A stretch of DNA of 64,000 bases, taken from the NCBI RefSeq assembly GCF_048403405.1, contig NZ_CP183129.1. One strand, written 5' to 3'. Origin of the DNA: Escherichia coli. Lineage in GTDB: Bacteria; Pseudomonadota; Gammaproteobacteria; Enterobacterales; Enterobacteriaceae. Shown here piece after piece: positions 1 to 64,000 of this stretch; the first letter of the stretch is position 1; the number at the start of each line of letters is the position of its first letter. Under the pieces are notes generated by a model. That model made no database searches. It saw only the letters and a program-made list of their open reading frames with translations, and was not told where the DNA came from. The translations under genes were made by a program, and so were the position numbers.

Positions 1-11906: not shown

Positions 11907-12602
11907 ATGTCAAACACGCCAATCGAGCTTAAAGGCAGTAGCTTCACTTTATCTGTGGTTCATCTGCATGAGGCAGAACCTAAGGTTATCCATCAGGCGC
12001 TGGAAGACAAAATCGCTCAGGCCCCCGCATTTTTAAAACATGCCCCCGTTGTACTCAACGTCAGTGCACTGGAAGACCCGGTAAACTGGTCAGCGATGCA
12101 TAAGGCGGTTTCGGCAACCGGTTTGCGGGTTATTGGCGTAAGTGGCTGCAAAGATGCGCAACTTAAAGCCGAAATTGAAAAAATGGGGCTGCCTATCCTG
12201 ACGGAAGGAAAGGAAAAAGCGCCGCGTCCAGCTCCCGCACCGCAGGCTCCAGCGCAAAATACAACGCCGGTCACAAAAACGCGTTTAATAGATACCCCGG
12301 TGCGTTCCGGTCAGCGTATTTATGCTCCACAATGTGATCTGATTGTTACAAGCCACGTTAGCGCTGGGGCCGAATTGATTGCCGATGGGAACATTCATGT
12401 CTATGGCATGATGCGCGGTCGTGCGCTGGCAGGGGCAAGTGGTGACCGGGAAACGCAAATATTTTGTACGAACCTGATGGCGGAATTGGTGTCCATCGCA
12501 GGTGAATACTGGCTGAGTGATCAAATCCCAGCAGAATTTTATGGCAAAGCGGCGCGACTGCAGTTAGTCGAAAACGCTTTGACCGTTCAACCGTTAAATT
12601 GA
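11907..12602 (+). CDS. minC: Septum site-determining protein MinC
   Basis: From [44 protein letters not shown] recognised as MinC (231 aa); ORF in track starts at upstream TTG. Confidence 0.9.
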
Positions 12603-12625
12603 TCCCTTTTTAACAAGGAATTTCT

Positions 12626-13438
12626 ATGGCACGCATTATTGTTGTTACTTCGGGCAAAGGGGGTGTTGGTAAGACAACCTCCAGCGCGGCCATCGCCACT
12701 GGTTTGGCCCAGAAGGGAAAGAAAACTGTCGTGATAGATTTTGATATCGGCCTGCGTAATCTCGACCTGATTATGGGTTGTGAACGTCGGGTCGTTTACG
12801 ATTTCGTCAACGTCATTCAGGGCGATGCAACGCTAAATCAGGCGTTAATTAAAGATAAGCGTACTGAAAATCTCTATATTCTTCCGGCATCGCAAACTCG
12901 CGATAAAGATGCCCTCACCCGTGAAGGGGTCGCCAAAGTTCTTGATGATCTGAAAGCGATGGACTTTGAATTTATTGTTTGCGACTCCCCGGCAGGGATT
13001 GAGACCGGTGCGCTAATGGCACTCTATTTTGCAGACGAAGCCATTATTACCACCAACCCGGAAGTCTCCTCAGTACGCGACTCTGACCGTATTTTAGGCA
13101 TTCTGGCGTCGAAATCACGCCGCGCAGAAAATGGCGAAGAGCCTATTAAAGAGCACCTGCTGTTAACGCGCTATAACCCAGGCCGCGTAAGCAGAGGTGA
13201 CATGCTGAGCATGGAAGATGTGCTGGAGATCCTGCGCATCAAACTCGTCGGCGTGATCCCAGAGGATCAATCAGTATTGCGCGCCTCTAACCAGGGTGAA
13301 CCGGTCATTCTCGACATTAACGCCGATGCGGGTAAAGCCTACGCAGATACCGTAGAACGTCTGTTGGGAGAAGAACGTCCTTTCCGCTTCATTGAAGAAG
13401 AGAAGAAAGGCTTCCTCAAACGCTTGTTCGGAGGATAA
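12626..13438 (+). CDS. minD: Septum site-determining ATPase MinD
   Basis: 270-aa ORF MARIIVVTSGKGGVGKTTSSAAIATGLAQKGKKTVVIDFDIGLRNLD (deviant Walker A). Confidence 0.95.
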   Translation: MARIIVVTSGKGGVGKTTSSAAIATGLAQKGKKTVVIDFDIGLRNLDLIMGCERRVVYDFVNVIQGDATLNQALIKDKRTENLYILPASQTRDKDALTREGVAKVLDDLKAMDFEFIVCDSPAGIETGALMALYFADEAIITTNPEVSSVRDSDRILGILASKSRRAENGEEPIKEHLLLTRYNPGRVSRGDMLSMEDVLEILRIKLVGVIPEDQSVLRASNQGEPVILDINADAGKAYADTVERLLGEERPFRFIEEEKKGFLKRLFGG

Positions 13439-13441
13439 GTT

Positions 13442-13708
13442 ATGGCATTACTCGATTTCTTTCTCTCGCGGAAGAAAAACACGGCCAACATTGCAAAAGA
13501 ACGGCTGCAGATTATTGTTGCTGAACGCCGTCGCAGCGATGCAGAACCGCATTATCTGCCGCAGTTGCGTAAAGATATTCTTGAGGTCATTTGTAAATAC
13601 GTACAAATTGATCCTGAGATGGTAACCGTACAGCTTGAGCAAAAAGATGGCGATATTTCTATTCTTGAGCTGAACGTGACCTTGCCGGAAGCAGAAGAGC
13701 TGAAATAG
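13442..13708 (+). CDS. minE: Cell division topological specificity factor MinE
   Basis: 88-aa [34 protein letters not shown]... Confidence 0.95.
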
Positions 13709-13736
13709 GCCCGCTGTAAAAGCGCATTTCTCTTCA

Positions 13737-13768
13737 AGGCAGAGTCATCTCTGCCTTGCGTTTTTCAT
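13737..13768 (+). terminator. Intrinsic terminator after minCDE
   Basis: aaggcagagtcatctctgcctt hairpin followed by gcgttttt. Confidence 0.6.
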
Positions 13769-14072
13769 CCCCCTCATCCACGTTTGATAAGAGCGGCGAG
13801 TATTCTTGCTGATGCTACTCATTGCTTCCCCCCTTTACACCTTAATGCCGTTCCCCCCACACAGATCAAATTGTTTATACCTGGCTGAGTAAATAACCTT
13901 ATTGTTAGTATGGGTATACTGGGTGATGATAACCCCGCAATTTCATTATTCATTGTTCTCCCATAGGATGAGGTTTCCCGCCGTAACTGGCGGGCTTTTT
14001 TTGCCGCAGAATTTTTCCTTTTAACACCCTGTAAACGAAAACTGCGCCGAAGCGCAGTTTAATCGTTGATGG

Positions 14073-17000
14073 TCAGAACGACCAGTTCGCACCAGCCACC
14101 GCGTTCCACGGGGATTCCACACCGGCACCATGGCTATACCCCACCCCGAGATGCCCGCTTAACGAACTGCTGAATGAGGCTTTAATACCTGCCTGATATA
14201 TTCCACGTCTGCCCGACAAATCATTGACAAAATTACCGTCATTATTCACTTTCACCCGGTTATCATCGACAAATTCTTTGCGCACAGCCGCCTTCAGCCA
14301 CGGCTCAACTTCCATGCCGTTCCCCAGACGCATGTTGTAACTCAGCGTTGCGCCCAGTTCACGATATATACTGCGGGTATCGACTGATTTCGATTCCATG
14401 CCATTGGATAAATGATATTCGGGGTTATCAGCGGTGAACCCCGTTAACGATGCATACGGCGTCAGGTTCCAGTTACCATCGGTAAATCGCATCCCGGTTT
14501 CAATGTGCCCCCCCAGCCCGTTGCTATGATAACTGCCGTTGGCGGCTCCACCGCTGCTCATTTTACCGGCTACGTTACTTTCAAAGCGGTTCAGCTTCAC
14601 GATACCGTCCAGATAGAAACCACTTTCATGTTCCCAGCTGGCATAGCCCCCCAGAGAATAACTGCCCACACTGCCATGTCCTCCACGATCAAAACCGATA
14701 TGTGAATGGGAATAACCCATAAAAGCGCCCAGCGTCGCAATCCCCTCAGGAATATCATTACGACTGTCGATCCCCACTGTCATTCCGGTCAGCGTCTGCT
14801 CAAACCCGGCACCCGCATCGGTGGTGACATTATTACGGGTGTTATACGTCGTCCCCCAGACATTATTGTTGTGTGGACTCGCTTTCATTATGTTCAACCG
14901 CTCGCGAATACTGTTTAGCTCAGCATCAAAGACCAACGGTAATGTTGCTGCCATATTGAGTACGGCAGCCGTAGAAGGCGTGATGCGTTTCTCCGGAACG
15001 GGTGTCGGCGTTGGCTCGGGAGTCGGGTCTGGATTTGGATTTGGATTTGGATTTGGATTTGGATTTGGGTTCGGATTTGGATTTGGATTTGGATTTGGGT
15101 TCGGATTTGGGTTCGGATTTGGGTTCGGGTTCGGGTTCGGATTTGGATTTGGGTTGACATTATTAGTCAGGTTCCAGTTGCTGTTGCCGTCGCTTTTCAG
15201 GACATACTCATAGGTCCCAAGATCAACGAAACCGCCGGTATTGCCCAGCGTAAACGACGCATCCCCTCCCCCTGTTTTCACCAGCGTCATCGCATCGTCA
15301 GACTGAGGGCTGACGCCGGTATCCTGAACAAAGATTTTAAAATTACCAGTGGCGTTGTTGTTGACGATCAGTTGATCGCCCCGGGAGCCTGCAACGTTGG
15401 TATGCAGGTAGAAATTACCGCTGCCGGAAAGTTCACTGGTGGTCAGCGTATTGTAGATATCGTTAGTTGTGGCAGGCGCTGATAAATAAACATCACCGTC
15501 GTTGAGTAGCAAACTGTTTACTCTATATTCGCAGTTGCTGGTGCCTGCACAGGAATTATTGCTGTTAAGCCAGACACTGCCCCGGCTGGCAGCCGTCAGG
15601 TCGGCAAGCGTCGTATCAACGCCATTGCCGATAGTGAATGTCGCGCTATCGGTAATCCGGATCGCCCCTTCGAGTTTAACTGGCGTAACATTATCCCGTG
15701 GCGTCATTAACGACAGGCTTCCTGTCGCGCCACTGACCGATGCATCCGCCAGCGTACCTGCGTAGACGATTGCCGTCCCACCAGAGACCTGTAGATCTTC
15801 TGCCCGGGCCAGAGCCTGAAACTCATCTTTTGACCGCCCAAGGGTATATTGCCCACCAGAGTTAACCTTTGTGGCGGAGTCCTGACCCAGGTTTTGCATT
15901 GCACCACCCTTGTCAACCGTGGAGTCACGGGCTTCGGTACCTGCTAATACCAATAAATTACCGCCATTTTCCAGCAACATATTGGTCGCTAAATTGCTGG
16001 CAATGGAAAAGGTGCCGTACTGGTGCGTACCGCTGATTTCAATACCGTTAGCCGTGCTCGTCTGGAGAGCGGCACCGCTGTTCTGGACGATATCTGTCGC
16101 TTTGCCATTATCGTTGACTGTCAGCGTTCCGCCTTCATTGATCGTTGTTTTTATTGCCTCTCCGTTAGCTGAAACTGTTTGTATTCCGCCGTCGTTAATT
16201 GTTGTCTCATTTGCCACACCCTCGATGATTTGTTCACCGCCAGTGAGCGTCGTGCCTGTCGCAGTGGCTTTTGTTTTGACGATCTCCCGACCGCCCGCAT
16301 TAACCTGTGTTTTGGCGGAAGTGGTGTCTGACTCCACGGTTAACACGCCGCCATTTGTCAGCAGGATATTGTTCGCCGCACCCTGCTCGATGCTGAACGC
16401 GACGCCATCAGCGCGTGTCCCTGTGACCCGCGTCGCCCTGGTGGTTGCAACCAACGCGCCCTGACTACTCTGCTGTATCCCCGTTGCGCTGCCTTTCTCC
16501 CGCACATCGAGTATGCCGCCATTGTTAAGTCTGGTGGTATATGCTACGGCCTCCTCGTGGACAATCAGCTTACCGCCAGCATCAACGATGGTATCTACCG
16601 CCGAGGTTTGAGCTACGACCGTCAGTTGGCCGGTATTTTCCAGCACAACATGCTCAGCCCTGCCTCCGGTAATAGTGAAGTGAGATGACCTCTGGTATCC
16701 ATCAATATCAGTCCCCGCGCCCGTATTGGCAACTAAAGCGCTCCCCGTGTCCAGGTAAACCCCATGTGCGATACCGCCGGTATCGACAATCAGCGTGCCT
16801 CCGGCGCGAATATTGCTGCCAGTTGCCGTACCTCCTTTCTCAACAACCTGCTTGCTCCCGGAAGAGATATTTGTTGTGTCAGCTTTCCCGCCGCTCTTGA
16901 TATTTTGCGTGCCACTGTTGATATTGGTTCCCGTAGCAATACCATGATTATAAATATTCTGTGTACCGCCATTAATTATGGTATTAGTCGCGTTCCCGGC

Positions 17001-17441
17001 AACATCCATGGCCCCGCCGTTATCTATTCGGGTCGCATCAGCTTTAGCATTCGTTAAAACTGACATTGTTCCTTTATCGTTAATTATCGTCCCTGTAGAA
17101 ATTCCTCCCTCACTAATTGTCTGGCTGCCACCGTTAATGACTGTATTATTAGCCTGCCCCTGATAAGAGCCATGACCAGATACCTCTTGATGTCCACCAG
17201 TATCAATAACACTTCCATTAGAAATCCCGCCATATACCTCCTGATTGCCGTGATTGATGATATGAGCATTATTTGTTGTACCTCGTTCATCTACTCTTTG
17301 GCTGCCGTCTACAGTCTCATCATTTACAACGCCAATAACATTAGAAGTGAAGGCCGTCATCCCAGGCGGGGCATATATCATGGCAGCTATCAATAAGGAA
17401 AGTACTGAGCGGTGAAAATAATAGCGACTGATTCTGTTCAT
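14073..17441 (-). CDS. Type Va autotransporter adhesin (intact; positional equivalent of the K-12 ycgI pseudogene)
   Basis: 1165-aa ORF; N-terminal signal peptide (MNRISRYYFHRSVLSLLIAAMIYA), long Gly/Thr/Asn-rich passenger with repeated GG-x-x-I/V motifs, (NP)n linker, C-terminal beta-barrel ending ...GANWSF; start chosen at internal Met with RBS, ORF extends to 17570. Confidence 0.75.
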   Translation of the reverse strand: MNRISRYYFHRSVLSLLIAAMIYAPPGMTAFTSNVIGVVNDETVDGSQRVDERGTTNNAHIINHGNQEVYGGISNGSVIDTGGHQEVSGHGSYQGQANNTVINGGSQTISEGGISTGTIINDKGTMSVLTNAKADATRIDNGGAMDVAGNATNTIINGGTQNIYNHGIATGTNINSGTQNIKSGGKADTTNISSGSKQVVEKGGTATGSNIRAGGTLIVDTGGIAHGVYLDTGSALVANTGAGTDIDGYQRSSHFTITGGRAEHVVLENTGQLTVVAQTSAVDTIVDAGGKLIVHEEAVAYTTRLNNGGILDVREKGSATGIQQSSQGALVATTRATRVTGTRADGVAFSIEQGAANNILLTNGGVLTVESDTTSAKTQVNAGGREIVKTKATATGTTLTGGEQIIEGVANETTINDGGIQTVSANGEAIKTTINEGGTLTVNDNGKATDIVQNSGAALQTSTANGIEISGTHQYGTFSIASNLATNMLLENGGNLLVLAGTEARDSTVDKGGAMQNLGQDSATKVNSGGQYTLGRSKDEFQALARAEDLQVSGGTAIVYAGTLADASVSGATGSLSLMTPRDNVTPVKLEGAIRITDSATFTIGNGVDTTLADLTAASRGSVWLNSNNSCAGTSNCEYRVNSLLLNDGDVYLSAPATTNDIYNTLTTSELSGSGNFYLHTNVAGSRGDQLIVNNNATGNFKIFVQDTGVSPQSDDAMTLVKTGGGDASFTLGNTGGFVDLGTYEYVLKSDGNSNWNLTNNVNPNPNPNPNPNPNPNPNPNPNPNPNPNPNPNPNPNPNPNPNPDPTPEPTPTPVPEKRITPSTAAVLNMAATLPLVFDAELNSIRERLNIMKASPHNNNVWGTTYNTRNNVTTDAGAGFEQTLTGMTVGIDSRNDIPEGIATLGAFMGYSHSHIGFDRGGHGSVGSYSLGGYASWEHESGFYLDGIVKLNRFESNVAGKMSSGGAANGSYHSNGLGGHIETGMRFTDGNWNLTPYASLTGFTADNPEYHLSNGMESKSVDTRSIYRELGATLSYNMRLGNGMEVEPWLKAAVRKEFVDDNRVKVNNDGNFVNDLSGRRGIYQAGIKASFSSSLSGHLGVGYSHGAGVESPWNAVAGANWSF
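15029..15156. repeat. Hexanucleotide tandem repeat (ggattt/gggttc)n encoding an (Asn-Pro)~21 linker inside the autotransporter
   Basis: Direct reading: about 21 consecutive 6-nt units; translated on minus strand as NPNPNP...NPDPTPEPTPTP. Confidence 0.9.
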
Positions 17442-18046
17442 AAATTTCATCCTCTGAAAAATGAATACTGAGTAGCGTCTAAGTAACCTAAGCTCGGCTG
17501 CAACATCAGCCCGCAGGCACCAGACCAGGGGATTCATCCTGAAGAGACAGCGCAGGTGTATTGTGTTCACCGCTCACCAAAGACATCATGATGAAATGAT
17601 GATATCCCGCATAAGAAAGAGGCATTTTTTAAACGCAGTGCGCTGAAGTGTAGTTGGATAAAAAATCACTCTTTTCAGATAATACTGTCGTACGCTTATC
17701 TTTCGACAATGAGGCCGTCGGCAAAATAAAATGACTAATGTAATCGTTGCTGATGAATATCTTCTGCTCACATAAAAATCACACAATAATATTGATAAAT
17801 CAGATTATCTTACCTTTACAACATTGCGTTAACAGTCAATGACACTTCTTGAATAAAAATATTGTCAATCAATGAGTTATTTCTCATTTGAGATTATTCT
17901 CATTCCCGTAAAAAACATAATTCCTATCATCACCGTCACGCTCATTTTGAATTATCTGAATAATAGCGAGCGTTCTTTAGTTAAGCAGATCTTAATTGAA
18001 GACGAAATTATTGTGTGTGCAACTTACTTAATACCGGACATCTAAG

Positions 18047-18391
18047 TTGAAGAAAAAAATACTTGCCTTCGGGCTTATCTCAGCATTGTTCTGCTCCACG
18101 CCAGCGATGGCGGATATGAATCGCACCACGAAAGGTGCATTGCTAGGCGCAGGCGTTGGTTTACTTACTGGCAATGGTGTTAATGGCGTACTGAAAGGTG
18201 CAGCTGTTGGCGCTGGTGTTGGTGCAGTAACAGAAAAAGGCCGCGACGGTAAAAATGCGCGTAAAGGTGCAAAAGTGGGTGCCGCCGTTGGTGCTGTCAC
18301 TGGCGTTCTGACCGGCAATGGCCTCGAAGGGGCGATTAAAGGTGCCGTGATTGGCGGTACGGGTGGTGCAATTCTGGGTAAAATGAAATAA
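18047..18391 (+). CDS. ymgG: Glycine-zipper small protein YmgG (UPF0757)
   Basis: 114-aa ORF, signal peptide plus Gly/Ala/Val-rich repeats (GAxVGAxxG); TTG start as in track. Confidence 0.7.
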
Positions 18392-18394
18392 GGA

Positions 18395-18730
18395 ATGATG
18401 ATGAAAAAATTTGCTTTACTGGCGGGTCTGTTTGTTTTCGCACCAATGACCTGGGCGCAGGACTACAATATTAAAAACGGTTTGCCGTCAGAAACCTATA
18501 TTACTTGCGCAGAAGCCAACGAAATGGCAAAAACTGACAGCGCACAGGTTGCAGAAATTGTTGCGGTAATGGGTAATGCCAGCGTTGCCAGCCGTGATTT
18601 AAAAATTGAGCAATCTCCGGAACTGAGCGCCAAAGTGGTAGAAAAACTGAATCAGGTTTGCGCTAAAGACCCGCAAATGCTGTTGATCACGGCAATTGAT
18701 GACACCATGCGTGCTATCGGCAAAAAATAA
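18395..18730 (+). CDS. ymgD: Periplasmic protein YmgD
   Basis: 111-aa ORF with signal peptide MKKFALLAGLFVFAPMTWA; two-codon gap after ymgG. Confidence 0.7.
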   Translation: MMMKKFALLAGLFVFAPMTWAQDYNIKNGLPSETYITCAEANEMAKTDSAQVAEIVAVMGNASVASRDLKIEQSPELSAKVVEKLNQVCAKDPQMLLITAIDDTMRAIGKK

Positions 18731-18752
18731 TATTTAATATGTTACCGCGTCG

Positions 18753-18777
18753 ATGAATTCGACGCGGTATTTTAGCT
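18753..18777. terminator. Hairpin between convergent ymgD and downstream autotransporter
   Basis: accgcgtcgatgaattcgacgcggt palindrome followed by atttt. Confidence 0.5.
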
Positions 18778-18785
18778 AACGGGGA

Positions 18786-21434
18786 TCAGAACTTATATTT
18801 CAGGCCCACCATCACTGCGGTGTCATTGTAGCCATTATCACCCAGCTGCACGCCCACATTACCCCAGACGCTGGCCGCCGGATTCAGATTGCCATTTACG
18901 CCAAGTTTAATTTCCCCCAGATTACGCGCCCCGTCTTGTTCAACTTTCACACCGTTCATTGAGACAGCAAAATCTTTACTGTTATGGATCCAGTTCATTT
19001 CAACAAAAGGTTCAAAGTCGTCACCGTGCGGACCGCTGTTTTTCTCCTGAGTACGAATAAAGGTACGGAAGCCGAGTCGGGTCTGGATGTTGTTATTTGC
19101 GTCATTCTCAATACGTGAGCCATTGGCTTCCGTGTGCGCATTATGATCGACGCCCATCCAGATAGCCTGTGCCTGTGGCTGGAAGATCCACGTATATTTC
19201 GCCGCTTCCAGACCAAAGGATTTATTCAGGGCAAAACCGTAACCCGCTTCCAGCGAGACGGTTGCACCTTTCGCGCTATAGGATTCATAGGCTAACTCAT
19301 CCCCTTTCACCGAGTTTTTAAACCAGCTATATTGCGCCCAGGCGTCAATGTATGCGCCTTTTTTACTGATGTCATCGGCAAACCAGGTGGCATACAGCCC
19401 TGCGCTATAGCCTCTGACACTCCCTTTCGAACGATAATCCGACACGCTGGAATGAGTTGAGTTGTAGTCGCGGGCATAACCAGCCATCACTCCCAAACGC
19501 CAACTGTCACTGTCGGTAAAACCACCGGTTAACAGATCCGCCCCTAACTGCGAGACGTAGCGATGCGAGGTCGTTCTCAACTGTCCGTTGCTGTCACGCC
19601 AGGCATTATGCCCGCCAATTTGACGTAGCCAAAGTCGGCTTGAACGCTCCTGTTCAGTTACAGGATCGATGTAGCGCGTTTCACCTGCACGATCGTTCAG
19701 ACGCATAACAAAAAGAGTGTTAGCGGCTGCCAGATTGGCGACGTAACTTCCAGCTTCGGGGCGCAGGACGGGGGTAGGCGCAACAGTAGGCGCTGAACTT
19801 CCTCCGGAGTTTGTTTCACCGCCGCTCGTTGCCTGGAAGTTAGTCAGATACCAGTTTTTATTGGTCGCTTCGGTATTACCTCGGGTTAATGAATATTCGT
19901 AGGCACCGGCGAAAATCCTCGAATCCTTAATAAATTCCCCATTTGATTCCCCCTCAACGCTGATAATCTCTATCCCATTTAACGTGTAAGCCCCGCTGCC
20001 CCCAGCATTGGTAACTTTTACTCGGGTTGTTCCGGAGGTATTTCCATTAATAACAACTTTATCAGTAGCTGAATTATCATCACCCAATTCAGTTCTGAGA
20101 TGCAATACGCCATTATTACCAACGTAATTTTCAGTTATTGTTAACCTTGTTGGTTCGAAATCCTTTCCATCTGCCCGGGAAATATAGACCGTACTATTGT
20201 CAACCGTGAGCTTGCTCACCGTTGAGTCAGTTTTAATATCCCAGGTACTATTATCTGAAAGCGACAGATAGGTATGAGTGCTATCATCTGTTGAAAGATT
20301 GGCTGAACCCGTTATTTTTGAATTAGATGCATCGATGGCCAAATGACCTTTAATATTATTAATAAAAACATCTGCAGCCGATGATACCTCACTATCCGTA
20401 ATGGTCACGTTACTCGTCTCATTTTTATTGTAGAGGATTTCATTTGCTGACCGTAGTGAGCTACCAGATAAAATATCTACCGTTGCTTCCTGACCATTTA
20501 TGGAAGACTCCAGCACAATTCCAGCCCCCTGATGCGCGACTGCAGATGTATTTTTCAGCGTCACCTTGCCGCCATTATAAATTTTAGCAATCGCGGCGTC
20601 AGGACCCGTTGTATGAATTTCTCCCTGGTTAAATGAAACAGTCCCCTGGCGAGCAGCGATGGCATGAGCATTGTCCCCATACGTGGTAATATCAACATCG
20701 GTTAATGTAACGCTGGCATTGGTATAATCAAGCTTGCTACCCGCCTTGACGACAGTGCCATTAGCGTAAGCGGCATAACTTTCTGTTCCGAGGGTTGTTA
20801 TCTCCCCTTTTGCCATATCCAGTTTTGCTTTGGCGTTATTTTCATTACTTCCTGTATCGGCAGTACTTTCTTCATCAAGAGAAGATACACACGCACGCGC
20901 GCTTCCGGGAGATGCACAAGCAAGAACGCCGACTGCGTGATTACCCGCAGTAACAATAAAAGTATTACCTTCGTCAGATAAATGGGGGTTAACCGAACCG
21001 TCAGTGTTGACTCTTATTATGGTATCAGTATTCAGGTTTCCATTCGTTTGACTTAGCAAACCAATTGAGTAATCCCCCGTTGTGACAATCGTATTATTAC
21101 CCTGCAAAATAACTGCACCGCCATATTCACTTACGACTGCGCTAGCTGTATATACTGTGCTTAGAGGATTATTGCCAGAAGGATATAAACCACCCGTTGT
21201 TACAATGACGCCTTTGTTAATGGTTAAATTGCTACCCTCTCCTGCAACAGATACCCCGTAACTTCCATTACCCGTTGTTATAACTAGCGCATTATCAATA
21301 TCTTTTACTTCTCCATCTTTTATTGCCACAGCATGTTTATATTCATCGTACTGAATAAACTGTTCAGCATATGCATTACCCACCGCCAGAGCAATAAGTC
21401 CTAAACTAAACCCGGGGAGTTTTTTCAGTTTCAT
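18786..21434 (-). CDS. Type Va autotransporter (intact; positional equivalent of the K-12 ycgH pseudogene)
   Basis: 882-aa ORF; signal peptide MKLKKLPGFSLGLIALAVGNAYA, passenger domain, C-terminal beta-barrel ending ...VGLKYKF. Confidence 0.75.
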   Translation of the reverse strand: MKLKKLPGFSLGLIALAVGNAYAEQFIQYDEYKHAVAIKDGEVKDIDNALVITTGNGSYGVSVAGEGSNLTINKGVIVTTGGLYPSGNNPLSTVYTASAVVSEYGGAVILQGNNTIVTTGDYSIGLLSQTNGNLNTDTIIRVNTDGSVNPHLSDEGNTFIVTAGNHAVGVLACASPGSARACVSSLDEESTADTGSNENNAKAKLDMAKGEITTLGTESYAAYANGTVVKAGSKLDYTNASVTLTDVDITTYGDNAHAIAARQGTVSFNQGEIHTTGPDAAIAKIYNGGKVTLKNTSAVAHQGAGIVLESSINGQEATVDILSGSSLRSANEILYNKNETSNVTITDSEVSSAADVFINNIKGHLAIDASNSKITGSANLSTDDSTHTYLSLSDNSTWDIKTDSTVSKLTVDNSTVYISRADGKDFEPTRLTITENYVGNNGVLHLRTELGDDNSATDKVVINGNTSGTTRVKVTNAGGSGAYTLNGIEIISVEGESNGEFIKDSRIFAGAYEYSLTRGNTEATNKNWYLTNFQATSGGETNSGGSSAPTVAPTPVLRPEAGSYVANLAAANTLFVMRLNDRAGETRYIDPVTEQERSSRLWLRQIGGHNAWRDSNGQLRTTSHRYVSQLGADLLTGGFTDSDSWRLGVMAGYARDYNSTHSSVSDYRSKGSVRGYSAGLYATWFADDISKKGAYIDAWAQYSWFKNSVKGDELAYESYSAKGATVSLEAGYGFALNKSFGLEAAKYTWIFQPQAQAIWMGVDHNAHTEANGSRIENDANNNIQTRLGFRTFIRTQEKNSGPHGDDFEPFVEMNWIHNSKDFAVSMNGVKVEQDGARNLGEIKLGVNGNLNPAASVWGNVGVQLGDNGYNDTAVMVGLKYKF

Positions 21435-21833
21435 AGATTAACCATCCATTCATTGGATTAACAAACATTCCTGGTCAAATAACCTATGAGTTCAGATTAC
21501 CAAAACGGAGGGTAAAGACAAAAACAAAAGCACAAGAAATTTAAATAGATAAACAGCGACAATACATAAATGATAAATAAGTCAGCATTATCATTTTTCA
21601 CCTTATTTTCATGACATTGATCACTTTGGAGTGACGATTTTGTTTAACAAATAACTCTTCGACATCAAAATTATTAATAGTTGCCATGGGAATTATTTCG
21701 ATGATATATAAAAACAACTGTGATAACACCAGGGTTGGCAACTATTTGCGCAATAATACCTTTCCTTCAATGATCCAGGCGTTCACTGCCAGCAACCCAT
21801 TCAGCCGCATACTGACAGTGAGAAACTGAAAGA

Positions 21834-22052
21834 TTAGTGCTGATCCCTGTGGCTGACGAGTCTTTCCCTTAATCGATTAACCAGATTGATCGCCAGCCAA
21901 ACAAGGGCATTAAGCAAATTTATCGTCACAAGCACTTCTCCCAGCCCGGTACTGGGTTTTGCAATAAGGATGACCAGGAGAGTGATCAGCATAAATGCAA
22001 TGGAAAAGATGATATAGAGAGTGAAATAATCCAGATTATTACTATTGTTCAT
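21834..22052 (-). CDS. ymgF: Small inner-membrane protein YmgF
   Basis: From MNNSNNLDYFTLYIIFSIAFMLITLLVILIA... (72 aa, two TM helices); ORF in track extends to 22088. Confidence 0.6.
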   Translation of the reverse strand: MNNSNNLDYFTLYIIFSIAFMLITLLVILIAKPSTGLGEVLVTINLLNALVWLAINLVNRLRERLVSHRDQH

Positions 22053-22183
22053 GCTACTAATGGCAATCCTGTCAAAACTTTCAAACAATTATAGCAAACA
22101 AAATAATGAACAATAGTAACAAGAGGCAACGAGCTAATTAGCTGTCTATAATTACACCGCACTATGGCCTTACTGATCGATTT

Positions 22184-23707
22184 TTACTCAACCACAACCT
22201 TCACCTTCGGTTTAGAAAGGATAATTTTGACCAGGTCGATGTATGTTACCGGTTTATAGAAATAATAACCCTGCTGAAATGTGATATTATTTTGATTCAG
22301 ATAGTCAAGTTGTTCTTTCGTTTCGACACCTTCAGCGACGATACTGATCGAAAGTTTACGCGCCAGATCCAATACACAATCCAGAATCCGAGTTGATTCT
22401 GGGTCTGCGTTTACGCGGCCAACGAAACTGTGATCAATTTTGATATAATCAATATGCAGGTCATGCAGATAAGAAAGCCCTGAGTAGCCAGTACCGAAAT
22501 CATCCAGCGCAATGACAAAACCATTTTCATGCAGAATGTTCAACCGCTGAACCAGACTTTCATCAACATTTAATGGCTCACGCTCGGTAACTTCCAGAAC
22601 GAGGTTTAAATCGCGACGGGTAAAACTGTCACGGTAATTTAAGCACTCGTCGACAAATGTCGGCGAAATAATATGCGAGGCGCTAAAATTAATCCCAATA
22701 TGAAAACCTTCCGGCAGTTTACTCGCGATAGCGTTCATCTGTCTGGCAACCTGATTCATCAGGCTTCGCGTAAGCGGAACGATTAATCTGGATTTTTCAG
22801 CAAGTGGAATAAATGCCGCGGGTGATATATATCCACCGTGAGGTTGTTTCCAGCGGGCTAACACCTCAACTCCCCGCAATGTCCCTTCCCGACCATTTAC
22901 CACAGGTTGGTAAAATGGGACGATCTCCCCATTATTTATAGCCCGTCGCAGGATCTCTTCAGGCGTTGCGCTTTTATTGAAATACCTATCAAGCAGGAAG
23001 GCAGCGGCGCAGGCGATTAACAGAATAAATATCAAAATCCCAAAGCCTTTATCGATAAGTCTGTAGAAGCTAAAGAGTGGCGGCGGGTTAAAGATAATAG
23101 TGAAATGATATTTTGTGGAGTGAACCTTCTCGGTATAGGGATAGTGTCCATTAAGCGTCATCACATCACCCGTAGGTCCAATAATGTCATCTGCCACGCG
23201 TAATACATACCTTACCCCTTTCAAGGGTACATTAAGCGCCCCGCGAATATGCTGATCACTTATCGTAACCAAAATGCGCGTATCTGCAAATTGGCTCTGA
23301 TAGAGCAGGATAGGTAATCTATTAACGGTGTCGATTGCCGGAGCCAGCAGTAAATTACTGTCCGGGAAAACAGGAATACGAGACAGTAGGACCCGATTCC
23401 CCGGTAAGGATGTACACCAGACCGTTCCCTGTTTGAGAATGATGATTGTGCGCAGGTGAGGTTTCAGAGCTGCTTCAGTGCCAAGCTGATATTGCTCCTC
23501 GAGGTCGCATTCCTTCCCGGCAATGTTAACCGCCGTTTGAGTCGCCTGTGACGCTTCTTCAAGTATATGATTGATATTGTTGGCGGCATATCTTGCTCCC
23601 GCCAGGTACTCTGCTTTTGCGAAATACCAGAGCTGGATGTTCAAAATAGTGACACCGGTTATAAACAAGCATATCGCAATGAAGATGGGTATGAGTGTAT
23701 TGCGCAT
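22184..23707 (-). CDS. pdeG: c-di-GMP phosphodiesterase PdeG (YcgG); CSS-sensor plus EAL domain
   Basis: N-terminal TM/periplasmic region and C-terminal EAL domain; start trimmed to MRNTLIPIFIAICLF. Confidence 0.75.
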   Translation of the reverse strand: MRNTLIPIFIAICLFITGVTILNIQLWYFAKAEYLAGARYAANNINHILEEASQATQTAVNIAGKECDLEEQYQLGTEAALKPHLRTIIILKQGTVWCTSLPGNRVLLSRIPVFPDSNLLLAPAIDTVNRLPILLYQSQFADTRILVTISDQHIRGALNVPLKGVRYVLRVADDIIGPTGDVMTLNGHYPYTEKVHSTKYHFTIIFNPPPLFSFYRLIDKGFGILIFILLIACAAAFLLDRYFNKSATPEEILRRAINNGEIVPFYQPVVNGREGTLRGVEVLARWKQPHGGYISPAAFIPLAEKSRLIVPLTRSLMNQVARQMNAIASKLPEGFHIGINFSASHIISPTFVDECLNYRDSFTRRDLNLVLEVTEREPLNVDESLVQRLNILHENGFVIALDDFGTGYSGLSYLHDLHIDYIKIDHSFVGRVNADPESTRILDCVLDLARKLSISIVAEGVETKEQLDYLNQNNITFQQGYYFYKPVTYIDLVKIILSKPKVKVVVE

Positions 23708-24042
23708 TTGCTTGTCCCGGCCAAAGGGTTTAATACATGAAAATGCCATTCATTCGCTCGCACTGGCATCTACAGAGAGCATGGTAGAGAGCATAAGAAA
23801 TATCCACGCTGAAGATAAAATTTTCTCCATCTTCATCTAACCTATTAATTATTGAGCACAATGTAGTCAGAATTAAACAAATTAGGTGGGATATCAGGCG
23901 TCAAGAATGGAAAACGAGCGCTCTCCATTCCTGTTTGCCCCCTGATATTGCGGATATATTAAGAAAGCATAACGCCTGAAATGCTCACTTTGCACCAGCA
24001 TGATGATACAGCTGATGTTTATTCTATAACCTTACTCAAGTT

Positions 24043-24291
24043 CTAAGAGAGCACTGATTCCCTGTCATTAATAATGATATCCGTTAGTGTAGTCTTATGC
24101 ATTTCAATGTACTGCAAGATTTGCAGATAGAGATCAGAAAGAATCACACTAGTTTCATCTTTTAAACGCAAGCGTAAAGCCTTATCAATAATATGACTAT
24201 CAACATACCCGTGCGTCATGAGCACCTCCCTCTCGAGATTTTTAAACAAAGCACATTGAAAAATAAATCTCTCGGGGATTGAATTATTCAT
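24043..24291 (-). CDS. ymgC: YmgC
   Basis: Last gene of the ycgZ-ymgA-ariR-ymgC cluster; start trimmed to MNNSIPERF. Confidence 0.65.
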   Translation of the reverse strand: MNNSIPERFIFQCALFKNLEREVLMTHGYVDSHIIDKALRLRLKDETSVILSDLYLQILQYIEMHKTTLTDIIINDRESVLS

Positions 24292-24403
24292 GTCAGCCTC
24301 GTAGGAATATTGACCCAATAAAATTATGCTGTGTATAGTCTAAAGCGACAGACAAAAATAAGATGACTGAGTTTTCTATAAACTTATACTTAATAATTAA
24401 AAG

Positions 24404-24670
24404 TTACATATCATCAGCTGTGTATCGCAACACGATTTCCAGTGTTTTTCTAATCACATCAGCTTTGAGAATATCACTTGTTGTTTCCAGAGAGTGTATC
24501 AGACTTAAGATAATATTTTTATTATTAACATTATCGCCTGAAAGCATTAAATTGGTCACAGCCTGCCCTAACACAGCTGACTCTTCTTCTAACAAATTAC
24601 CTGAACTACGAAAGTAGCTTGATAACGCTTTATCAGTTATTGCATTATGAATTGTAGTATCTTCAAGCAT
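24404..24670 (-). CDS. ariR: Biofilm/acid-resistance regulator AriR (YmgB)
   Basis: 88-aa [41 protein letters not shown]... Confidence 0.75.
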
Positions 24671-24698
24671 GGTAACCTCTCATCTTACTTATGAAATT

Positions 24699-24971
24699 TT
24701 AATGTATTCTGTTTATTTTCTTACCATTGAACATACTTTTATTGTCAGCTATCGCTGTTCTTCTGTTTGGCTCTCCTGTATCACTGTTGCTAAAATCACG
24801 AATTATGCTGTCAATTAAATCTCGTCGGAAAGCATTTTCCTCAACCGATTTCATTACGAGTAATTGCTTAATAAGAGTCTGTAACGAAAAATTTATCTTC
24901 ATGCGCAGTATATGGAGCACCGCCTGGCCAGTAATTTCATATTTTGTACTTTCATTATCAGATGTTTTCAT
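24699..24971 (-). CDS. ymgA: Two-component connector protein YmgA
   Basis: 90-aa ORF in the ycgZ operon; AT-rich. Confidence 0.7.
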   Translation of the reverse strand: MKTSDNESTKYEITGQAVLHILRMKINFSLQTLIKQLLVMKSVEENAFRRDLIDSIIRDFSNSDTGEPNRRTAIADNKSMFNGKKINRIH

Positions 24972-25013
24972 AACGACTTCATAGCTAACCTGTTAAATAA
25001 TCAGGCTGTTGCA

Positions 25014-25250
25014 TTATTCAAAAAGCAACCCAATTAGTGCATTATAATGTTTCTGTTCCTCTTCCCCTGTCGCTTGTTCCAGTCGGCATAGAAGTTTGGC
25101 ACAAAGCGACTTTCGACTCAGATTACGTCCATCTTTCAAAATCTCAGTCACAATTTCCCCGAGAGTTTCCTGCTGAGTAGGCAAGTTAGCTTTTGCAAAG
25201 TAACGAGTGATTGCTCCCGCAGAATCTAAAGTCACTGAATTTTGATGCAT
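25014..25250 (-). CDS. ycgZ: Two-component connector protein YcgZ
   Basis: 78-aa ORF; divergent from bluF. Confidence 0.7.
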   Translation of the reverse strand: MHQNSVTLDSAGAITRYFAKANLPTQQETLGEIVTEILKDGRNLSRKSLCAKLLCRLEQATGEEEQKHYNALIGLLFE

Positions 25251-25563
25251 GCTACGCCTCTGTTAAAAATGTTAATCAATGTTAAGTGAGGTAACAATAG
25301 CAAACTTGTACGAAATATGTGTACAGAATGATAAATTAATTTTTTGCATTTAGTGCTAATACATATAAAACAACAGGTTATGATAAAAAATATTGCATCA
25401 TTTAAATGACAACCTATACAAAAATTTTCGCCAACTCATCTTCAACTTTTTCCATTTTTTATCAATGTAAAGAAACAGTTATGTTTTGGTATTAAAAGAA
25501 AGACACCGGAAGATATGTCTGTTACCGTCTTACTCTCGCCTCTCCCATTACCCTGGACAGTTA

Positions 25564-26775
25564 ATGCTTACCACCCTTATTTATCGTAGCCATATACGTG
25601 ACGACGAACCTGTCAAAAAAATCGAAGAAATGGTTTCGATAGCAAATCGCAGGAACATGCAGTCTGACGTAACAGGGATCTTACTGTTTAATGGTTCTCA
25701 TTTTTTCCAGCTTCTGGAAGGTCCGGAAGAACAGGTTAAAATGATATATCGGGCTATATGCCAGGATCCACGGCACTATAATATTGTTGAGCTGCTGTGC
25801 GATTACGCGCCTGCTCGCCGTTTTGGCAAAGCGGGAATGGAATTATTTGATTTGCGCCTGCACGAGCGAGATGACGTTTTACAGGCCGTATTCGACAAAG
25901 GCACATCAAAATTTCAGCTAACTTATGATGACAGAGCGCTACAATTTTTTCGTACTTTTGTCCTTGCAACCGAACAAGCAACCTATTTCGAGATCCCTGC
26001 CGAAGACTCCTGGCTTTTTATCGCTGACGGATCTGATAAAGAACTTGATTCTTGTACCCTTTCACCAACTATAAATGACCACTTTGCCTTTCATCCTATT
26101 GTCGATCCCTTATCGCGGCGGATAATCGCTTTTGAAGCCATTGTGCAAAAAAATGAAGATAGCCCATCAGCTATAGCGGTTGGGCAGCGTAAAGACGGGG
26201 AAATCTACAAAGCGGATCTCAAAAGTAAGGCGCTTGCATTCGCGATGGCACACGCACTTGAGCTCGGTGATAAAATGATTTCAATCAATCTATTACCTAT
26301 GACCCTGGTTAACGAACCTGACGCAGTCTCTTTTTTACTTGATGAAATAAAGGCCAATGCTCTGGTGCCTGAACAAATCATCGTTGAATTTACTGAAAGT
26401 GAAGTCATATCTCGGTTTGATGAGTTTGCAGAAGCGATTAAATCGCTTAAGGCTGCCGGTATCAGTGTAGCAATTGATCATTTTGGCGCAGGTTTTGCCG
26501 GTTTGTTACTCCTGTCACGCTTCCAGCCTGACAGAATTAAAATCAGTCAGGAATTGATTACCAATGTTCATAAAAGCGGGCCACGGCAGGCAATTATTCA
26601 AGCGATCATAAAATGCTGTACATCACTTGAAATTCAAGTCAGTGCTATGGGCGTGGCAACACCAGAAGAGTGGATGTGGCTTGAATCCGCAGGAATTGAG
26701 ATGTTTCAGGGAGATCTGTTTGCGAAAGCTAAATTGAATGGTATCCCTTCCATAGCGTGGCCAGAGAAAAAATAA
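25564..26775 (+). CDS. bluF: Blue-light sensor BluF (YcgF); BLUF domain plus degenerate EAL domain
   Basis: From MLTTLIYRSHIRDDEPVKKIEEMVSIANRRNMQSDVTGILLFNG (BLUF) with C-terminal EAL-like domain; ORF in track extends upstream to 25486. Confidence 0.85.
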   Translation: MLTTLIYRSHIRDDEPVKKIEEMVSIANRRNMQSDVTGILLFNGSHFFQLLEGPEEQVKMIYRAICQDPRHYNIVELLCDYAPARRFGKAGMELFDLRLHERDDVLQAVFDKGTSKFQLTYDDRALQFFRTFVLATEQATYFEIPAEDSWLFIADGSDKELDSCTLSPTINDHFAFHPIVDPLSRRIIAFEAIVQKNEDSPSAIAVGQRKDGEIYKADLKSKALAFAMAHALELGDKMISINLLPMTLVNEPDAVSFLLDEIKANALVPEQIIVEFTESEVISRFDEFAEAIKSLKAAGISVAIDHFGAGFAGLLLLSRFQPDRIKISQELITNVHKSGPRQAIIQAIIKCCTSLEIQVSAMGVATPEEWMWLESAGIEMFQGDLFAKAKLNGIPSIAWPEKK

Positions 26776-26979
26776 TTTTCAGCACATTCTTTCACATGAT
26801 TTCAGTAAATCATCGTGAAAATGAATACGTTATGTTTAAATTTAATCCACATTAAAAATAATGTTTCATCCAATTTAGCTGAAATCTTATTTATACTTTG
26901 TACAATTTTAGCGTATATTGTACAAAGTATTATTGGGTCGTGTACAGGCGACGGAGATTTGTGACCGCAAGGAGGAATT

Positions 26980-27711
26980 GTGGCTTATTACAGCATTGGT
27001 GATGTTGCTGAACGTTGCGGGATTAATCCTGTCACTCTCCGGGCCTGGCAACGCCGCTACGGTTTGTTAAAACCACAGCGCAGTGAAGGCGGACACCGAC
27101 TCTTTGATGAAGAAGACATACAACGCATCGAAGAGATCAAGCGTTGGATAAGTAATGGCGTCCCTGTAGGCAAAGTTAAAGCATTACTGGAAACCACCAG
27201 CCAGGATACGGAAGATGACTGGAGCCGCCTGCAAGAAGAGATGATGTCAATTCTTCGTATGGCTAATCCTGCCAAACTACGCGCGAGAATTATTTCACTG
27301 GGTCGAGAGTACCCAGTAGATCAATTGATTAATCATGTTTACCTTCCTGTTCGCCAGCGTCTCGTGCTTGATCACAACACCTCCCGCATTATGAGCAGTA
27401 TGTTTGACGGCGCATTAATTGAATACGCAGCAGCCTCGCTTTTCGAAATGCGCCGTAAGCCCGGTAAAGAAGCCATTCTGATGGCGTGGAATGTTGAAGA
27501 GAGAGCACGATTGTGGCTGGAAGCATGGCGTTTATCATTGTCAGGATGGCACATTTCTGTTCTTGCTGATCCCATTGAATCGCCGCGCCCGGAACTGTTC
27601 CCGACGCAAACATTGATTGTCTGGACAGGCATGGCACCAACGAGAAGGCAAAACGAACTTTTACAACACTGGGGTGAGCAAGGTTATAAAGTCATCTTTC
27701 ATGCCCCCTAA
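26980..27711 (+). CDS. bluR: MerR-family repressor BluR (YcgE)
   Basis: 243-aa [59 protein letters not shown] (MerR HTH). Confidence 0.85.
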
Positions 27712-27931
27712 TTTCACCTTTATCCCGCCCCTTAGACAGAATCTTATAATCTGAACCCACAACAGCGTTTGCACCGGAGCTGGTCCGTTGCAAAATGCTC
27801 ACCGGGAGAATTCAGGTAATCCCCCTTTCACACTTTGTACATATCACAGCCAAAGGACAGACCAGATTGAAGTGGTAAAACCGATCGTGCACACTACGCA
27901 GTCTCACAACTAACAAGAGGTTATTATCCTG

Positions 27932-28336
27932 ATGGATCAGGTTGTTGTTTTTCAAAAGATGTTTGAGCAAGTGAGAAAAGAGCAAAACTTCTCCTGGTTT
28001 TATTCAGAATTAAAACATCACCGTATTGCACATTACATTTATTATCTGGCTACGGATAACATCAGAATTATTACTCACGATGACACGGTTTTGTTATTAA
28101 GAGGAACCAGGAACCTGTTAAAAGTTAGTACGACCAAGAACCCTGCTAAAATAAAAGAGGCCGCATTGCTTCATATTTGCGGAAAATCAACATTTCGGGA
28201 ATACTGTTCAACACTGGCAGGCGCGGGCGTTTTCCGGTGGGTTACTGATGTTAATCATAACAAACGCAGTTACTACGCCATTGATAATACGCTTTTATAT
28301 ATTGAAGATGTAGAAAACAATAAACCATTAATCTAG
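27932..28336 (+). CDS. ycgX: YcgX (DUF1398-family)
   Basis: 134-aa ORF recognised as YcgX; neighbour of bluR and iraM. Confidence 0.7.
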   Translation: MDQVVVFQKMFEQVRKEQNFSWFYSELKHHRIAHYIYYLATDNIRIITHDDTVLLLRGTRNLLKVSTTKNPAKIKEAALLHICGKSTFREYCSTLAGAGVFRWVTDVNHNKRSYYAIDNTLLYIEDVENNKPLI

Positions 28337-29038
28337 CTAAAGTTGGAAGCTTAAGAAATGCTTCATAATTCAGTAAGGCATTAGCATAATGGAAATAAAA
28401 GTGCAGAGACTATCCCTATGGATGATATATACTATCTTTTTATTGCCACCCATAAATAATCACCAGGCCAATACTATCAAATTGATATTTGAAATGTGAT
28501 TACTTGACTTTCTATAAGTTATTTTATAACGGTTAACAAATTTATAAAACCAACGGGCGTGCCATACGCCCGTTTCAATACTTAACGCACATGTGTTTTG
28601 GTTTAGTCATCATCCGGTTATATGTATTTTAGCCAGGAATGGGTTAAACCATTCCTATATAACTAAAAAATTGAAACCTTATTCTCATGTCATGCTTATA
28701 TTCGTCATTATCGTTATATAAAAAGGCCAACCATAATGTTTAGCAAATTGGCACAAAGTAGTATAAAGGCTATGTTTTAATTACAGGATGTTCAGTCATT
28801 TGAATGTATAACATTTTAGCTAAACAAATCTAAAACGAAGTGAATAATTTAATGTTTTCACTAAATCTCATTTTGTTTAATATCTATTGAGATTTCTTGC
28901 TTTAAATTTTGCTTTATATAAACAATGGTTTTAATTTTTGATTAATTTGTTTTTTGGGGAGTAATATACACATATGCAAAGTCAAGAAATGAACATCCAA
29001 ATGAACTATATTAAGCACCGTGGGATAAGACATAACAA

Positions 29039-29362
29039 ATGAAGTGGATAGTAATTGACACGATAATTCAACCTACATGCGGCATATCTTTTTCAGCCAT
29101 ATGGGGTGATATGAAAATGATCATCTGGTATCAATCTACTATATTTCTCCCTCCTGGCAGTATATTTAAACCGGTTAAATCTGGTATTATCTTTAAGGAT
29201 AAAGAATACCCTATTACTATTTATAATATCGCACCATTCAACAAGGATTTATGGATTTTACTCAAAAGCAGTCAAGAGTGTCCTCCAGGAGAAAGCGAAA
29301 TAACAAATAAATGTTTACATAATAGTTGTATTATAAAAATATGCCCATATGGACTCAAGTAA
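29039..29362 (+). CDS. iraM: Anti-adaptor protein IraM (RssB inhibitor; PhoPQ-regulated in K-12)
   Basis: 107-aa [46 protein letters not shown]...; strongly AT-rich gene and upstream region. Confidence 0.8.
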
Positions 29363-29464
29363 TGGGCTTCATATAAATATGCTCGACATGCTATTAATAA
29401 TATCCACATAAATAAAACAACGGGCGTGTTATACGCCCGTTTCATTATTTAACACATGTAGAGA

Positions 29465-30715
29465 TTACATGTTCTTGATGATCGCATCACCAAACTCGCT
29501 ACATTTCAGCAATTTAGCGCCTTCCATCAGACGTTCGAAGTCATAGGTTACGGTCTTGGCGTTGATTGCGCCTTCCATACCTTTAACAATCAGGTCTGCG
29601 GCTTCAGTCCAGCCCATATGGCGCAGCATCATCTCAGCGGAGAGAATAATAGAGCCAGGGTTAACTTTGTCCTGACCGGCATATTTCGGCGCAGTACCGT
29701 GGGTGGCTTCAAACAGGGCGCATTCGTCACCGATGTTTGCGCCTGGGGCGATACCGATACCGCCGACCTGTGCAGCCAGAGCGTCAGAAATGTAGTCACC
29801 GTTCAGGTTCATACAGGCGATAACATCATATTCAGCCGGACGCAGCAGGATCTGTTGCAGGAATGCATCAGCAATCACATCTTTAATGACGATCTCTTTG
29901 CCGGTATTCGGGTTTTTAACTTTCAGCCACGGGCCGCCGTCGATCAGTTCACCGCCAAACTCTTCACGCGCCAGCTGGTAGCCCCAGTCTTTAAACGCGC
30001 CTTCGGTGAACTTCATGATGTTGCCTTTGTGCACCAGGGTCACAGAGTCACGATCGTTAGCAATTGCGTATTCGATCGCGGCACGGACCAGACGTTTGGT
30101 GCCTTCTTCAGAACACGGCTTAATACCGATACCGCAATGTTCCGGGAAGCGAATTTTCTTCACGCCCATCTCTTCACGCAGGAATTTAATCACTTTCTCG
30201 GCGTCGGCAGAGTCAGCTTTCCATTCGATACCCGCATAAATGTCTTCCGAGTTTTCACGGAAGATAACCATATCGGTCAGTTCAGGATGTTTAACCGGGC
30301 TTGGGGTGCCCTGATAGTAACGTACCGGACGCAGGCAGATGTAGAGATCCAGTTCCTGGCGCAGGGCAACGTTCAGAGAACGAATACCGCCACCAACCGG
30401 AGTGGTCAGAGGGCCTTTAATGGCAACGCGATATTCACGAATCAGATCAAGGGTTTCAGCAGGCAGCCAGACATCCTGACCATAAACCTGTGTGGATTTT
30501 TCACCGGTGTAAATTTCCATCCAGGAGATTTTACGCTCGCCTTTATAGGCTTTCTCGACTGCAGCGTCGACCACTTTCAGCATGGCTGGGGTTACATCTA
30601 CACCGATTCCATCACCTTCAATGTAAGGGATAATCGGATTTTCAGGAACGTTGAGTTTGCCGTTTTGCAGGGTGATCTTCTTGCCTTGTGCCGGAACAAC
30701 TACTTTACTTTCCAT
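29465..30715 (-). CDS. icd: NADP-dependent isocitrate dehydrogenase
   Basis: 416-aa [49 protein letters not shown]...; full-length. Confidence 0.95.
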
Positions 30716-30886
30716 TCACCTCTCCTTCGAGCGCTACTGGTTTGCTCGTCTGCCACCACGTTGCATATGCGTTTGCGTCCTGCGATACGGATGCATTAGA
30801 GCAATTTTTTGTTAATGATTTGTAATTGGCTTGTCAATACTACCCTATTGTTTGCCGTCATGAAAGATGCGCGTTATTAGGCTATA

Positions 30887-30937
30887 ATGCGGCAATTCAT
30901 AATCTCTGAAAATACCATGCAAAAAACTTCTTTTAGA
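30887..30937 (+). pseudogene. Displaced 5' remnant of rluE (first ~17 codons) separated from the gene body by ~1.5 kb of inserted DNA
   Basis: Reads ATG CGG CAA TTC ATA ATC TCT GAA AAT ACC ATG CAA AAA ACT TCT TTT AGA = MRQFIISENTMQKTSFR, matching my recollection of the K-12 RluE N-terminus; frame then diverges into nonsense and stops at 31030; an 11-bp motif cttcttttaga recurs at 32439-32449 inside the functional rluE. Confidence 0.45.
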
Positions 30938-31176
30938 CCAAAGACAGTATTTTTCAGACCTTCAAATAAGGCATTAAATATCAATAAGTTACACCAGTTT
31001 TTAAGCAATAAAAAAAACCACCAGAGATAACTAACAGGATGCTATTTGGTCAAAATTTGACATTACTCGACTCAGCGACTATCTCACTTTGAGCACTATT
31101 GGGAAAATTATCAAAAGTCATGGTTGAAGCGACAAGCAACGAGTAAATTATGGCATCCCCCCTTTTTGAGGTTCAC

Positions 31177-31263
31177 ATGAAACGCTTTGCACTGATAGCT
31201 GTGAAACTCGTTGCCTTTACTGGTTCTGCATCTGCTGCAACCGAAGAAATCAACTTCAAGTAA
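31177..31263 (+). CDS. Micro-ORF (28 aa, MKRFALIAVKLVAFTGSASAATEEINFK) preceding the two-gene module
   Basis: ATG 6 nt downstream of gagg; signal-peptide-like hydrophobic core; below 60-aa track cut-off, read directly from sequence. Confidence 0.3.
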   Translation: MKRFALIAVKLVAFTGSASAATEEINFK

Positions 31264-31296
31264 CAGAAACACTATATAACAATGGAGTGTTGACAA

Positions 31297-31746
31297 ATGG
31301 ATACTACCGAAGAACGCAATGGAACATATTTCTACAGAGGACACCCGAACCTGTCCAAAATAGAACTACTCAACGTCATATTCCTTGAAGAATTCTGTAA
31401 GGAATTGGGGATTGATTCGGTATCAGGTGCAGCAATCTTATCTGGTCAACCGTGGCTGGGTACAAGAGCGAAGCCGCAAGGGGCAACCCTGGGAACAAGT
31501 GTTGTCTCAAAGTATGCGCGTATACTGATGAGAGATGCACGCATGCCTTTTGGTATTTCTGTTCATACACCAGTGGGTGTAAGGATGCAGAAATCTAATA
31601 AGCTTGCTGCAATTATCGCTCGTTGGGTCCCGTGGATTGGTTGGGCTTCACTGTCGATGAGTCTTTACAGGGTTTCGACTCGTACCCAGGAAAAATACAA
31701 TCTGATTGCCAAACCTCAAGACCGTATTAAGTGGACTTCCTTCTAA
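31297..31746 (+). CDS. Hypothetical protein (149 aa) with C-terminal hydrophobic segment; first gene of islet module
   Basis: ORF in track; RBS ggag 9 nt upstream; C-terminal predicted helix LAAIIARWVPWIGWASLSMSLY; no family recognised. Confidence 0.55.
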   Translation: MDTTEERNGTYFYRGHPNLSKIELLNVIFLEEFCKELGIDSVSGAAILSGQPWLGTRAKPQGATLGTSVVSKYARILMRDARMPFGISVHTPVGVRMQKSNKLAAIIARWVPWIGWASLSMSLYRVSTRTQEKYNLIAKPQDRIKWTSF

Positions 31747-32081
31747 TGGCGACAACAATCACAGACGAAGTTTTAGCACTGTTCCGTGATGAGATTCCAG
31801 GTTATCAGGATGACCACGGGAAGGAAATTCCGTTAGAACTGGACTCTGATTTGTTCGACTATCCACGAGATGATTTAGAGGACGCTATACGGAAATACAA
31901 AGAGAGGTTTGGGATTAACCTGGATAATCTGGACTGGTCTTTGTACCTTCCATGGGAGTCTGCACCATTGCTTCAACGATGGTTCAAGCTCAAGCGGGAA
32001 GAGGTAGAAACAACACGTTTACCGTTAACTGTACGGATGTTTGCAGAATCAGCAGAAGCGGGAAAATGGCTGTATCAGTAG
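31746..32081 (+). CDS. Hypothetical acidic protein (111 aa); second gene of islet module, translationally coupled
   Basis: Start ATG overlaps stop of upstream gene (TAATG); Asp/Glu-rich N-terminal half (DEIPGYQDDHGKEIPLELDSDLFDYPRDDLEDAI); track ORF begins 5 codons earlier at 31731. Confidence 0.55.
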   Translation: MATTITDEVLALFRDEIPGYQDDHGKEIPLELDSDLFDYPRDDLEDAIRKYKERFGINLDNLDWSLYLPWESAPLLQRWFKLKREEVETTRLPLTVRMFAESAEAGKWLYQ

Positions 32082-32401
32082 AATAAAAAAGAAGGCTGCG
32101 ATGCCCCTCTTATTACTGCTGATGATGGTAGTGGTAAAGCATCATCCTGAACTTGAACAGTGAAGTGCTGTCACCCATCAGTAATACAGAAACACTATTT
32201 TTCATACCAGTATTTATTCAATTCATCAATGTAAAATGTGTTCATTGGGCCATATTTATCACCATGCAGCCACACAACCGCTGCTCACTAACCCAGGTAT
32301 TGATGAAACCGCGCTGAAGAGCCTGAACCCTGAACCTCTAACGAGTACCTTAAAAGTCCAATGCAATCCGACACTGTGCTACCCTCTGCGTATAGCTCTA
32401 T

Positions 32402-33052
32402 TTGGAATTTACCATGAAATACTTTAGCGATTCTAAATCTTCTTTTAGAAAAAAACAGGTTAGTCGACTAAACTCGCAACACTCCACTAAGCGTAAACCT
32501 GAAAACCAGCCCACGCGCGTGATCCTGTTCAATAAACCCTACGATGTTCTTCCGCAGTTCACCGATGAAGCCGGACGCAAAACATTAAAAGAATTCATCC
32601 CGGTTCAGGGCGTTTATGCAGCAGGTCGTCTTGACCGCGATAGCGAAGGGTTACTGGTGCTGACCAATAACGGCGCGTTGCAGGCGCGTTTAACCCAGCC
32701 GGGTAAACGCACCGGAAAAATCTATTATGTGCAGGTGGAAGGTATTCCCACACAAGACGCACTTGAAGCCTTGCGCAATGGCGTAACCTTAAATGATGGC
32801 TCTACCCTGCCCGCAGGCGTAGAGCTGGTTGACGAACCCGCGTGGTTATGGCCGCGGAATCCACCAATTCGTGAACGCAAAAGTATTCCCACCAGCTGGC
32901 TGAAGATCACCTTATATGAAGGACGTAATCGCCAGGTGCGCCGCATGACCGCCCATGTTGGTTTCCCCACGCTGCGACTGATTCGCTATGCGATGGGTGA
33001 TTACTCTTTGGATAATCTTGCCAACGGCGAATGGCGAGAAGCGACAGATTAA
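32402..33052 (+). CDS. rluE: 23S rRNA pseudouridine synthase RluE with non-K-12 N-terminus
   Basis: 216-aa ORF; ...[61 protein letters not shown] (RsuA/RluE fold); first ~30 residues differ from the K-12-like remnant at 30887. Confidence 0.85.
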
Positions 33053-33061
33053 GGACGCAAA

Positions 33062-34683
<1,622 letters not shown>

Positions 34684-34718
34684 TTATTATCTTTACTTAA
34701 AACAAGGAAGCAGTGAAC

Positions 34719-35360
34719 GTGGCAAAGAATTACTATGACATCACCCTCGCCCTAGCTGGTATTTGTCAGTCGGCACGCCTGGTGCAACAACTCGCTCACC
34801 AGGGGCATTGTGATGCCGATGCGCTACACGTCTCACTCAACAGTATTATTGATATGAACCCCAGCTCGACGCTGGCGGTTTTTGGCGGCAGCGAAGCCAA
34901 CCTGCGCGTCGGGCTGGAAACCTTGCTCGGCGTGCTCAATGCCAGCAGTCGCCAGGGCTTAAACGCTGAGTTAACCCGCTACACACTCAGCCTGATGGTG
35001 CTTGAGCGCAAACTCTCCTCAGCGAAAGGTGCGCTCGACACTCTGGGCAACCGGATCAACGGCCTGCAACGCCAGCTCGAACACTTCGATTTACAGTCCG
35101 AAACGCTGATGAGCGCGATGGCTGCTATCTATGTTGATGTGATTAGCCCGCTTGGCCCGCGCATTCAGGTAACCGGTTCCCCTGCTGTACTGCAAAGCCC
35201 ACAAGTGCAGGCGAAAGTTCGCGCAACCCTGCTGGCAGGCATTCGCGCCGCCGTGCTCTGGCACCAGGTTGGCGGCGGACGTCTGCAACTGATGTTTTCT
35301 CGTAATCGCCTGACCACTCAGGCAAAACAAATTCTTGCTCATTTAACCCCGGAGTTGTGA
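34719..35360 (+). CDS. hflD: High-frequency lysogenization protein HflD
   Basis: GTG start giving [29 protein letters not shown]... (213 aa). Confidence 0.85.
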
Positions 35361-36734
<1,374 letters not shown>

Positions 36735-36825
36735 GCCTCAAAACAGTGCCGGATGGCGATGCTGTCCGGCCTGCTTATTAAGATTATCCACTTTTTATTT
36801 TTTCACTTTACCTCCCCTCCCCGCT

Positions 36826-36842
36826 GGTTTATTTAATGTTTA
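36826..36842 (+). promoter_or_regulatory. PhoP box (direct repeat GGTTTA-N5-TGTTTA) in phoPQ promoter
   Basis: ggtttatttaatgtttac about 65-80 bp upstream of phoP start. Confidence 0.7.
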
Positions 36843-36903
36843 CCCCCATAACCACATAATCGCGTTACACTATTTTAATAATTAAGACAGGGAGAAATAA
36901 AAA

Positions 36904-37575
36904 ATGCGCGTACTGGTTGTTGAAGACAATGCGTTGTTACGTCACCATCTTAAAGTTCAGATTCAGGATGCTGGTCATCAGGTCGATGACGCAGAAGATG
37001 CCAAAGAAGCCGATTATTATCTCAATGAACATTTACCGGATATTGCGATTGTCGATCTCGGTTTGCCTGACGAGGACGGTCTGTCACTGATTCGCCGCTG
37101 GCGTAGCAATGATGTTTCACTGCCGATTCTGGTATTAACCGCCCGTGAAAGCTGGCAGGACAAAGTCGAAGTATTAAGTGCTGGCGCTGATGATTACGTG
37201 ACTAAACCATTTCATATTGAAGAGGTGATGGCGCGAATGCAGGCATTAATGCGGCGTAATAGCGGTCTGGCTTCACAGGTCATTTCGCTACCACCGTTTC
37301 AGGTTGATCTCTCTCGCCGTGAATTATCTATTAATGACGAAGTGATCAAACTGACCGCGTTCGAATACACCATTATGGAAACGTTGATACGCAATAATGG
37401 CAAAGTGGTGAGCAAAGATTCGTTAATGCTCCAACTCTATCCGGATGCGGAGCTGCGGGAAAGCCATACCATTGATGTACTGATGGGACGTCTGCGCAAA
37501 AAAATTCAGGCACAATATCCGCAAGAAGTGATTACCACCGTTCGCGGCCAGGGCTATCTGTTCGAATTGCGCTGA
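36904..37575 (+). CDS. phoP: Response regulator PhoP
   Basis: 223-aa [62 protein letters not shown]. Confidence 0.95.
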
Positions 37576-39035
37576 TGAAAAAATTACTGCGTCTTTTTTT
37601 CCCGCTCTCGCTGCGGGTACGTTTTCTGTTGGCAACGGCAGCGGTAGTACTGGTGCTTTCGCTTGCCTACGGAATGGTCGCGCTGATCGGTTATAGCGTC
37701 AGTTTCGATAAAACTACGTTTCGGCTGTTACGTGGCGAGAGCAATCTGTTCTATACCCTTGCGAAGTGGGAAAACAATAAGTTGCATGTCGAGTTACCCG
37801 AAAATATCGACAAGCAAAGCCCCACTATGACGCTAATTTATGATGAGAACGGGCAGCTTTTATGGGCGCAACGTGACGTGCCCTGGCTGATGAAGATGAT
37901 CCAGCCTGACTGGCTGAAATCGAATGGTTTTCATGAAATTGAAGCGGATGTTAACGATACCAGCCTCTTGCTGAGTGGAGATCATTCGATACAGCAACAG
38001 TTGCAGGAAGTGCGGGAAGATGATGACGACGCGGAGATGACCCACTCGGTGGCGGTAAACGTCTACCCGGCAACATCGCGGATGCCAAAGTTGACCATTG
38101 TGGTGGTGGATACCATTCCGGTGGAGCTAAAAAGTTCCTATATGGTCTGGAGCTGGTTTATCTATGTGCTCTCAGCCAATCTGCTGTTAGTGATCCCGCT
38201 GCTGTGGGTCGCCGCCTGGTGGAGTTTACGCCCCATCGAAGCCCTGGCAAAAGAAGTCCGCGAACTGGAAGAACATAACCGCGAATTGCTCAATCCAGCC
38301 ACAACGCGAGAACTGACCAGTCTGGTACGAAACCTGAACCGATTGTTAAAAAGTGAACGCGAACGTTACGACAAATATCGTACGACGCTCACCGACCTGA
38401 CCCATAGTCTGAAAACGCCACTGGCGGTGCTGCAAAGTACGCTGCGTTCTCTGCGTAGTGAGAAGATGAGCGTCAGTGATGCTGAACCGGTAATGCTGGA
38501 GCAAATCAGCCGCATTTCACAGCAAATTGGCTACTACCTGCATCGTGCCAGTATGCGCGGCGGGACATTGCTCAGCCGCGAGCTGCATCCGGTCGCCCCA
38601 CTGCTGGACAATCTCACCTCGGCGCTGAACAAAGTGTATCAACGCAAAGGGGTCAATATCTCTCTCGATATTTCGCCAGAGATCAGCTTTGTCGGTGAGC
38701 AGAACGATTTTGTCGAGGTGATGGGCAACGTGCTGGATAATGCCTGTAAATATTGCCTCGAGTTTGTCGAAATATCTGCAAGGCAAACAGACGAGCATCT
38801 CTATATTGTGGTCGAGGATGATGGCCCCGGTATTCCATTAAGCAAGCGAGAGGTCATTTTCGACCGTGGTCAACGGGTTGATACTTTACGCCCTGGGCAA
38901 GGTGTAGGGCTGGCGGTAGCCCGCGAAATCACCGAGCAATATGAGGGTAAAATCGTCGCCGGAGAGAGCATGCTGGGCGGTGCGCGGATGGAGGTGATTT
39001 TTGGTCGCCAGCATTCTGCGCCGAAAGATGAATAA
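37575..39035 (+). CDS. phoQ: Sensor histidine kinase PhoQ
   Basis: 486-aa ORF, two TM segments, H-box ([12 protein letters not shown]), ATPase domain; overlaps phoP stop. Confidence 0.95.
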
Positions 39036-39110
39036 ATATGTCCATACTTCACGCATTACGTTAAGCATCCGTTATAATCGGTTGCAGATACCAGCCTGTG
39101 GATGCTTAAC

Positions 39111-40232
39111 ATGGAATACCAACTCACTCTTAACTGGCCCGATTTTCTTGAACGTCACTGGCAGAAACGTCCGGTGGTGTTAAAACGCGGCTTTAATAAT
39201 TTTATTGACCCGATCTCTCCAGACGAGTTGGCGGGTTTGGCGATGGAAAGCGAAGTCGACAGTCGACTGGTCAGTCACCAGGATGGCAAATGGCAGGTCA
39301 GCCACGGCCCGTTCGAAAGCTACGATCATCTCGGTGAAACTAACTGGTCATTGTTAGTGCAGGCAGTGAACCACTGGCATGAGCCGACCGCCGCGCTGAT
39401 GCGACCGTTCCGTGAACTACCGGACTGGCGTATTGATGATCTGATGATCTCTTTTTCTGTACCTGGCGGCGGCGTCGGCCCGCATCTCGATCAGTACGAC
39501 GTGTTTATCATTCAGGGTACCGGACGTCGTCGCTGGCGAGTGGGCGAAAAGCTGCAAATGAAACAGCACTGCCCACATCCGGATCTGTTACAGGTCGATC
39601 CGTTCGAAGCCATCATCGATGAAGAGCTGGAGCCTGGCGATATCCTTTATATTCCGCCAGGATTCCCGCATGAAGGCTACGCGCTGGAAAATGCAATGAA
39701 CTATTCCGTGGGTTTTCGCGCGCCAAATACGCGGGAACTGATTAGCGGATTTGCCGATTATGTGCTGCAACGTGAACTGGGCGGCAACTACTACAGCGAT
39801 CCGGATGTTCCACCTCGCGCTCATCCTGCGGACGTTCTGCCGCAAGAGATGGATAAACTGCGTGAGATGATGCTCGAATTGATCAACCAGCCGGAACACT
39901 TTAAGCAATGGTTTGGCGAGTTTATATCCCAGTCACGTCATGAACTGGATATCGCGCCGCCAGAGCCGCCTTATCAGCCGGATGAAATCTACGATGCGCT
40001 GAAACAAGGTGATGTGCTGGTGCGCCTGGGTGGTCTGCGCGTATTGCGCATTGGCGACGACGTGTATGCCAATGGTGAGAAGATCGATTCCCCACACCGT
40101 CCGGCACTGGATGCGCTCGCCAGCAACATTGCGCTGACCGCGGAGAATTTTGGTGATGCACTGGAAGATCCGTCATTCCTCGCGATGCTCGCGGCGCTGG
40201 TCAATAGCGGATACTGGTTCTTCGAAGGGTAA
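39111..40232 (+). CDS. roxA: Ribosomal protein uL16 arginine hydroxylase RoxA (YcfD), JmjC/cupin
   Basis: From MEYQLTLNWPDFLERHWQKRPVVLKRGF...; ORF in track starts at 39102. Confidence 0.85.
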   Translation: MEYQLTLNWPDFLERHWQKRPVVLKRGFNNFIDPISPDELAGLAMESEVDSRLVSHQDGKWQVSHGPFESYDHLGETNWSLLVQAVNHWHEPTAALMRPFRELPDWRIDDLMISFSVPGGGVGPHLDQYDVFIIQGTGRRRWRVGEKLQMKQHCPHPDLLQVDPFEAIIDEELEPGDILYIPPGFPHEGYALENAMNYSVGFRAPNTRELISGFADYVLQRELGGNYYSDPDVPPRAHPADVLPQEMDKLREMMLELINQPEHFKQWFGEFISQSRHELDIAPPEPPYQPDEIYDALKQGDVLVRLGGLRVLRIGDDVYANGEKIDSPHRPALDALASNIALTAENFGDALEDPSFLAMLAALVNSGYWFFEG

Positions 40233-40243
40233 GTTTGGATTTA

Positions 40244-40272
40244 AGCCGGATGCGGCATCACATGCCGCATCC
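40244..40272. terminator. Hairpin between convergent roxA and pepT
   Basis: ggatgcggcatcacatgccgcatcc perfect 10-bp stem. Confidence 0.5.
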
Positions 40273-40280
40273 CTTTTCGC

Positions 40281-41507
40281 TTACTTCCGTTGCGCCGTCA
40301 ACTCGGCAATACGGACGATCACCTGCACCGCTTTTTCCATACCTTCCAGAGTCACAAACTCATGCTTACCATGATAGTTGTAACCGCCAGTGAACAGGTT
40401 CGGGCACGGTAATCCCATAAACGACAACTGCGCGCCGTCGGTACCGCCGCGGATCGGTTTCAGTTCCGGTTCAATATCGCAGTCACGCATCGCCTGCTGG
40501 GCGATATCGAGAATATGCGGATGCTCAACCACTTTCTCGCGCATATTGTAGTAACTGTCTTCAATCACCAGTTCAATGTAGCAATCAGGATGTAACCCTT
40601 TGCCCACTTTTTTGGCGATCTCCATCATTTTACGTTTACGCGCTTCAAACTGTTTACGGTCGAAATCACGGATGATGTAGTGCATATCGGCCCGTTCAAC
40701 GGTGCCTTTCATGCTCGCCAGGTGATAGAAACCTTCATAGCCTTCTGTCATTTCCGGGCTTTCATCCGCCGGAACTTCCGCATGAATACGTGCCGCCAGC
40801 GACAGCGCATTTACCATCACTCCTTTCGCCGTGCCCGGGTGAACATTGTTACCGACAATTTTGATATTGACCGACGCGGCGTTGAAGTTTTCAAACTCCA
40901 GTTCGCCTACGCCACCACCATCAACGGTGTAAGCCCAGCGGGCGTCGAAGGCGTCAACATCAAAATGTTTCGCCCCTTTGCCCACTTCTTCATCCGGGGT
41001 AAAGGCGACGCGAATATCACCATGCGGAATGTTTTTCTGTTGCAATACCGCCAGCGCGGTCATGATTTCTGCAATACCTGCTTTGTCATCGGCACCTAAC
41101 AAGGTTTTACCATCGGTGGTAATCAGCGTCTGACCCAGTAGCTGATGCAGCACCGGGAACATAACCGGTGATAAAACTTCATCGCCGATACCCAGCGCAA
41201 TATCGCCACCGCGATAGTTTTCAACAATTTGCGGATTCACATTTTTGCCGCTGCAATCCGGTGAGGTATCCACATGAGAAATAAAGCCAATCGCCGGGAT
41301 ATCGCCAGGGACGTTAGCCGGTAACGTCGCCATCAAAGTGCCCTTCTCACTTAAGGTCACATTGATAAGCCCCATCTCTTCGAGCTGCTCTTTCAGCAGA
41401 TGCAATAACTTCCATTGGCCTTCCGTGCTGGGAACCTGTCTCACCCCTGCTTTTGATTGGGTATCCAGAGACACGTAGTTCAAAAATCGCTCAAGTAGTT
41501 TATCCAT
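40281..41507 (-). CDS. pepT: Peptidase T (tripeptidase, M20 family)
   Basis: From [47 protein letters not shown]... (408 aa); ORF in track extends to 41549. Confidence 0.9.
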
Positions 41508-41756
41508 GTAGTCACCCTCACTTTTTGTGACAACATTATTAAGAAGCAAGAAAAGACAAATATTGCGTCAGGTCACTTTTACCCCTGCAAGCGGGAATAT
41601 TTATCAGCATTACCTTAATGAATATAAAGCTAAGCCAGTAATTCACAACAAAGATTGGCGATTCAAGCGGTTTGCCGTAGAATTACCGCCCTCATTAAGA
41701 GTCACCAAGGTGGTTAACCACAAACCCCGCATCGGTAAGCCATCCGTTGCGTTTAC

Positions 41757-42893
41757 ATGGGACAGAGTAAAAAATTGAATAAACAACCGAGTTCGCTTTC
41801 ACCGCTGGTGCAATTGGCGGGAATTCGCAAATGCTTTGATGGTAAAGAGGTCATTCCCCAGCTGGATCTGACTATCAACAATGGCGAGTTCCTCACGCTG
41901 CTTGGCCCTTCTGGCTGCGGTAAAACAACCGTTCTTCGCCTGATTGCAGGTCTGGAAACTGTTGATTCCGGACGCATCATGCTGGATAACGAGGACATCA
42001 CCCACGTTCCGGCGGAAAACCGCTATGTGAACACTGTTTTCCAAAGCTACGCACTTTTCCCCCACATGACCGTGTTCGAAAATGTGGCCTTTGGGTTACG
42101 CATGCAAAAAACCCCCGCTGCTGAAATTACGCCCCGCGTGATGGAAGCCCTGCGGATGGTGCAGCTGGAAACCTTCGCTCAACGTAAACCGCATCAGCTT
42201 TCTGGTGGTCAACAGCAACGCGTCGCCATTGCTCGCGCGGTGGTTAACAAGCCTCGTCTGTTGTTGCTGGATGAGTCGCTCTCAGCGCTGGATTACAAAC
42301 TGCGCAAACAGATGCAGAACGAGCTGAAAGCGCTACAGCGTAAGCTTGGCATTACATTCGTCTTCGTGACTCACGATCAGGAAGAAGCACTCACCATGTC
42401 GGACAGGATTGTGGTGATGCGCGATGGTCGCATTGAGCAAGACGGCACGCCGCGTGAAATCTACGAAGAGCCGAAAAACCTGTTTGTTGCTGGGTTTATT
42501 GGCGAAATCAATATGTTTAACGCCACTGTCATCGAACGTCTCGACGAGCAGCGCGTACGCGCCAACGTTGAAGGCCGCGAATGTAATATCTACGTTAACT
42601 TCGCCGTTGAACCGGGGCAAAAACTGCATGTTCTGCTGCGCCCGGAAGACTTACGTGTTGAAGAGATTAACGACGACAACCACGCTGAAGGGCTGATTGG
42701 TTACGTTCGCGAGCGTAACTACAAAGGCATGACGCTGGAGTCGGTTGTTGAACTGGAAAATGGCAAGATGGTGATGGTCAGCGAATTCTTCAATGAAGAC
42801 GACCCTGACTTTGACCACTCTCTCGACCAAAAAATGGCCATTAATTGGGTAGAAAGCTGGGAGGTCGTACTGGCTGATGAAGAACACAAGTAA
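41757..42893 (+). CDS. potA: Spermidine/putrescine ABC transporter ATPase PotA
   Basis: 378-aa ORF with Walker [10 protein letters not shown], signature LSGGQQQR, Walker B LLLLDE. Confidence 0.95.
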
Positions 42894-43740
42894 GTTCCAG
42901 AATGTAGTGATTGTCACTATTGTCGGTTGGCTTGTGTTGTTTGTCTTTCTGCCCAACCTGATGATCATTGGCACCAGCTTTTTGACCCGCGACGACGCCA
43001 GTTTCGTCAAAATGGTCTTTACGCTGGATAACTACACGCGTCTGCTCGATCCGCTCTATTTTGAAGTGCTATTGCACTCGCTGAATATGGCGCTGATCGC
43101 CACCCTCGCCTGCCTGGTGCTGGGCTTTCCTTTTGCCTGGTTTCTGGCGAAGTTGCCACACAAGGTGCGTCCGCTGCTGCTGTTTCTGCTGATTGTTCCG
43201 TTCTGGACCAACTCATTGATTCGTATCTACGGGCTGAAAATTTTCCTCAGCACCAAAGGCTATCTCAACGAGTTTTTGCTCTGGCTGGGCGTTATCGATA
43301 CACCAATTCGCATCATGTTCACACCCAGTGCGGTGATTATCGGTCTGGTTTACATTCTGCTGCCGTTTATGGTGATGCCGCTGTACTCCAGTATCGAAAA
43401 ACTGGATAAGCCGTTGCTGGAGGCGGCGCGCGATCTCGGTGCCAGCAAGTTGCAGACCTTTATCCGCATCATTATCCCACTGACGATGCCGGGGATTATT
43501 GCCGGATGCTTGTTGGTGATGCTGCCAGCGATGGGCCTGTTCTATGTGTCCGACCTGATGGGCGGTGCGAAAAACCTGCTGATCGGTAACGTCATCAAAG
43601 TACAGTTCCTCAATATTCGTGACTGGCCGTTTGGTGCAGCCACCAGCATTACGCTGACTATCGTAATGGGCCTGATGTTGCTGGTTTACTGGCGCGCTTC
43701 TCGCTTGCTGAATAAGAAGGTGAGCGAATTAGATGATTAA
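42877..43740 (+). CDS. potB: Spermidine/putrescine ABC transporter permease PotB (3' end abuts prophage DNA)
   Basis: 287-aa ORF, multi-TM permease with EAA-like loop ([23 protein letters not shown]); overlaps potA end; potC does not follow. Confidence 0.9.
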
Positions 43741-43971
43741 TCCTTTATATTCAATGCATTAAGTTTGTTTTTGAGTGGTTTTGCCGTTTAAGGTAACGGC
43801 GTTATAGATCCTATCAAAATCAATCAATTCCATTCTGGTTTTGGAGAAAGATTTTTCGAGAGCTTCGGTCTTTAACTAAAACTGATTGCGTATAATCCCA
43901 ATACCCCTCCCCGACTATCTGAATGGTCGGGGAGGCACTTCAAGCACAAAATATCATCCCTGCGCCGTTGA

Positions 43972-44238
43972 TTACTCTGCAGGTGAAGTCGGCCACTCAA
44001 TATCAGGTGCAGTTGATGTATCAACACGATTCAACAATACCCGATATTTATTCCATGCCTCCAGCAACGATCTTTCTTCCGCCGTTGCGATTTCCAGATC
44101 TACAGCATCCTGCAGTGGCGCAATATACTCACTGAATTCCTGGATGTGGAACTGTGTGGTGACGGTCTTCCAGTCATTCGGCTCCTGCTGTATCGAAGCA
44201 TACCAGGCTATTTCAATATCGCTATGCTGCGGCAGCAT
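43972..44238 (-). CDS. Tail fiber assembly protein fragment (Tfa C-terminal domain homolog, 88 aa)
   Basis: C-terminal 50 aa (...[52 protein letters not shown]) near-identical to the end of the full tfa at 45018-45602. Confidence 0.6.
43991..44134. repeat. Direct repeat copy 1 of tfa 3' end (about 85% identical to 45040-45183)
   Basis: ggccactcaatatcaggtgcagttgatgtatcaacacg... shared by both loci; also upstream shared motif ataatcccaat...gattactc. Confidence 0.85.
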
Positions 44239-44294
44239 TTAACCCCTTGTAATTCATCGCCATAATTGATTTAATTCACAAATAAAACTATAAC

Positions 44295-44963
44295 ATGGTG
44301 AAATCAATGAAAAAAAACACAGATGATGGGGCTAAAATTTACACACCACTTACCCTAAAGCTTTATGACTGGTGGGTTTTGGGAGTATCAAATCGGCTTG
44401 CATGGGGATGTCCTACAAAGGAACACCTTCTTCCACACTTTCTGGAACATGTAGGTAACAACCATCTGGATATTGGTGTTGGAACTGGGTTTTACCTTAC
44501 TCACGTACCTGAGAGTAGTCTGATATCTTTAATGGATTTGAACGAAGCTAGCCTGAACGCGGCATCTACAAGGGCTGGGGAATCAAAAATTAAACATAAA
44601 ATTAGCCATGATGTTTTTGAACCTTATCCCGCGGCGTTACATGGTCAATTTGATTCCATTTCCATGTTTTACCTTCTTCACTGCCTGCCTGGAAATATAT
44701 CTACAAAAAGCTGTGTAATACGCAATGCGGCGCAGGCCTTAACTGACGATGGAACTCTATACGGAGCCACAATTCTTGGCGATGGAGTTGTGCACAATAG
44801 CTTCGGTCAAAAACTGATGCGCATTTACAATCAGAAAGGCATCTTTTCAAACACAAAAGATTCCGAAGAAGGCTTAACACATATACTCTCAGAGCATTTC
44901 GAGAATGTTAAAACCAAGGTTCAAGGTACTGTAGTAATGTTTTCCGCTTCAGGGAAAAAATAG
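44295..44963 (+). CDS. Class I SAM-dependent methyltransferase (prophage moron)
   Basis: 222-aa ORF with Rossmann motif I (HLDIGVGTGFYL) and acidic motif II (LISLMDLNEASL); markedly AT-rich relative to flanks; opposite strand to phage structural genes; alternative start at 44307 (MKKNTDDG). Confidence 0.7.
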   Translation: MVKSMKKNTDDGAKIYTPLTLKLYDWWVLGVSNRLAWGCPTKEHLLPHFLEHVGNNHLDIGVGTGFYLTHVPESSLISLMDLNEASLNAASTRAGESKIKHKISHDVFEPYPAALHGQFDSISMFYLLHCLPGNISTKSCVIRNAAQALTDDGTLYGATILGDGVVHNSFGQKLMRIYNQKGIFSNTKDSEEGLTHILSEHFENVKTKVQGTVVMFSASGKK

Positions 44964-45017
44964 CATCCAACCGCAGCACGTTCTTGCTTAAGACGTGCTG
45001 CGGCATAATCCCAATGA

Positions 45018-45602
45018 TTACTCCCTGACAGGGTTCGTAGGCCACTCAATATCAGGTGCAGTTGATGTATCAACACGGTTCAGCAACACCCGATACTTTT
45101 TCCAGGCTTCCAGCAATGAGGTTTCTTCCTCCGTTGCAATTTCCAGATCTGCAGCATCCTGAAGCGGCGCAATATGCTCACTGGCTACCTGCATCAGGTT
45201 GTTTTTTGTTTCTTCCGCCTCCCGGATCCGGAACAGTTTTTCTGCTTCCGTATCCTTCACCCAGGCTGTGCCGTTCCACTTCTGAAACTCCCCTTCCGGC
45301 GATAACCAGGTAACATTTTCCGGTAACGGACCGAGTTCAGAAATAAATAACTCGTCCCCTGACGCTACGTCATAAACCGTTTTCCCCCGATGGTCTTCAA
45401 CGAGATGCCACGATGCCTCATCACTGTTGAAAACAGCCACAAAGCCAGCAGGAATATCTGGTGGTGCAATATCGGTACTGTTTGCTGGCAGACCTGTATG
45501 AGGCGGAATATATGCGTCACCTTCACCAATAAATTCATTAGTTCCGGCCAGCAGATTATAAATTTTTATGGTCCGTGCTTGTTCACTCATTCTGAATGCC
45601 AT
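45018..45602 (-). CDS. tfa: Tail fiber assembly protein Tfa
   Basis: 194-aa [82 protein letters not shown]... recognised as lambda Tfa-like. Confidence 0.9.
45040..45183. repeat. Direct repeat copy 2 of tfa 3' end
   Basis: See copy 1; the two copies bracket the methyltransferase gene. Confidence 0.85.
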
Positions 45603-48600
45603 TATGCAAGCCTCACAATATAGTTAAATGCGATGTTTTTGACGGTGTTTTCCGCGTTACCCGCAGCGTTAACGGTGATGGTGTGTCCATGTGAACCAAT
45701 CGCAACGGAGTGCGTATGCGCACCAATACCTACAGTATGTGCATGTGCGCCAGAACTTGCTGCAGTACCAGACAGCGAGTGGGTATGAGCACCTGCTGAC
45801 TGTGTCTGAATACGTTGATAATACGATCTATAGGAAGAAGTCTCCGGGCTTACTTGATACTGTGAATTCTGGACATAAGTGAACCCACCGCCATCATAAA
45901 ATGCTAACGCAGAACCGCCGCCTCCTGGCCAACGAATACCATTACCATGAGTATGAACACCGGCAGACCCCGTAGAGCCACTCAGACTGTGCGTATGCGC
46001 CCCGGTGTTATTCGTGGATTTAGTGCCGTAATCAAACGACGATGTGGTTTTCGTCCCCAAATCCGTACTGGATGCGCTGGCGCTGTGGGTGTGCGATTTT
46101 ATGCCGTCCTGTTCCTGAGACAATACGGCCCGGCCACTGGCGGGTTTGCCCTTGATTGTCCAGCCGCGCATATCTGGAATAACACCTGAAGGATAGGCAA
46201 TAGCCAGTTTCGGATATGCTGCCTTATCAAACGTCTGCCCCTGCATGATCGCATAACCTGCAGGTGGTGTATCTGATGGCCACGGCAGCGGAACACCTGG
46301 CGGAAACGCTTCAATATTTGCCGAGCCGTCAAATTTTACGCCGTTAATTGTCCTTGCAGTTTGCAATTTGGTTGCTGTGCTTGCATTACCCGATAAAGAT
46401 CCAGTGATACCACCACTCGCGTTTAATTTAGTTGCAATTGTAACATTGCCAGTATGGTTACTAATTATAAACGGCCTTAAGCTATTGTGCGTACCAAGAC
46501 TGTTACCCGAATCTGTCAACATAAAATATGTGTTTGATCCATCATTTCGGATAAAGAATCCATAGTTGCCATAGGCAATACGCAGACCATTTGCTGACCT
46601 TGAAATAACCTCACCAGCAGCAGTTAAACCACCTGAAAGAGTCCCTCCAGTTAATGCCAATGCCCCAATATTTGAAGGGGTCAATGTGATATTTGCACTA
46701 CCATCAAATGACACACCGTTAATCGTTCTGGCTGCCTGAAGTTTCGTGGCGGTCGCAGCATTACCTGTAGTGTTTTGATTACCGGTAGCGTTGACTCCAG
46801 GCAAGTTGATATCTGCCGATCCATCAAATGCCACGCCCCCAATCTTACGTGCTGTCTTGATCTTGGTCGCAGTATCTGCGTTTCCGGTCAAATTACCAGT
46901 AACACTACCACCAACTTTTAGTCCATTACCGATGGACACCAACCCTGATCTTAAGTTTATAGAGAATGGTCTTAATGAACCGATGTCTCCATTTTCCCCC
47001 TCCCCTTCATTAGTCGGAATAAGATGAAGATGATCTTCGGAACGCCTAAAAATAAGGCCAAAGGCTTGGTTGAATATTCGAAGAGCATTTATCGTGCTGA
47101 TTTTTAACTGCCCTCCCATTGTGTCGCCAGTTTTTTGAACTGAACTATCTTTAACAGTTTTAACTGCCTTTGGCGTTGCCGCCAGCTTTTCACTGGTGCT
47201 GTTTGTTGCACTGCTGAGCTGTACTATCCCCTTTTTCGTCGTGCTCGCATCCTCCAGCGCCACGGCGGATGCAATATCCTCTGCCCGTTTTGCTGCTGTC
47301 TCGGCGCGCGTTGCCGCGGATTCAGCAGCAACTTTGCTCTGAGATGCAGCCGTCGCACTGCCTGCCGCCTCTGATGCTTTCGTTGTTGCTGTCGTGGCAC
47401 TACCTTTCGCTGCTGACGCTTGTCTGGTCGCCTCATCTTTTGAAGCAGACGCAGATGATGCCGATGACGCCGCTGAACTGGCTGACGATGCGGCTGCCGC
47501 CTTAGAGGAAGCAGCATTGTCTGCTGAAGTCTTTGCATTTGTTTCAGAGGTTTTTGCTGCAGAAGCAGACCTCGCTGCTGCAGTGGCTTGCTCAGTGGCT
47601 TTGCCAGCCTTCGTTGTGGCTGTTGAAGCGGATGATGCGGCGCTTTCTGCCGATTTTCCGGCGGCGGTGGCACTGGCTGAGGCCTGCCCGGCACTTGTTG
47701 ACGCGGCACTGGCAGATAATGCAGCCGCTGTTTTTGAACCTGCCGCAGCTGAGGCGCTCTGTCCCGCTGCTGTTTCAGAAGACTTAGCGTTCGTCTCGGA
47801 CGTTTTTGCCGCCTTCGCGGAATTTCCTGCCGCCGTTGCCGAGGAAGCTGCACTACTGGCACTTGATGATGCATTCGTTTCTGAAGATTTCGCTGCCTCT
47901 TTTGAGGCCGCCGCACCCCGTGCCGAGGTGGCAGCTTCTGACGCCTTCATGGTCGCTGTGGATGCAGAAGTGGCTGCCGATTTTTGTGATGCTGCGGCAT
48001 TCGTTTCTGACGTTTTCGCGGCACTGGCGCTGGTAGCTGCCGCGCTTTTTGATGACTCTGCAGCAGCAGCACTTTTTGCTGCTTCACGGGCCTTTGTCGA
48101 TGCCGTTCCTGCGCTGGAAGACGCTGACTGAGCCGACGACGCGGCCTGTCCGGCTGACGTGCTGGCGGCACGTGCTGAGGCTGCAGCATCGGTTGCATGA
48201 GTTGCCGCCTCGCTGGCTGATGCACTGGCATCGCTGGCTGATTTTTTCGCGGCTGCCGTATTCTGTGCAACCGCGGAGGCGTTACGTGACACCTCTTCCA
48301 CCATCTGCTCAAAGCGGCGCAGTGCCTCCGGTCGGACATCATCCTCCGTCATGGCACCGAGAAAATCATTCAGCGTACCTGGTCTGGAACCTTCATAGAC
48401 GGTAATGGTCCCGGCATGTGAAGGCGGAAAACCTTCAACCAGCAGGGTGACGCTGTACTGGCCATGCTCAACATCCATGCTGTAACGTCCGGCTTCATCC
48501 GGATTTTCAGAGGCCACCGTGTTCACCACCACCGTGCTGCTGGTTCGTCTGGCCTTCAGCACAATGGTGCAGTTCTGTACTGGTTTTCCTGTGCCATCTT

Positions 48601-48628
48601 TAAGCACGCCAGAAATTTTTACTGTCAT
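45602..48628 (-). CDS. stf: Side tail fiber protein Stf
   Basis: 1008-aa ORF; lambda-Stf-like N-terminus ([30 protein letters not shown]), long Ala/Ser/Thr-rich low-complexity shaft, C-terminal receptor-binding region. Confidence 0.85.
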
Positions 48629-48640
48629 ACTTTTCCACCA

Positions 48641-48672
48641 ATAAAAAAAGCCCGCAGCAGTGACGCCACGGG
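48641..48672 (-). terminator. Intrinsic terminator downstream of lom
   Basis: On minus strand: agcccgtggcgtcactgctgcgggct hairpin followed by ttttttatt. Confidence 0.5.
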
Positions 48673-48779
48673 CTTCAGGACAGTGTAACTTTACGTTTCC
48701 TCAAACGCAGTTCACCCCATAAGGTGGATGAACCTGCGTATCATAACAATATTTACAGAAGATAAATCGGCGTCTGTTG

Positions 48780-49379
48780 TCAGAAACGGTATCCGATACC
48801 AACAATAAATGCATCCGTTCGCCAGTCGCCACTACCGGAACCTTCATAAGCAAGGTCAATGGTTACGGATTCGGTCGGGTTAAACTGCACGCCAGCCCCC
48901 CACGCCAGAGACGTGTTGCTGTGGCGACCGTCATCACTTCCGGTCAGCACATCGTGCGTTTTCCCCTTGTTGTCAGTTACGCGGAGATAATCCCCGGAGA
49001 AAGTCGACACACGGCTGTAAGCCACACCCACCATCGCATACGCGCTGAACCATTCATTCACGCGTACAGACGGCCCCGCCATCACGCTGAACCAGCGGTT
49101 ACGCACGGAATCTTCATGCCAGCGGGTATCGCTGTAGTGCGTTTTTTGCTCATCCTCAGCATTGGCATAACTGAAGGACGTAATCAGCCCCAGCGCGTCC
49201 GTAAACTCATAACGGTATTTCACGTTAATCCCGTTCAGATTATCGCTGCCGGGAGCGTTCGTACGGGCATGAAGATACCCCGCGCTCAGTGTGGACTGAT
49301 GTTCAGACGCCCATGCAGGCGCACCGGATACGGACAGACAGATGGCTGCGGACAAAATGGCTGCACAAACTTTACGCAT
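48780..49379 (-). CDS. lom: Lom-family outer-membrane beta-barrel protein
   Basis: 199-aa ORF with signal peptide MRKVCAAILSAAICLSVSGAPAWA and C-terminal ...IGYRF; Ail/Lom family. Confidence 0.85.
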   Translation of the reverse strand: MRKVCAAILSAAICLSVSGAPAWASEHQSTLSAGYLHARTNAPGSDNLNGINVKYRYEFTDALGLITSFSYANAEDEQKTHYSDTRWHEDSVRNRWFSVMAGPSVRVNEWFSAYAMVGVAYSRVSTFSGDYLRVTDNKGKTHDVLTGSDDGRHSNTSLAWGAGVQFNPTESVTIDLAYEGSGSGDWRTDAFIVGIGYRF

Positions 49380-49446
49380 AATTACCTCTCGCTTTTCTGC
49401 AATAAAAAAGGCGCCATTTCTGGCGCCCGTATATGGGTTATAAAAT

Positions 49447-52400
49447 TCAGCTGATACTGATGCCTGCGGTGGCTTTCTTCATCACCACAACCAGCAAATC
49501 GCTGATACTTGCTGTGGGATACCAGTTATTCACCAGCCATGCTGACACCGAAAACTCCAGCGTCATGTGGCCGCGACCAGCTGGCATATCAATAACACCA
49601 CTGTAAATCAGCGTATTATCCAGCGCGGTACGGTTATAAATTTCAGCACCGTTTTTCCGTACTATCAGGCGGCATGACGAATAAGTATCGCTGTTCTCCC
49701 GCTCATGTCTGGCACCGCTGAAAGCCACCGCCGGAATAACAATCTGCCGGTTAAACGGCTGATCGTCATAAACCCTGACGGTAATGGTTCCTGATGGCCA
49801 ACGCTCCGGTGCACGGGAGTCACGGGGGAAAGCCTTACCCACTGTTTTAACGAGATCGCCTTCAATCTGGTTTGCAGACAGTTTCCCTCTGATGACACAG
49901 TTCTCGTTAATGGTGACATTATTGAGCGTGCCGGTATTCGCCGTGATGGCTCCACTGATATCCGCATTGCGGGCTGTCAGCCTGCCATCCGGCGTCAGGG
50001 AAAACGTAGGAGGATTGCCGGATGACGTGATGCTCACCGCAAACAGTCGCTTCAGGAACACGTCGTTCATGAACAGCTGATTCCCCTGCGCCACAAACAG
50101 CGGCGTGGTGTTGCCATTCTCCGGGGTAATCATCGCGATACGGTCCGCCTGCAGCAGAATACTGCTCAGCGTCTGACCATCAACATCCTCAATCCCCGCA
50201 CCAATCCCGGCCACATAGGGAATACCGTTTTTTGTTTTCTGCACCTTCAGCATATACATGGCATTCAGCTCATTGCGCGTGTCTGACTGAACCCGCTGGA
50301 TTTGCTGTATGGTCACGGCCTGGTCACCCAGCTTTTTATCCGTGGTCGAGGTAATTTCACTCCCTTTTTTATCCACGTACTGGCGGACCTGTGCTATCTG
50401 TCGGGCGTTTTCTGACTGCCCCTGGCTGACAGTCTGTGAGATTTCACTGCTCACCCGGTCCACTTTCTGGCTCACCTGCGCGATGGCCAGTGTCTGGTCC
50501 TCATTCTTTTTCGCAACCAGCTGCGTGAGGCTGTTTTCCGCCTTCCCGATTTTCCGGGTCACTTCTGCGATATCCGTGTCCATCCGCTGACGGATGTCTT
50601 CTTCCAGTTGCGTGACCTCCGTACGCAGCGCTGAAGCATCAATGCGCTCTTTCAGTGCCTGGCCCAGAAGCGTCTCATCTATCAGCCCCCGGAAAATTTC
50701 CAGATACCCTTCACCATCATTGCTGGGCTGCCCGCTGGCTTCCACAAAAGCAGATTTTCCCACCAGGTTGACGCTTCGCACGTAAAACCAGAAATCCGTC
50801 CCCGGCTTAATCCGGCTCCCCTGGACAGTCCACTGACTGCCGGTCCCCAGATAACGGGCAGATTTTTCCACCTGTGCCGTGTTCGTGATGCGTTTTTCTG
50901 AGAACCAGAATTCAAACTGTACCGTCGGGTCATACACCGCAAGACGCGGGACCGCCGTTATCTGAAAATACCCCGGCGTCAGCTCAATGGTGGCGGGTTT
51001 TGCAGGCGCGTTAATCCGGAAGGTGGTGGTCGCAGGTTCGCCCTGCTGGCCGTAGCTGTTAATGGCCCGCACCGTCAGGGTGTATTCCCCCAGTGGCAGG
51101 CCGCTGAAACGGTGCTCCGTGTCTGCGGTGATGGCGGTGGTCACCAGTCTGGCATCCGTTCCCTTACCACTGGTCAGGCGCAGACTGAAGCGCACACCCT
51201 TCACCACCCGCGGCGTGTCCCATTTCGCCTGCGCCAGATACTGGCCGTCAGCTGCGCTCACCTCCACCGTCAGGTGCTGCACTGCCGGTGGGATGACGCT
51301 GTTCAGGGAACCTGACTGCGGCTCAAAGCGGGCACCGTTATCCACGATGGCTTCTTTTTCCGGTACGTGCTGCACCGCCGTGATGGCAAAGGTGCCGTCC
51401 GTGTTTTCCCGGACGGAGACACAGCGGAACAGGCGACGGCGCAGTGACGGCAGGGAGAGTCCCCACACCCCGTATGTCTCCACACCATCAGGCAGGGTAC
51501 TGACCTGTATCCGGTCCGGCGCGGGGTGTTCGGTGATGTCCACACTCACTGGCTTACCGCTGCCGTTAATCAGGTTCACCGTGGCGGCACCGGTCTCCGG
51601 AAGTGTCACTTCACGGTCCAGCGTCAGGGTGCGGGTGGCAGCATCAATGGACAGGACACGTCCGCCGGTCAGGGTCCCGGCATAGTCGTTATCACAGATT
51701 TCAATGATGTCACCGGGTGTGTGCCGCAGCCCCTGAGACCCGAGCGTGAAATCCACCGTCTGCGTTTCCAGCAGTTCGGTCTTTATCACCCACAGTCCGG
51801 CACGGTGGGCCTGACCGCGGCTGGTACAGCCGAACGCGTCCATCTTCAGCAGGTTGCGTCCGTAGCGCAGTATGGCTTCCGGGTCTTCCACCAGTTCCGT
51901 GGAGGTCTGCCAGCCGTTCTGCGGGTCGGTGTAATTCACCTCCACCGCCGTGTGCCGGTCCTTCAGGGCACTGAAGCTGTAGCGGAATCCCACGCCGTTA
52001 TCATCCACCACCACATCGCTGTTGGTGTACGGCCACACCACATCCGACGGGCGGTCCTGAACGAACGTCAGCGTCTGACCGTTCCATACCGGCATACAGC
52101 GCATCGCAGAGCAGAAATCACTGAGAACGTCCCACGCCTTACGCTGTTGTGCCAGGTACGCATTAAAGGTCATCCGCGGCTCGGTCCCCCCGAAACCATC
52201 CGGGACCGTCTGGTCGCAGTACTGCCCGATGGCATACAGCGCCCACTTGTCCACATCCGCCGCCCCCAGACGTTTTCCCATGCCGTAGCGCGGGTGAGTC
52301 AGCATGTCCCACAGGCACCAGGCCGGGTTGTTGCTGTATGCCGGTTTCAGACTGCCGTCCCAGATACCACTGTACGTGCGTTTTTCCGGGTCATAGTTTG

Positions 52401-53139
52401 ACGGCACCTGGATGATACGACCGCGGATATGGTAGTTCACCGTCATCTGCTGGCCGCCGAACTGCTCCGCATCCACCTGCAGCCCCACAATGGCCGTGTT
52501 CGGGTAGCACTGTTTCACATCGATGATTTCGGTGTATGACGACCACAGCGTCTTATTCTGCAGCTGGTCCGTGGTGCTGTCCGCCGTCTCCCTGACCATC
52601 CGGATGTTAAAGGGCCGGGGAGGCAGATTATCCAGAATCACCGAGGCCAGGAACTGTGAGGTGGTCTTGCCGTTAATGGTGACGTCCTTTTCTGTCACCC
52701 AGTTACCGTTACGCTGTAACTGAATCAGCAGGCGGACGGTTGCCGGGTTACGGTCACCCTTTGAGGTGGTCTCCACCAGTGACTGCACCCCGAAGGTAAC
52801 CCGCAGGCGGTCAATGTTCGCGGACGTAATGGTGCGCGTCACCGGTTTTGCCTTCGTCACTTCCACGCCCAGTCCGGTTTCAGCTCCGGAGGACTCAAAG
52901 CCTTCCGGTGGTGTCTGCTCCTGCTCCCCGGCACGCCAGACCGCGGTCACACCGTGTATCACGGGATTACCGTCCGTGTCCGTCAGCGGGGTTTTGTTCA
53001 CCAGAATACTCTGCAGTCCCTTCACCGGACCTTCTATCGGTCCCTCACCAATCGCATCAATCACACTCATCATCTGCGTGGATTTGAGATTATCCTTCGC
53101 CTCACGAGGCGTGTGTGCCTTACCGCCACCTTTTCCCAT
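49447..53139 (-). CDS. J: Tail tip host-specificity protein J
   Basis: 1230-aa [55 protein letters not shown]..., lambda J-like. Confidence 0.9.
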
Positions 53140-53241
53140 ACAGCCTTCCCCTGAATAAATTAACCGCCACTTGCCATTCCGTACAGAAGTCGGATATCCT
53201 TCGCCCGAAAAGCATGAAACACATTTCTGCCATGCTAAAGA

Positions 53242-53276
53242 GAAACCCCGGTATCAGCAGATACCGGGGTTTTCTT
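53242..53276 (+). terminator. Strong hairpin plus U-tract in the I–J gap
   Basis: aaaccccggtatc agca gataccggggttt (10-13 bp perfect stem) followed by tctttc. Confidence 0.45.
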
Positions 53277-53344
53277 TCATGCCCACCGATAATCCTGTTG
53301 GTTAAAACCGGTAATGGCATAAAAATTCTGAATATCTTCACATT

Positions 53345-53477
53345 TTCACACACTGACTGTGGCGCGTATAATTTCTCTGCGTTAATTTTTTTGTCGTGAT
53401 ATAAGAATAATTCCTTACACTTAATCTTCGTAACTCTCCCGCAGTTCCTGTCCGCGATCACTGCGGGATTTTTTTAT
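53345..53477 (+). ncRNA. Candidate small RNA unit in I–J intergenic insertion (promoter 53345-53372, terminator 53438-53477), antisense to tail operon
   Basis: TTCACA-16 nt-TATAAT with AT-rich upstream; no ATG-initiated ORF downstream; cccgcag...ctgcggg hairpin followed by atttttttatt about 65-100 nt after predicted start. Confidence 0.3.
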
Positions 53478-53482
53478 TCTTT

Positions 53483-54163
53483 TTACCCCTGCCGCCCGAT
53501 AACCACGACCTTTCCGCCCCCGCCTTCATCACGGGTGCTGATGTCCTGGGATATACGGCGGGAGCCAACCAGCATTTCCCCGTAAGGCACCGGCATCGGG
53601 TTCCCCTGGGCAATCATGTTATCCAGCGAGGAAAAGTACGTGTTCTGTCTGCCGTTATCCGTTGCGCGGTAATCCGGTGTTTTTGCCTTCGGGGCCAGCA
53701 TCTGGGCCACTCCGCCCAGTATCATGCTGGCACCCAGTGAAAACAGCATCGTGGTGGCAGAAAAACCACCGGCACTCAGGGCTGTACCCCATAACGCCAT
53801 CGAGCCTCCGGCCGTGAAGAAAGAGCCCACGATGGCTGCCGCCCCCAGCACAATCTGCAGTCCACCCTTTCCGGCCCCGGCCAGTCGCGGCACAATGTGG
53901 ATGACCGTTCCCTCACCCAGCTGTTCGTGAAGACGGGCGTACACCGCCTCCGGTGCCGTGTCATCACCGGCAATACGTATCTGGTACCAGCCTTCGTTCA
54001 TCTGACGGCGAAAGCCCGGCATCTGCATCGACAGGGCGCGAATGGCTTCCGCTGCCGTGTTCACATACAGGCTGAGGCGGCGGCCAAATCGTTGTAAATC
54101 CCCGTGAAGGCAGATGCGTGCCAGTGGCGGTGACGCCAGACAGAATGCGTTCGTCGTTGCCAT
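53483..54163 (-). CDS. I: Tail assembly protein I
   Basis: 226-aa ORF, lambda I-like, overlaps K. Confidence 0.8.
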   Translation of the reverse strand: MATTNAFCLASPPLARICLHGDLQRFGRRLSLYVNTAAEAIRALSMQMPGFRRQMNEGWYQIRIAGDDTAPEAVYARLHEQLGEGTVIHIVPRLAGAGKGGLQIVLGAAAIVGSFFTAGGSMALWGTALSAGGFSATTMLFSLGASMILGGVAQMLAPKAKTPDYRATDNGRQNTYFSSLDNMIAQGNPMPVPYGEMLVGSRRISQDISTRDEGGGGKVVVIGRQG

Positions 54164-54806
54164 TTTTCGGAATACCTCTCCCGTTTACTCAGTTGTTCAG
54201 GCAGATGGTGAAGCAGCTCACCGTTACCGCAGTAAATGGCGGCATGGTTCGGTACCGAAGCACCAAAGCAGCACAGCAGAATATCGCCCGCCTGTGCAGA
54301 GGACAGGGGCACCCGGTAAAAGCCGGTGACCGCCATATTGTCCAGGTAAAGGTTCTGGCCGTTGCGCCACCAGTCATCCTCGCGATGAAAATCCGGCATT
54401 TCAGTCCCCGCCAGATGATAAGCATCCCGGAACAGCGTGTAACAGTCCGTCACCCCGTGCTCAAAGCGCCGTCCCGTCAGATGTGGCACACAGCGGAATT
54501 TGTGAATGTCACCCCGGCAGACCAGCCACCAGGGCAGTGCGCTTTTTATCTGCAGCCGCCGGTCAGCCTCGCTCAGCCAGGGCAGCCCACCGGGATGACT
54601 GTGGACCAGTGCCACAATCTCCCCCTGCATCTCTGCCCGCAGCCAGTCTTCCGGTGCGATACGAAAATACGCCTCCGGCTCCGCGGAAATATTCACACAA
54701 GGGATATACCACTCCCCCTCCGGCGTGCTTATCACGAAGCCGCACGACTCCGCAGGCGCACACCGCCGGGCATGTGCCAGAATCGCTGATTCAGTCTGTG
54801 TCATAA
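54061..54806 (-). CDS. K: Tail assembly protein K (NlpC/P60–JAB-like)
   Basis: From MTQTESAILAHARRCAPAESCGFVISTPEGEWYIPCVNISAEPEAYF... with HSHP motif; ORF in track extends upstream to 55065. Confidence 0.8.
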
Positions 54807-54814
54807 ACCGGGAT

Positions 54815-55513
54815 TTACTGCGAAAGTTTATTAATGGAAAGGAAACCGCCAAAATTGCCGACATTCCTGCGCAGTTCACACCCGCGCATGCACTTGCTGC
54901 ATCTGTCCTTACGGATATCCGTGGTGGGTTTATCGAACTCATCCGCCACAGCCCCGCCCGTGTAACCACACTCATCAGAGCGGTAGGTCCACATACAGGT
55001 GTTCGCCAGCATGATACGACCGGGAAACAGCGCCCCGTCCGTCTCGGTCGGTGTGGCCAGCACAAACGAGGCCGTCATGGCTGTCAGCTGCGACATCTGC
55101 TCCACCACCCAGCGGTCACTCAGCTCCTGCTCCGGGTCCGCCGCCGGATTGCCCGCAACGAAATTCACCGCATCCAGAAAACGGGCATACACCCGGCGGC
55201 GGACCACCGTGGCCCCCACCAGACTCTGCAGGTCTTCCGCCATCCCGGTGACCAGACCGAACAGATTGGACACCGTCAGCGACGGTCTGGCACTGCTGCC
55301 CTTCCCGCTCATCTCAAAACCGCTGCCGTCAATCGGGTATGCCTGATATTGCCGCCCCTGCCAGGTGACCGGCTCCCCTTTTTCATTCAGCTCATTACAG
55401 AAAAAATACCGCTCACCGCCCTGTACCGTCAGGTCGATTTCCCAGAGTACCACCCGCGGTGACTGCTCTGACTTAACCGACTCGTTCAGACTTTCTTCGC
55501 GAATATCCTGCAT
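54815..55513 (-). CDS. L: Minor tail protein L
   Basis: 232-aa ORF MQDIREESLNESVKSEQSPRVVLWEIDLT..., Cys cluster near C-terminus. Confidence 0.85.
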   Translation of the reverse strand: MQDIREESLNESVKSEQSPRVVLWEIDLTVQGGERYFFCNELNEKGEPVTWQGRQYQAYPIDGSGFEMSGKGSSARPSLTVSNLFGLVTGMAEDLQSLVGATVVRRRVYARFLDAVNFVAGNPAADPEQELSDRWVVEQMSQLTAMTASFVLATPTETDGALFPGRIMLANTCMWTYRSDECGYTGGAVADEFDKPTTDIRKDRCSKCMRGCELRRNVGNFGGFLSINKLSQ

Positions 55514-55842
55514 CAGTTCACCACCTGCTTAAACTCCGCGCTGAACTCAACGCGCAACATCCCGACCCGCGCAGACCACCCGGCACAGGTCACCTTTATC
55601 TGCCGGTATGCATAGGGTGGCTTCCACAAAAATGCCTTCCAGCCACCGTGCTCTGCCAGGAACGCTTCCAGATGCCGGGCCTCCTCCCGGGTCACGGAAA
55701 GCGTCACCCTGTATGTTTTCAGGTCAGCATTCAGCCCTGCCGCCATACGCTGTGAGTACCCGTCACCAAAACGCACTTCACGCACCGATGGCTGCGAGTT
55801 CACCTCCATATCCGGCTTCACTTTCCAGCGAAATGTTTTCAT
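55513..55842 (-). CDS. M: Minor tail protein M
   Basis: 109-aa ORF MKTFRWKVKPDMEVNSQPSVREVRFGDGYSQR... Confidence 0.85.
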   Translation of the reverse strand: MKTFRWKVKPDMEVNSQPSVREVRFGDGYSQRMAAGLNADLKTYRVTLSVTREEARHLEAFLAEHGGWKAFLWKPPYAYRQIKVTCAGWSARVGMLRVEFSAEFKQVVN

Positions 55843-58400
55843 CGCCCGCTCCCCGATAACAGACCGCCATCACGCAACTGCAGCCGGAGCTCATCCTGCG
55901 CACCTTTACGGGCCATCTCATACACCGCTTTCATCAGCTGCGGCCCGGCCTGTCCGTTGATACCGTCGTTCTGAATCACCACGTGATTGTTCTGATTAAA
56001 ATTAATGCCTTCGGCCCGCCGCATCTGCGCCGGACTTCCGGCAGCACCCACATACCCCCCTTCCGCATAGCCCCGCATCAGGCGGTACAGGTTCCCGACA
56101 CCAATCCGGCTGGTTGCCTCCTTCGTGAAGACAAACTCCCCGCGGTGGACAATCCCCGCTGGCTCATATTTGCCGCCGGTTCCCGTAAATCCTCCGGTCG
56201 CAAAATGGAATTTCGCCGCAGCTGCCTGAATGGCTGTACCGCCTGACGCGGATGCGCCACCACCAACAGCCCCGCCAATAGCGCTGCCGATACTCCCGAC
56301 AATCCCCACCATTGCCTGCTTAAGCAGAATTTCTGTCATCATGGACAGCACGGAGCGGGTGAAGCTGCGCCAGTTCTGCTCACTGCCGGTCAGCATCGCC
56401 GCCATATTCTGTGCAATACCATCAAAGGTCTGCGTGGCAGCACTTTTTACCTGCGACATACTGTCCGTGGCACTCTCTTCCCACTCACTCCAGCCGGACC
56501 TGAGGCCTGCCATCCAGTTCCCGCGAAGCAGGTCTTCAGCCGCCCAGGTCTTTTTCTGCTCTGACATGACGTTATTCAGCGCCAGCGGATTATCGCCATA
56601 CTGTTCCTTCAGGCGCTGTTCCGTGGCTTCCCGTTCTGCCTGCCGGTCAGTCAGCCCCCGGCTTTTCGCATCAATGGCGGCCCGTTTTGCCCGTTGCTGC
56701 TGTGCGAATTTATCCGCCTGCTGCGCCAGCGCGTTCAGGCGCTCCTGATACGTAACCTTGTCGCCAAGTGCAGCCAGCTGGCGTTTGTACTCCAGCGTCT
56801 CATCTTTATGCGCCAGCAGGGATTTCTCCTGTGCAGACAGCTGGCGACGTTGCGCCGCCTCCTCCAGTACCGCGAACTGACTCTCCGCCTTCCACAAATC
56901 CCGGCGCTGCTGGCTGATTTTCTCATTCGCTCCGGCATGCTTCTCCAGCGTCCGGAGTTCTGCCTGAAGCGTCAGCAGGGCAGCATGAGCACTGTCTTCC
57001 TGACGATCGCCCGCAGACACCTTCACGCCGGACTGTTTCGGCTTTTTCAGCGTCGCTTCATAATCCTTTTTCGCCGCCGCCATCAGCGTGTTGTAATCCG
57101 CCTGCAGGATTTTCCCGTCTTTCAGTGCCTTGTTCAGTTCTTCCTGACGGGCGGTATATTTCTCCAGCGGCGTCTGCAGCCGTTCGTAAGCCTTCTGCGC
57201 CTCTTCGGTATATTTCAGCCGTGACGCTTCGGTATCGCTCTGCTGCTGCGCATTTTTGTCCTGTTGAGTCTGCTGCTCAGCCTTCTTTCGGGCGGCTTCA
57301 AGCGCAAGACGGGCCTTTTCACGATCATCCCAGTAACGCGCCCGCGCTTCATCGTTAACAAAATAATCATCCTTGCGCAGATTCCAGATGTCGTCTGCTT
57401 TCTTAAACGCAGCCTCTGCCTTAATCAGCATCTCCTGCGCGGTATCAGGACGACCAATATCCAGCACCGCATCCCACATGGATTTGAATGCCCGCGCTGT
57501 CCTGTCTGCCCAGGTCTCCAGCGTGCCCATGTTCTCTTTCAGGCGGCGGGTCTGGTCATCAAACCCTTTCGTTGCGGCCTCGTTCGCCGCCTGCAATGCC
57601 CCGGTTTCATCGCCGGAACGCTGCAACTGAGCAACATACGCAATCTGCTCCGCCGTCACGTTATGGAACTGCTTCGCCATCGCAATCAGCCCCGACGTCG
57701 GGTCAGTGGTCAGTTTTCCGAAAGCCTCTGCAACCTTGTCCACCTCCACACCGGATGCAGAAGCAAAACGCGCGACACTCTGGTTGATGGCATCAAACTG
57801 TTCACCACCACGCACACCGGCATTCACCATGGCTGCCAGTGACTCACTCGCCTGGTTAAACGTCAGCCCTGCGGCCTGTCCGGCTCTGGAGAGCGTCAGC
57901 ATGCGATCGGCAGTCAGTCCGGACTGATTACCGGAAAGAACCAGGGTTTTATTAAACGCTGAAAGCGTGGAATCTCCCTGGTACCAGGCGTACACCAGCG
58001 CACCTGTCGCCACCGCCAGCGAGGTGACCCCGACCATCGGCAGGGTGATCGCACCGGCAAGCCCCCTGAACATGGGGATCATCCCGCCGAAGGAGTCCTT
58101 CACCTGACCGCCCTGTTGCAGCAGGATCAGCCAGGGATTCTGACCACCGGCAAGCTGCGTGGCGATATCCGTAAACTGTGCGGGCAGGGTTCGCATGGCC
58201 GCTTTATACTGCCCGACGGAAATCCCTGCTTTTTGTGCAGCCAGCGCCTGGTGGCTCAGCCCCTGCTCAACGACAGTTGCGGTTTTTCTGGCGTCAGTAT
58301 CCAGACCTGAAAAATGACGCCTTACCCGGCTCATCTGCTCATCGAAACGGACCGCATCCAGACTCAGGTCAATAACAAGATCACCAACCGGCTGGGACAT
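55839..58400 (-). CDS. H: Tail tape-measure protein H
   Basis: 853-aa ORF, near-identical over long stretches to lambda H as I recall it (MSQPVGDLVIDLSLDAVRFDEQMSRVRRHFSG...). Confidence 0.9.
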   Translation of the reverse strand: MSQPVGDLVIDLSLDAVRFDEQMSRVRRHFSGLDTDARKTATVVEQGLSHQALAAQKAGISVGQYKAAMRTLPAQFTDIATQLAGGQNPWLILLQQGGQVKDSFGGMIPMFRGLAGAITLPMVGVTSLAVATGALVYAWYQGDSTLSAFNKTLVLSGNQSGLTADRMLTLSRAGQAAGLTFNQASESLAAMVNAGVRGGEQFDAINQSVARFASASGVEVDKVAEAFGKLTTDPTSGLIAMAKQFHNVTAEQIAYVAQLQRSGDETGALQAANEAATKGFDDQTRRLKENMGTLETWADRTARAFKSMWDAVLDIGRPDTAQEMLIKAEAAFKKADDIWNLRKDDYFVNDEARARYWDDREKARLALEAARKKAEQQTQQDKNAQQQSDTEASRLKYTEEAQKAYERLQTPLEKYTARQEELNKALKDGKILQADYNTLMAAAKKDYEATLKKPKQSGVKVSAGDRQEDSAHAALLTLQAELRTLEKHAGANEKISQQRRDLWKAESQFAVLEEAAQRRQLSAQEKSLLAHKDETLEYKRQLAALGDKVTYQERLNALAQQADKFAQQQRAKRAAIDAKSRGLTDRQAEREATEQRLKEQYGDNPLALNNVMSEQKKTWAAEDLLRGNWMAGLRSGWSEWEESATDSMSQVKSAATQTFDGIAQNMAAMLTGSEQNWRSFTRSVLSMMTEILLKQAMVGIVGSIGSAIGGAVGGGASASGGTAIQAAAAKFHFATGGFTGTGGKYEPAGIVHRGEFVFTKEATSRIGVGNLYRLMRGYAEGGYVGAAGSPAQMRRAEGINFNQNNHVVIQNDGINGQAGPQLMKAVYEMARKGAQDELRLQLRDGGLLSGSGR

Positions 58401-58845
58401 ATCTCACACCTCCCGGAATCCCCGCTGAAGCCATCATTAATGCGGCATCATCCACCATGACATCCGCCACATCCGCAGACGATAAAATATCGCGCCCTCC
58501 GTCCCCACCGAACCGGACGCCTCCGGCAAGTCCTGCCGCTTTCTGCATCAGCATTTTGTCCTCATCCGGCCTCTCCACCTGCTCTTCCTCATGCCGGGGG
58601 ACAAGCAGACTGAAATCAGAGGGATGCATATCCGGATCGCAAAAAAACAGGCTGAGTACAGCGTACGTCAGCCCGGAAAAATGCATATCCAGCTGGGTAT
58701 CCTGAAAATAATGCGTGCGGTAAAAACGGTGCCAGTCGGCATATTCGGTGGATGTCATCCCGGCAAGCATGGCGCGCCAGTCGGGTCTCCCCATCTCACG
58801 CGCCAGTCTGAGGGCAAAGTTCAGCTCGCCGTCGAAGACTTTCCC
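58381..58845 (-). CDS. T: Tail assembly protein T, expressed as G-T fusion via programmed -1 frameshift
   Basis: ORF in -1 frame relative to G beginning at the slippery site; T-like sequence (…AMLAGMTSTEYADWHRFYRTHYF…). Confidence 0.75.
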   Translation of the reverse strand, partial: GKVFDGELNFALRLAREMGRPDWRAMLAGMTSTEYADWHRFYRTHYFQDTQLDMHFSGLTYAVLSLFFCDPDMHPSDFSLLVPRHEEEQVERPDEDKMLMQKAAGLAGGVRFGGDGGRDILSSADVADVMVDDAALMMASAGIPGGVRYVPAGW

Positions 58846-59252
58846 GCAGAAAAATCATCATCAGTCAGCGTGTTATTTTTCGCCACTTCAGTAATATCAG
58901 TATCCGGACGAACAGCTTCGATCATCCCGGACAGGCACAACACCACGTCTTCCGCCCGGGCAATGGCATCGGCAGGCCAGGTGGTGAGCACTTCCTGCTC
59001 TATCTTCATCACGGCCTCATTCATTGACGGTGACCCCGTTTTCTGCGGATGGTTATGCCACAGGGACATCGCCACCAGAAACGCGCCGGTTCTGACGAGA
59101 TCTTCCACGCTTACCTGCAGGTTGCCGCTGGATTCTGCCTGTTCTGCACGCCGTTTCAGGAGGGCAAGATGCTCGATACGCTGCAGCGCAGACAATTCGG
59201 AAAGCGTGACAGACACACCGTTATATTCAAATTGTTCTGTTTTCAGAAACAT
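58821..59252 (-). CDS. G: Tail assembly chaperone G
   Basis: 143-aa ORF MFLKTEQFEYNGVSVTLSELSALQRIEHLALLKRRAEQAESS... Confidence 0.85.
   Translation of the reverse strand: MFLKTEQFEYNGVSVTLSELSALQRIEHLALLKRRAEQAESSGNLQVSVEDLVRTGAFLVAMSLWHNHPQKTGSPSMNEAVMKIEQEVLTTWPADAIARAEDVVLCLSGMIEAVRPDTDITEVAKNNTLTDDDFSAGKSSTAS
58839..58845 (-). other. G-T programmed -1 ribosomal frameshift slippery heptamer G GGA AAG
   Basis: Minus-strand sequence gcG GGA AAG tct near the 3' end of G, same heptamer as lambda. Confidence 0.8.
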
Positions 59253-59265
59253 GTATTACCTCCGT

Positions 59266-60018
59266 TTACCCTGCAGCGCCCGCTTCAGTAACGGTGACTT
59301 GAGCCACTGCGGCGAACTGACCATTTCCGCTCACCACAGGGATCTGCACCTTACCTGTCGCCACGCCGTTTACCGTAATTGTCATATCTTTCACACTAAT
59401 GGTGGCTTTCGACGGATCGGCGGAAACCGCTCTGAACGTCTTGTCGGTTGCACTTTCCGGCTCAAAAGAAACCGTCAGGGTGGTTGTTTTCCCTTTTGCC
59501 ACCGTACCGGATGTAGGCGTCACCTTAATCGCACTGACCGGCGTAATTTTGCTGCGTTCTTCCGCTACAGAAGGTTTACCCACGTTAGTGACTTTCACCG
59601 TGCGGGTGATCACTTCTTTCGCCGTCACGGCCTTACCGATACTGCTGACCCAGCCACGAAACACATCCACCGTGCCATTCGGAAAACGGATTTTATAGGC
59701 CCGGACATCGCCGCTTTCAAACCAGCCTATAAGCCCTTTCTGGCCTTCCTCTCCCGGTTTCCAGGCCAGCGTAAAACTGGTATCACCTGCAGATTTCTGC
59801 CCCTGCCCGGTCGCGGTCCAGTCCGCGTCTTCATCATCCAGGTAGTTATCATCGTAGGATTCTGCCGTCATCTCGCCCGGCGTCAGATCCTTCACCTTAG
59901 CCAGTCGCTGCCAGTCATCGTCTGACAACGGGTTTGCATAAGCATCACCCTTGCCGTTGTAAACCCACAGAGTGGTACCGGCACCTTTTACCGGCTCAAG
60001 GGGATTTGGTGTTGCCAT
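59266..60018 (-). CDS. V: Major tail protein V (with C-terminal Ig-like domain)
   Basis: 250-aa [60 protein letters not shown]... Confidence 0.9.
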
Positions 60019-60025
60019 ATCGTCC

Positions 60026-60421
60026 TCACATCTCGTATGTAATGGAATAAGTCAGATCTGCAGAACTCCATAACGCCATATCGTCATCACGACGATACTC
60101 ATAGCCCTGCGTAACCATCGTGGTAATCAGTCCTGCCAGTGCCGGGATCGCGGTCATCGCCGGGTAAATCCGGCTTTCCATCCACTGATCAAGCTCTGAA
60201 TCCGGTACCTGTGCCGGTAAAAACACCTCAATATGCAGCGTGGCCCGCCAGGTATCTGCATCCAGCTCTTCACCGGTATACTCTGCATCCGTCAGATAAA
60301 CCGCGATCGCCGGAAAATCCTCTTCGTCAAAAACAACGGGGCGACCATCAAACAGCGTCGCCCCGTGTTCATGCTGCTCGAGTGCATCCAGCACTGCGGC
60401 ACGAATGTCAGTGTGTTTCAT
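60026..60421 (-). CDS. U: Tail terminator protein U
   Basis: 131-aa [46 protein letters not shown]... Confidence 0.85.
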
Positions 60422-60993
60422 CGTTTTATCGCAATCCTCAGTTGTTGTTTCAGCGCGGATGCCAGTTCTCCGGGCAGGCGTTCACGCCGGATACGGTCAA
60501 CATTCTCATCAAATGCCTGTTTCAGTGGGGCCGCCATCGGGATTTTCACCACCTGAATGGGAAGGCGATTACGCTTTTTCCTGCCCTTGTCGTCATTGCC
60601 CTCCTCATATCTGGCCTGGGGAAGACGTTGCATAACATGCCAGCGCCCATTATTTAATCGCTGGATAAATGCCCGCTGATAACGATGCTGACCGGCTTTG
60701 AGTATGCTGTCCGGACGACGCCCCAGCATTCTGATCCCCAGCTTAATCACAGGGAGATCACCGCGGTTAACGATAATTCTGGCATTCGGATTTCTGACCG
60801 TCGCCCGTTTCAGTCTGGACCGTTCCTTAACCAGTTTCCGTCTCACCCTGGTTTCCCGGGCAACCTGTGACGAAGACTGATTAATCGCCGTTGTGGCCAC
60901 GCGGTTAATCGTCATTGCTGAAGCCGCCGGAATGGCGTTTTTACGAACCCGGCTCAGATTGTCAATCGCCTGATCAAGCCCTTTTATCGCCAT
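60418..60993 (-). CDS. Z: Tail completion protein Z
   Basis: 191-aa ORF MAIKGLDQAIDNLSRVRKNAIPAASAMTINRVATTAINQSS... Confidence 0.85.
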   Translation of the reverse strand: MAIKGLDQAIDNLSRVRKNAIPAASAMTINRVATTAINQSSSQVARETRVRRKLVKERSRLKRATVRNPNARIIVNRGDLPVIKLGIRMLGRRPDSILKAGQHRYQRAFIQRLNNGRWHVMQRLPQARYEEGNDDKGRKKRNRLPIQVVKIPMAAPLKQAFDENVDRIRRERLPGELASALKQQLRIAIKR

Positions 60994-61008
60994 AATTTCC
61001 CCCTGCGT

Positions 61009-61362
61009 TTATCGTCGCCGGTTAACAGCGGGTGGTTGCCCACGGTTGAGCCAGAGATAACAGCTTCCCCCGTCATCCGGAGAAACACGATCCACCCAGA
61101 ACATCTCGCCGTTAATGGTCAGCGTGTCACCACGCCGCACGGCACGCACCGTATCCGTCCGCACAAATAATGACGGGCTGCTTCCTTCAATACGGACCCC
61201 GCCACCGGCAAAACCCAGCGACTCCGGATCGTCAAAAACCCCCTGAACTTCGCCGCCACGTTGTGCTCCGGAGGTGAACTGCGCACGGATCCCCATCACT
61301 TCAACAATCGTACTGTCCACCCCGGCAAGGGCGGCATCAAAGGCATTCTGAAAATCACGCAT
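61009..61362 (-). CDS. FII: Head–tail connector protein FII
   Basis: From MRDFQNAFDAALAGVDSTIVEVMG... ending ...WLNRGQPPAVNRRR (117 aa), lambda FII-like. Confidence 0.8.
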   Translation of the reverse strand: MRDFQNAFDAALAGVDSTIVEVMGIRAQFTSGAQRGGEVQGVFDDPESLGFAGGGVRIEGSSPSLFVRTDTVRAVRRGDTLTINGEMFWVDRVSPDDGGSCYLWLNRGQPPAVNRRR

Positions 61363-61777
61363 AAACAGCCATTCCACCATCAACGTGTGTTTTTGCATCT
61401 GAGGACATAATCAGAATCACCCGACCAACATCCGCAAGCTCAACGGATTCCCCCGTTTCACCATCAACGCCACAGAGATGGAGGCAGGTCAGAACTCTGA
61501 TGCGCGTTAACGCGCCGGATGTTTCCTCACGAACATCATGAGCCGCGGTTTCCCGCTCCCGGATATCCATATTCATAACCTGTACATCATCGCCGGATGA
61601 CTGCATTTCCTCTTCCCATTCTGCCACCCGCTGCGCTATCTCTGCGGCACTCCCGGATATATCCGGCTCACGCCCCAGAATCAGGGCCAGTTCATCAAGC
61701 CGTTTCAGATTTTGCTCTTTCGTTGCCATATCAGCCCCCTGTGAAAAAAGACACGGGGGCATTTCGCCCCCGCTCAC
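61355..61777 (-). CDS. FI: DNA-packaging protein FI
   Basis: 140-aa ORF in lambda FI position between E and FII. Confidence 0.7.
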   Translation of the reverse strand: MSGGEMPPCLFSQGADMATKEQNLKRLDELALILGREPDISGSAAEIAQRVAEWEEEMQSSGDDVQVMNMDIRERETAAHDVREETSGALTRIRVLTCLHLCGVDGETGESVELADVGRVILIMSSDAKTHVDGGMAVYA

Positions 61778-61780
61778 GGA

Positions 61781-62809
61781 TTATTTCACCTGTACCACCA
61801 CAAACTCATCCGGGTCCGGCAACACCATCAGCGGCGCGGACTGCGTCATGGTAAATTCACGGGCGGGATCCCCTACCGTCAGCCAGTGTTTCGGATAACG
61901 GGAAGAGGCCACCACACCTTCGGACAACGCCTGAGCATCCTGAATGGCACCGTAACAACGGATCCCATCTGCAGCAGTATTCCCCAGAACCAGCATGCCA
62001 TCTGGAAGATAACGTTTTTCGATACCGTCTTCTGCTATATAAGACGTTTTCGCCACCACAATGGCCAGATCGCCGTAATACCCCTTGAAGGACACCACTG
62101 CGCCCAGATCTTTCACTGCCGTTTCGAGTTGAGAATTTGAACCGCGACGGGTATCCAGTTTTTCGCGGAACAGCTTAAAACCATTCAGAAGACGCCAGCC
62201 GGTACCGTCCATAATGGCAATATTCACAAGACCGCTGGCCTGGTCGCAGTAGAGGTCAATATCATGTGTAGGATCGAACGTGTCACGATCCTGTTTTGAC
62301 CACTCCTTACCACTACCCTGAGTGATGTTATTCTTCGTCGACCTGCCAAAATCGACCTCAATTTTCTCGAACTGGTCTCCTTCCATGGTGTATTTGCCAT
62401 ACAACACAGCATTTACCGCCTGCATTTCTTCCACCTGGACAATGGCGTGCTCTTCCTGTTTGAGGTTATCGGTAATGATACGCAGACGGCGGTAAGCCGG
62501 ATCATTCAGTTGAGATGGATCTTCACCAGGAAGGCGCTCAACCGCCTGCTGGTAATTAAATTCGTGTTTCGGCTTGACGTAGCCCGGACGCAACACGCGG
62601 GTTTCACCACCACGATGGCGCAGCACTTTTCCTTCAACGATCGGGGAGACATAGGCCGCCACCGGCGTTTTTCCGGTAATTTTGTCCAGCATCACCTCTT
62701 CGGTGTGGAAATTCACCGTACGGCGGAAAAACAGCTCCAGAAATAGCGCACGGAATTTAACTTTTTGTTCGGTATAACCGAGTAACTGGCGGGTCGTAAA
62801 CAATCCCAT
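61781..62809 (-). CDS. E: Major capsid protein E
   Basis: 342-aa ORF; ...YVSPIVEGKVLRHRGGETR...PGYVKPKHE...EEMQAVNAVLYGKYTM..., lambda E-like. Confidence 0.9.
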   Translation of the reverse strand: MGLFTTRQLLGYTEQKVKFRALFLELFFRRTVNFHTEEVMLDKITGKTPVAAYVSPIVEGKVLRHRGGETRVLRPGYVKPKHEFNYQQAVERLPGEDPSQLNDPAYRRLRIITDNLKQEEHAIVQVEEMQAVNAVLYGKYTMEGDQFEKIEVDFGRSTKNNITQGSGKEWSKQDRDTFDPTHDIDLYCDQASGLVNIAIMDGTGWRLLNGFKLFREKLDTRRGSNSQLETAVKDLGAVVSFKGYYGDLAIVVAKTSYIAEDGIEKRYLPDGMLVLGNTAADGIRCYGAIQDAQALSEGVVASSRYPKHWLTVGDPAREFTMTQSAPLMVLPDPDEFVVVQVK

Positions 62810-62866
62810 AAATCAGTTCCTTTCATTCAGAAATCAGTCAGGCCACCATGGTGGCCTGATAACGTG

Positions 62867-63214
62867 TTACGGCAGAGCCGCGTGACTCAGGGCTGTGCCG
62901 GCAAAGGCATTTGCCTTTTTGTGTTCATCCACACTTTCAGGCCAGTGGATTGCCTCCGTCGCAAAGGTTCCCGACTTGTAATACGTCAGCGCTGTCTCTG
63001 TGCCTTCAAGCGGCAGTACCAGTATGCCAACCGCACTACCGGCTTTCTGTCCATCCCAGACCACCAGTTTCCCGGTGGCTTCATCCAGCATCAGGGGCGT
63101 CAGAGCCGGTGTTGCGGAAGAAATCCCGCTGCTGCCTGTGGCGGTATGAGCCGGATCATTACCGGCAAAAATACGTACTTCCGCACGCTGTTCAGTGATG
63201 GTTTTCGTCACCAT
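62867..63214 (-). CDS. D: Head decoration protein D
   Basis: 115-aa ORF ...NDPAHTATGSSGISSATPALTPLMLDEATGKLVVWDGQKAGSAVGILVL... Confidence 0.85.
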   Translation of the reverse strand: MVTKTITEQRAEVRIFAGNDPAHTATGSSGISSATPALTPLMLDEATGKLVVWDGQKAGSAVGILVLPLEGTETALTYYKSGTFATEAIHWPESVDEHKKANAFAGTALSHAALP

Positions 63215-63250
63215 TTTGTTAAAACCTCATATTGATGGTCAGCACTGACT

Positions 63251-64000
63251 TCATGGCATGGCCATGAGCATTTTCACGTCCGCATCACCGTCTGCTGACG
63301 TCTGTGACACGCCACCCCGCACCGCTGCCGGTGAATGATTCGCCATGAAATGTTCAAACAGGGCGGTTGTGGATGCAGAGACCGGTTCGGCCTTACCTGA
63401 TCCCGCAGCCAGCACAGCCCGGGCGTTCTCCACGGTCATTCCCGGGCAGGCCGCCAGTTTTTCAGCCTGCGCTTCTGCCCCTTTTGCCTCATCCAGGGCC
63501 ATGATCTGATCACGAAGTGAGGGCCCGGCATCCGCCAGTGGTGCAGCCGCCAGGATCGGGCGGGCTTTTTCCACCGTCATCTCCGGCATCGCCGCCAGCG
63601 TTGCCGCCAGTTGTTCACGACCGTTCGCTTCTTCACACGCCATAATGCGATCGGCTTCACTCTGCGCGGATGCCACCGGCTGCTGCGGTGCCGCCGCGGC
63701 CAGAATCGCCCGGGCCTGTTCAACGCTCATGCCCTGTTGCCCTGCCAGCATCGTGGCAAGCTGTTCACGTCCTTTCGCTTCCTGGCATGTCAGGATCCCC
63801 ATCACTCGCTGGTTCTCCTGCACGGCGGCTTCCGTTGCAGTTAATTGCGGCATAGTGCCTCCTCTGACATTACTGTTCAGCGCCGTGGCCATCACACTGA
63901 TGGCATCCGACGCATTGATTAATTCATCCGCCAGCCCGGCCTCAATGCCGGACTGACCTTCAAAAACGGCGGCCTCTGTTCCCGTGACCGCATCCACAGA
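63251..64000 (-). CDS. C: Prohead protease C C-terminal region / nested scaffold Nu3 (5' end outside window)
   Basis: Ala-rich repetitive ORF in the lambda C/Nu3 position immediately upstream of D; truncated by window edge. Confidence 0.65.
   Translation of the reverse strand, partial: SVDAVTGTEAAVFEGQSGIEAGLADELINASDAISVMATALNSNVRGGTMPQLTATEAAVQENQRVMGILTCQEAKGREQLATMLAGQQGMSVEQARAILAAAAPQQPVASAQSEADRIMACEEANGREQLAATLAAMPEMTVEKARPILAAAPLADAGPSLRDQIMALDEAKGAEAQAEKLAACPGMTVENARAVLAAGSGKAEPVSASTTALFEHFMANHSPAAVRGGVSQTSADGDADVKMLMAMP

Follow-up and report, generated by a model that had tools for sequence, protein, structure and literature searches.

The locus described here belongs to a window of 64,000 nucleotides of Escherichia coli DNA, the whole stretch that was analyzed. 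A lambda-like prophage has integrated there in the 3' end of potB, and the locus is its attR-proximal end (Table 1). Homology to K-12 potB stops at 43722, the phage-type sequence common to the window and the CDT prophage L008 begins at 43712, and potB is given a new C-terminus (SELDD*) by the prophage. The terminal arm that follows is a putative Int arm-binding region. In a strain whose locus is 100% identical, the whole prophage encodes int, xis and a RecE-like exonuclease. The full-length tail fibre assembly gene, tfa, shows 94% DNA identity to lambda tfa, and between it and potB lie a methyltransferase gene and a short reading frame, here designated tfa'. No Chi site is present in 43700-45700.

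Table 1. Features of the potB-stf interval (window coordinates; a dot marks features without assigned strand)
Feature	Position	Strand	Basis or remark
Chromosome/prophage junction (attR core region), inside potB 3' end	43712..43722	.	Homology comparison
Prophage terminal arm, att core to tfa-downstream motif	43723..43891	-	GC 0.36-0.44
11-mer ATAATCCCAAT, copy 1	43892..43902	-	Read from sequence
67-bp indel with hairpin; native tfa-downstream allele of potB-type prophages	43903..43969	-	
tfa' (TfaX-like), chimeric ORF of 88 aa	43972..44238	-	Matched over its full length by phrog_2341, E=2e-60
Repeat copy 1, conserved tfa 3' segment (Tfa C-terminal domain)	43988..44145	-	Repeat search and protein match
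Non-Tfa 5' part of tfa', 31 codons, AAGGGG Shine-Dalgarno and ATG	44146..44238	-	phrog_3893-related
Divergent intergenic region with promoter-like site for methyltransferase	44239..44294	.	
ybcY-like class I SAM-dependent methyltransferase, 222 aa, cargo	44295..44963	+	Pfam Methyltransf_12/23/25/11
Perfect hairpin common to convergent methyltransferase and tfa genes	44971..45003	.	-23.9 and -28.5 kcal/mol, z=-4.7 and -3.7
11-mer ATAATCCCAAT, copy 2, directly abutting GATTACTC	45005..45015	-	Read from sequence
tfa, full-length, 194 aa	45018..45602	-	Tail fiber assembly family phrog_105, E=9e-101
Repeat copy 2, conserved tfa 3' segment	45037..45194	-	Repeat search
stf, side tail fibre gene, 1008 aa (context)	45602..48628	-	

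The methyltransferase belongs to phrog_2132 (E=4e-157), a family of unknown function in PHROG, and is 96.7% identical in DNA sequence to K-12 ybcY. Its GC content is 0.41-0.43, as against 0.50-0.55 in the flanking tfa and stf genes. NCBIfam matches lie far below the cut-offs, and the sequence matches in PDB are weak (UbiG and juvenile-hormone acid methyltransferases, E ~1e-3). A role of the cargo as a defence system was considered and rejected, the PADLOC match being non-significant (mad2, E=0.009). The gene may be expressed from the lysogen. Its promoter-like site (TTAACC-16-CATAAT, 44239-44266, plus strand) is a consensus match only, and 2 such sites were found against a shuffle expectation of 3.5; the ybcY/tfaX spacer of K-12 is a listed binding site of the RpoD holoenzyme and H-NS, with RNA polymerase binding in vitro (PMC3946193). 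The hairpin behind the gene is a putative terminator that lacks a T-run; a related hairpin lies 3' of tfa in lambda, and 44955-45003 recurs behind an alpha/beta-hydrolase gene in L008. Since the hairpins have no T-runs and the promoter call does not exceed the shuffle expectation, the sequence alone gives weak support to a promoter and terminator of the cassette's own, as the moron picture has them.

The initial annotation described tfa' as sharing a near-identical C-terminal end with the full tfa gene on the same strand, and both observations hold. A repeat search returned a single two-copy family of direct repeats, 158 nt in length and 87% identical (21 mismatches; longest identical run, 38 bp), at a spacing of 1049. 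Both copies are in-frame tfa 3' ends on the minus strand, and at the protein level the 88-aa product of tfa' agrees with residues 137-191 of the 194-aa Tfa at 46 of 55 positions (E=3e-30). Between the copies, dN/dS is 0.22 and 15 of 25 differences fall at third codon positions; these values indicate two lineages that diverged as functional tfa genes, and not a recent duplication in place. Substitutions specific to copy 1 are also present in tfa' genes at other chromosomal sites. The tfa' gene belongs to an old lineage travelling with ybcY, represented in K-12 by tfaX, and the duplication arose elsewhere than at this locus.

The view of tfa' as a truncated Tfa is correct for its conserved C-terminal domain but not for its N-terminal part. 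The Tfa families phrog_105, phrog_188 and phrog_136 match residues 28-87 only (E ~1e-18 to 1e-22), no Tfa profile matches residues 1-31, and the N-terminal fibre-binding domain of ~130 residues is absent. Instead, phrog_3893 matches residues 3-37 (E=3.9e-5), and the N-terminus is identical at 18 of 36 positions to a 79-aa ORF of Klebsiella phage Kp4882-3 (E=2e-10). The ORF is a fragment or chimera rather than a complete member of the Tfa/Caudo_TAP family, and PGAP labels it a tail fiber assembly pseudogene without N-terminus. The first ~31-37 residues are similar to an unrelated 79-aa phage family (phrog_3893), and in this chimera they precede the C-terminal domain that is conserved in Tfa. 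The origin of the first joint between tfa' and ybcY is a reconstruction based on a single distant homology (50% over 36 residues).

The 3' terminus of tfa' exists in at least four alternatives, of which the potB type (~890 genomes), the R26 type (901) and the K-12 type (830) are common. The fourth, the TNPVRE type, is documented in a few loci only; full-length tfa genes match its junction as well, so that a junction-specific count did not discriminate. Damage to tfa' is found elsewhere: in K-12 and PhiR68_2 a nonsense codon shortens it to 61 aa, in 2G7b the ORF is split by a 7-nt deletion, and the last 14 codons are unrelated or decayed in the R26-type copies. The exact 88-aa sequence occurs on at least 1000 contigs. 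Note that the 90% protein cluster of tfa' also includes Ea22-like proteins, which by eye have no similarity to it, so that the clustering was taken as an artefact. In strain EC-14-2-9, PGAP calls a 'DinI family protein' pseudogene antisense to the 5' part of tfa'; NCBIfam supports no frame for this call.

The motif downstream of tfa is duplicated as well, ATAATCCCAAT and GATTACTC being present behind both copies. GATTACTC, which contains the stop codon, is located at 43970-43977 and 45016-45023; in copy 1, exactly 67 bp after the stop codon separate it from ATAATCCCAAT. These 67 bp contain a hairpin with a 13-bp stem (43906-43935; -26.3 kcal/mol and z=-3.5 on the plus strand, -30.8 kcal/mol for the minus-strand RNA). 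The extra sequence and its hairpin were correctly noted at the outset, but the view that the truncated copy alone acquired them by insertion was rejected, since the 67 bp lie behind the full-length tfa in O104:H4 and E2348/69 and so does, in the CDT prophage L008, a 58-bp version. A MITE or other mobile mini-element was likewise rejected: the sequence occurs at 934 places in 931 genomes, that is, once per genome, in a single context that is always beside a tfa end. Inspection by eye revealed no terminal inverted repeats or target-site duplication.

The unique core of the cassette is present in 3839 of 5426 complete E. coli genomes (71%), at up to four places per genome. At least 30 closed genomes carry 43700-45650 with 100% identity, and in 1106 genomes a match spans 80% or more of this segment; the arrangement of tfa, ybcY-like gene and tfa' is also found in the isolated phages PhiR26_1, R29, R30, 2G7b and ev243. 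On the other hand, the cassette is absent from lambda, and the same potB prophage lacks it in ~40 genomes, including O104:H4 and E2348/69. These empty alleles were identified using a synthetic 'cassette-deleted' query, which the ~40 potB prophages match end to end in one piece.

Comparison with such an allele locates the junction. O104:H4 is identical to the window at all 265 positions of 43723-43987, which comprise the arm, the 67 bp and the last tfa codons beside potB. Beyond these 265 bp, its tfa gene is closer to copy 2 (117/120) than to copy 1 (100/120), which places the junction in the shared 38-bp identical stretch. In the window, copy 2 has O104-type sites upstream and last codons of the R26/K-12-tfaD type, and copy 1 has sites of the tfa' lineage followed by last codons of the potB type. 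The O104-type structure fits a pop-out deletion and an ancestral empty site alike. Breakpoints relative to other phages fall at equivalent positions of both copies (43991/45040, 44014/45063 and 44145/45194; eight other loci), and the cargo beside the tfa segment varies: pin with ynaE, catalase/ferritin genes, appY-ompT, hydrolase-ompT, or cdtABC. The proposal that the conserved tfa 3' end served as the crossover site is thus borne out by the empty potB alleles and the position of the junction, and variable cargo is repeatedly bounded by this segment. The absence of a Chi site weighs against it, as does the limited homology: the copies are only 87% identical and share no perfect run longer than 38 bp, close to the minimum for efficient exchange by RecA, so that such events should be rare.

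Several other explanations of the two copies have to be weighed. The direct repeat, and nothing more, would be accounted for by an assembly artefact or by a local tandem duplication with later insertion of the methyltransferase gene; this explanation is refuted by the independently closed genomes, the isolated phages and the occurrence of copy-1 substitutions elsewhere. In addition, the copies differ by 13%, whereas the surrounding prophage is 98-100% identical between strains, and we give practically no credence to this explanation. A Pin/Gin/Cin-type invertible switch was dismissed in the initial annotation, on the ground that no invertase is present and the copies are co-oriented. A relic of such a switch, which lost its invertase and was rearranged to direct orientation, might be suspected because in PhiR68_2 and phage Turner the full tfa is separated from ybcY-tfa' by ynaE and an invertase of the PinQ/PinR type, and because in a trp-adjacent prophage remnant the module has as its neighbour a genuine invertible segment, which includes convergent tfa genes and a resolvase. 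The lack of an invertase is a property of this prophage (the potB-stf interval has none, nor does the whole prophage of the strain with the 100% identical locus), whereas in other prophages a Pin-type invertase sits close to the module. Even in those relatives, however, tfa' lies outside the invertible segment and keeps both its orientation and its partner ybcY. At the present locus, the two copies are in frame and directly repeated, 43700-49000 contains no inverted repeat of at least 20 nt, tfa' has no adjacent alternative C-terminal exon of stf, and its N-terminus is not Tfa-like; the dismissal stands, and descent from a switch is very improbable.

It is also conceivable that each repeat is a small-RNA gene (IS009, Rfam RF02111) instead of a coding remnant. 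With cmscan, 45061-45259 scores 225 bits, above the gathering score of 117, while 44012-44215 scores 108.8 bits, below it; in K-12, the match is the 3' part of tfaD. Both matches, however, are in the sense orientation within tfa reading frames, and the third-position bias and low dN/dS described above favour protein constraint, which makes a small RNA a highly unlikely source of the repeat. In the literature on ybcY, tfaX and IS009, the genes appear in listings, and no study of the arrangement was found. A different question is whether tfa' is itself a functional small gene, in which case an orphan Tfa trimerisation domain that had gained a new N-terminus, expressed from the lysogen in divergence from the methyltransferase gene, could modulate the resident tail-fibre assembly or poison that of a superinfecting phage. 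The intact ORF with its Shine-Dalgarno sequence and ATG, the conservation of the exact protein on so many contigs, the existence of an 88-aa PHROG family of its own and the in vitro binding of RNA polymerase to the K-12 spacer all fit this idea. Against it, tfa' is broken or altered in K-12, PhiR68_2, 2G7b and the R26-type copies, it is called a pseudogene by PGAP, and it owes its high copy number to hitch-hiking with ybcY. Moreover, in Tfa the N-domain is variable and binds the fibre, while the C-terminal domain is conserved and serves trimerisation (PMC9608196), and it is the fibre-binding domain that tfa' lacks. We consider a function of tfa' unlikely.

The locus is thus best explained, with a high degree of confidence, as a moron-type cassette between tfa and att that was moved by recombination on direct tfa 3' ends; the recombination scar originally suggested is supported. 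The cassette consists of the ybcY-like methyltransferase gene, with its promoter-like site and flanking hairpin, and a leftover tfa', in which the start of a small phrog_3893-type phage gene is joined to the C-terminal domain of a diverged Tfa. In this way, two direct, in-frame copies of the 158-bp tfa 3' end bracket the cassette. What keeps this segment conserved in lambdoid phages is the conserved Tfa domain that it encodes at the C-terminus; the segment therefore offers a homology stretch for general recombination, which could move the cassette into, or out of, any phage with a related tfa gene. Either host RecA or the prophage's own RecE-like system would presumably supply the enzymes. A joint reading goes further, and we hold it to be improbable: ybcY and tfa' might form a self-propagating cassette whose 'homology arms' are maintained and are not debris, and which general recombination carries from one prophage to another, unrelated one, and a TfaX-like protein from the lysogen might interfere with the tail-fibre assembly of competitors. 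If the homology-arm reading were true, it would explain the frequency of the cassette (71% of E. coli genomes) and its occurrence at as many as four sites in one genome.

Under the recombination explanation, the locus is a clean example of lambdoid prophages swapping cargo beside tail-fibre genes, with the tfa 3' end as the homologous joint and with filled- and empty-site alleles coexisting at one chromosomal position. For annotation, the region can be designated a K-12 tfaD-ybcY-tfaX module, and Rfam IS009 'sRNA' matches in such regions can be flagged as coding tfa 3' ends. Beyond such bookkeeping, the significance is small.

The closest known system is the cryptic prophage DLP12 of K-12, in which tfaD-ybcY-tfaX (b0561-b0563), followed by appY and ompT, has the same three-part collinear order and orientation. 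Over 1465 bp (43992-45456 of the window), the DNA identity is 96.7%, and the chimeric 5' end of tfa' and the divergent spacer are the same; the architecture is therefore already known. However, in DLP12, ybcY is a pseudogene, tfaD is truncated N-terminally, and tfaX has its nonsense codon and a different, more diverged 3' terminus, with the appY-ompT cargo behind it. In the window, by contrast, none of the three ORFs is disrupted, and tfa' continues into a potB-type tfa end and attR.

Morons and the mosaic joints of lambdoid phages are the concept of Hendrix and Juhala. The cassette resembles a moron in being an extra gene amid conserved phage genes, directed against the late operon, with lower GC content, a flanking hairpin and a promoter-like site, and in being missing from close relatives (lambda and the O104:H4 potB prophage). 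It differs in that it is bounded by homologous gene-end repeats, so that gain and loss can use homologous instead of illegitimate recombination. Exchangeable cargo loci of lambdoid phages, such as cdtABC, ompT/appY and effector loci, occupy the same niche between tfa and att. In particular, the CDT prophage L008 has the same tfa-downstream allele with hairpin, followed by cdtABC, although the cargo here is a methyltransferase and not a toxin or protease. Finally, the Pin/Gin/Cin segments (Mu G, P1 C and e14 P) also contain duplicated tfa-family sequences near tail-fibre genes, and some relatives of the present module have an invertase nearby. Here, however, the repeats are direct and there is no invertase, inverted crossover site or alternative fibre tip; recombination is driven by homology rather than being site-specific.

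The repeat search returned one long direct pair, copies 1 and 2 (158 nt, 87% identical, spacing 1049), each the in-frame 3' end of a tfa gene. The short TfaX-like ORF, tfa', matches residues 137-191 of the full-length Tfa (46/55 identical, E=3e-30), and ATAATCCCAAT and GATTACTC accompany both copies, which confirms that the two ORFs share a C-terminal end and a downstream motif. An invertible switch had been excluded in the initial annotation, and this holds: both copies are on the minus strand, 43700-49000 contains no inverted repeats of at least 20 nt, and no invertase occurs in the prophage of strain 7/2, a strain with 100% identity to the window at this locus.

Features at the prophage end (gene calls in the window; the prophage tail genes are on the minus strand)
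Feature	Position	Strand	Remark
pepT, potA, potB	41757-43740	+	E. coli chromosomal genes, then the end of a lambda-like prophage
ATAATCCCAAT, copy 1 side	43892-43902		read from the sequence
Hairpin	43906-43935		13-bp stem, inside the 67 bp
GATTACTC, copy 1 side	43970-43977		holds the stop codon; read from the sequence
tfa'	43972-44238	-	88-aa ORF
Copy 1	43988-44145
Methyltransferase gene	44295-44963	+
Segment with hairpin 3' of methyltransferase gene	44955-45003
ATAATCCCAAT, copy 2 side	45005-45015		read from the sequence
GATTACTC, copy 2 side	45016-45023		holds the stop codon; read from the sequence
tfa	45018-45602	-	194 aa
Copy 2	45037-45194
stf	45602-48628	-
lom	48780-49379	-
J	49447-53139	-

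Homology to K-12 potB ends at 43722, and the new potB C-terminus comes from the prophage; within 43700-43745 the last codons are swapped from KKVELE-stop in K-12 to KKVSELDD-stop. In strain 7/2 the prophage is a lambdoid element of ~48 kb with int and xis at its far end and a RecE-like exonuclease. The whole prophage separates potAB from potCD, and the window contains neither potC nor potD. Spurious long ORFs on either strand of 47200-48130, such as 47224-47916 (-) and 47394-48131 (+), stem from the repetitive, Ala/Ser-rich composition of the N-terminal half of stf.

Tfa-family profiles match only residues 28-87 of tfa', and over its first ~35 residues the match is to an unrelated family of 79 aa, phrog_3893 (E=3.9e-5). 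The member of this family in Klebsiella phage Kp4882-3, just upstream of a umuD-like gene, shares 18/36 aligned residues with the tfa' N-terminus (E=2e-10). On this profile evidence tfa' is a chimera, in which another gene supplies the ribosome-binding site, start codon and ~31 codons, and the reading frame continues into the conserved C-terminal domain of Tfa. The reading of tfa' as a truncated tfa is thus correct for that domain, not for the N-terminal ~31-35 residues. The C-terminal domain of Tfa is conserved, helical and involved in trimerisation, and fibre binding belongs to the N-terminal domain, which varies (PMC9608196, a summary of North et al. 2019); this accounts for the conservation of the tfa 3' end as DNA in phages whose fibres differ. 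PGAP labels tfa' a pseudogene. It has a nonsense codon in K-12 and PhiR68_2 and a 7-nt deletion in 2G7b, and the last codons of the R26 type (named after PhiR26_1) are decayed. The 90%-identity protein cluster containing tfa' is represented by an Ea22-like 199-aa protein with no similarity to tfa' by eye, probably a clustering artefact. The PGAP annotation of some genomes includes a frameshifted fragment named "DinI family protein" on the strand opposite the non-Tfa 5' part (3495-3574 of compared locus L016, about window 44140-44219, + strand); no NCBIfam model supports any frame of these ~90 bp.

To test the recombination reading, we made a query with 44146-45194 removed. About 40 genomes, including O104:H4 2009EL-2071 and EPEC E2348/69, match it end to end in one piece with potB alongside. 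Starting at the att junction, the O104:H4 sequence is identical to the window for 265 bp, a stretch that takes in the 67 bp and reaches the last tfa codons; past a 38-bp stretch common to both copies (43988-44025 = 45037-45074), its gene is copy-2-like (117/120, vs 100/120 for copy 1). In the window, copy 2 has O104-type sites upstream, and its last codons and downstream hairpin are of the R26/K-12-tfaD type; copy 1 has tfa'-lineage sites (common to K-12, R26 and 2G7b), then a potB-type end. A recent duplication at this locus was considered as the source of both copies and rejected, since 15 of their 25 differences are at third codon positions and dN/dS is 0.22, so the copies diverged within working tfa genes. 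The allele pattern fits three routes equally: a cassette circle may have integrated through one crossover within the conserved segment, two crossovers may have taken place with a DLP12/R26-like donor, or a deletion may have run in the reverse direction. The cassette-less potB alleles and the O104:H4 junction support the proposed recombination scar with the tfa 3' end as crossover site, and point to ordinary homologous recombination within this conserved end of the gene as the likely mechanism.

The gap between ATAATCCCAAT and GATTACTC in copy 1 is exactly 67 bp. These 67 bp are indeed extra length with a hairpin, as initially described, but are not an insert into a truncated copy, because they also follow full-length tfa elsewhere, in cassette-less prophages; the CDT prophage has a 58-bp version. 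The 67 bp occur at 934 places in 931 genomes, once per genome and always adjoining a tfa end. Since lambda has the order stop codon, spacer, hairpin and a sequence resembling GTATTGG..TTAT, the layout with the hairpin before the 11-mer is probably older and that of copy 2 derived. The hairpin 3' of the methyltransferase gene recurs, 92% identical, at 1017-1065 of L008 (the CDT prophage of strain 2009C-3133), directly 3' of an alpha/beta-hydrolase gene that neighbours cdtC; it may be a boundary element common to cargo genes. A 45-aa ORF (44908-45045, -) across the methyltransferase 3' end, this hairpin and the tfa 3' end, labelled "hypothetical protein" by PGAP and "nucleocapsid protein" in other genomes, is probably spurious.

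The tfa 3' segment is also a recurrent boundary of variable cargo, the point of the comparative check proposed earlier. Breakpoints against eight further loci sit at equivalent positions of the copies (43991/2 = 45040, 44014 = 45063, 44145 = 45194), and others at 45003 and 45138. At least four kinds of tfa' 3' terminus occur: the potB type (about 890 genomes), the R26 type (901), the K-12 type (830) and a copy-2-like TNPVRE type at a trp-adjacent prophage remnant. In this window nothing lies between tfa and the methyltransferase gene (ybcY); PhiR68_2 and Turner have pin+ynaE there, and an O157 strain has catalase/ferritin-like genes. Beyond tfa' lie attR, appY-ompT, hydrolase-ompT or IS66. The CDT prophage lacks the cassette and has cdtABC beyond its own tfa. 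At 3833-4257 of L008 the potB-type arm is kept, together with the 11 bp from the att core region of potB, and is followed by cdtABC, not potB; later cargo appears to have enclosed an old attP arm. Partial deletions also occur: ybcY is missing from phage Ayreon, and the 3' half of ybcY from strain PEC011. The PEC011 deletion spans 44490-45039, and the Tfa of this variant, 220 aa long, continues into the methyltransferase gene antisense; the record is labelled plasmid pPEC011-1 (517 kb), but looks like chromosomal sequence because it carries pepT-potAB and the prophage. In the trp-adjacent remnant (L019-L021), ybcY-tfa' adjoins a tail-fibre segment that contains a resolvase and convergent tfa genes; the opposite orientations of this segment in different assemblies indicate a genuine invertible switch.

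Pfam (Methyltransf_12/23/25/11) places the methyltransferase among the class I SAM-dependent enzymes; the PHROG function entry of its family, phrog_2132, is "unknown". NCBIfam matches are far below cut-off, a PADLOC search gave no significant match, and PDB sequence matches are weak, to UbiG-like O-methyltransferases. The gene has a lower GC content than its neighbours and a promoter-like site just upstream; the K-12 ybcY spacer is bound in vitro by RNA polymerase and H-NS (PMC3946193). Rfam RF02111 (IS009, listed as an sRNA gene) matches both repeats, with 225 bits at 45061-45259 (-) and 108.8 bits at 44012-44215 (-), in tfa coding sequence on the sense strand, and its top match in K-12 is the 3' part of tfaD. 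One RNA-seq/Ribo-seq study left IS009 out of its ncRNA analysis, among RNAs expected to have ribosomal footprints (PMC5331693). It seems that this family models a protein-coding segment as an RNA.

The arrangement is neither an artefact nor rare. An assembly artefact is ruled out by at least 30 closed genomes with 43700-45650 100% identical and by the isolated phages PhiR26_1, R29, R30, 2G7b, ev243, Turner, Kati and PhiR68_2. At least 80% of this region is covered in 1106 of 5426 complete genomes, and 3839 genomes contain the unique cassette core (44146-45017) with 95-100% identity, some of them in as many as four places. The feature is a common module of lambdoid prophages that is already annotated: in PhiR26_1 the methyltransferase is "putative uncharacterized protein YbcY", and the K-12 cryptic prophage DLP12 contains tfaD, ybcY (a pseudogene) and tfaX, then appY and ompT, with tfaD-ybcY-tfaX 96.7% identical to window 43992-45456.

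Follow-up and report, generated by a model that had tools for sequence, protein, structure and literature searches.

The prophage end beside potB

The methyltransferase gene considered here lies at 44295..44963 on the plus strand of the window, by which we mean the whole stretch of Escherichia coli DNA that was analysed (64,000 nucleotides of GCF_048403405.1 NZ_CP183129.1). It occupies the end of a prophage, between the host gene potB and the tail fibre genes tfa and stf, where the following features were recognized:

43700..43745, no strand: host/prophage junction at the 3' end of potB (alignment with K-12 potB/potC)
43972..44238, minus strand: 88-aa tfa remnant (phrog_2341 over its full length, E 3e-59; RefSeq partial pseudogene)
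43988..44145, no strand: left copy of a 158-nt direct repeat, a tfa 3' end (repeat search and alignment)
44152..45003, plus strand: minimal conserved moron unit of about 0.85 kb, consisting of putative promoter region, methyltransferase ORF and hairpin (blastn boundaries across backgrounds)
44239..44294, plus strand: putative promoter region (consensus scan; sequence match to Shimada et al. 2014)
44295..44963, plus strand: YbcY-family class I SAM-dependent methyltransferase (ORF, PHROG 2132, Pfam, AF2 model)
44971..45003, no strand: strong hairpin between the convergent methyltransferase and tfa genes (RNA fold, stem of 11+3 bp)
45018..45602, minus strand: intact tail fibre assembly gene tfa, 194 aa (phrog_105, E 4e-100; RefSeq)
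45037..45194, no strand: right copy of the 158-nt direct repeat, the 3' end of the resident tfa (repeat search and alignment)
45602..48628, minus strand: side tail fibre gene stf, 1008 aa (ORF list; RefSeq 'prophage tail fiber N-terminal domain-containing protein')

Alignment with the uninterrupted K-12 potB-potC region loses identity at about 43723, and the final codons of potB (ORF 42877..43740) come from the prophage. No tRNA was found at this junction. The tfa stop at 45018 lies about 1.3 kb away, which is the interval that an earlier note on this DNA had assigned to the methyltransferase; the length is correct (43723 to 45018), but the gene is not alone there, as the 88-aa tfa remnant shares the interval with it. 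On the phage side, tfa and stf are both read from the minus strand, stf being the last large gene of the late operon, and the methyltransferase ORF is convergent with tfa. The same note had described the structural genes as following lambda order, and the annotation of the identical locus in strain 7/2 agrees from portal to tfa (portal, protease, D, E, FI, tail genes, H, M, L, K, I, J, lom, stf, and tfa).

The 88-aa remnant consists of the tfa C-terminal domain joined to 30 N-terminal residues unrelated to tfa, and the tfa families phrog_105, phrog_188 and phrog_136 match it at residues 27–86 only. Its equivalent in the K-12 prophage DLP12 is tfaX. The two 158-nt direct repeats, 87% identical and spaced by 1049 nt, flank the methyltransferase gene. 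An invertible segment was considered and rejected, because the tfa copies are direct and not inverted repeats; a search for inverted repeats found none. The remnant, the flanking repeats and the probable start site discussed below had been overlooked in the earlier description. The sole Rfam family above threshold was IS009, located inside tfa.

Read from its first ATG, the ORF encodes 222 aa and contains HLDIGVGTG. It is on the strand opposite to the tail fibre genes, and Pfam and the predicted fold agree with its initial description as a Rossmann-fold methyltransferase bearing the motif LDIGVGTG. The true start is probably Met5 (ATG 44307), which would yield a 218-aa protein, since family members and the PHROG 2132 profile begin there: nearly all homologues start at the equivalent position (lengths of 218–224 aa), and a candidate Shine-Dalgarno sequence, GGTGA, is located at 44297–44301, ahead of ATG 44307. 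PHROG 2132, which carries the label 'unknown function', matches residues 5–222 to model positions 1–218 of 218 (E 4.2e-157). Because this match spans the 218-position family profile from end to end, the gene is not the remains of a larger one, a possibility that had been raised against it. Its GC content (0.411) is below that of the prophage part of the window (45018–64000; 0.553), of potB (0.505) and of tfa (0.482), in line with the low GC first reported for it, and its GC3 is 0.36 vs 0.69 for potB.

A moron of about 0.85 kb

The methyltransferase gene has the character of a classic moron, with a length of about 0.85 kb. Copies in different backgrounds share their boundaries by blastn: an island copy in Citrobacter freundii aligns to 44152–44975 at 91.6%, phage Kati to 43992–45003 (resuming in tfa beyond a 1.8-kb insert with a DNA invertase gene), ev243 to 44014–45138, and DLP12 to 43992–45456. 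These common boundaries place the minimal unit at approximately 44150–45003, with its left edge where the left tfa repeat stops (44145) and its right edge at the hairpin of 44971–45003. The base composition of the gene deviates as expected of a moron (GC 0.41 and GC3 0.36 vs 0.55 in the prophage part of the window).

Two sigma-70-like hexamer pairs precede the ORF: TTAACC-16-CATAAT at 44239–44266 and TTGATT-17-TATAAC at 44266–44294, found in a consensus scan that returned sites no more numerous than in shuffled sequence. The second pair is, to the letter, the sequence that Shimada et al. 2014 (PMC3946193) give for the 'constitutive promoter' (RpoD) of ybcY in K-12, a listing that records in vitro RNA polymerase binding. 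The corresponding 29-mer is present exactly in K-12, strain 7/2, ev243, and Kati. H-NS binding is also reported for the ybcY-tfaX spacer of K-12 (Shimada et al. 2014, PMC3946193), and the methyltransferase gene may for this reason be silent most of the time. Downstream of the ORF, the hairpin at 44971–45003 has a predicted folding energy of -32.1 kcal/mol (z = -6.2; equally stable structures in 0 of 200 shuffles). It is likely a bidirectional terminator, lacking a canonical T-run and not called by a strict terminator scan.

The gene is present in some prophages of this kind and absent from others. The junction predicted for a direct repeat-to-repeat connection, without the intervening segment, was built and searched for in genomes, of which 44 contain this methyltransferase-less junction as one contiguous piece at 95–97% identity. 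In E2348/69 and O104:H4, the same kind of prophage is found at the potB site, with a full-length tfa adjoining potB and without the methyltransferase. Being present or absent at the same potB site, the gene is accessory cargo that varies among members of a single prophage lineage. The 158-nt repeats, differing by 13%, must derive from different tfa alleles. A replacement block of stf, tfa and methyltransferase, and not a recent duplication, would account for this arrangement: the gene would have entered the prophage as part of this block, through recombination within the conserved tfa 3' end, leaving the old tfa 3' end behind as the remnant.

In its deviant composition, its place between conserved phage genes and its presence or absence among similar prophages, the unit resembles the lambdoid morons (e.g. 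lom, bor, and other cargo located between the tail fibre genes and att); like them, it would form an independent transcription unit and is dispensable for lytic growth. Envelope proteins or effectors are the products of the best-known lambdoid morons, whereas the moron described here encodes a cytoplasmic enzyme.

Judged by sequence, the gene is the intact form of ybcY of prophage DLP12 and a representative of PHROG 2132, and it is ordinary, already annotated E. coli prophage cargo. Its K-12 counterpart (b0562) has 99.0% nucleotide identity over the whole ORF. However, the window copy is intact, whereas the K-12 copy is frameshifted (667 vs 669 nt) and annotated as a pseudogene. The AFDB entry B7MEX0, 'AdoMet-dependent methyltransferase DLP12 prophage', is 99% identical to the protein. 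Like the gene in the window, ybcY lies on the opposite strand between two tfa fragments and has the same upstream promoter sequence; it sits upstream of appY and ompT in this cryptic prophage. The slots of DLP12, Kati and ev243 also hold appY or a hydrolase together with ompT before att, whereas in the window the tfa remnant adjoins the potB junction. The first interpretation of the locus, as an AT-rich accessory gene in the slot of the lambda b region (from tfa to the attachment junction), is strengthened by recurrence of the gene in the slots of DLP12, ev243, and Kati.

The rarity that this interpretation implied did not survive comparison with other genomes. At an identity of at least 95%, the ORF is present in 3,831 of 5,426 complete E. 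coli genomes (approximately 71%), with up to four copies per genome and roughly 4,900 copies in all, and it is routinely annotated there: wherever present in E. coli genomes, it has the RefSeq label 'class I SAM-dependent methyltransferase', and well over a thousand complete genomes have an annotated protein identical to it, WP_000240999.1. The complete potB-end arrangement was found in 1,106 genomes. Additionally, 15 Escherichia phage records carry the gene (including ev243, 2G7b, Kati, Turner, and PhiR phages), and every phage record with the gene is that of an Escherichia phage.

Family, conservation and enzyme class

A word-indexed search returned 2,296 relatives, and an HMM search of 1.84 billion cluster representatives returned 1,751 clusters at E<=0.001 and 426 at E<=1e-30, nearly all of them of about 220 aa and matched over their full length. 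The names of distant cluster members are only generic or automatic (e.g. 'UbiE'). Across 24 sequences, down to 55% identity, 63 alignment columns are invariant. These include LDIGVGTG and D77 (the acidic residue at the end of strand 2), as is characteristic of class I enzymes, and, beyond the SAM motif, YDWWVL, AWxCxT, HD, DSxSxxYLLHCLxG, GATIxG, and YNxKGIFxN. H101, D102, H125, and C126 are among the invariant residues.

The gene is under purifying selection, as its low dN/dS (0.11–0.21 against the copies of C. freundii, Salmonella enterica, C. braakii, Enterobacter hormaechei, and Klebsiella pneumoniae) and the intactness of its relatives attest; all of the 10 copies compared have intact frames without internal stops. 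The 222-aa form is represented by 6,589 member sequences vs hundreds for truncated forms, one cluster of 161-aa proteins comprising 445 sequences. These truncated variants and the K-12 pseudogene indicate that strains can do without the gene, at least under laboratory conditions.

Homologues of other genera, with 55–68% identity, stand alone in chromosomal or island surroundings that are unrelated to one another. Those of Salmonella, Enterobacter, Erwinia, Klebsiella, Yersinia, and Acidobacteria (55–65% identity) are single genes. Others have mobile or island settings: the Aeromonas copy is flanked by IS elements, the Testudinibacter copy stands at the end of an AlpA island, the C. braakii copy adjoins sodC and dinI and has part of a tail gene nearby on one contig, the C. 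freundii copy is near dinI and cdiI, and the Salmonella island copy is near perC. Co-occurring partner genes, for which a search had been suggested, did not emerge: none recurs in the 11 neighbourhoods compared (Salmonella, Enterobacter, Erwinia, Aeromonas, Klebsiella, two of Citrobacter, the Salmonella island, Acidobacteria, Yersinia, and Testudinibacter). Most enterobacterial copies are AT-rich regardless of host (GC 0.35–0.47), the Erwinia copy having a GC of 0.56. The YbcY family is a family of bacterial and fungal enzymes that has been picked up by E. coli lambdoid phages. It is widespread, strongly conserved and horizontally mobile, extending from coliphages to fungi, and the copy in the reference strain is broken.

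On the strength of its motifs and predicted fold, the protein is a class I SAM-dependent methyltransferase. Pfam assigns generic families only (Methyltransf_12 at 6e-9, and Methyltransf_23, _25, _11, and _31), and the AF2 model (pLDDT 90.1, pTM 0.87) has alternating strands and helices, in keeping with the seven-stranded beta sheet between helices that is expected of class I. More than 1,400 PDB methyltransferase chains match the model at E<=0.001. The best 50 PDB fold matches are all described as methyltransferases of small molecules, lipids or polyketide intermediates, and those listed include JHAMT, PE N-methyltransferase, PfPMT (phosphoethanolamine MT), SgvM, CysG/BelI, NodS, and PKS C-MeT domains; they are generic matches (TM 0.55–0.69, 13–21% identity) that do not discriminate O- from N-, C- or S-methylation. 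A sequence search of the PDB returned only JHAMT and UbiG, at E 1e-3 with the single sequence and at 5e-6 (JHAMT) with a profile. In a viral structure library, no match exceeded TM 0.62.

Much closer relatives are found among predicted structures. The AFDB matches listed are Methyltransf_12 proteins of about 220 aa (TM ~0.9, 33–46% identity) from fungi, actinomycetes, cyanobacteria, and other Proteobacteria, and they include verB, vrtF, VatX, and a lichen 'putative O-methyltransferase'. Of these, verB and vrtF are the closest named relatives among the matches listed (TM 0.90–0.92, 36–40% identity, E ~1e-25); with VatX, they share length and fold with the YbcY-type protein and are far closer to it than any solved structure. 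vrtF is described as the SAM-dependent O-methyltransferase of the viridicatumtoxin cluster (PMC4294208), and verB as the putative methyltransferase of the verrucosidin cluster (PMC8176439). Both are single-domain enzymes with small hydrophobic substrates of the polyketide type, their functions having been assigned mostly from cluster context. Their genes sit in PKS biosynthetic clusters, whereas the bacterial YbcY-type copies examined do not, and no PKS, NRPS or tailoring genes were found beside these bacterial copies. To our knowledge, substrates of the verB/vrtF type are absent from E. coli; the type of reaction is therefore transferable from these relatives, and the substrate is not.

The BLASTP/HMM search for a subfamily that had been proposed places the protein in PHROG 2132 from end to end, but in no curated subfamily of NCBIfam, where CpaM, RquA and PmtA matched below threshold (16–18 bits vs cut-offs of 175–390). 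The caution that the substrate cannot be read from the sequence was sound. Most likely, to judge from sequence, model and gene neighbourhoods, the protein is a stand-alone methyltransferase of a small molecule.

Three more specific relationships were considered, and none is favoured. The earlier note had compared the protein with YmfD (b1137) of prophage e14. The likeness in size and class holds, YmfD being a prophage-borne protein of 221 aa with the same generic Methyltransf_12/23/11/25 domains, but specific similarity is lacking (BLASTP E=15; hhalign probability 14.3%, confined to the SAM-binding core), and YmfD is encoded at the int-proximal end of e14 beside ymfE and lit, whereas the YbcY-type gene is beside tail fibre genes. 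A DNA methyltransferase is improbable, as the conserved columns hold neither a (D/N/S)PP(Y/F/W) motif nor PC plus ENV and Pfam returned no DNA-methylase hit. Membership in a defence system was rejected: PADLOC-DB 2.0 gave a single weak match, to mad2 (E 0.009, 12.9 bits), and no partner gene recurs in the 11 neighbourhoods. The suggestion of anti-phage or effector cargo thus found no support in this search.

Proposed function and alternatives

We propose, with a probability of roughly 60%, that the locus holds a self-contained moron in the b-region slot whose YbcY-family enzyme methylates a small molecule, is expressed from its own promoter, and benefits the lysogen. The enzyme would work alone, using SAM to modify a small, probably hydrophobic metabolite or xenobiotic; the reaction would most likely be O-methylation of a hydroxyl, enol or carboxyl group on such a compound. 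Expression would proceed from the gene's own sigma-70 promoter, modulated by H-NS and independent of the phage late operon that faces it. The lysogen would gain a metabolic or detoxification trait, and phage replication would not be served. Rather unlikely, in our estimate, is the more specific conjecture that wild E. coli use the intact enzyme to methylate a small molecule or lipid, either their own or from the gut, to give a product never seen in K-12, whose gene is frameshifted; about 70% of natural E. coli genomes would then owe to a prophage a trait of metabolism, detoxification or the envelope, with consequences for fitness or for susceptibility to phages.

One alternative is that the gene is a functionless hitch-hiker, spread via the recombinogenic tfa repeats and slowly decaying. 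The frameshift in K-12, the existence of truncated protein clusters, the viability of methyltransferase-less variants of the prophage in successful lineages, and the binding of H-NS to the region would all suit such a passenger. However, dN/dS values this low over deep divergence, intact frames in every copy compared, the numerical preponderance of the 222-aa form over truncated ones, and invariant residues outside the SAM motif that are kept across genera make it improbable. In another reading, the substrate is the head group of a membrane lipid (e.g. N-methylation of PE as by bacterial PmtA), so that the envelope of the lysogen would be altered. This is quite improbable in our view, although several observations point in its direction: a PE N-methyltransferase of 207–209 aa (8ys9) ranks second and third in the PDB fold search (TM 0.64–0.69) and phosphoethanolamine methyltransferases rank next; NCBIfam yields a weak match to Legionella PmtA (E 0.0098); the neighbouring cargo of related phages is envelope-directed (lom, ompT, and bor); and K-12, the standard reference strain for lipids, has a frameshifted copy. 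The identity with 8ys9 is only 16%, however, the PmtA match scores 15.7 bits against a cut-off of 390, and the much closer relatives (33–46% identity, TM 0.9) are methyltransferases of the natural-product type. We also know of no report of methylated PE or PC in E. coli, which counts against a lipid substrate.

Orphan DNA methyltransferases are frequent in phages, as are defence genes in the cargo slot beside tail fibre genes; an enzyme that methylates DNA or RNA for anti-restriction, epigenetic marking, defence or counter-defence would fit this pattern, and the weak mad2 match could be read in its favour. Such an activity is nevertheless highly improbable for a compact single domain of 218 aa without the (D/N/S)PP(Y/F/W) motif or a target-recognition domain, assigned by Pfam to generic methyltransferase families and to no DNA or RNA methylase family. 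DNA/RNA methyltransferases account for 0 of 50 PDB and 0 of 50 AFDB entries among the matches listed, no partner gene recurs in the neighbourhoods compared, and homologues are found both as lone chromosomal genes and in fungi. Adjacency to tfa and stf in E. coli phages might instead suggest methylation of a phage or host protein, such as the neighbouring tail fibre or its chaperone, but this is the most remote of the readings considered: the gene is on the opposite strand and outside the late operon, phage genes are absent near the homologues of Salmonella, Enterobacter, Erwinia, Yersinia, Acidobacteria, and fungi, in ev243 and Kati the gene has a different neighbour towards the tail fibre, and no protein Lys/Arg/Gln methyltransferases are among the PDB matches listed.

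Identification of the substrate of the small-molecule methyltransferase that we favour would annotate thousands of genes; its sequence gives no hint of an unusual mechanism. The gene itself is already known, having a K-12 name (ybcY), a PHROG family and a RefSeq annotation. A literature search on ybcY found mentions in gene lists only and none on function, and one for WP_000240999 or b0562 gave no result. In the mentions found, ybcY is among the prophage mutants without effect on Hha toxicity (under Hha overexpression), serves as a landmark beside ompT in UPEC, and is within a DLP12 deletion of ethanol-adapted strains; the CFT073-type probe c0651 (ybcY) is given in a microarray table with a 2.7-fold change.

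The potB site with and without the methyltransferase gene

DNA identity to K-12 at potB ends at about position 43723, and the last codons of potB are supplied anew by the prophage junction (window 43700-43745); the PotB encoded in the window finishes with 11 residues whose letters are not shown here, and PotB keeps its annotation as an intact protein in strains carrying this prophage. The window excludes potC and the other prophage end. Its host part (1-43723) has a mean GC of only 47.1%, as against 50.5% for potB, a difference that suggests further AT-rich or island segments upstream within 1-43723.

Prophages at the potB site that lack the YbcY-family methyltransferase gene are found in 44 complete genomes, compared with 1,106 in which the gene is present. 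In this form, exemplified by the prophages of Escherichia coli E2348/69 and O104:H4 (locus positions ~4000-4800), full-length tfa directly adjoins potB and the methyltransferase gene is absent.

The moron in phage Kati and in Citrobacter

In phage Kati (locus positions 6700-8500), a DNA invertase gene and a series of tiny annotated ORFs separate the methyltransferase unit from tfa. These probably belong to an invertible region, as alternative segments of tail-fibre or tfa genes that have not been annotated as such; the moron's right boundary is therefore a recombination joint as well.

Copies of the methyltransferase are 68% identical in Citrobacter braakii and 90% identical in C. freundii, their neighbours being variously dinI, sodC, a gene for a SopA-like effector or one for a CdiI immunity protein; one Citrobacter contig additionally has a Phage_tail_L fragment near the copy. 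These neighbourhoods look like degraded Gifsy-type prophage remnants, and the gene would therefore be prophage cargo in Citrobacter too.

Small ORFs and RNA-family matches around tfa

Three features lie on the strand opposite to the methyltransferase gene:

44908-45045 (-), 45-aa ORF, annotated in RefSeq as 'hypothetical protein'
45061-45259 (-), Rfam RF02111 'IS009' match inside tfa (3' half), scoring 225 bits against a gathering score of 117
44012-44215 (-), second RF02111 'IS009' match, in the tfa remnant, 108.8 bits (below threshold)

The 45-aa ORF, which is labelled 'nucleocapsid protein' in K-12-derived RefSeq records, shares sequence with the methyltransferase gene at the latter's 3' end, passes through the hairpin between that gene and tfa, and was probably called as a gene in error. 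Long spurious ORFs occur in other frames of the side tail fibre gene (45602-48628, -), because from about residue 110 to about residue 480 the 1008-aa protein is a very long run of low-complexity sequence rich in Ala, Ser and Thr.

RF02111 is a candidate E. coli sRNA family. In the Rfam search of the window, both matches overlie the conserved 3' coding repeat shared by tfa and the tfa remnant, and because of this coincidence the signal may simply be protein-coding conservation of the tfa 3' end. 'IS009' has been named as phage-associated (bioRxiv 10.64898/2026.05.13.724894).

What the first reader, a model, noticed from the sequence alone, without database searches (positions are those of the whole stretch)
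45602..53139. Host-range module diverges from lambda while the tail core is near-identical
H, V, G, T, U, Z and Tfa read as very close to lambda proteins, but J (1230 aa) and Stf (1008 aa) are longer than I recall for lambda (about 1132 and 774 aa). This implies a different receptor specificity grafted onto a lambda-like tail, which is typical mosaicism but useful for predicting host range or receptor.
Basis: partly seen in the sequence, partly recalled or inferred. Interest (0 to 1): 0.3.

Follow-up and report, generated by a model that had tools for sequence, protein, structure and literature searches.

The report
Common prophage tail-fibre variants, lambda-like
This is the ordinary host-recognition module (J tip fibre, Lom, side fibre Stf, chaperone Tfa) of a lambda-like E. 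coli prophage; it is longer than lambda's because the fibre shafts carry extra repeats and a swapped middle piece, and its tip most likely binds the porin OmpC instead of LamB.

Summary
The four ORFs exist exactly as described, all on the minus strand: J 1230 aa, Lom 199 aa, Stf 1008 aa, Tfa 194 aa. The contrast of a "near-identical tail core" with a divergent host-range module is overstated. Only H (92% aa) and Tfa (94%) are close to lambda. V, U, T, G and Z are 59-80% identical, and most of J (72%) is no more diverged than they are.

The extra length is not a new C-terminal domain:
- **J** is collinear with lambda J except for one 101-aa insertion of about 29-aa repeats in the alpha-helical shaft. 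Its receptor-binding domain belongs to the same family as lambda's but is only 45% identical.
- **That domain** is about 90% identical to the "1A2" gpJ graft, which was shown experimentally to use OmpC. The same class occurs in 62% of complete E. coli genomes and in many long-tailed Stx phages.
- **Stf** gains 105 aa (15 heptads) of coiled coil. A T4 gp34/gp37-like shaft module replaces lambda's hinge and distal region. It keeps a gp37-like tip with a divergent head.

The whole module is 99.8% identical to annotated prophages in RefSeq. It is typical lambdoid mosaicism, already known, and of low interest.

The parts
49447..53139 (-). J, the tail-tip / central fibre protein, 1230 aa
   Evidence: The ORF is and its translation. 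It has the Pfam domains FNIII-A_GpJ, Phage-tail_3, Ig_J, Ig_J_second, Phage_Tail_Tip and Ig_GpJ_C. It aligns collinearly to lambda J, PDB 8iyk.
50326..50628 (-). 101-aa insertion (J residues 838-938) in the alpha-helical shaft, made of about 29-aa tandem repeats
   Evidence: This is the only large gap against lambda J and lies after lambda residue 839. A self-similarity shift of 29 scores 47, against a maximum of 37 in shuffles. Copy number varies among homologues, and three shaft length classes of 63, 91 and 164 aa occur in IMG/VR loci. AF2 predicts helix for J 813-958, at low confidence.
49450..49842 (-). J C-terminal receptor-binding domain (residues 1100-1230, Pfam Ig_GpJ_C)
   Evidence: Pfam E-value is 1.3e-37. 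The last 160 aa are 45% identical to lambda, 64% to A8 gpJ (PDB 9wca) and about 90% to gpJ 1A2. They are 96% identical to phage PhiR49_2 and about 94% to many long-tailed Stx phages. The class is present in 3349 of 5426 E. coli genomes.
49433..49582 (-). About 150-bp recombination patch at the 3' end of J
   Evidence: Of the 17 differences from the closest genome across 8122 nt, 15 cluster here. They give the changes W1202L, G1205N and T1228S.
48780..49379 (-). Lom-like Ail/Lom outer-membrane protein, a moron flanked by terminator-like hairpins
   Evidence: Pfam Ail_Lom E-value is 5.8e-126. It is 42% identical to lambda Lom. Terminator-like sites lie at 49428-49409 and 48676-48647 on the minus strand.
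45602..48628 (-). Stf, the side tail fibre, 1008 aa
   Evidence: The ORF is and its translation.
48227..48628 (-). Stf N-terminal tail-attachment domain (residues 1-134)
   Evidence: Pfam phage_tail_N E-value is 5.6e-70. The PDB 9e7m Ur-lambda Stf N-terminus matches at E 3.6e-47.
47138..48226 (-). Stf Ala/Ser-rich proximal coiled coil (residues 135-497), including a 105-aa (15-heptad) insertion at residues 304-408 (window 47405-47719)
   Evidence: The alignment gap is. All ten top self-similarity shifts are multiples of 7.
46304..47137 (-). Stf middle shaft module (residues 498-775), which replaces lambda's hinge and distal coiled coil (lambda residues 396-530)
   Evidence: It does not align with Ur-lambda. 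Pfam Gp34_trimer matches residues 620-722. PDB T4 gp34 (4uxe, 5nxh) and Mu S (5yvq) match. Blocks of 60-70 aa are 50-60% identical to T-even gp34/gp37.
45605..46303 (-). Stf gp37-like tip (residues 776-1008): collar, needle with seven HxH motifs, and a divergent head at about residues 890-950 (window about 45779-45961)
   Evidence: PDB 2xgf (T4 gp37 tip) matches at E 1e-79 to 9e-82. The collar is about 88% identical to lambda and the last 29 aa are identical. Exact tip sequence is rare in phage isolates but, together with the middle module, is present in 423 of 5426 E. coli genomes.
45018..45602 (-). Tfa, the tail-fibre assembly chaperone, 194 aa
   Evidence: It is 94% identical to lambda Tfa over its full length. 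Pfam Caudo_TAP E-value is 1.9e-44.

Best explanation
This is the intact host-recognition module of a lambda-like prophage that sits next to potB in an E. coli chromosome. It works like Ur-lambda's. Trimeric Stf side fibres, folded with the help of Tfa, make the first reversible contact. The J central fibre then binds a porin irreversibly and triggers opening of the tail tip.

Three differences from lambda are shown by sequence:
1. The J alpha-helical shaft carries 101 extra residues of about 29-aa repeats. If fully helical, this makes the central fibre roughly 15 nm longer (inferred).
2. The J receptor-binding domain belongs to the '1A2 / Stx-phage' class rather than the LamB-binding lambda class. 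The inferred essential receptor is therefore OmpC, probably with a preference for some OmpC alleles.
3. Stf has 15 extra heptads of coiled coil, a T-even-like shaft module in place of lambda's hinge and distal coil, and a gp37-type iron-needle tip whose head (the receptor-contact region in T4) is different. Its specificity is inferred to differ from lambda's, but its receptor is unknown.

The module arose by ordinary recombination among lambdoid prophages at module boundaries, and by gain and loss of repeats.
For: - **Anatomy and collinearity:**
- **Position of the J insertion:** it lies in the AHS as defined for lambda gpJ (PMC11101478).
- **Repeat nature and copy-number variation:**
- **RBD class:** about 90% identity to gpJ 1A2 over 155 readable positions, 64% to A8 and 45% to lambda.
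- **Receptor of 1A2 and A8:** both grafts start at lambda residue 964. Both deliver DNA into a lamB ompC double-deletion strain only when OmpC is supplied. 1A2 works with the EDL933 OmpC allele but not the K-12 allele (PMC11338833; preprint).
- **Viable phages carry the same class:** PhiR49_2 has a 1232-aa J with a 96% identical RBD, and many Stx phages are about 94% identical.
- **Stf domains:** they correspond to the Ur-lambda Stf architecture of StfN 1-91, proximal coil 102-393, hinge, distal coil and RBD (PMC12617516).
- **Natural breakpoints:** breaks at lambda Stf about 395 and about 530 fall within a few residues of the engineering fusion points R393 and S528.
- **Stf detail:** heptad periodicity and HxH counts are, and the T4 gp37 tip match is.
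- **Prevalence and annotation:** the module is 99.8% identical to annotated RefSeq prophages, and 565 genomes cover at least 80% of it.
Against: - **No functional test:** the receptor assignment rests on about 90% identity to a graft whose sequence I could read only from a machine-read PDF with indels. The roughly 10% difference, including the patch at residues 1186-1229, could change OmpC allele preference or even the receptor.
- **Weak structure model:** the AF2 model of J 782-1230 is poor (mean pLDDT 48, monomer), so the helical and length inference is weak.
- **Stf receptor unaddressed:** nothing here identifies it.
- **Inducibility unshown:** only part of the prophage lies in the window, so it is not shown that the prophage can be induced.
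Confidence: 0.75

Rival explanations
1. J still uses LamB as lambda does, and the divergence of its receptor-binding domain is neutral drift.
For: The domain family is the same as lambda's (Ig_GpJ_C), and the fibre is collinear with lambda J.
Against: The last 160 aa are only 45% identical to lambda but about 90% identical to 1A2, which works in a lamB deletion strain and needs OmpC. The RBD has no DNA-level similarity to lambda.
Confidence: 0.05
2. J uses a different outer-membrane protein, neither LamB nor OmpC (for example OmpF, FhuA or BamA), because its differences from 1A2 fall in receptor-contact loops.
For: About 10% of RBD residues differ from 1A2. A recombination patch changes residues 1202, 1205 and 1228 relative to the nearest genomes. 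Within this family A8 and 1A2 already differ in OmpC allele range.
Against: The patch makes the window more like 1A2, restoring the 'WLVNNW' motif. A8, at only 64% identity, still uses OmpC.
Confidence: 0.15
3. The module is a decaying remnant of a defective prophage and has no current function.
For: A tfa fragment and an inserted methyltransferase lie downstream. Only part of the prophage is visible in the window.
Against: All tail ORFs from Z to Tfa are intact and full length. The closest genome shows a complete lysis, head and tail gene set. Near-identical J RBDs occur in plaque-forming isolates.
Confidence: 0.1

Closest known systems
Phage lambda gpJ (P03749; PDB 8iyk, 8xcj, 8xck)
   Same: It has the same six-domain architecture, the same gene position and a collinear alignment. 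Identity is about 72% over residues 1-837 and 64-78% in the beta-prism region.
   Different: The window's J has a 101-aa repeat insertion in the alpha-helical shaft. Its RBD is only 45% identical, and its predicted receptor is OmpC, not LamB.
gpJ '1A2' and 'A8' OmpC-binding variants (Brodel et al. 2024, PMC11338833; PDB 9wca for A8); natural J of PhiR49_2 and of long-tailed Stx1a/Stx2a phages
   Same: The RBD is about 90% identical to 1A2, 96% to PhiR49_2, about 94% to Stx phages and 64% to A8. PhiR49_2 J is 1232 aa and has the same shaft insertion.
   Different: A few substitutions differ (for example [10 protein letters not shown] against AKHEKEHTDI, and GRGH against GHGH). The engineered chimeras keep lambda's short shaft. 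No functional data exist for this allele.
Ur-lambda Stf (774 aa) with Tfa
   Same: The StfN attachment domain, heptad coiled coil, collar and HxH needle tip are shared. The C-terminal 29 aa are identical and Tfa is 94% identical.
   Different: The window's Stf has 15 extra heptads. Lambda's hinge and distal coil are replaced by a 278-aa gp34/gp37-like module. It has 7 HxH motifs rather than 8, and the head region is divergent.
T4 gp37 tip (PDB 2xgf) and T4 gp34 C-terminal shaft (4uxe, 5nxh)
   Same: The tip aligns at E 1e-80 with seven HxH motifs. The shaft blocks are 50-60% identical.
   Different: The window's fibre is a siphovirus side fibre with a lambda-type N-terminus. Its head insert is about 20 residues longer than in T4.
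Rac prophage StfR/TfaR of E. coli K-12
   Same: It has the same protein family annotation, and the 3' third of stf plus tfa matches at 88% nt identity.
   Different: Only 34% of the distal 1.5 kb is shared, so the middle module differs.

Membership tests
Lambda gpJ tip attachment protein family | Full set of gpJ domains (FNIII-A_GpJ, Phage-tail_3, Ig_J, Ig_J_second, Phage_Tail_Tip, Ig_GpJ_C) | tested here: met
   All six domains score above the Pfam cut-offs.
Lambda gpJ tip attachment protein family | Collinear end-to-end alignment with lambda J and position after I, before lom and stf | tested here: met
   Searches show a single 101-aa insertion only.
Lambda gpJ tip attachment protein family | LamB as receptor | not testable with these tools
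   The RBD is 45% identical to lambda, so sequence argues against it.
OmpC-using gpJ RBD class (1A2 type) | High identity to the grafted 1A2 segment (from lambda residue 964 onward) | tested here: met
   139 of 155 readable positions are identical, from a frameshift-tolerant alignment to machine-read DNA. P0024 and IMG/VR loci show the same class.
OmpC-using gpJ RBD class (1A2 type) | OmpC-dependent, LamB-independent adsorption or delivery | not testable with these tools
   This has been shown only for the 1A2 and A8 chimeras.
Lambda Stf / T4 gp37-type tail fibre | StfN tail-attachment domain | tested here: met
   Pfam PF08400 E-value is 5.6e-70, and PDB 9e7m matches at E 3.6e-47.
Lambda Stf / T4 gp37-type tail fibre | Heptad coiled-coil shaft | tested here: met
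   All top self-similarity shifts are multiples of 7, with scores of 95-107 against a shuffle maximum of 92.
Lambda Stf / T4 gp37-type tail fibre | gp37-like tip with collar domain and HxH iron-binding motifs | tested here: met
   PDB 2xgf matches at E 1e-79. Seven HxH motifs lie at residues 846-980.
Lambda Stf / T4 gp37-type tail fibre | Cognate Tfa chaperone gene immediately downstream | tested here: met
   Tfa is 94% identical to lambda Tfa, and its start shares base 45602 with the end of the stf stop codon.
Lambda Stf / T4 gp37-type tail fibre | OmpC (or LPS) binding by the tip head | not testable with these tools
   The head region differs from both lambda and T4.

The most novel reading that the evidence does not exclude
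The number of about 29-aa repeats in the J alpha-helical shaft is a selected length or trigger-tuning polymorphism. The shaft measures 63, 91, 164 or more residues between conserved motifs. In lambda this segment refolds when the receptor binds. Variation here could set how far the central fibre reaches through O-antigen or capsule, or how receptor binding is transmitted to tail opening, independently of which RBD is attached.
Probability: 0.2. Interest if true: 0.4.

Novelty: already known. Interest (0 to 1): 0.15.

Why it matters
The practical value is modest. The analysis gives an evidence-based receptor prediction (OmpC, not LamB) for a very common class of E. coli prophage tail tips. It also shows that natural recombination breakpoints in J and Stf lie close to the fusion points already used to retarget lambda particles. 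This can help host-range prediction for prophages and Stx phages. It does not reveal a new kind of system.

Tried and rejected
- **Co-lengthening of the two fibres.** J gains 101 aa and Stf gains 105 aa of helix, which suggested a link. This was rejected. In 32 IMG/VR loci with both measures, Spearman rho is 0.03 (p 0.89), and the same 1008-aa Stf pairs with J shafts of 91 and 164 aa.
- **Papers on the PhiR and mEp332 phages.** I searched for receptor data on them and found nothing.
- **Exact DNA words from the window's J in the Nature supplement.** There was no hit, because the 1A2 graft as printed there shares no exact stretches with the window's DNA and the PDF text has reading errors. I read the sequence directly instead and aligned it with a frameshift-tolerant method.
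- **AF2 of J 782-1230 as a monomer with an 8-sequence alignment.** Confidence was low (pLDDT 48). I used it only for secondary structure and ran no fold search.
- **Rfam on 43500-54500.** The only hits were IS009 matches inside tfa and its fragment, which are coding sequence, and sub-threshold isrG hits in the stf repeats. None is meaningful.
- **AgvB, EcOnc and Pas sRNAs as the identity of the I-J intergenic element.** Their described locations are near the lysis and Q regions, not between I and J.
- **DNA tandem repeats.** Tandem Repeats Finder found none matching the J or Stf insertions. The repeats are visible only at protein level.
Full report
**Observation**

The region holds four intact minus-strand ORFs with exactly the stated boundaries:
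- Tfa, 45018-45602, 194 aa
- Stf, 45602-48628, 1008 aa
- a Lom-like protein, 48780-49379, 199 aa
- J, 49447-53139, 1230 aa

Lambda J is 1132 aa. Restoring one C in the GCCC run of lambda PaPa joins orf-401 and orf-314 into a 774-aa Ur-lambda Stf.

The second half of the observation does not hold. Against lambda, H is 92% and Tfa 94% identical. K is 87%, U 80%, M 80%, V 79%, L 78%, T 72%, G 68%, I 66% and Z 59%. At DNA level the tail genes run at 72-81% identity. The only near-identical stretches are about 1.4 kb inside H (window about 57750-56250, 94-100%) and tfa (92.5%). This is a lambda relative with two recent recombination patches, not a lambda tail carrying a foreign host-range module.

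**Context**

The 8.1-kb module is 99.8% identical to annotated prophages in RefSeq E. coli chromosomes, for example strain 7/2. There it follows a complete lysis, terminase, head and tail gene set and abuts potB. The window is collinear with that genome over 39 kb at 99.4% identity. At least 80% of the module is covered in 565 of 5426 complete genomes.

**J protein**

A global alignment to lambda J shows one large gap only. Residues 838-938 of the window protein (101 aa) have no counterpart and are inserted after lambda residue 839. Three single-residue gaps in the window protein make the net difference 98 aa. All six gpJ Pfam domains are present, and the protein matches the lambda J structures end to end.

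In the published lambda gpJ architecture (hub domains, FNIII-1/2, alpha-helical shaft, beta-prism, RBD), residues 841-861 belong to the alpha-helical shaft, which refolds on LamB binding (PMC11101478). The insertion therefore lies in that shaft. Several lines describe it:
- **Repeat structure.** It is built of about 29-aa repeats. A self-similarity shift of 29 scores 47, against a maximum of 37 in 200 shuffles.
- **Variable copy number.** Among E. coli homologues, one protein has one more copy, another has two more, and lambda lacks the insertion altogether.
- **Length classes.** In IMG/VR loci recovered through the Stf N-terminus, the shaft falls into classes of 63, 91 and 164 residues, giving J proteins of about 1132, 1158 and 1230 aa.
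- **Secondary structure.** A monomer AF2 model is poor (mean pLDDT 48) but predicts J 813-958 as almost continuous helix. A central fibre about 15 nm longer than lambda's is an inference from this.

**Receptor-binding domain of J**

Identity to lambda falls to 33-44% over the last 130 aa. The best solved-structure match for the C-terminus is not lambda but "A8 gpJ 713" (PDB 9wca).

A8 and 1A2 are natural E. coli gpJ C-termini grafted onto lambda J at residue 964 by Brodel et al. Both deliver DNA into a lamB ompC double-deletion strain only when OmpC is supplied. 1A2 works with the EDL933 OmpC allele but not the K-12 allele (PMC11338833; confirmed in the STEC preprint).

I read the 1A2 DNA from the supplement, which is a machine-read PDF with indels, and aligned it with a frameshift-tolerant method. 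The window's last 160 aa match 139 of 155 readable positions (about 90%). The same segment is 64% identical to A8 and 45% to lambda.

The same RBD class is widespread:
- It is 96% identical in the plaque-forming phage PhiR49_2, whose J is 1232 aa.
- It is about 94% identical in many long-tailed Stx1a and Stx2a phages.
- It is present in 3349 of 5426 complete E. coli genomes, with a median of two copies per genome.

OmpC is therefore the best-supported receptor. This rests on homology and was not tested here.

One fine detail concerns the differences from the closest genome. Of 17 differences across the 8.1 kb, 15 lie in a 150-bp patch at the 3' end of J (window 49433-49582). They change residues 1202, 1205 and 1228. 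At 1202 and 1205 they restore the "WLVNNW" motif seen in 1A2. This looks like a small gene-conversion event inside the RBD.

**Stf protein**

Compared with Ur-lambda Stf, and using the domain limits published for Ur-lambda (PMC12617516), the protein divides as follows:

| Window Stf residues | Relation to Ur-lambda Stf |
|---|---|
| 1-303 | About 82% identical; StfN domain plus start of the proximal coiled coil |
| 304-408 | A 105-aa insertion in the Ala/Ser-rich coil, exactly 15 heptads |
| 409-497 | About 80% identical |
| 498-775 | Replaces lambda residues 396-530 (hinge and distal coil) with an unrelated 278-aa module |
| 776-about 890 | Collar and first needle strands, about 88% identical |
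| about 890-950 | Head region, the putative receptor-contact site in T4 gp37; diverges from both lambda and T4 and is about 20 residues longer than in T4 |
| last 29 aa | Identical to lambda |

Further details support this reading:
- **Coiled coil.** All ten best self-similarity shifts of the coil are multiples of 7.
- **Middle module.** It matches Pfam Gp34_trimer, the T4 gp34 and Mu S structures, and blocks of T-even gp34 and gp37.
- **Tip.** It matches the T4 gp37 tip structure at E about 1e-80 and has seven HxH motifs like T4, whereas lambda has eight.
- **Breakpoints.** The breaks at lambda residues of about 395 and about 530 fall within a few residues of the R393 and S528 fusion points chosen empirically for Stf engineering.
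- **Prevalence.** The distal half of this Stf occurs in 423 of 5426 genomes, but its exact tip sequence is rare among sequenced phage isolates.

The receptor of this Stf cannot be named from these data.

**Modularity**

Across the IMG/VR loci, four features reassort freely: J shaft length class, J RBD class (1A2-like, A8-like and others), Stf coil length (classes of 242, 354 and 466 residues, differing by 112 aa or 16 heptads) and Stf distal type. J shaft length and Stf coil length do not correlate (rho 0.03, p 0.89, n 32). I therefore drop the idea that the two fibres lengthened together.

**Verdict**

This is an ordinary, already annotated and very common lambdoid host-recognition module.
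- The premise of a near-identical core is wrong.
- The implied mechanism of novel grafted C-terminal domains is wrong. The extra length comes from shaft repeats and a swapped shaft module, and specificity changes lie within homologous receptor-binding domains.

The only mildly new point is the 29-aa repeat polymorphism of the J shaft, whose significance is unknown.

Noticed in passing
window 53140-53482 (between I and J): The I-J gap is 343 bp here, against 60 bp in lambda and PhiR49_2, and it is AT-rich. On the plus strand (antisense to the tail genes) a near-consensus promoter, TTCACA-16-TATAAT at 53345-53372, is followed by a hairpin and T-run at 53451-53476. This would give a transcript of about 95 nt that contains a UCCUU motif.

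The promoter and terminator are invariant in seven variants from other loci, while the body has two sequence forms. A core of about 165 bp is also present in many Stx phages at 92-97% identity. There is no Rfam match, and it does not correspond to the AgvB, EcOnc or Pas sRNAs as described. It is a candidate sRNA moron.
   Followed up: partly
window 53195-53300 (minus strand): A very stable hairpin (CCCCGGTATC...GATACCGGGG followed by a T-rich run) lies in the second half of the I-J insert. Its folding energy is -38.6 kcal/mol, z-score -4.5. It looks like a bidirectional intrinsic terminator inside the late tail operon. This half of the insert is missing in some related loci.
   Followed up: partly
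window about 56250-57750 (inside H): A patch of about 1.4 kb in the tape-measure gene is 94-100% identical to lambda at DNA level, while its flanks are 68-84% identical. This points to a recent recombination exchange with a true lambda-type phage.
   Followed up: no
window 43991-44963: Between tfa and potB lie two features. One is a class I SAM-dependent methyltransferase gene on the opposite strand (44295-44963). The other is a second, N-terminally truncated tfa copy in the same orientation (43991-44145, 87% identical to lambda tfa). The Rfam 'IS009' hits at 45061-45259 and 44012-44215 are simply these tfa coding sequences.
   Followed up: partly
window 42877-43740 and prophage end: The prophage abuts potB, with potA and potB on the chromosomal side and no potC on this side. 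This suggests integration at the potB/potC junction.
   Followed up: no
IMG/VR loci L004-L083: The Stf proximal coiled-coil length (N-terminus to the GIVQLSSAT motif) falls into classes of 242/246, 354, 458/466 and 510 residues. The main steps are 112 residues (16 heptads), which matches the strongest internal self-similarity shift of 112 in the window's Stf.
   Followed up: partly
window 24001-29000: A low-GC stretch (32-41% GC, except one 1-kb bin at 47.5%, against about 50% in the flanks) lies in the chromosomal part of the window. It may be a horizontally acquired island.
   Followed up: no

Follow-up and report, generated by a model that had tools for sequence, protein, structure and literature searches.

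The gap between tail genes I and J of an Escherichia coli prophage holds a divergent allele of the PasB/EcOnc22-24 small RNA family

The window analyzed here is a stretch of 64,000 nucleotides of Escherichia coli DNA (NCBI RefSeq assembly GCF_048403405.1, contig NZ_CP183129.1) and includes a prophage whose tail operon runs on the − strand. Within this operon, the tail tip/host-specificity gene J (49447–53139, −; phrog_31, "central tail fiber J," E = 0) and the tail assembly gene I (53483–54163, −; phrog_4244 and phrog_32) border a gap of 343 bp (53140–53482); gene I has a shorter form, starting at 54064, in the PGAP annotation. A preliminary description of this DNA had singled out the gap for its length, and the ORF coordinates and the PHROGs identities of J and I agree with that account. 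A RefSeq genome that differs from the window by 33 mismatches over 22,861 colinear nt has gpJ and a tail assembly protein annotated at the gap borders and no feature inside the gap. The insert, whose conservation in related prophages the preliminary description had left to be checked, is not a chance feature, since 1,668 of 5,426 complete E. coli genomes, or approximately one in three, contain its sequence. At some distance from the gap, colinearity with NZ_CP023820.1 shows that potA and potB (window ~41757–43740 and 43970–44140) adjoin a truncated tail fiber assembly gene, which places a prophage end beside the potABCD locus.

On the + strand of the gap, opposite the tail operon, lies a compact unit with a promoter, a short RNA body, and a terminator. 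The near-consensus σ70 promoter reported earlier (53345–53372) consists of a −35 element TTCACA (53345–53350), a 16-nt spacer, and a −10 element TATAAT (53367–53372); it scores 11/12 and is the best of four matches in 3 kb, where 1.7 are expected. Alignment to E2348/69 and to the published coordinates of the small RNA (sRNA) PasB, discussed below, yields a predicted primary transcript of 97 nt (53379–53475, +), which we refer to as the window, or W, allele. It begins with a G at +1 followed by CGTTA, a start conserved across alleles. The predicted +1 lies 15 nt upstream of the published, coverage-based PasB 5′ end, and the equivalent of the published 83-nt PasB corresponds to 53394–53475 in the window. 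The transcript folds with a predicted energy of −19.4 kcal/mol (z −2.1), and the predicted folds of all alleles are weakly structured.

The RNA's 3′ end is formed by an intrinsic terminator and predicted Hfq-binding module at 53438–53475 (+), identified by scanning and folding, which reads CCCGCAGT ... ACTGCGGG, then A and U7. Its full stem, CCCGCAGT/ACTGCGGG, occupies 53438–53467 and its U7 tract 53469–53475, in good agreement with the terminator proposed previously at 53438–53477; the terminator scan itself places a site on the + strand at 53451–53467 plus a T-run. An sRNA criterion in the RIL-seq study of enteropathogenic E. coli (EPEC) was a U-tract of at least 4 after the intrinsic terminator (PMC8550237), and here an 8-bp stem is followed by seven U residues. 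The last 25 nt of the transcript are those of PasB. Upstream of the terminator, a predicted single-stranded pairing (seed) region, UUCCUUACACUUAAUCUUCG (53411–53430, +), is unpaired in most folds; its 5′ part is unlike PasB, and its core, AAUCUUC (53423–53429), is invariant or nearly so in the family, with A46–C51 invariant in the alignment. An additional, putative element was read from the sequence at 53403–53411 (+), where A-rich ARN runs occur in most other alleles. PasB carries the run AAC-AAA-AAC-AAC at this position, and ARN motifs in Hfq binding have been described (Tree et al. 2014, PMC4104026). A covariation test on 22 alleles recovered only the invariant terminator stem, which is partly imposed by the search pattern itself, and a shared 5′ hairpin pairing a U-run with an A-run was unsupported by the folds of individual alleles.

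The compact sRNA gene that the preliminary description had proposed opposite the tail operon finds its counterpart in PasB, an sRNA discovered by Hfq RIL-seq in EPEC strain E2348/69, confirmed by Northern blot, and dependent on Hfq for its stability (Pearl Mizrahi et al. 2021, PMC8550237). PasB was mapped to the − strand of NC_011601.1 (1466343→1466261, 83 nt), between E2348C_1436 and E2348C_1437 (PMC8550237, Table S6). The + strand of this genome carries both I, whose end is at 1466255, and J, whose start is at 1466496, so that PasB lies inside an I–J gap and opposite the operon; it thus shares with the window sRNA its slot, its strand, and its distance to the I stop codon. Over the stretch that begins with the A-tract, includes the −10, and ends with the conserved GCGTTA, the two promoter regions agree at 62 of 66 positions. 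The RNAs themselves align with indels at 64 of 83 identical positions, and their longest exact run in common is the terminal 25 nt; the PasB Northern probe matches 20 of 23 positions of window 53448–53470. Both RNAs contain the CCUU and AAUCUUC motifs, and the differences between them lie in the pairing region. The E2348/69 gap measures 240 bp, whereas that of the window, with its 343 bp, has a different left block. [quoted passage not shown] The window resembles this arrangement, as a copy of the Rfam family IS009 (RF02111, 225 bits) lies within 10 kb of its sRNA, at 45061–45259 (−), within this prophage's tail fiber assembly gene.

Published expression data show how a unit of this kind behaves in a lysogen. 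The PasB unit is active there while the tail operon is silent, because PasB has a base mean of 482–1,082, compared with 2–27 for the neighboring tail genes (PMC8550237). Its log2 change in the comparison of wild type with Δhfq was −6.8 and −2.4, it took part in 37 RIL-seq interactions, and it was more abundant after overnight static growth in LB than in DMEM (PMC8550237). Hfq-dependent accumulation and chimeras are properties of the E2348/69 allele and very probably of the Sakai allele; by analogy, they would be expected of the window allele as well. The window gene is a member of the already described PasB/EcOnc22-24 family, represented by a divergent allele, and the sRNA interpretation is supported; the preliminary description was unaware both of the family and of the divergence of this copy.

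EcOnc22, EcOnc23, and EcOnc24 are orphan Hfq-CRAC peaks of enterohemorrhagic E. coli (EHEC) O157:H7 Sakai (PMC4104026), assigned to its prophages Sp15, Sp14, and Sp11, respectively (Tree et al. 2014, PMC4104026, Table S2). EcOnc22 appears as an RNA of ~85 nt on Northern blot and is destabilized in Δhfq (PMC4104026). In NC_002695.2, the published EcOnc24 and EcOnc22 peaks lie within the I–J gaps (240 bp each) of Sp11 and Sp15, opposite the operon. The Table S2 coordinates derive from an older genome version, and AgvB lies ~139 nt further along in the current one; after the shift measured with AgvB, EcOnc24 lands on the RNA body of the module. The offset of the Sakai Table S2 coordinates relative to RefSeq (NC_002695.2 ~1941922–1941978, at 1.94 Mb) appears to be about +128 to +139 nt, and re-use of these coordinates needs a corresponding correction. 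Given this offset, which we infer, EcOnc22-24 very probably occupy the same I–J slot as PasB. They share the promoter box and the terminator of the window sRNA, but they carry a body allele of the CP-1639 type and lack a recognizable σ70 −35 element.

Upstream of the promoter, an A-tract and a dyad box, TCTGA-ATATCT-TCACA (53321–53342, +; box 53327–53342), form a candidate binding site at which a dimeric regulator could act; the half-sites resemble those of CRP and Cra. We compared 24 distinct promoter variants, chosen solely by the 3′ end pattern and the +1 anchor. All 24 contain the box TNTGA-N6-TCACA (also readable as TnTGAA-N4-TTCAnA), and none has an indel in the 58 nt upstream of the anchor. 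The half-sites of the box are invariant among these variants and the central bases vary; the distance from TCACA to the −10 is 24 nt in those alleles that were counted by hand. The −35 is not conserved in other alleles, and the −10 keeps A2 and T6. E2348/69 gives the same σ70 promoter call as the window, and a σ70 promoter scan of the Sakai Sp11 gap gave no call, yet EcOnc24 was detected there. This pattern is the one expected of dependence on a dimeric regulator, and control by such a regulator is suggested because the invariant dyad box lies upstream of a −35 that is not conserved. The box matches the CRP core at 9 of 10 positions, although four such matches occur in the window where 2.3 are expected, and its center lies at −44.5 from the predicted +1, a spacing that does not fit the −41.5 typical of class II CRP sites. 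Operators of the Cra type are likewise compatible with the half-sites TGAA/TTCA. PasB behaves opposite to the CRP-repressed Spf between overnight static LB and DMEM (PMC8550237), a behavior compatible with CRP and Cra alike as the candidate regulator.

Phage morons, as described by Juhala et al. (2000), are prophage-expressed units with their own promoter and terminator that lie between two genes of a late operon. The window unit resembles them in having both signals and in sitting between adjacent operon genes, and its expression in the lysogen can be surmised from its homologue PasB; it differs from morons of the sodC type in that its cargo is a non-coding RNA and not a protein gene. On this evidence, we consider it highly probable that the gap holds a self-contained moron unit encoding a trans-acting, Hfq-dependent sRNA of the PasB/EcOnc22-24 family, ~97 nt in length (~82 nt if processed), which a promoter of its own drives in the lysogen. 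In such a model, a dimeric regulator would bind the dyad box and control the sRNA promoter, and transcription in the lysogen would proceed on the strand opposite the silent operon. The RNA would bind Hfq through its U7 terminator and the run AAG-AAU-AAU, and its single-stranded stretch at 53411–53430 would pair with the Shine-Dalgarno and start-codon regions of target mRNAs. The window RNA would thereby work like PasB but on other targets. A hairpin in the left half of the gap would most likely stop operon-strand transcription before J in the lysogen and be read through under Q antitermination.

This hairpin was predicted by folding at 53243–53277 on both strands and consists of a 13-bp stem, AAACCCCGGTATC/GATACCGGGGTTT, with the loop AGCA and flanking A- and T-runs. 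The second strong hairpin of the preliminary description (53242–53276) is thus recovered at 53243–53272, and it is very stable on either strand (−31.9 kcal/mol, z −7.0, for a 76-nt + strand segment; −27.1 kcal/mol, z −5.8, for a 55-nt − strand segment). In these models, it looks like a terminator in both directions and is most likely either a terminator or insulator acting on the operon strand ahead of J or what is left of a decayed upstream module, namely its terminator. The latter could apply because the spacer after the hairpin (53283–53297) resembles the inter-module spacers of tandem arrays described below, so that the hairpin could have terminated a lost or divergent upstream module. The former draws on a comparison of gap types: non-homologous operon-strand hairpins with a T-run lie between the sRNA promoter and J in the window, E2348/69, and Sakai Sp11 (loci of our collection carry L numbers; window 53243–53277; L001 2931–2954; L193 1223–1246). 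The presence of such a hairpin in all three block types suggests a terminator that silences J in the lysogen until Q overrides it, and this would lend partial substance to the second option of the preliminary description, control of read-through into J.

A different reading of the left half (53140–53280) is that it forms a second, independent sRNA gene on the + strand, producing a transcript of ~70 nt from a promoter at 53171–53200 to a terminator at 53243–53277. The strong + strand hairpin with its U-run is preceded by a second small stem, the spacer beyond it has the tandem-array character just mentioned, and upstream lies a promoter-like site, TTGCCA-18-TATCCT (53171–53200, +; 9/12), which we would regard, speculatively, as a remnant of, or the promoter for, a second ~70-nt transcript. 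In 13 phage records, moreover, the left block is 100% identical. Against this, the promoter is weak and has no family box, and the hairpin is just as good on the opposite strand and is missing from some loci (it is cleanly deleted from L053 and L064, whose gaps are otherwise intact). The 175-bp left block accompanies either RNA allele, but it is absent from E2348/69 and Sakai Sp11/Sp15, where shorter, unrelated blocks take its place. Outside the I–J slot, we found no copies of the left block, the apparent second place in each phage record being the hairpin matching itself. We judge a second sRNA gene in this half to be unlikely.

The sRNA unit could also act mainly in cis. The late transcript contains, in its I–J spacer, the full complement of the RNA; expression of J or read-through into it might be tuned by convergent transcription, by antisense pairing, or by the two combined, with the operon-strand hairpin contributing. 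Such a role would accord with a position inside the tail operon that is fixed in all relatives, and with the finding that three unrelated gap types have a terminator-like hairpin on the operon strand, between J and the sRNA promoter. The geometry of the RNA argues otherwise: its 3′ end, at 53475, lies 7 nt outside the coding sequence of I, whose stop codon begins at 53483, and its start is ~240 nt upstream of the J start, so that no ribosome-binding site is covered. PasB, moreover, forms many trans chimeras on Hfq, and some gaps that are otherwise intact have lost the hairpin. Polymerase modified by the lambda Q protein ignores intrinsic terminators. An action mainly in cis appears quite improbable to us, and it is compatible with the trans-acting sRNA that we favor.

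To what extent the window allele would share the targets of PasB can be judged from the published interactions. In overnight static LB, the RIL-seq partners of PasB included E2348C_2648 (71 chimeras), the napF 5′UTR (70), map (67), the nlpD-E2348C_3010 intergenic region (56), hflX (55), and fabR (50) (PMC8550237). In at least three cases, the partner fragment is located at a start codon or just upstream of one; the start codon is that of napF itself in one case and, in the E2348C_2648 and fabR cases, that of the downstream gene. The PasB sequence CUUCACAUUGAUCUUC pairs with GAAGGUCAAUGUGAAG of napF over 16 bp, with one G·U pair, and the napF stretch extends from the Shine-Dalgarno sequence through the GUG start codon. 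This predicted duplex fits repression by blocking of the ribosome-binding site. Because it lies in the single-stranded stretch before the terminator, we place the PasB seed there, where the census authors had also predicted it (bioRxiv 10.64898/2026.05.13.724894).

At the napF-pairing place, the window allele reads CUUACACUUAAUCUUC and keeps 11 of the 16 pairs, interrupted. We computed duplex energies for five fragments with 30-nt target windows and shuffled controls, as RNAduplex on long fragments gave unrealistically long helices. For napF, the duplex z score was −4.4 with PasB and +1.2 with the window allele, and the corresponding values for map were −2.6 and +0.1; on both targets, the window allele performs no better than shuffled controls. 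By these predictions, the pairing with napF and map is lost in the window allele. Since the stretch at 53411–53430 differs from that of PasB, the window allele most likely controls a different set of targets, as far as sequence can indicate.

Alternatively, the window allele might be functionally equal to PasB, or a decaying copy of it, the differences between them reflecting neutral drift. In favor of this, the AAUCUUC core, the CCUU motif, and the terminator have all been retained, and the folds predicted for every allele are weakly structured. The differences, however, cluster in the very stretch that PasB uses to pair with napF and map, and abolish the predicted duplexes. The allele occurs at ≥99% identity in 612 genomes with its near-consensus promoter intact, and the same body type is found beside a different upstream region in copies linked to sodC. 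For these reasons, we find drift a very improbable account of the window allele, and we continue to regard it as an sRNA that most likely has targets of its own.

That the gap instead encodes a small protein, such as a 113-aa ORF on the operon strand or one of the annotated "hypothetical proteins," has next to no chance of being correct: mechanical ORFs do span the gap and a few phage records annotate short hypothetical proteins in it, but none of the ORFs across the window gap has a PHROGs match, the ORFs annotated elsewhere differ from record to record, and the 113-aa ORF exists only in the allele combination of the window, breaking to 81 aa or to ≤54 aa in relatives. The earlier statement that the gap has no ORF consequently stands in the sense that no conserved ORF or PHROG family is present, although mechanical ORFs, including that of 113 aa on the − strand, do cross it. 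With no PHROG match and no conserved frame among relatives, we rejected a protein-coding reading.

Known RNA families other than PasB/EcOnc22-24 were likewise considered. Searching the whole window against Rfam at the gathering threshold placed no family in the I–J gap, the only hits being IS009 and C0299 elsewhere; the latter sRNA (RF00119, 112 bits) lies at 7281–7359 (−). A permissive Rfam search of the gap returned no match with E < 0.9, the best being PK-repZ, whose 16.8 bits fall short of its gathering score of 44. An identity with AgvB/AsxR, our first candidate, was dropped on account of unrelated sequence and a different site: neither the conserved ~42-nt 3′ region of these RNAs (…GCCCGAACCCAYTCGGGC) nor their moron site downstream of PR′ fits the window sRNA. 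AgvB and AsxR (Tree et al. 2014, PMC4104026) nevertheless resemble the window family in being short, prophage-encoded, and Hfq-bound, and in combining a conserved 3′ part with a variable pairing part that exists as several alleles in several prophages. They serve as sponges of core sRNAs, whereas the partners of PasB are mostly mRNAs.

Loci collected from IMG/VR, phage records, and genomes reveal a multi-allelic family with at least six body types, the window type being among the two commonest. Essentially all alleles share the promoter region, the G at +1 with CGUUA, the core (U)UAAUCUUC, the terminator CCCGCAG…CUGCGGG, and a U-tract of at least 6; a U-run and an A-rich ARN run are each present in most. 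A short C/U-rich stretch varies between alleles, reading CUCCUU in PasB and UUCCUU in the window. The 612 genomes with the W allele body at ≥99% identity are drawn from 5,426 complete E. coli genomes (approximately one in nine, many of them clinical isolates), another 588 of which carry W-like bodies at 90–95% identity. Among the RefSeq records, we found none that annotates the W allele. Strain 7/2 (NZ_CP023820.1) is one example of an E. coli carrying the allele, which is also present in E. albertii. A scan of species-representative genomes detected true members outside E. coli only in E. albertii and a few contigs of unrelated taxa; five other matches were unrelated terminators and were discarded. 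The contigs in question (L187, L189, and L192), assigned to Collinsella/Clostridiales MAGs and to Parendozoicomonas, carry the exact E. coli I–J gap sequence and probably represent contamination or mis-binning.

The published bacterial census of PasB used a word size of 28 and required query coverage above 75%, and it reported only a few nucleotide differences among PasB variants (bioRxiv 10.64898/2026.05.13.724894). Because the longest run shared with PasB, 25 nt, is shorter than a 28-nt word, the W allele, by our calculation, could not have seeded this search, and we infer that it lies outside the census.

In some prophages, the I–J gap contains two to four tandem modules of promoter, RNA, and terminator, spaced ~220–230 bp apart. 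Four modules are present in L122 (7517–8436), as well as in L129, L135, L175, and L176; L100 has three, and L095/L096, L130, L133, and L143 have two. Each module of an array has a different pairing region; one module has a different terminator, and one has a degenerate −10. The four-module array (≥80% coverage) was found in 67 of the 5,426 complete E. coli genomes, among them several Shiga-toxin-producing (STEC) strains, and in none of the deposited phage genomes. A protein-coding moron can occupy the slot as well: in L093 (Stx2_EH1846), a sodC moron encoding a Cu/Zn superoxide dismutase lies in the I–J gap at 589–1306, on the strand of the sRNA. In this locus, and also in L102, L104, L119, L186, and L189, sodC has its own terminator, beyond which comes a W-like RNA body devoid of the box promoter. 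The I–J slot is a hot spot for small self-contained units, since both tandem sRNA modules and sodC with W-like bodies occur there.

We tentatively propose, as an appreciable possibility, that the I–J gap serves regulatory RNAs as a cassette locus. Its promoter, fixed and regulator-dependent through the invariant dyad box, and an equally fixed Hfq-binding terminator would frame a pairing region of at least six alleles; these would recombine with different flanks and, in some STEC prophages, be stacked in tandem arrays of two to four modules. The W allele would then be a distinct sRNA with its own regulon, and the census would undercount the family.

The family itself has been known since 2021 as PasB and probably since 2014 as EcOnc22-24; the aspects worth a short follow-up are its allele diversity, the tandem arrays, and the invariant promoter box, which offers a direct handle on the signal that switches these RNAs on. 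The W allele is missing from RefSeq annotation and from Rfam, even though it occurs in about one-ninth of complete E. coli genomes. If alleles differ in their targets, as the predicted loss of napF and map pairing suggests, comparisons of strains by the presence or absence of PasB would miss allele-specific targets, and prophages that are alike in their proteins would rewire host regulation differently.

Follow-up and report, generated by a model that had tools for sequence, protein, structure and literature searches.

The end of gene G in a lambdoid prophage of Escherichia coli raises the question of how the T reading frame behind it is translated: by ribosomes that shift from the G frame, as in phage lambda, or from a start of its own. 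A further question is whether the arrangement belongs to a prophage still able to build tails. We analyzed the locus in a window of 64,000 nucleotides of an E. coli chromosome, the term referring to the whole stretch of DNA at its full length. Judging from sequence features, the site is very probably the programmed -1 ribosomal frameshift of the lambda-type tail chaperone genes G and T, carried by a lambdoid prophage beside potB. This is the classic lambda G/GT frameshift, a textbook recoding signal that is already known; the lambda case was reportedly described by Levin, Hendrix and Casjens in 1993 and by Xu, Hendrix and Duda in 2004, 2013, and 2014. The anatomy, homology, site conservation, and gene context given below come from this analysis, and the occurrence of the shift, its rate, and the chaperone roles are taken from lambda.

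Slip site, reading frames, and the predicted fusion protein

The G-T junction comprises the following features, with the basis of each in parentheses.

58821..59252, minus strand: gene G, tail assembly chaperone, 143 codons (open reading frame list and translation)
58839..58845, minus strand: slippery heptamer G GGA AAG, Gly137-Lys138 of G, the probable -1 shift site (sequence and lambda alignment)
58821..58854, minus strand: 34-nt G/T overlap with both frames open, bounded by the first open base of the T frame and the last base of the G stop (stop-codon map in three frames)
58381..58839, minus strand: T segment, GT residues 139-290, with base 58839 read twice, ending in TGA 58383..58381 (translation and profiles)

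G starts at ATG 59252, preceded by the Shine-Dalgarno sequence GGAGG at 59263..59259, and stops at TGA 58823..58821. Its final codons are TCT GCG GGA AAG TCT TCG ACG GCG AGC TGA. The heptamer GGGAAAG, at 58845..58839, is phased as G GGA AAG within the G frame, in the context GC[G GGA AAG], 7 codons ahead of the stop, and it aligns base for base with the lambda site (J02459 10109-10115). An earlier note on this DNA had claimed that the lambda heptamer is kept at the end of G; it is, on the minus strand, which the note had left unnamed, and the interval given there, 58821-58845, turned out to be exactly the heptamer through the G stop. The note had also described the T frame as open downstream in the -1 frame and had named a -1 stop directly after the slip site as the observation that would count against it. 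No such early stop was found, since 154 sense codons separate the heptamer from TGA 58383..58381. The nearest -1-frame stop upstream is at 58857..58855, and the frame thus opens 9 nt before the heptamer.

Counted simply as a word, GGGAAAG occurs in 8 copies in the window, compared with 8.23 expected from dinucleotide shuffles. Enrichment of the heptamer was therefore rejected as evidence, and what is informative is its position and phase. We searched the 8 GGGAAAG and 36 XXXAAAG heptamers on both strands of the window for frameshift geometry, defined as 80 or more open codons upstream in the 0 frame, a 0-frame stop no more than 15 codons further on, and a -1 frame open for 80 codons or more. 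Only the copy at the end of G showed this geometry, with 137 codons open upstream, the 0-frame stop at 7 codons, and the -1 frame open for 154.

Translation of G through the heptamer with a -1 shift, the check proposed in the earlier note, joined 59252..58839 to 58839..58381 and gave a predicted fusion of 290 aa, composed of G residues 1-138 and the -1 frame. It was 71% identical to lambda gpGT (reference built from J02459) and colinear with it end to end (E 1e-139). Both parts carried the signatures of their families. The G protein matched Pfam Phage_TAC_2 (PF06894; E 2.5e-50), and residues 1-138 matched the NCBIfam equivalog TIGR01674 phage_lambda_G (E 1e-47; 161.5 bits, with a cut-off of 74.45). 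On the T side, Pfam Phage_tail_T (PF06223) matched GT residues 167-245, and the NCBIfam equivalog TIGR01715 phage_lam_T matched residues 143-252 from profile position 1 (209.1 bits, with a cut-off of 77.35). PHROG 32165, a 290-position profile of fusion proteins, covered GT 1-290 (E 1.6e-187). With its colinear fusion, its G and T signatures, and the lambda gene order V-G-T-H, the tail chaperone frameshift arrangement appears intact, as the note had proposed.

The likeness to lambda is closest at the site itself. The heptamer and its phase are identical in the two, as are its distance of 18 nt from the G stop and the fusion junction SAGK/VFDGEL (the slash marking the shift), and the DNA block TTTCTGCGGGAAAGT.TTCGACGG.GAGCTGA is almost invariant between window and lambda, whereas about 70 nt of G just upstream of that block can barely be aligned. 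H is 853 aa long in both. The window differs from lambda in the lengths of G (143 aa here and 140 in lambda) and GT (290 and 279 aa); in the ~25 C-terminal G residues before the slip site and the two acidic linker segments of T, which have diverged, with indels; in the opening of the -1 frame, 34 nt before the end of G here and 64 nt in lambda; and in the T/H overlap, 20 nt here and 8 nt in lambda.

Conservation of the site among homologues

Similar DNA was found in 143 records of a phage collection, and 185 records of that collection had a tblastn match; the matches listed all consisted of two pieces joined together, the pattern that two reading frames would give. From phage records and IMG/VR we gathered 311 loci in which the T motif is present. 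All of them (311/311) have, in frame and at the homologous place inside the G/T overlap, a slip site of the form A_AAG or A_AAA. The heptamers were distributed as follows.

GGAAAAG: 219 loci, plus 2 with a second candidate
GGGAAAG: 83 loci, plus 1 with a second candidate
GGGAAAA: 3 loci
AAAAAAG: 2 loci
CGAAAAA: 1 locus

Among the 88 distinct segments from these 311 loci, the slip site always lay exactly 13 codons before the motif LARE(M/F)GRPDWR, without indels. On this comparison of sequences, the window carries the canonical lambda form of a site in which the A_AAG lysine codon is the part that does not vary. Named relatives illustrate the range: the slip site is G GAA AAG in mEp213, mEp237, cdtI, and a Providencia phage, and A AAA AAG in the Stx1/VT1-Sakai phages. 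The window shares with them the two-ORF architecture, the 13 codons to LARE(M/F)GRPDWR, and the invariant A_AAG half. It differs from them in the first half of the heptamer, the lambda form being present in about 84 of the 311 loci vs 221 with GGAAAAG.

Most G-T homologues outside the lambda/Stx2 group carried G GAA AAG, an imperfect X XXY YYZ heptamer (221 IMG/VR loci, e.g., L099, L177, and L262; L088-L093). A few loci had G GGA AAA or C GAA AAA, and only A_AAR is conserved as the second half across all of these forms.

In the 18 nt that code in both frames, homologues differ mostly by substitutions that keep the T-frame residue and change the tail of the G protein. Examples are GTC/GTG/GTT, read as Val in the T frame and as Ser, Cys, or Phe in the G frame, and GGC/GGT, read as Gly in the T frame and as Ala or Val in the G frame. 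The stronger constraint therefore appears to lie on the T frame. Distant copies, those of Stx1/VT1 and L004, also alter T-frame residues (in Stx1, V to A and D to E).

Damaged relatives were present as well. In the IMG/VR locus L006, G lies in a different frame upstream of the heptamer, through an indel or an assembly error, and in another IMG/VR locus the T frame is cut at 94 codons (the IMG/VR fragments concerned being L006 and L069). Decayed G-T pairs therefore do occur.

Prophage context and the state of the tail module

Positions 40000-64000 of the window are 99.9% identical to E. coli strain MS 69-1, in which a lambdoid prophage of ~48 kb lies beside potB and extends from integrase and excisionase through the tail fibres. 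The gene order V-G-T-H-M-L-K-I-J-lom-stf-tfa is that of lambda, and V-G-T-H, from the tube gene to the tape-measure gene, lie together on the minus strand. V is directly upstream of G, and the first 20 nt of H, counted from its ATG at 58400, are shared with the end of T.

59266..60018, minus strand: gene V, major tail tube protein, 250 aa (Pfam Phage_TTP_12, E 2.4e-69, and a Big_2 domain)
55839..58400, minus strand: gene H, tape measure protein, 853 aa (Pfam TMP_2 and Tape_meas_lam_C)

The earlier note had gone further and taken the preserved site as support for a tail module that still works and has not decayed. Z, U, V, H, M, L, K, I, and J were each full length against Pfam profiles, and between terminase and side tail fibre no gene of the sister prophage in MS 69-1 is flagged as a pseudogene, both of which are consistent with a working module. 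Function itself is not demonstrated by open reading frames and a site of 7 nt. The assessment of the tail module covers the genes within the window, whose sequence breaks off in the head scaffold/protease gene, before portal and terminase could be judged. An intact slip site is consistent with a working tail module without proving one, and its intactness is informative only weakly because damaged G-T copies occur elsewhere.

The chief competing reading is that the sequence is intact in a prophage that is now cryptic, leaving the frameshift as a relic with no present biological role. This is possible but rather unlikely. In its favor, a few partial genes were flagged in the early and lysis regions of the sister prophage (YdfR, DUF1737, and a DicB fragment), and G-T pairs with a truncated T frame (94 codons) or a frame-disrupted G exist in IMG/VR. 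Against this, every tail gene checked is full length, and the sister prophage retains integrase, excisionase, repressor/Cro, replication, Q, lysis, terminase, portal, and head genes. The G-T segment is also 99.1% identical to the deposited phages PhiR12_1, _2, _4, and _5, whose records give E. coli K-12 or C as host; a literature search found no paper describing the PhiR12/PhiR5 phages and their viability. Site integrity and full-length tail genes together make a modest point for a frameshift site in a prophage still able to build tails. That capacity bears on whether an E. coli prophage can be induced and can transduce.

Two further genes of the prophage region deserve mention. A class I SAM-dependent methyltransferase gene (44295-44963, plus strand) lies between fragments of tail-fibre assembly genes and potB, at the prophage end and on the opposite strand; in the sister genome a partial tail fibre assembly pseudogene flanks it, and the gene has the look of inserted cargo, a 'moron'. 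The K-like tail tip protein (54061-54804, minus strand) is 247 aa long, with JAB and NlpC/P60 domains; lambda K has 199 aa. The longest open reading frame in the K region, of 334 aa from a TTG, runs well into gene L and is probably spurious.

The start of T, the surrounding RNA, and the proposed shift

In the sister prophage, RefSeq/PGAP annotates G and T as two coding sequences without slippage, the second being a 'phage tail assembly protein T' of 137 aa. Stand-alone T coding sequences that begin at the internal ATG and lack a slippage join were also seen in several phage records (58381-58794 in the window; 16161-16574 in L003).

58792..58794, minus strand: internal ATG, Met154 of GT, RefSeq start of the separate T coding sequence; probably no real start

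T could accordingly be an independent gene read from ATG 58794, with the heptamer incidental, a reading for which the PGAP annotation and the presence of an ATG in the T frame speak. Several observations stand against it. Missing from the separate-T annotation are 16 residues, the first conserved ones of the T frame, which are encoded between heptamer and ATG (VFDGELNFALRLARE...) and kept at the protein level in lambda and in distant relatives; the TIGR01715 match begins at GT residue 143, 11 residues upstream of Met154. The nearest purine-rich stretch, GTGAG, abuts ATG 58794 with zero spacer, so a properly spaced Shine-Dalgarno sequence is absent there; by contrast, the start codons of G and H are preceded at 6-9 nt by GGAGG/GGGAGG. 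The residue corresponding to Met154 is Phe, not Met, in most homologues, which therefore have no start at that position. In lambda, in addition, Levin et al. 1993 reportedly found that no free gpT is made. With the profile starting upstream, the 16 codons conserved, no spaced Shine-Dalgarno sequence, and Phe in homologues, it is very unlikely that ATG 58794 is the real start of T. Independent initiation there was rejected, and a separate T gene beside an incidental heptamer is highly improbable. The annotation of a separate 137-aa 'T' should give way to a G/GT pair with ribosomal slippage at 58839. This correction is the main practical consequence of the site, which has little importance beyond it.

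Frameshifting into T being the preferred reading, the RNA on either side of the heptamer was searched for elements that might stimulate it, of the kind on which the dnaX/IS3 type of bacterial -1 frameshift depends: a Shine-Dalgarno-like element upstream and a conserved, stable RNA structure 5-9 nt downstream. Upstream, no Shine-Dalgarno-like element was found ~10-14 nt before the heptamer, where ...CTGACTGATGATGATTTTTCTGC contains no GGAG/AGGA-like motif. Downstream, minimum free energy (MFE) folding predicted one structure.

58761..58831, minus strand: predicted mRNA structure 3' of the slip site, with a putative role (MFE folding)

The predicted structure has an 8-bp outer stem, 58831..58824 paired with 58768..58761, that begins 7 nt after the heptamer and encloses an imperfect predicted hairpin at 58805..58770. 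It was assessed by MFE z-scores, RNAalifold, pair counts with shuffled and slid controls, and synonymous recoding of nine clade representatives. The MFE was -41.4 kcal/mol in the window (z -3.6 vs dinucleotide shuffles), and lambda, with the same architecture, gave -38.7 kcal/mol (z -1.55). Across 12 homologues, 82% of cells were paired vs 27-46% in slid controls, and the covariation score was 0.176 vs 0.108 in shuffles, with 0/500 reaching it, both values being obtained on the same sequences from which the structure was derived. Some compensatory changes were present in the outer stem, again in the sequences that had yielded the structure. One apparent compensatory change, from G-C to A-U, separates the lambda-type from the N15-type clades; this outer-stem pair joins position 1 of a Gly/Ser codon with a synonymous Ala GCC/GCU site.

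Synonymous recoding gave a mixed picture. The z-score was -1.96 in the window; the cdtI type gave -1.7, lambda -1.3, and Stx1 -1.0, and N15-type representatives ranged from -1.3 to -3.2; in two other clades it was +2.2 and +1.3, that is, the native sequences folded worse than their recoded controls. The inner hairpin is mostly forced by a peptide palindrome, Ala-Arg...Arg-Ala, and recoded sequences still fold at about -34 kcal/mol. A clearly conserved stimulatory element was not established by the folding, covariation, or recoding tests, and no mention of a 3' stimulator for lambda G-T was found in the literature searched, which did not include the primary papers of Levin et al. 1993 and Xu et al. 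2013. On these models, it is possible but unlikely that the G-T mRNAs of the lambda and N15 types share a conserved 3' stimulator, an 8-bp stem enclosing a GGCGCG...CGCGCC hairpin, that would help to set the gpG:gpGT ratio.

The proposed shift would proceed as in lambda. Most ribosomes on the late mRNA would read G to its stop and yield gpG of 143 aa. A small fraction would slip back by one base while tRNA-Gly occupies the P site and tRNA-Lys the A site, the tRNA-Gly re-pairing from GGA to GGG and the tRNA-Lys from AAG to AAA. By analogy to lambda, about 3-4% of ribosomes would continue in this way in the T frame and produce the 290-aa gpGT. Many gpG and a few gpGT molecules would then coat the tape measure protein H, and the T domain would recruit the tube protein V and start its polymerization; neither gpG nor gpGT would be expected in the virion, if the prophage behaves as lambda does.

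In lambda, slippage on G GGA AAG yields gpG and gpGT at ~30:1, a ratio that is critical, and both products have roles in tail assembly (PMC5009743). Both are needed at the correct ratio for tail assembly, according to Xu et al. 2013 as cited in PMC5009743. The 0 frame is kept in ~96% of cases, and the mnm5s2U modification of tRNA-Lys tunes the shift (PMC3296357; PMC7618472); in the lambda slip scheme, the single E. coli tRNA-Lys has the anticodon mnm5s2UUU (PMC5009743; PMC3296357; PMC7618472). E. coli dnaX (tau/gamma) offers a second comparison, in which the single tRNA-Lys slips on A_AAG within A AAA AAG and two products with a shared N-terminus are made at a set ratio (PMC5009743). The site in the window resembles it in that a -1 slip would likewise be made by the single tRNA-Lys on an A_AAG A-site codon. 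The dnaX frameshift reaches ~50%, and what drives it is a Shine-Dalgarno-like element upstream together with a strong hairpin on the 3' side. Unlike dnaX, the site in the window has no upstream Shine-Dalgarno-like sequence and only a putative 3' structure, and its rate, by analogy to lambda, would be a few percent.

Slippage of RNA polymerase, as opposed to the ribosome, is associated with homopolymer runs of about 7 or more A/T. That the G-T fusion arises by such transcriptional slippage is extremely improbable, for although either mechanism would give the same protein and two relatives carry A AAA AAG, with 6 consecutive A, no run in GGGAAAG exceeds three bases, and the lambda frameshift rate responds to tRNA-Lys anticodon modification, pointing to the ribosome (PMC3296357).

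One minor point concerns the lambda literature. In the text of PMC3296357 (Maynard et al. 2012), the slippery sequence of lambda appears as GGGTTTG (GGT-TTG / GGG-TTT), and Table 1 of the same paper gives GGGAAAG; the former is a typographical slip, not a biological variant.
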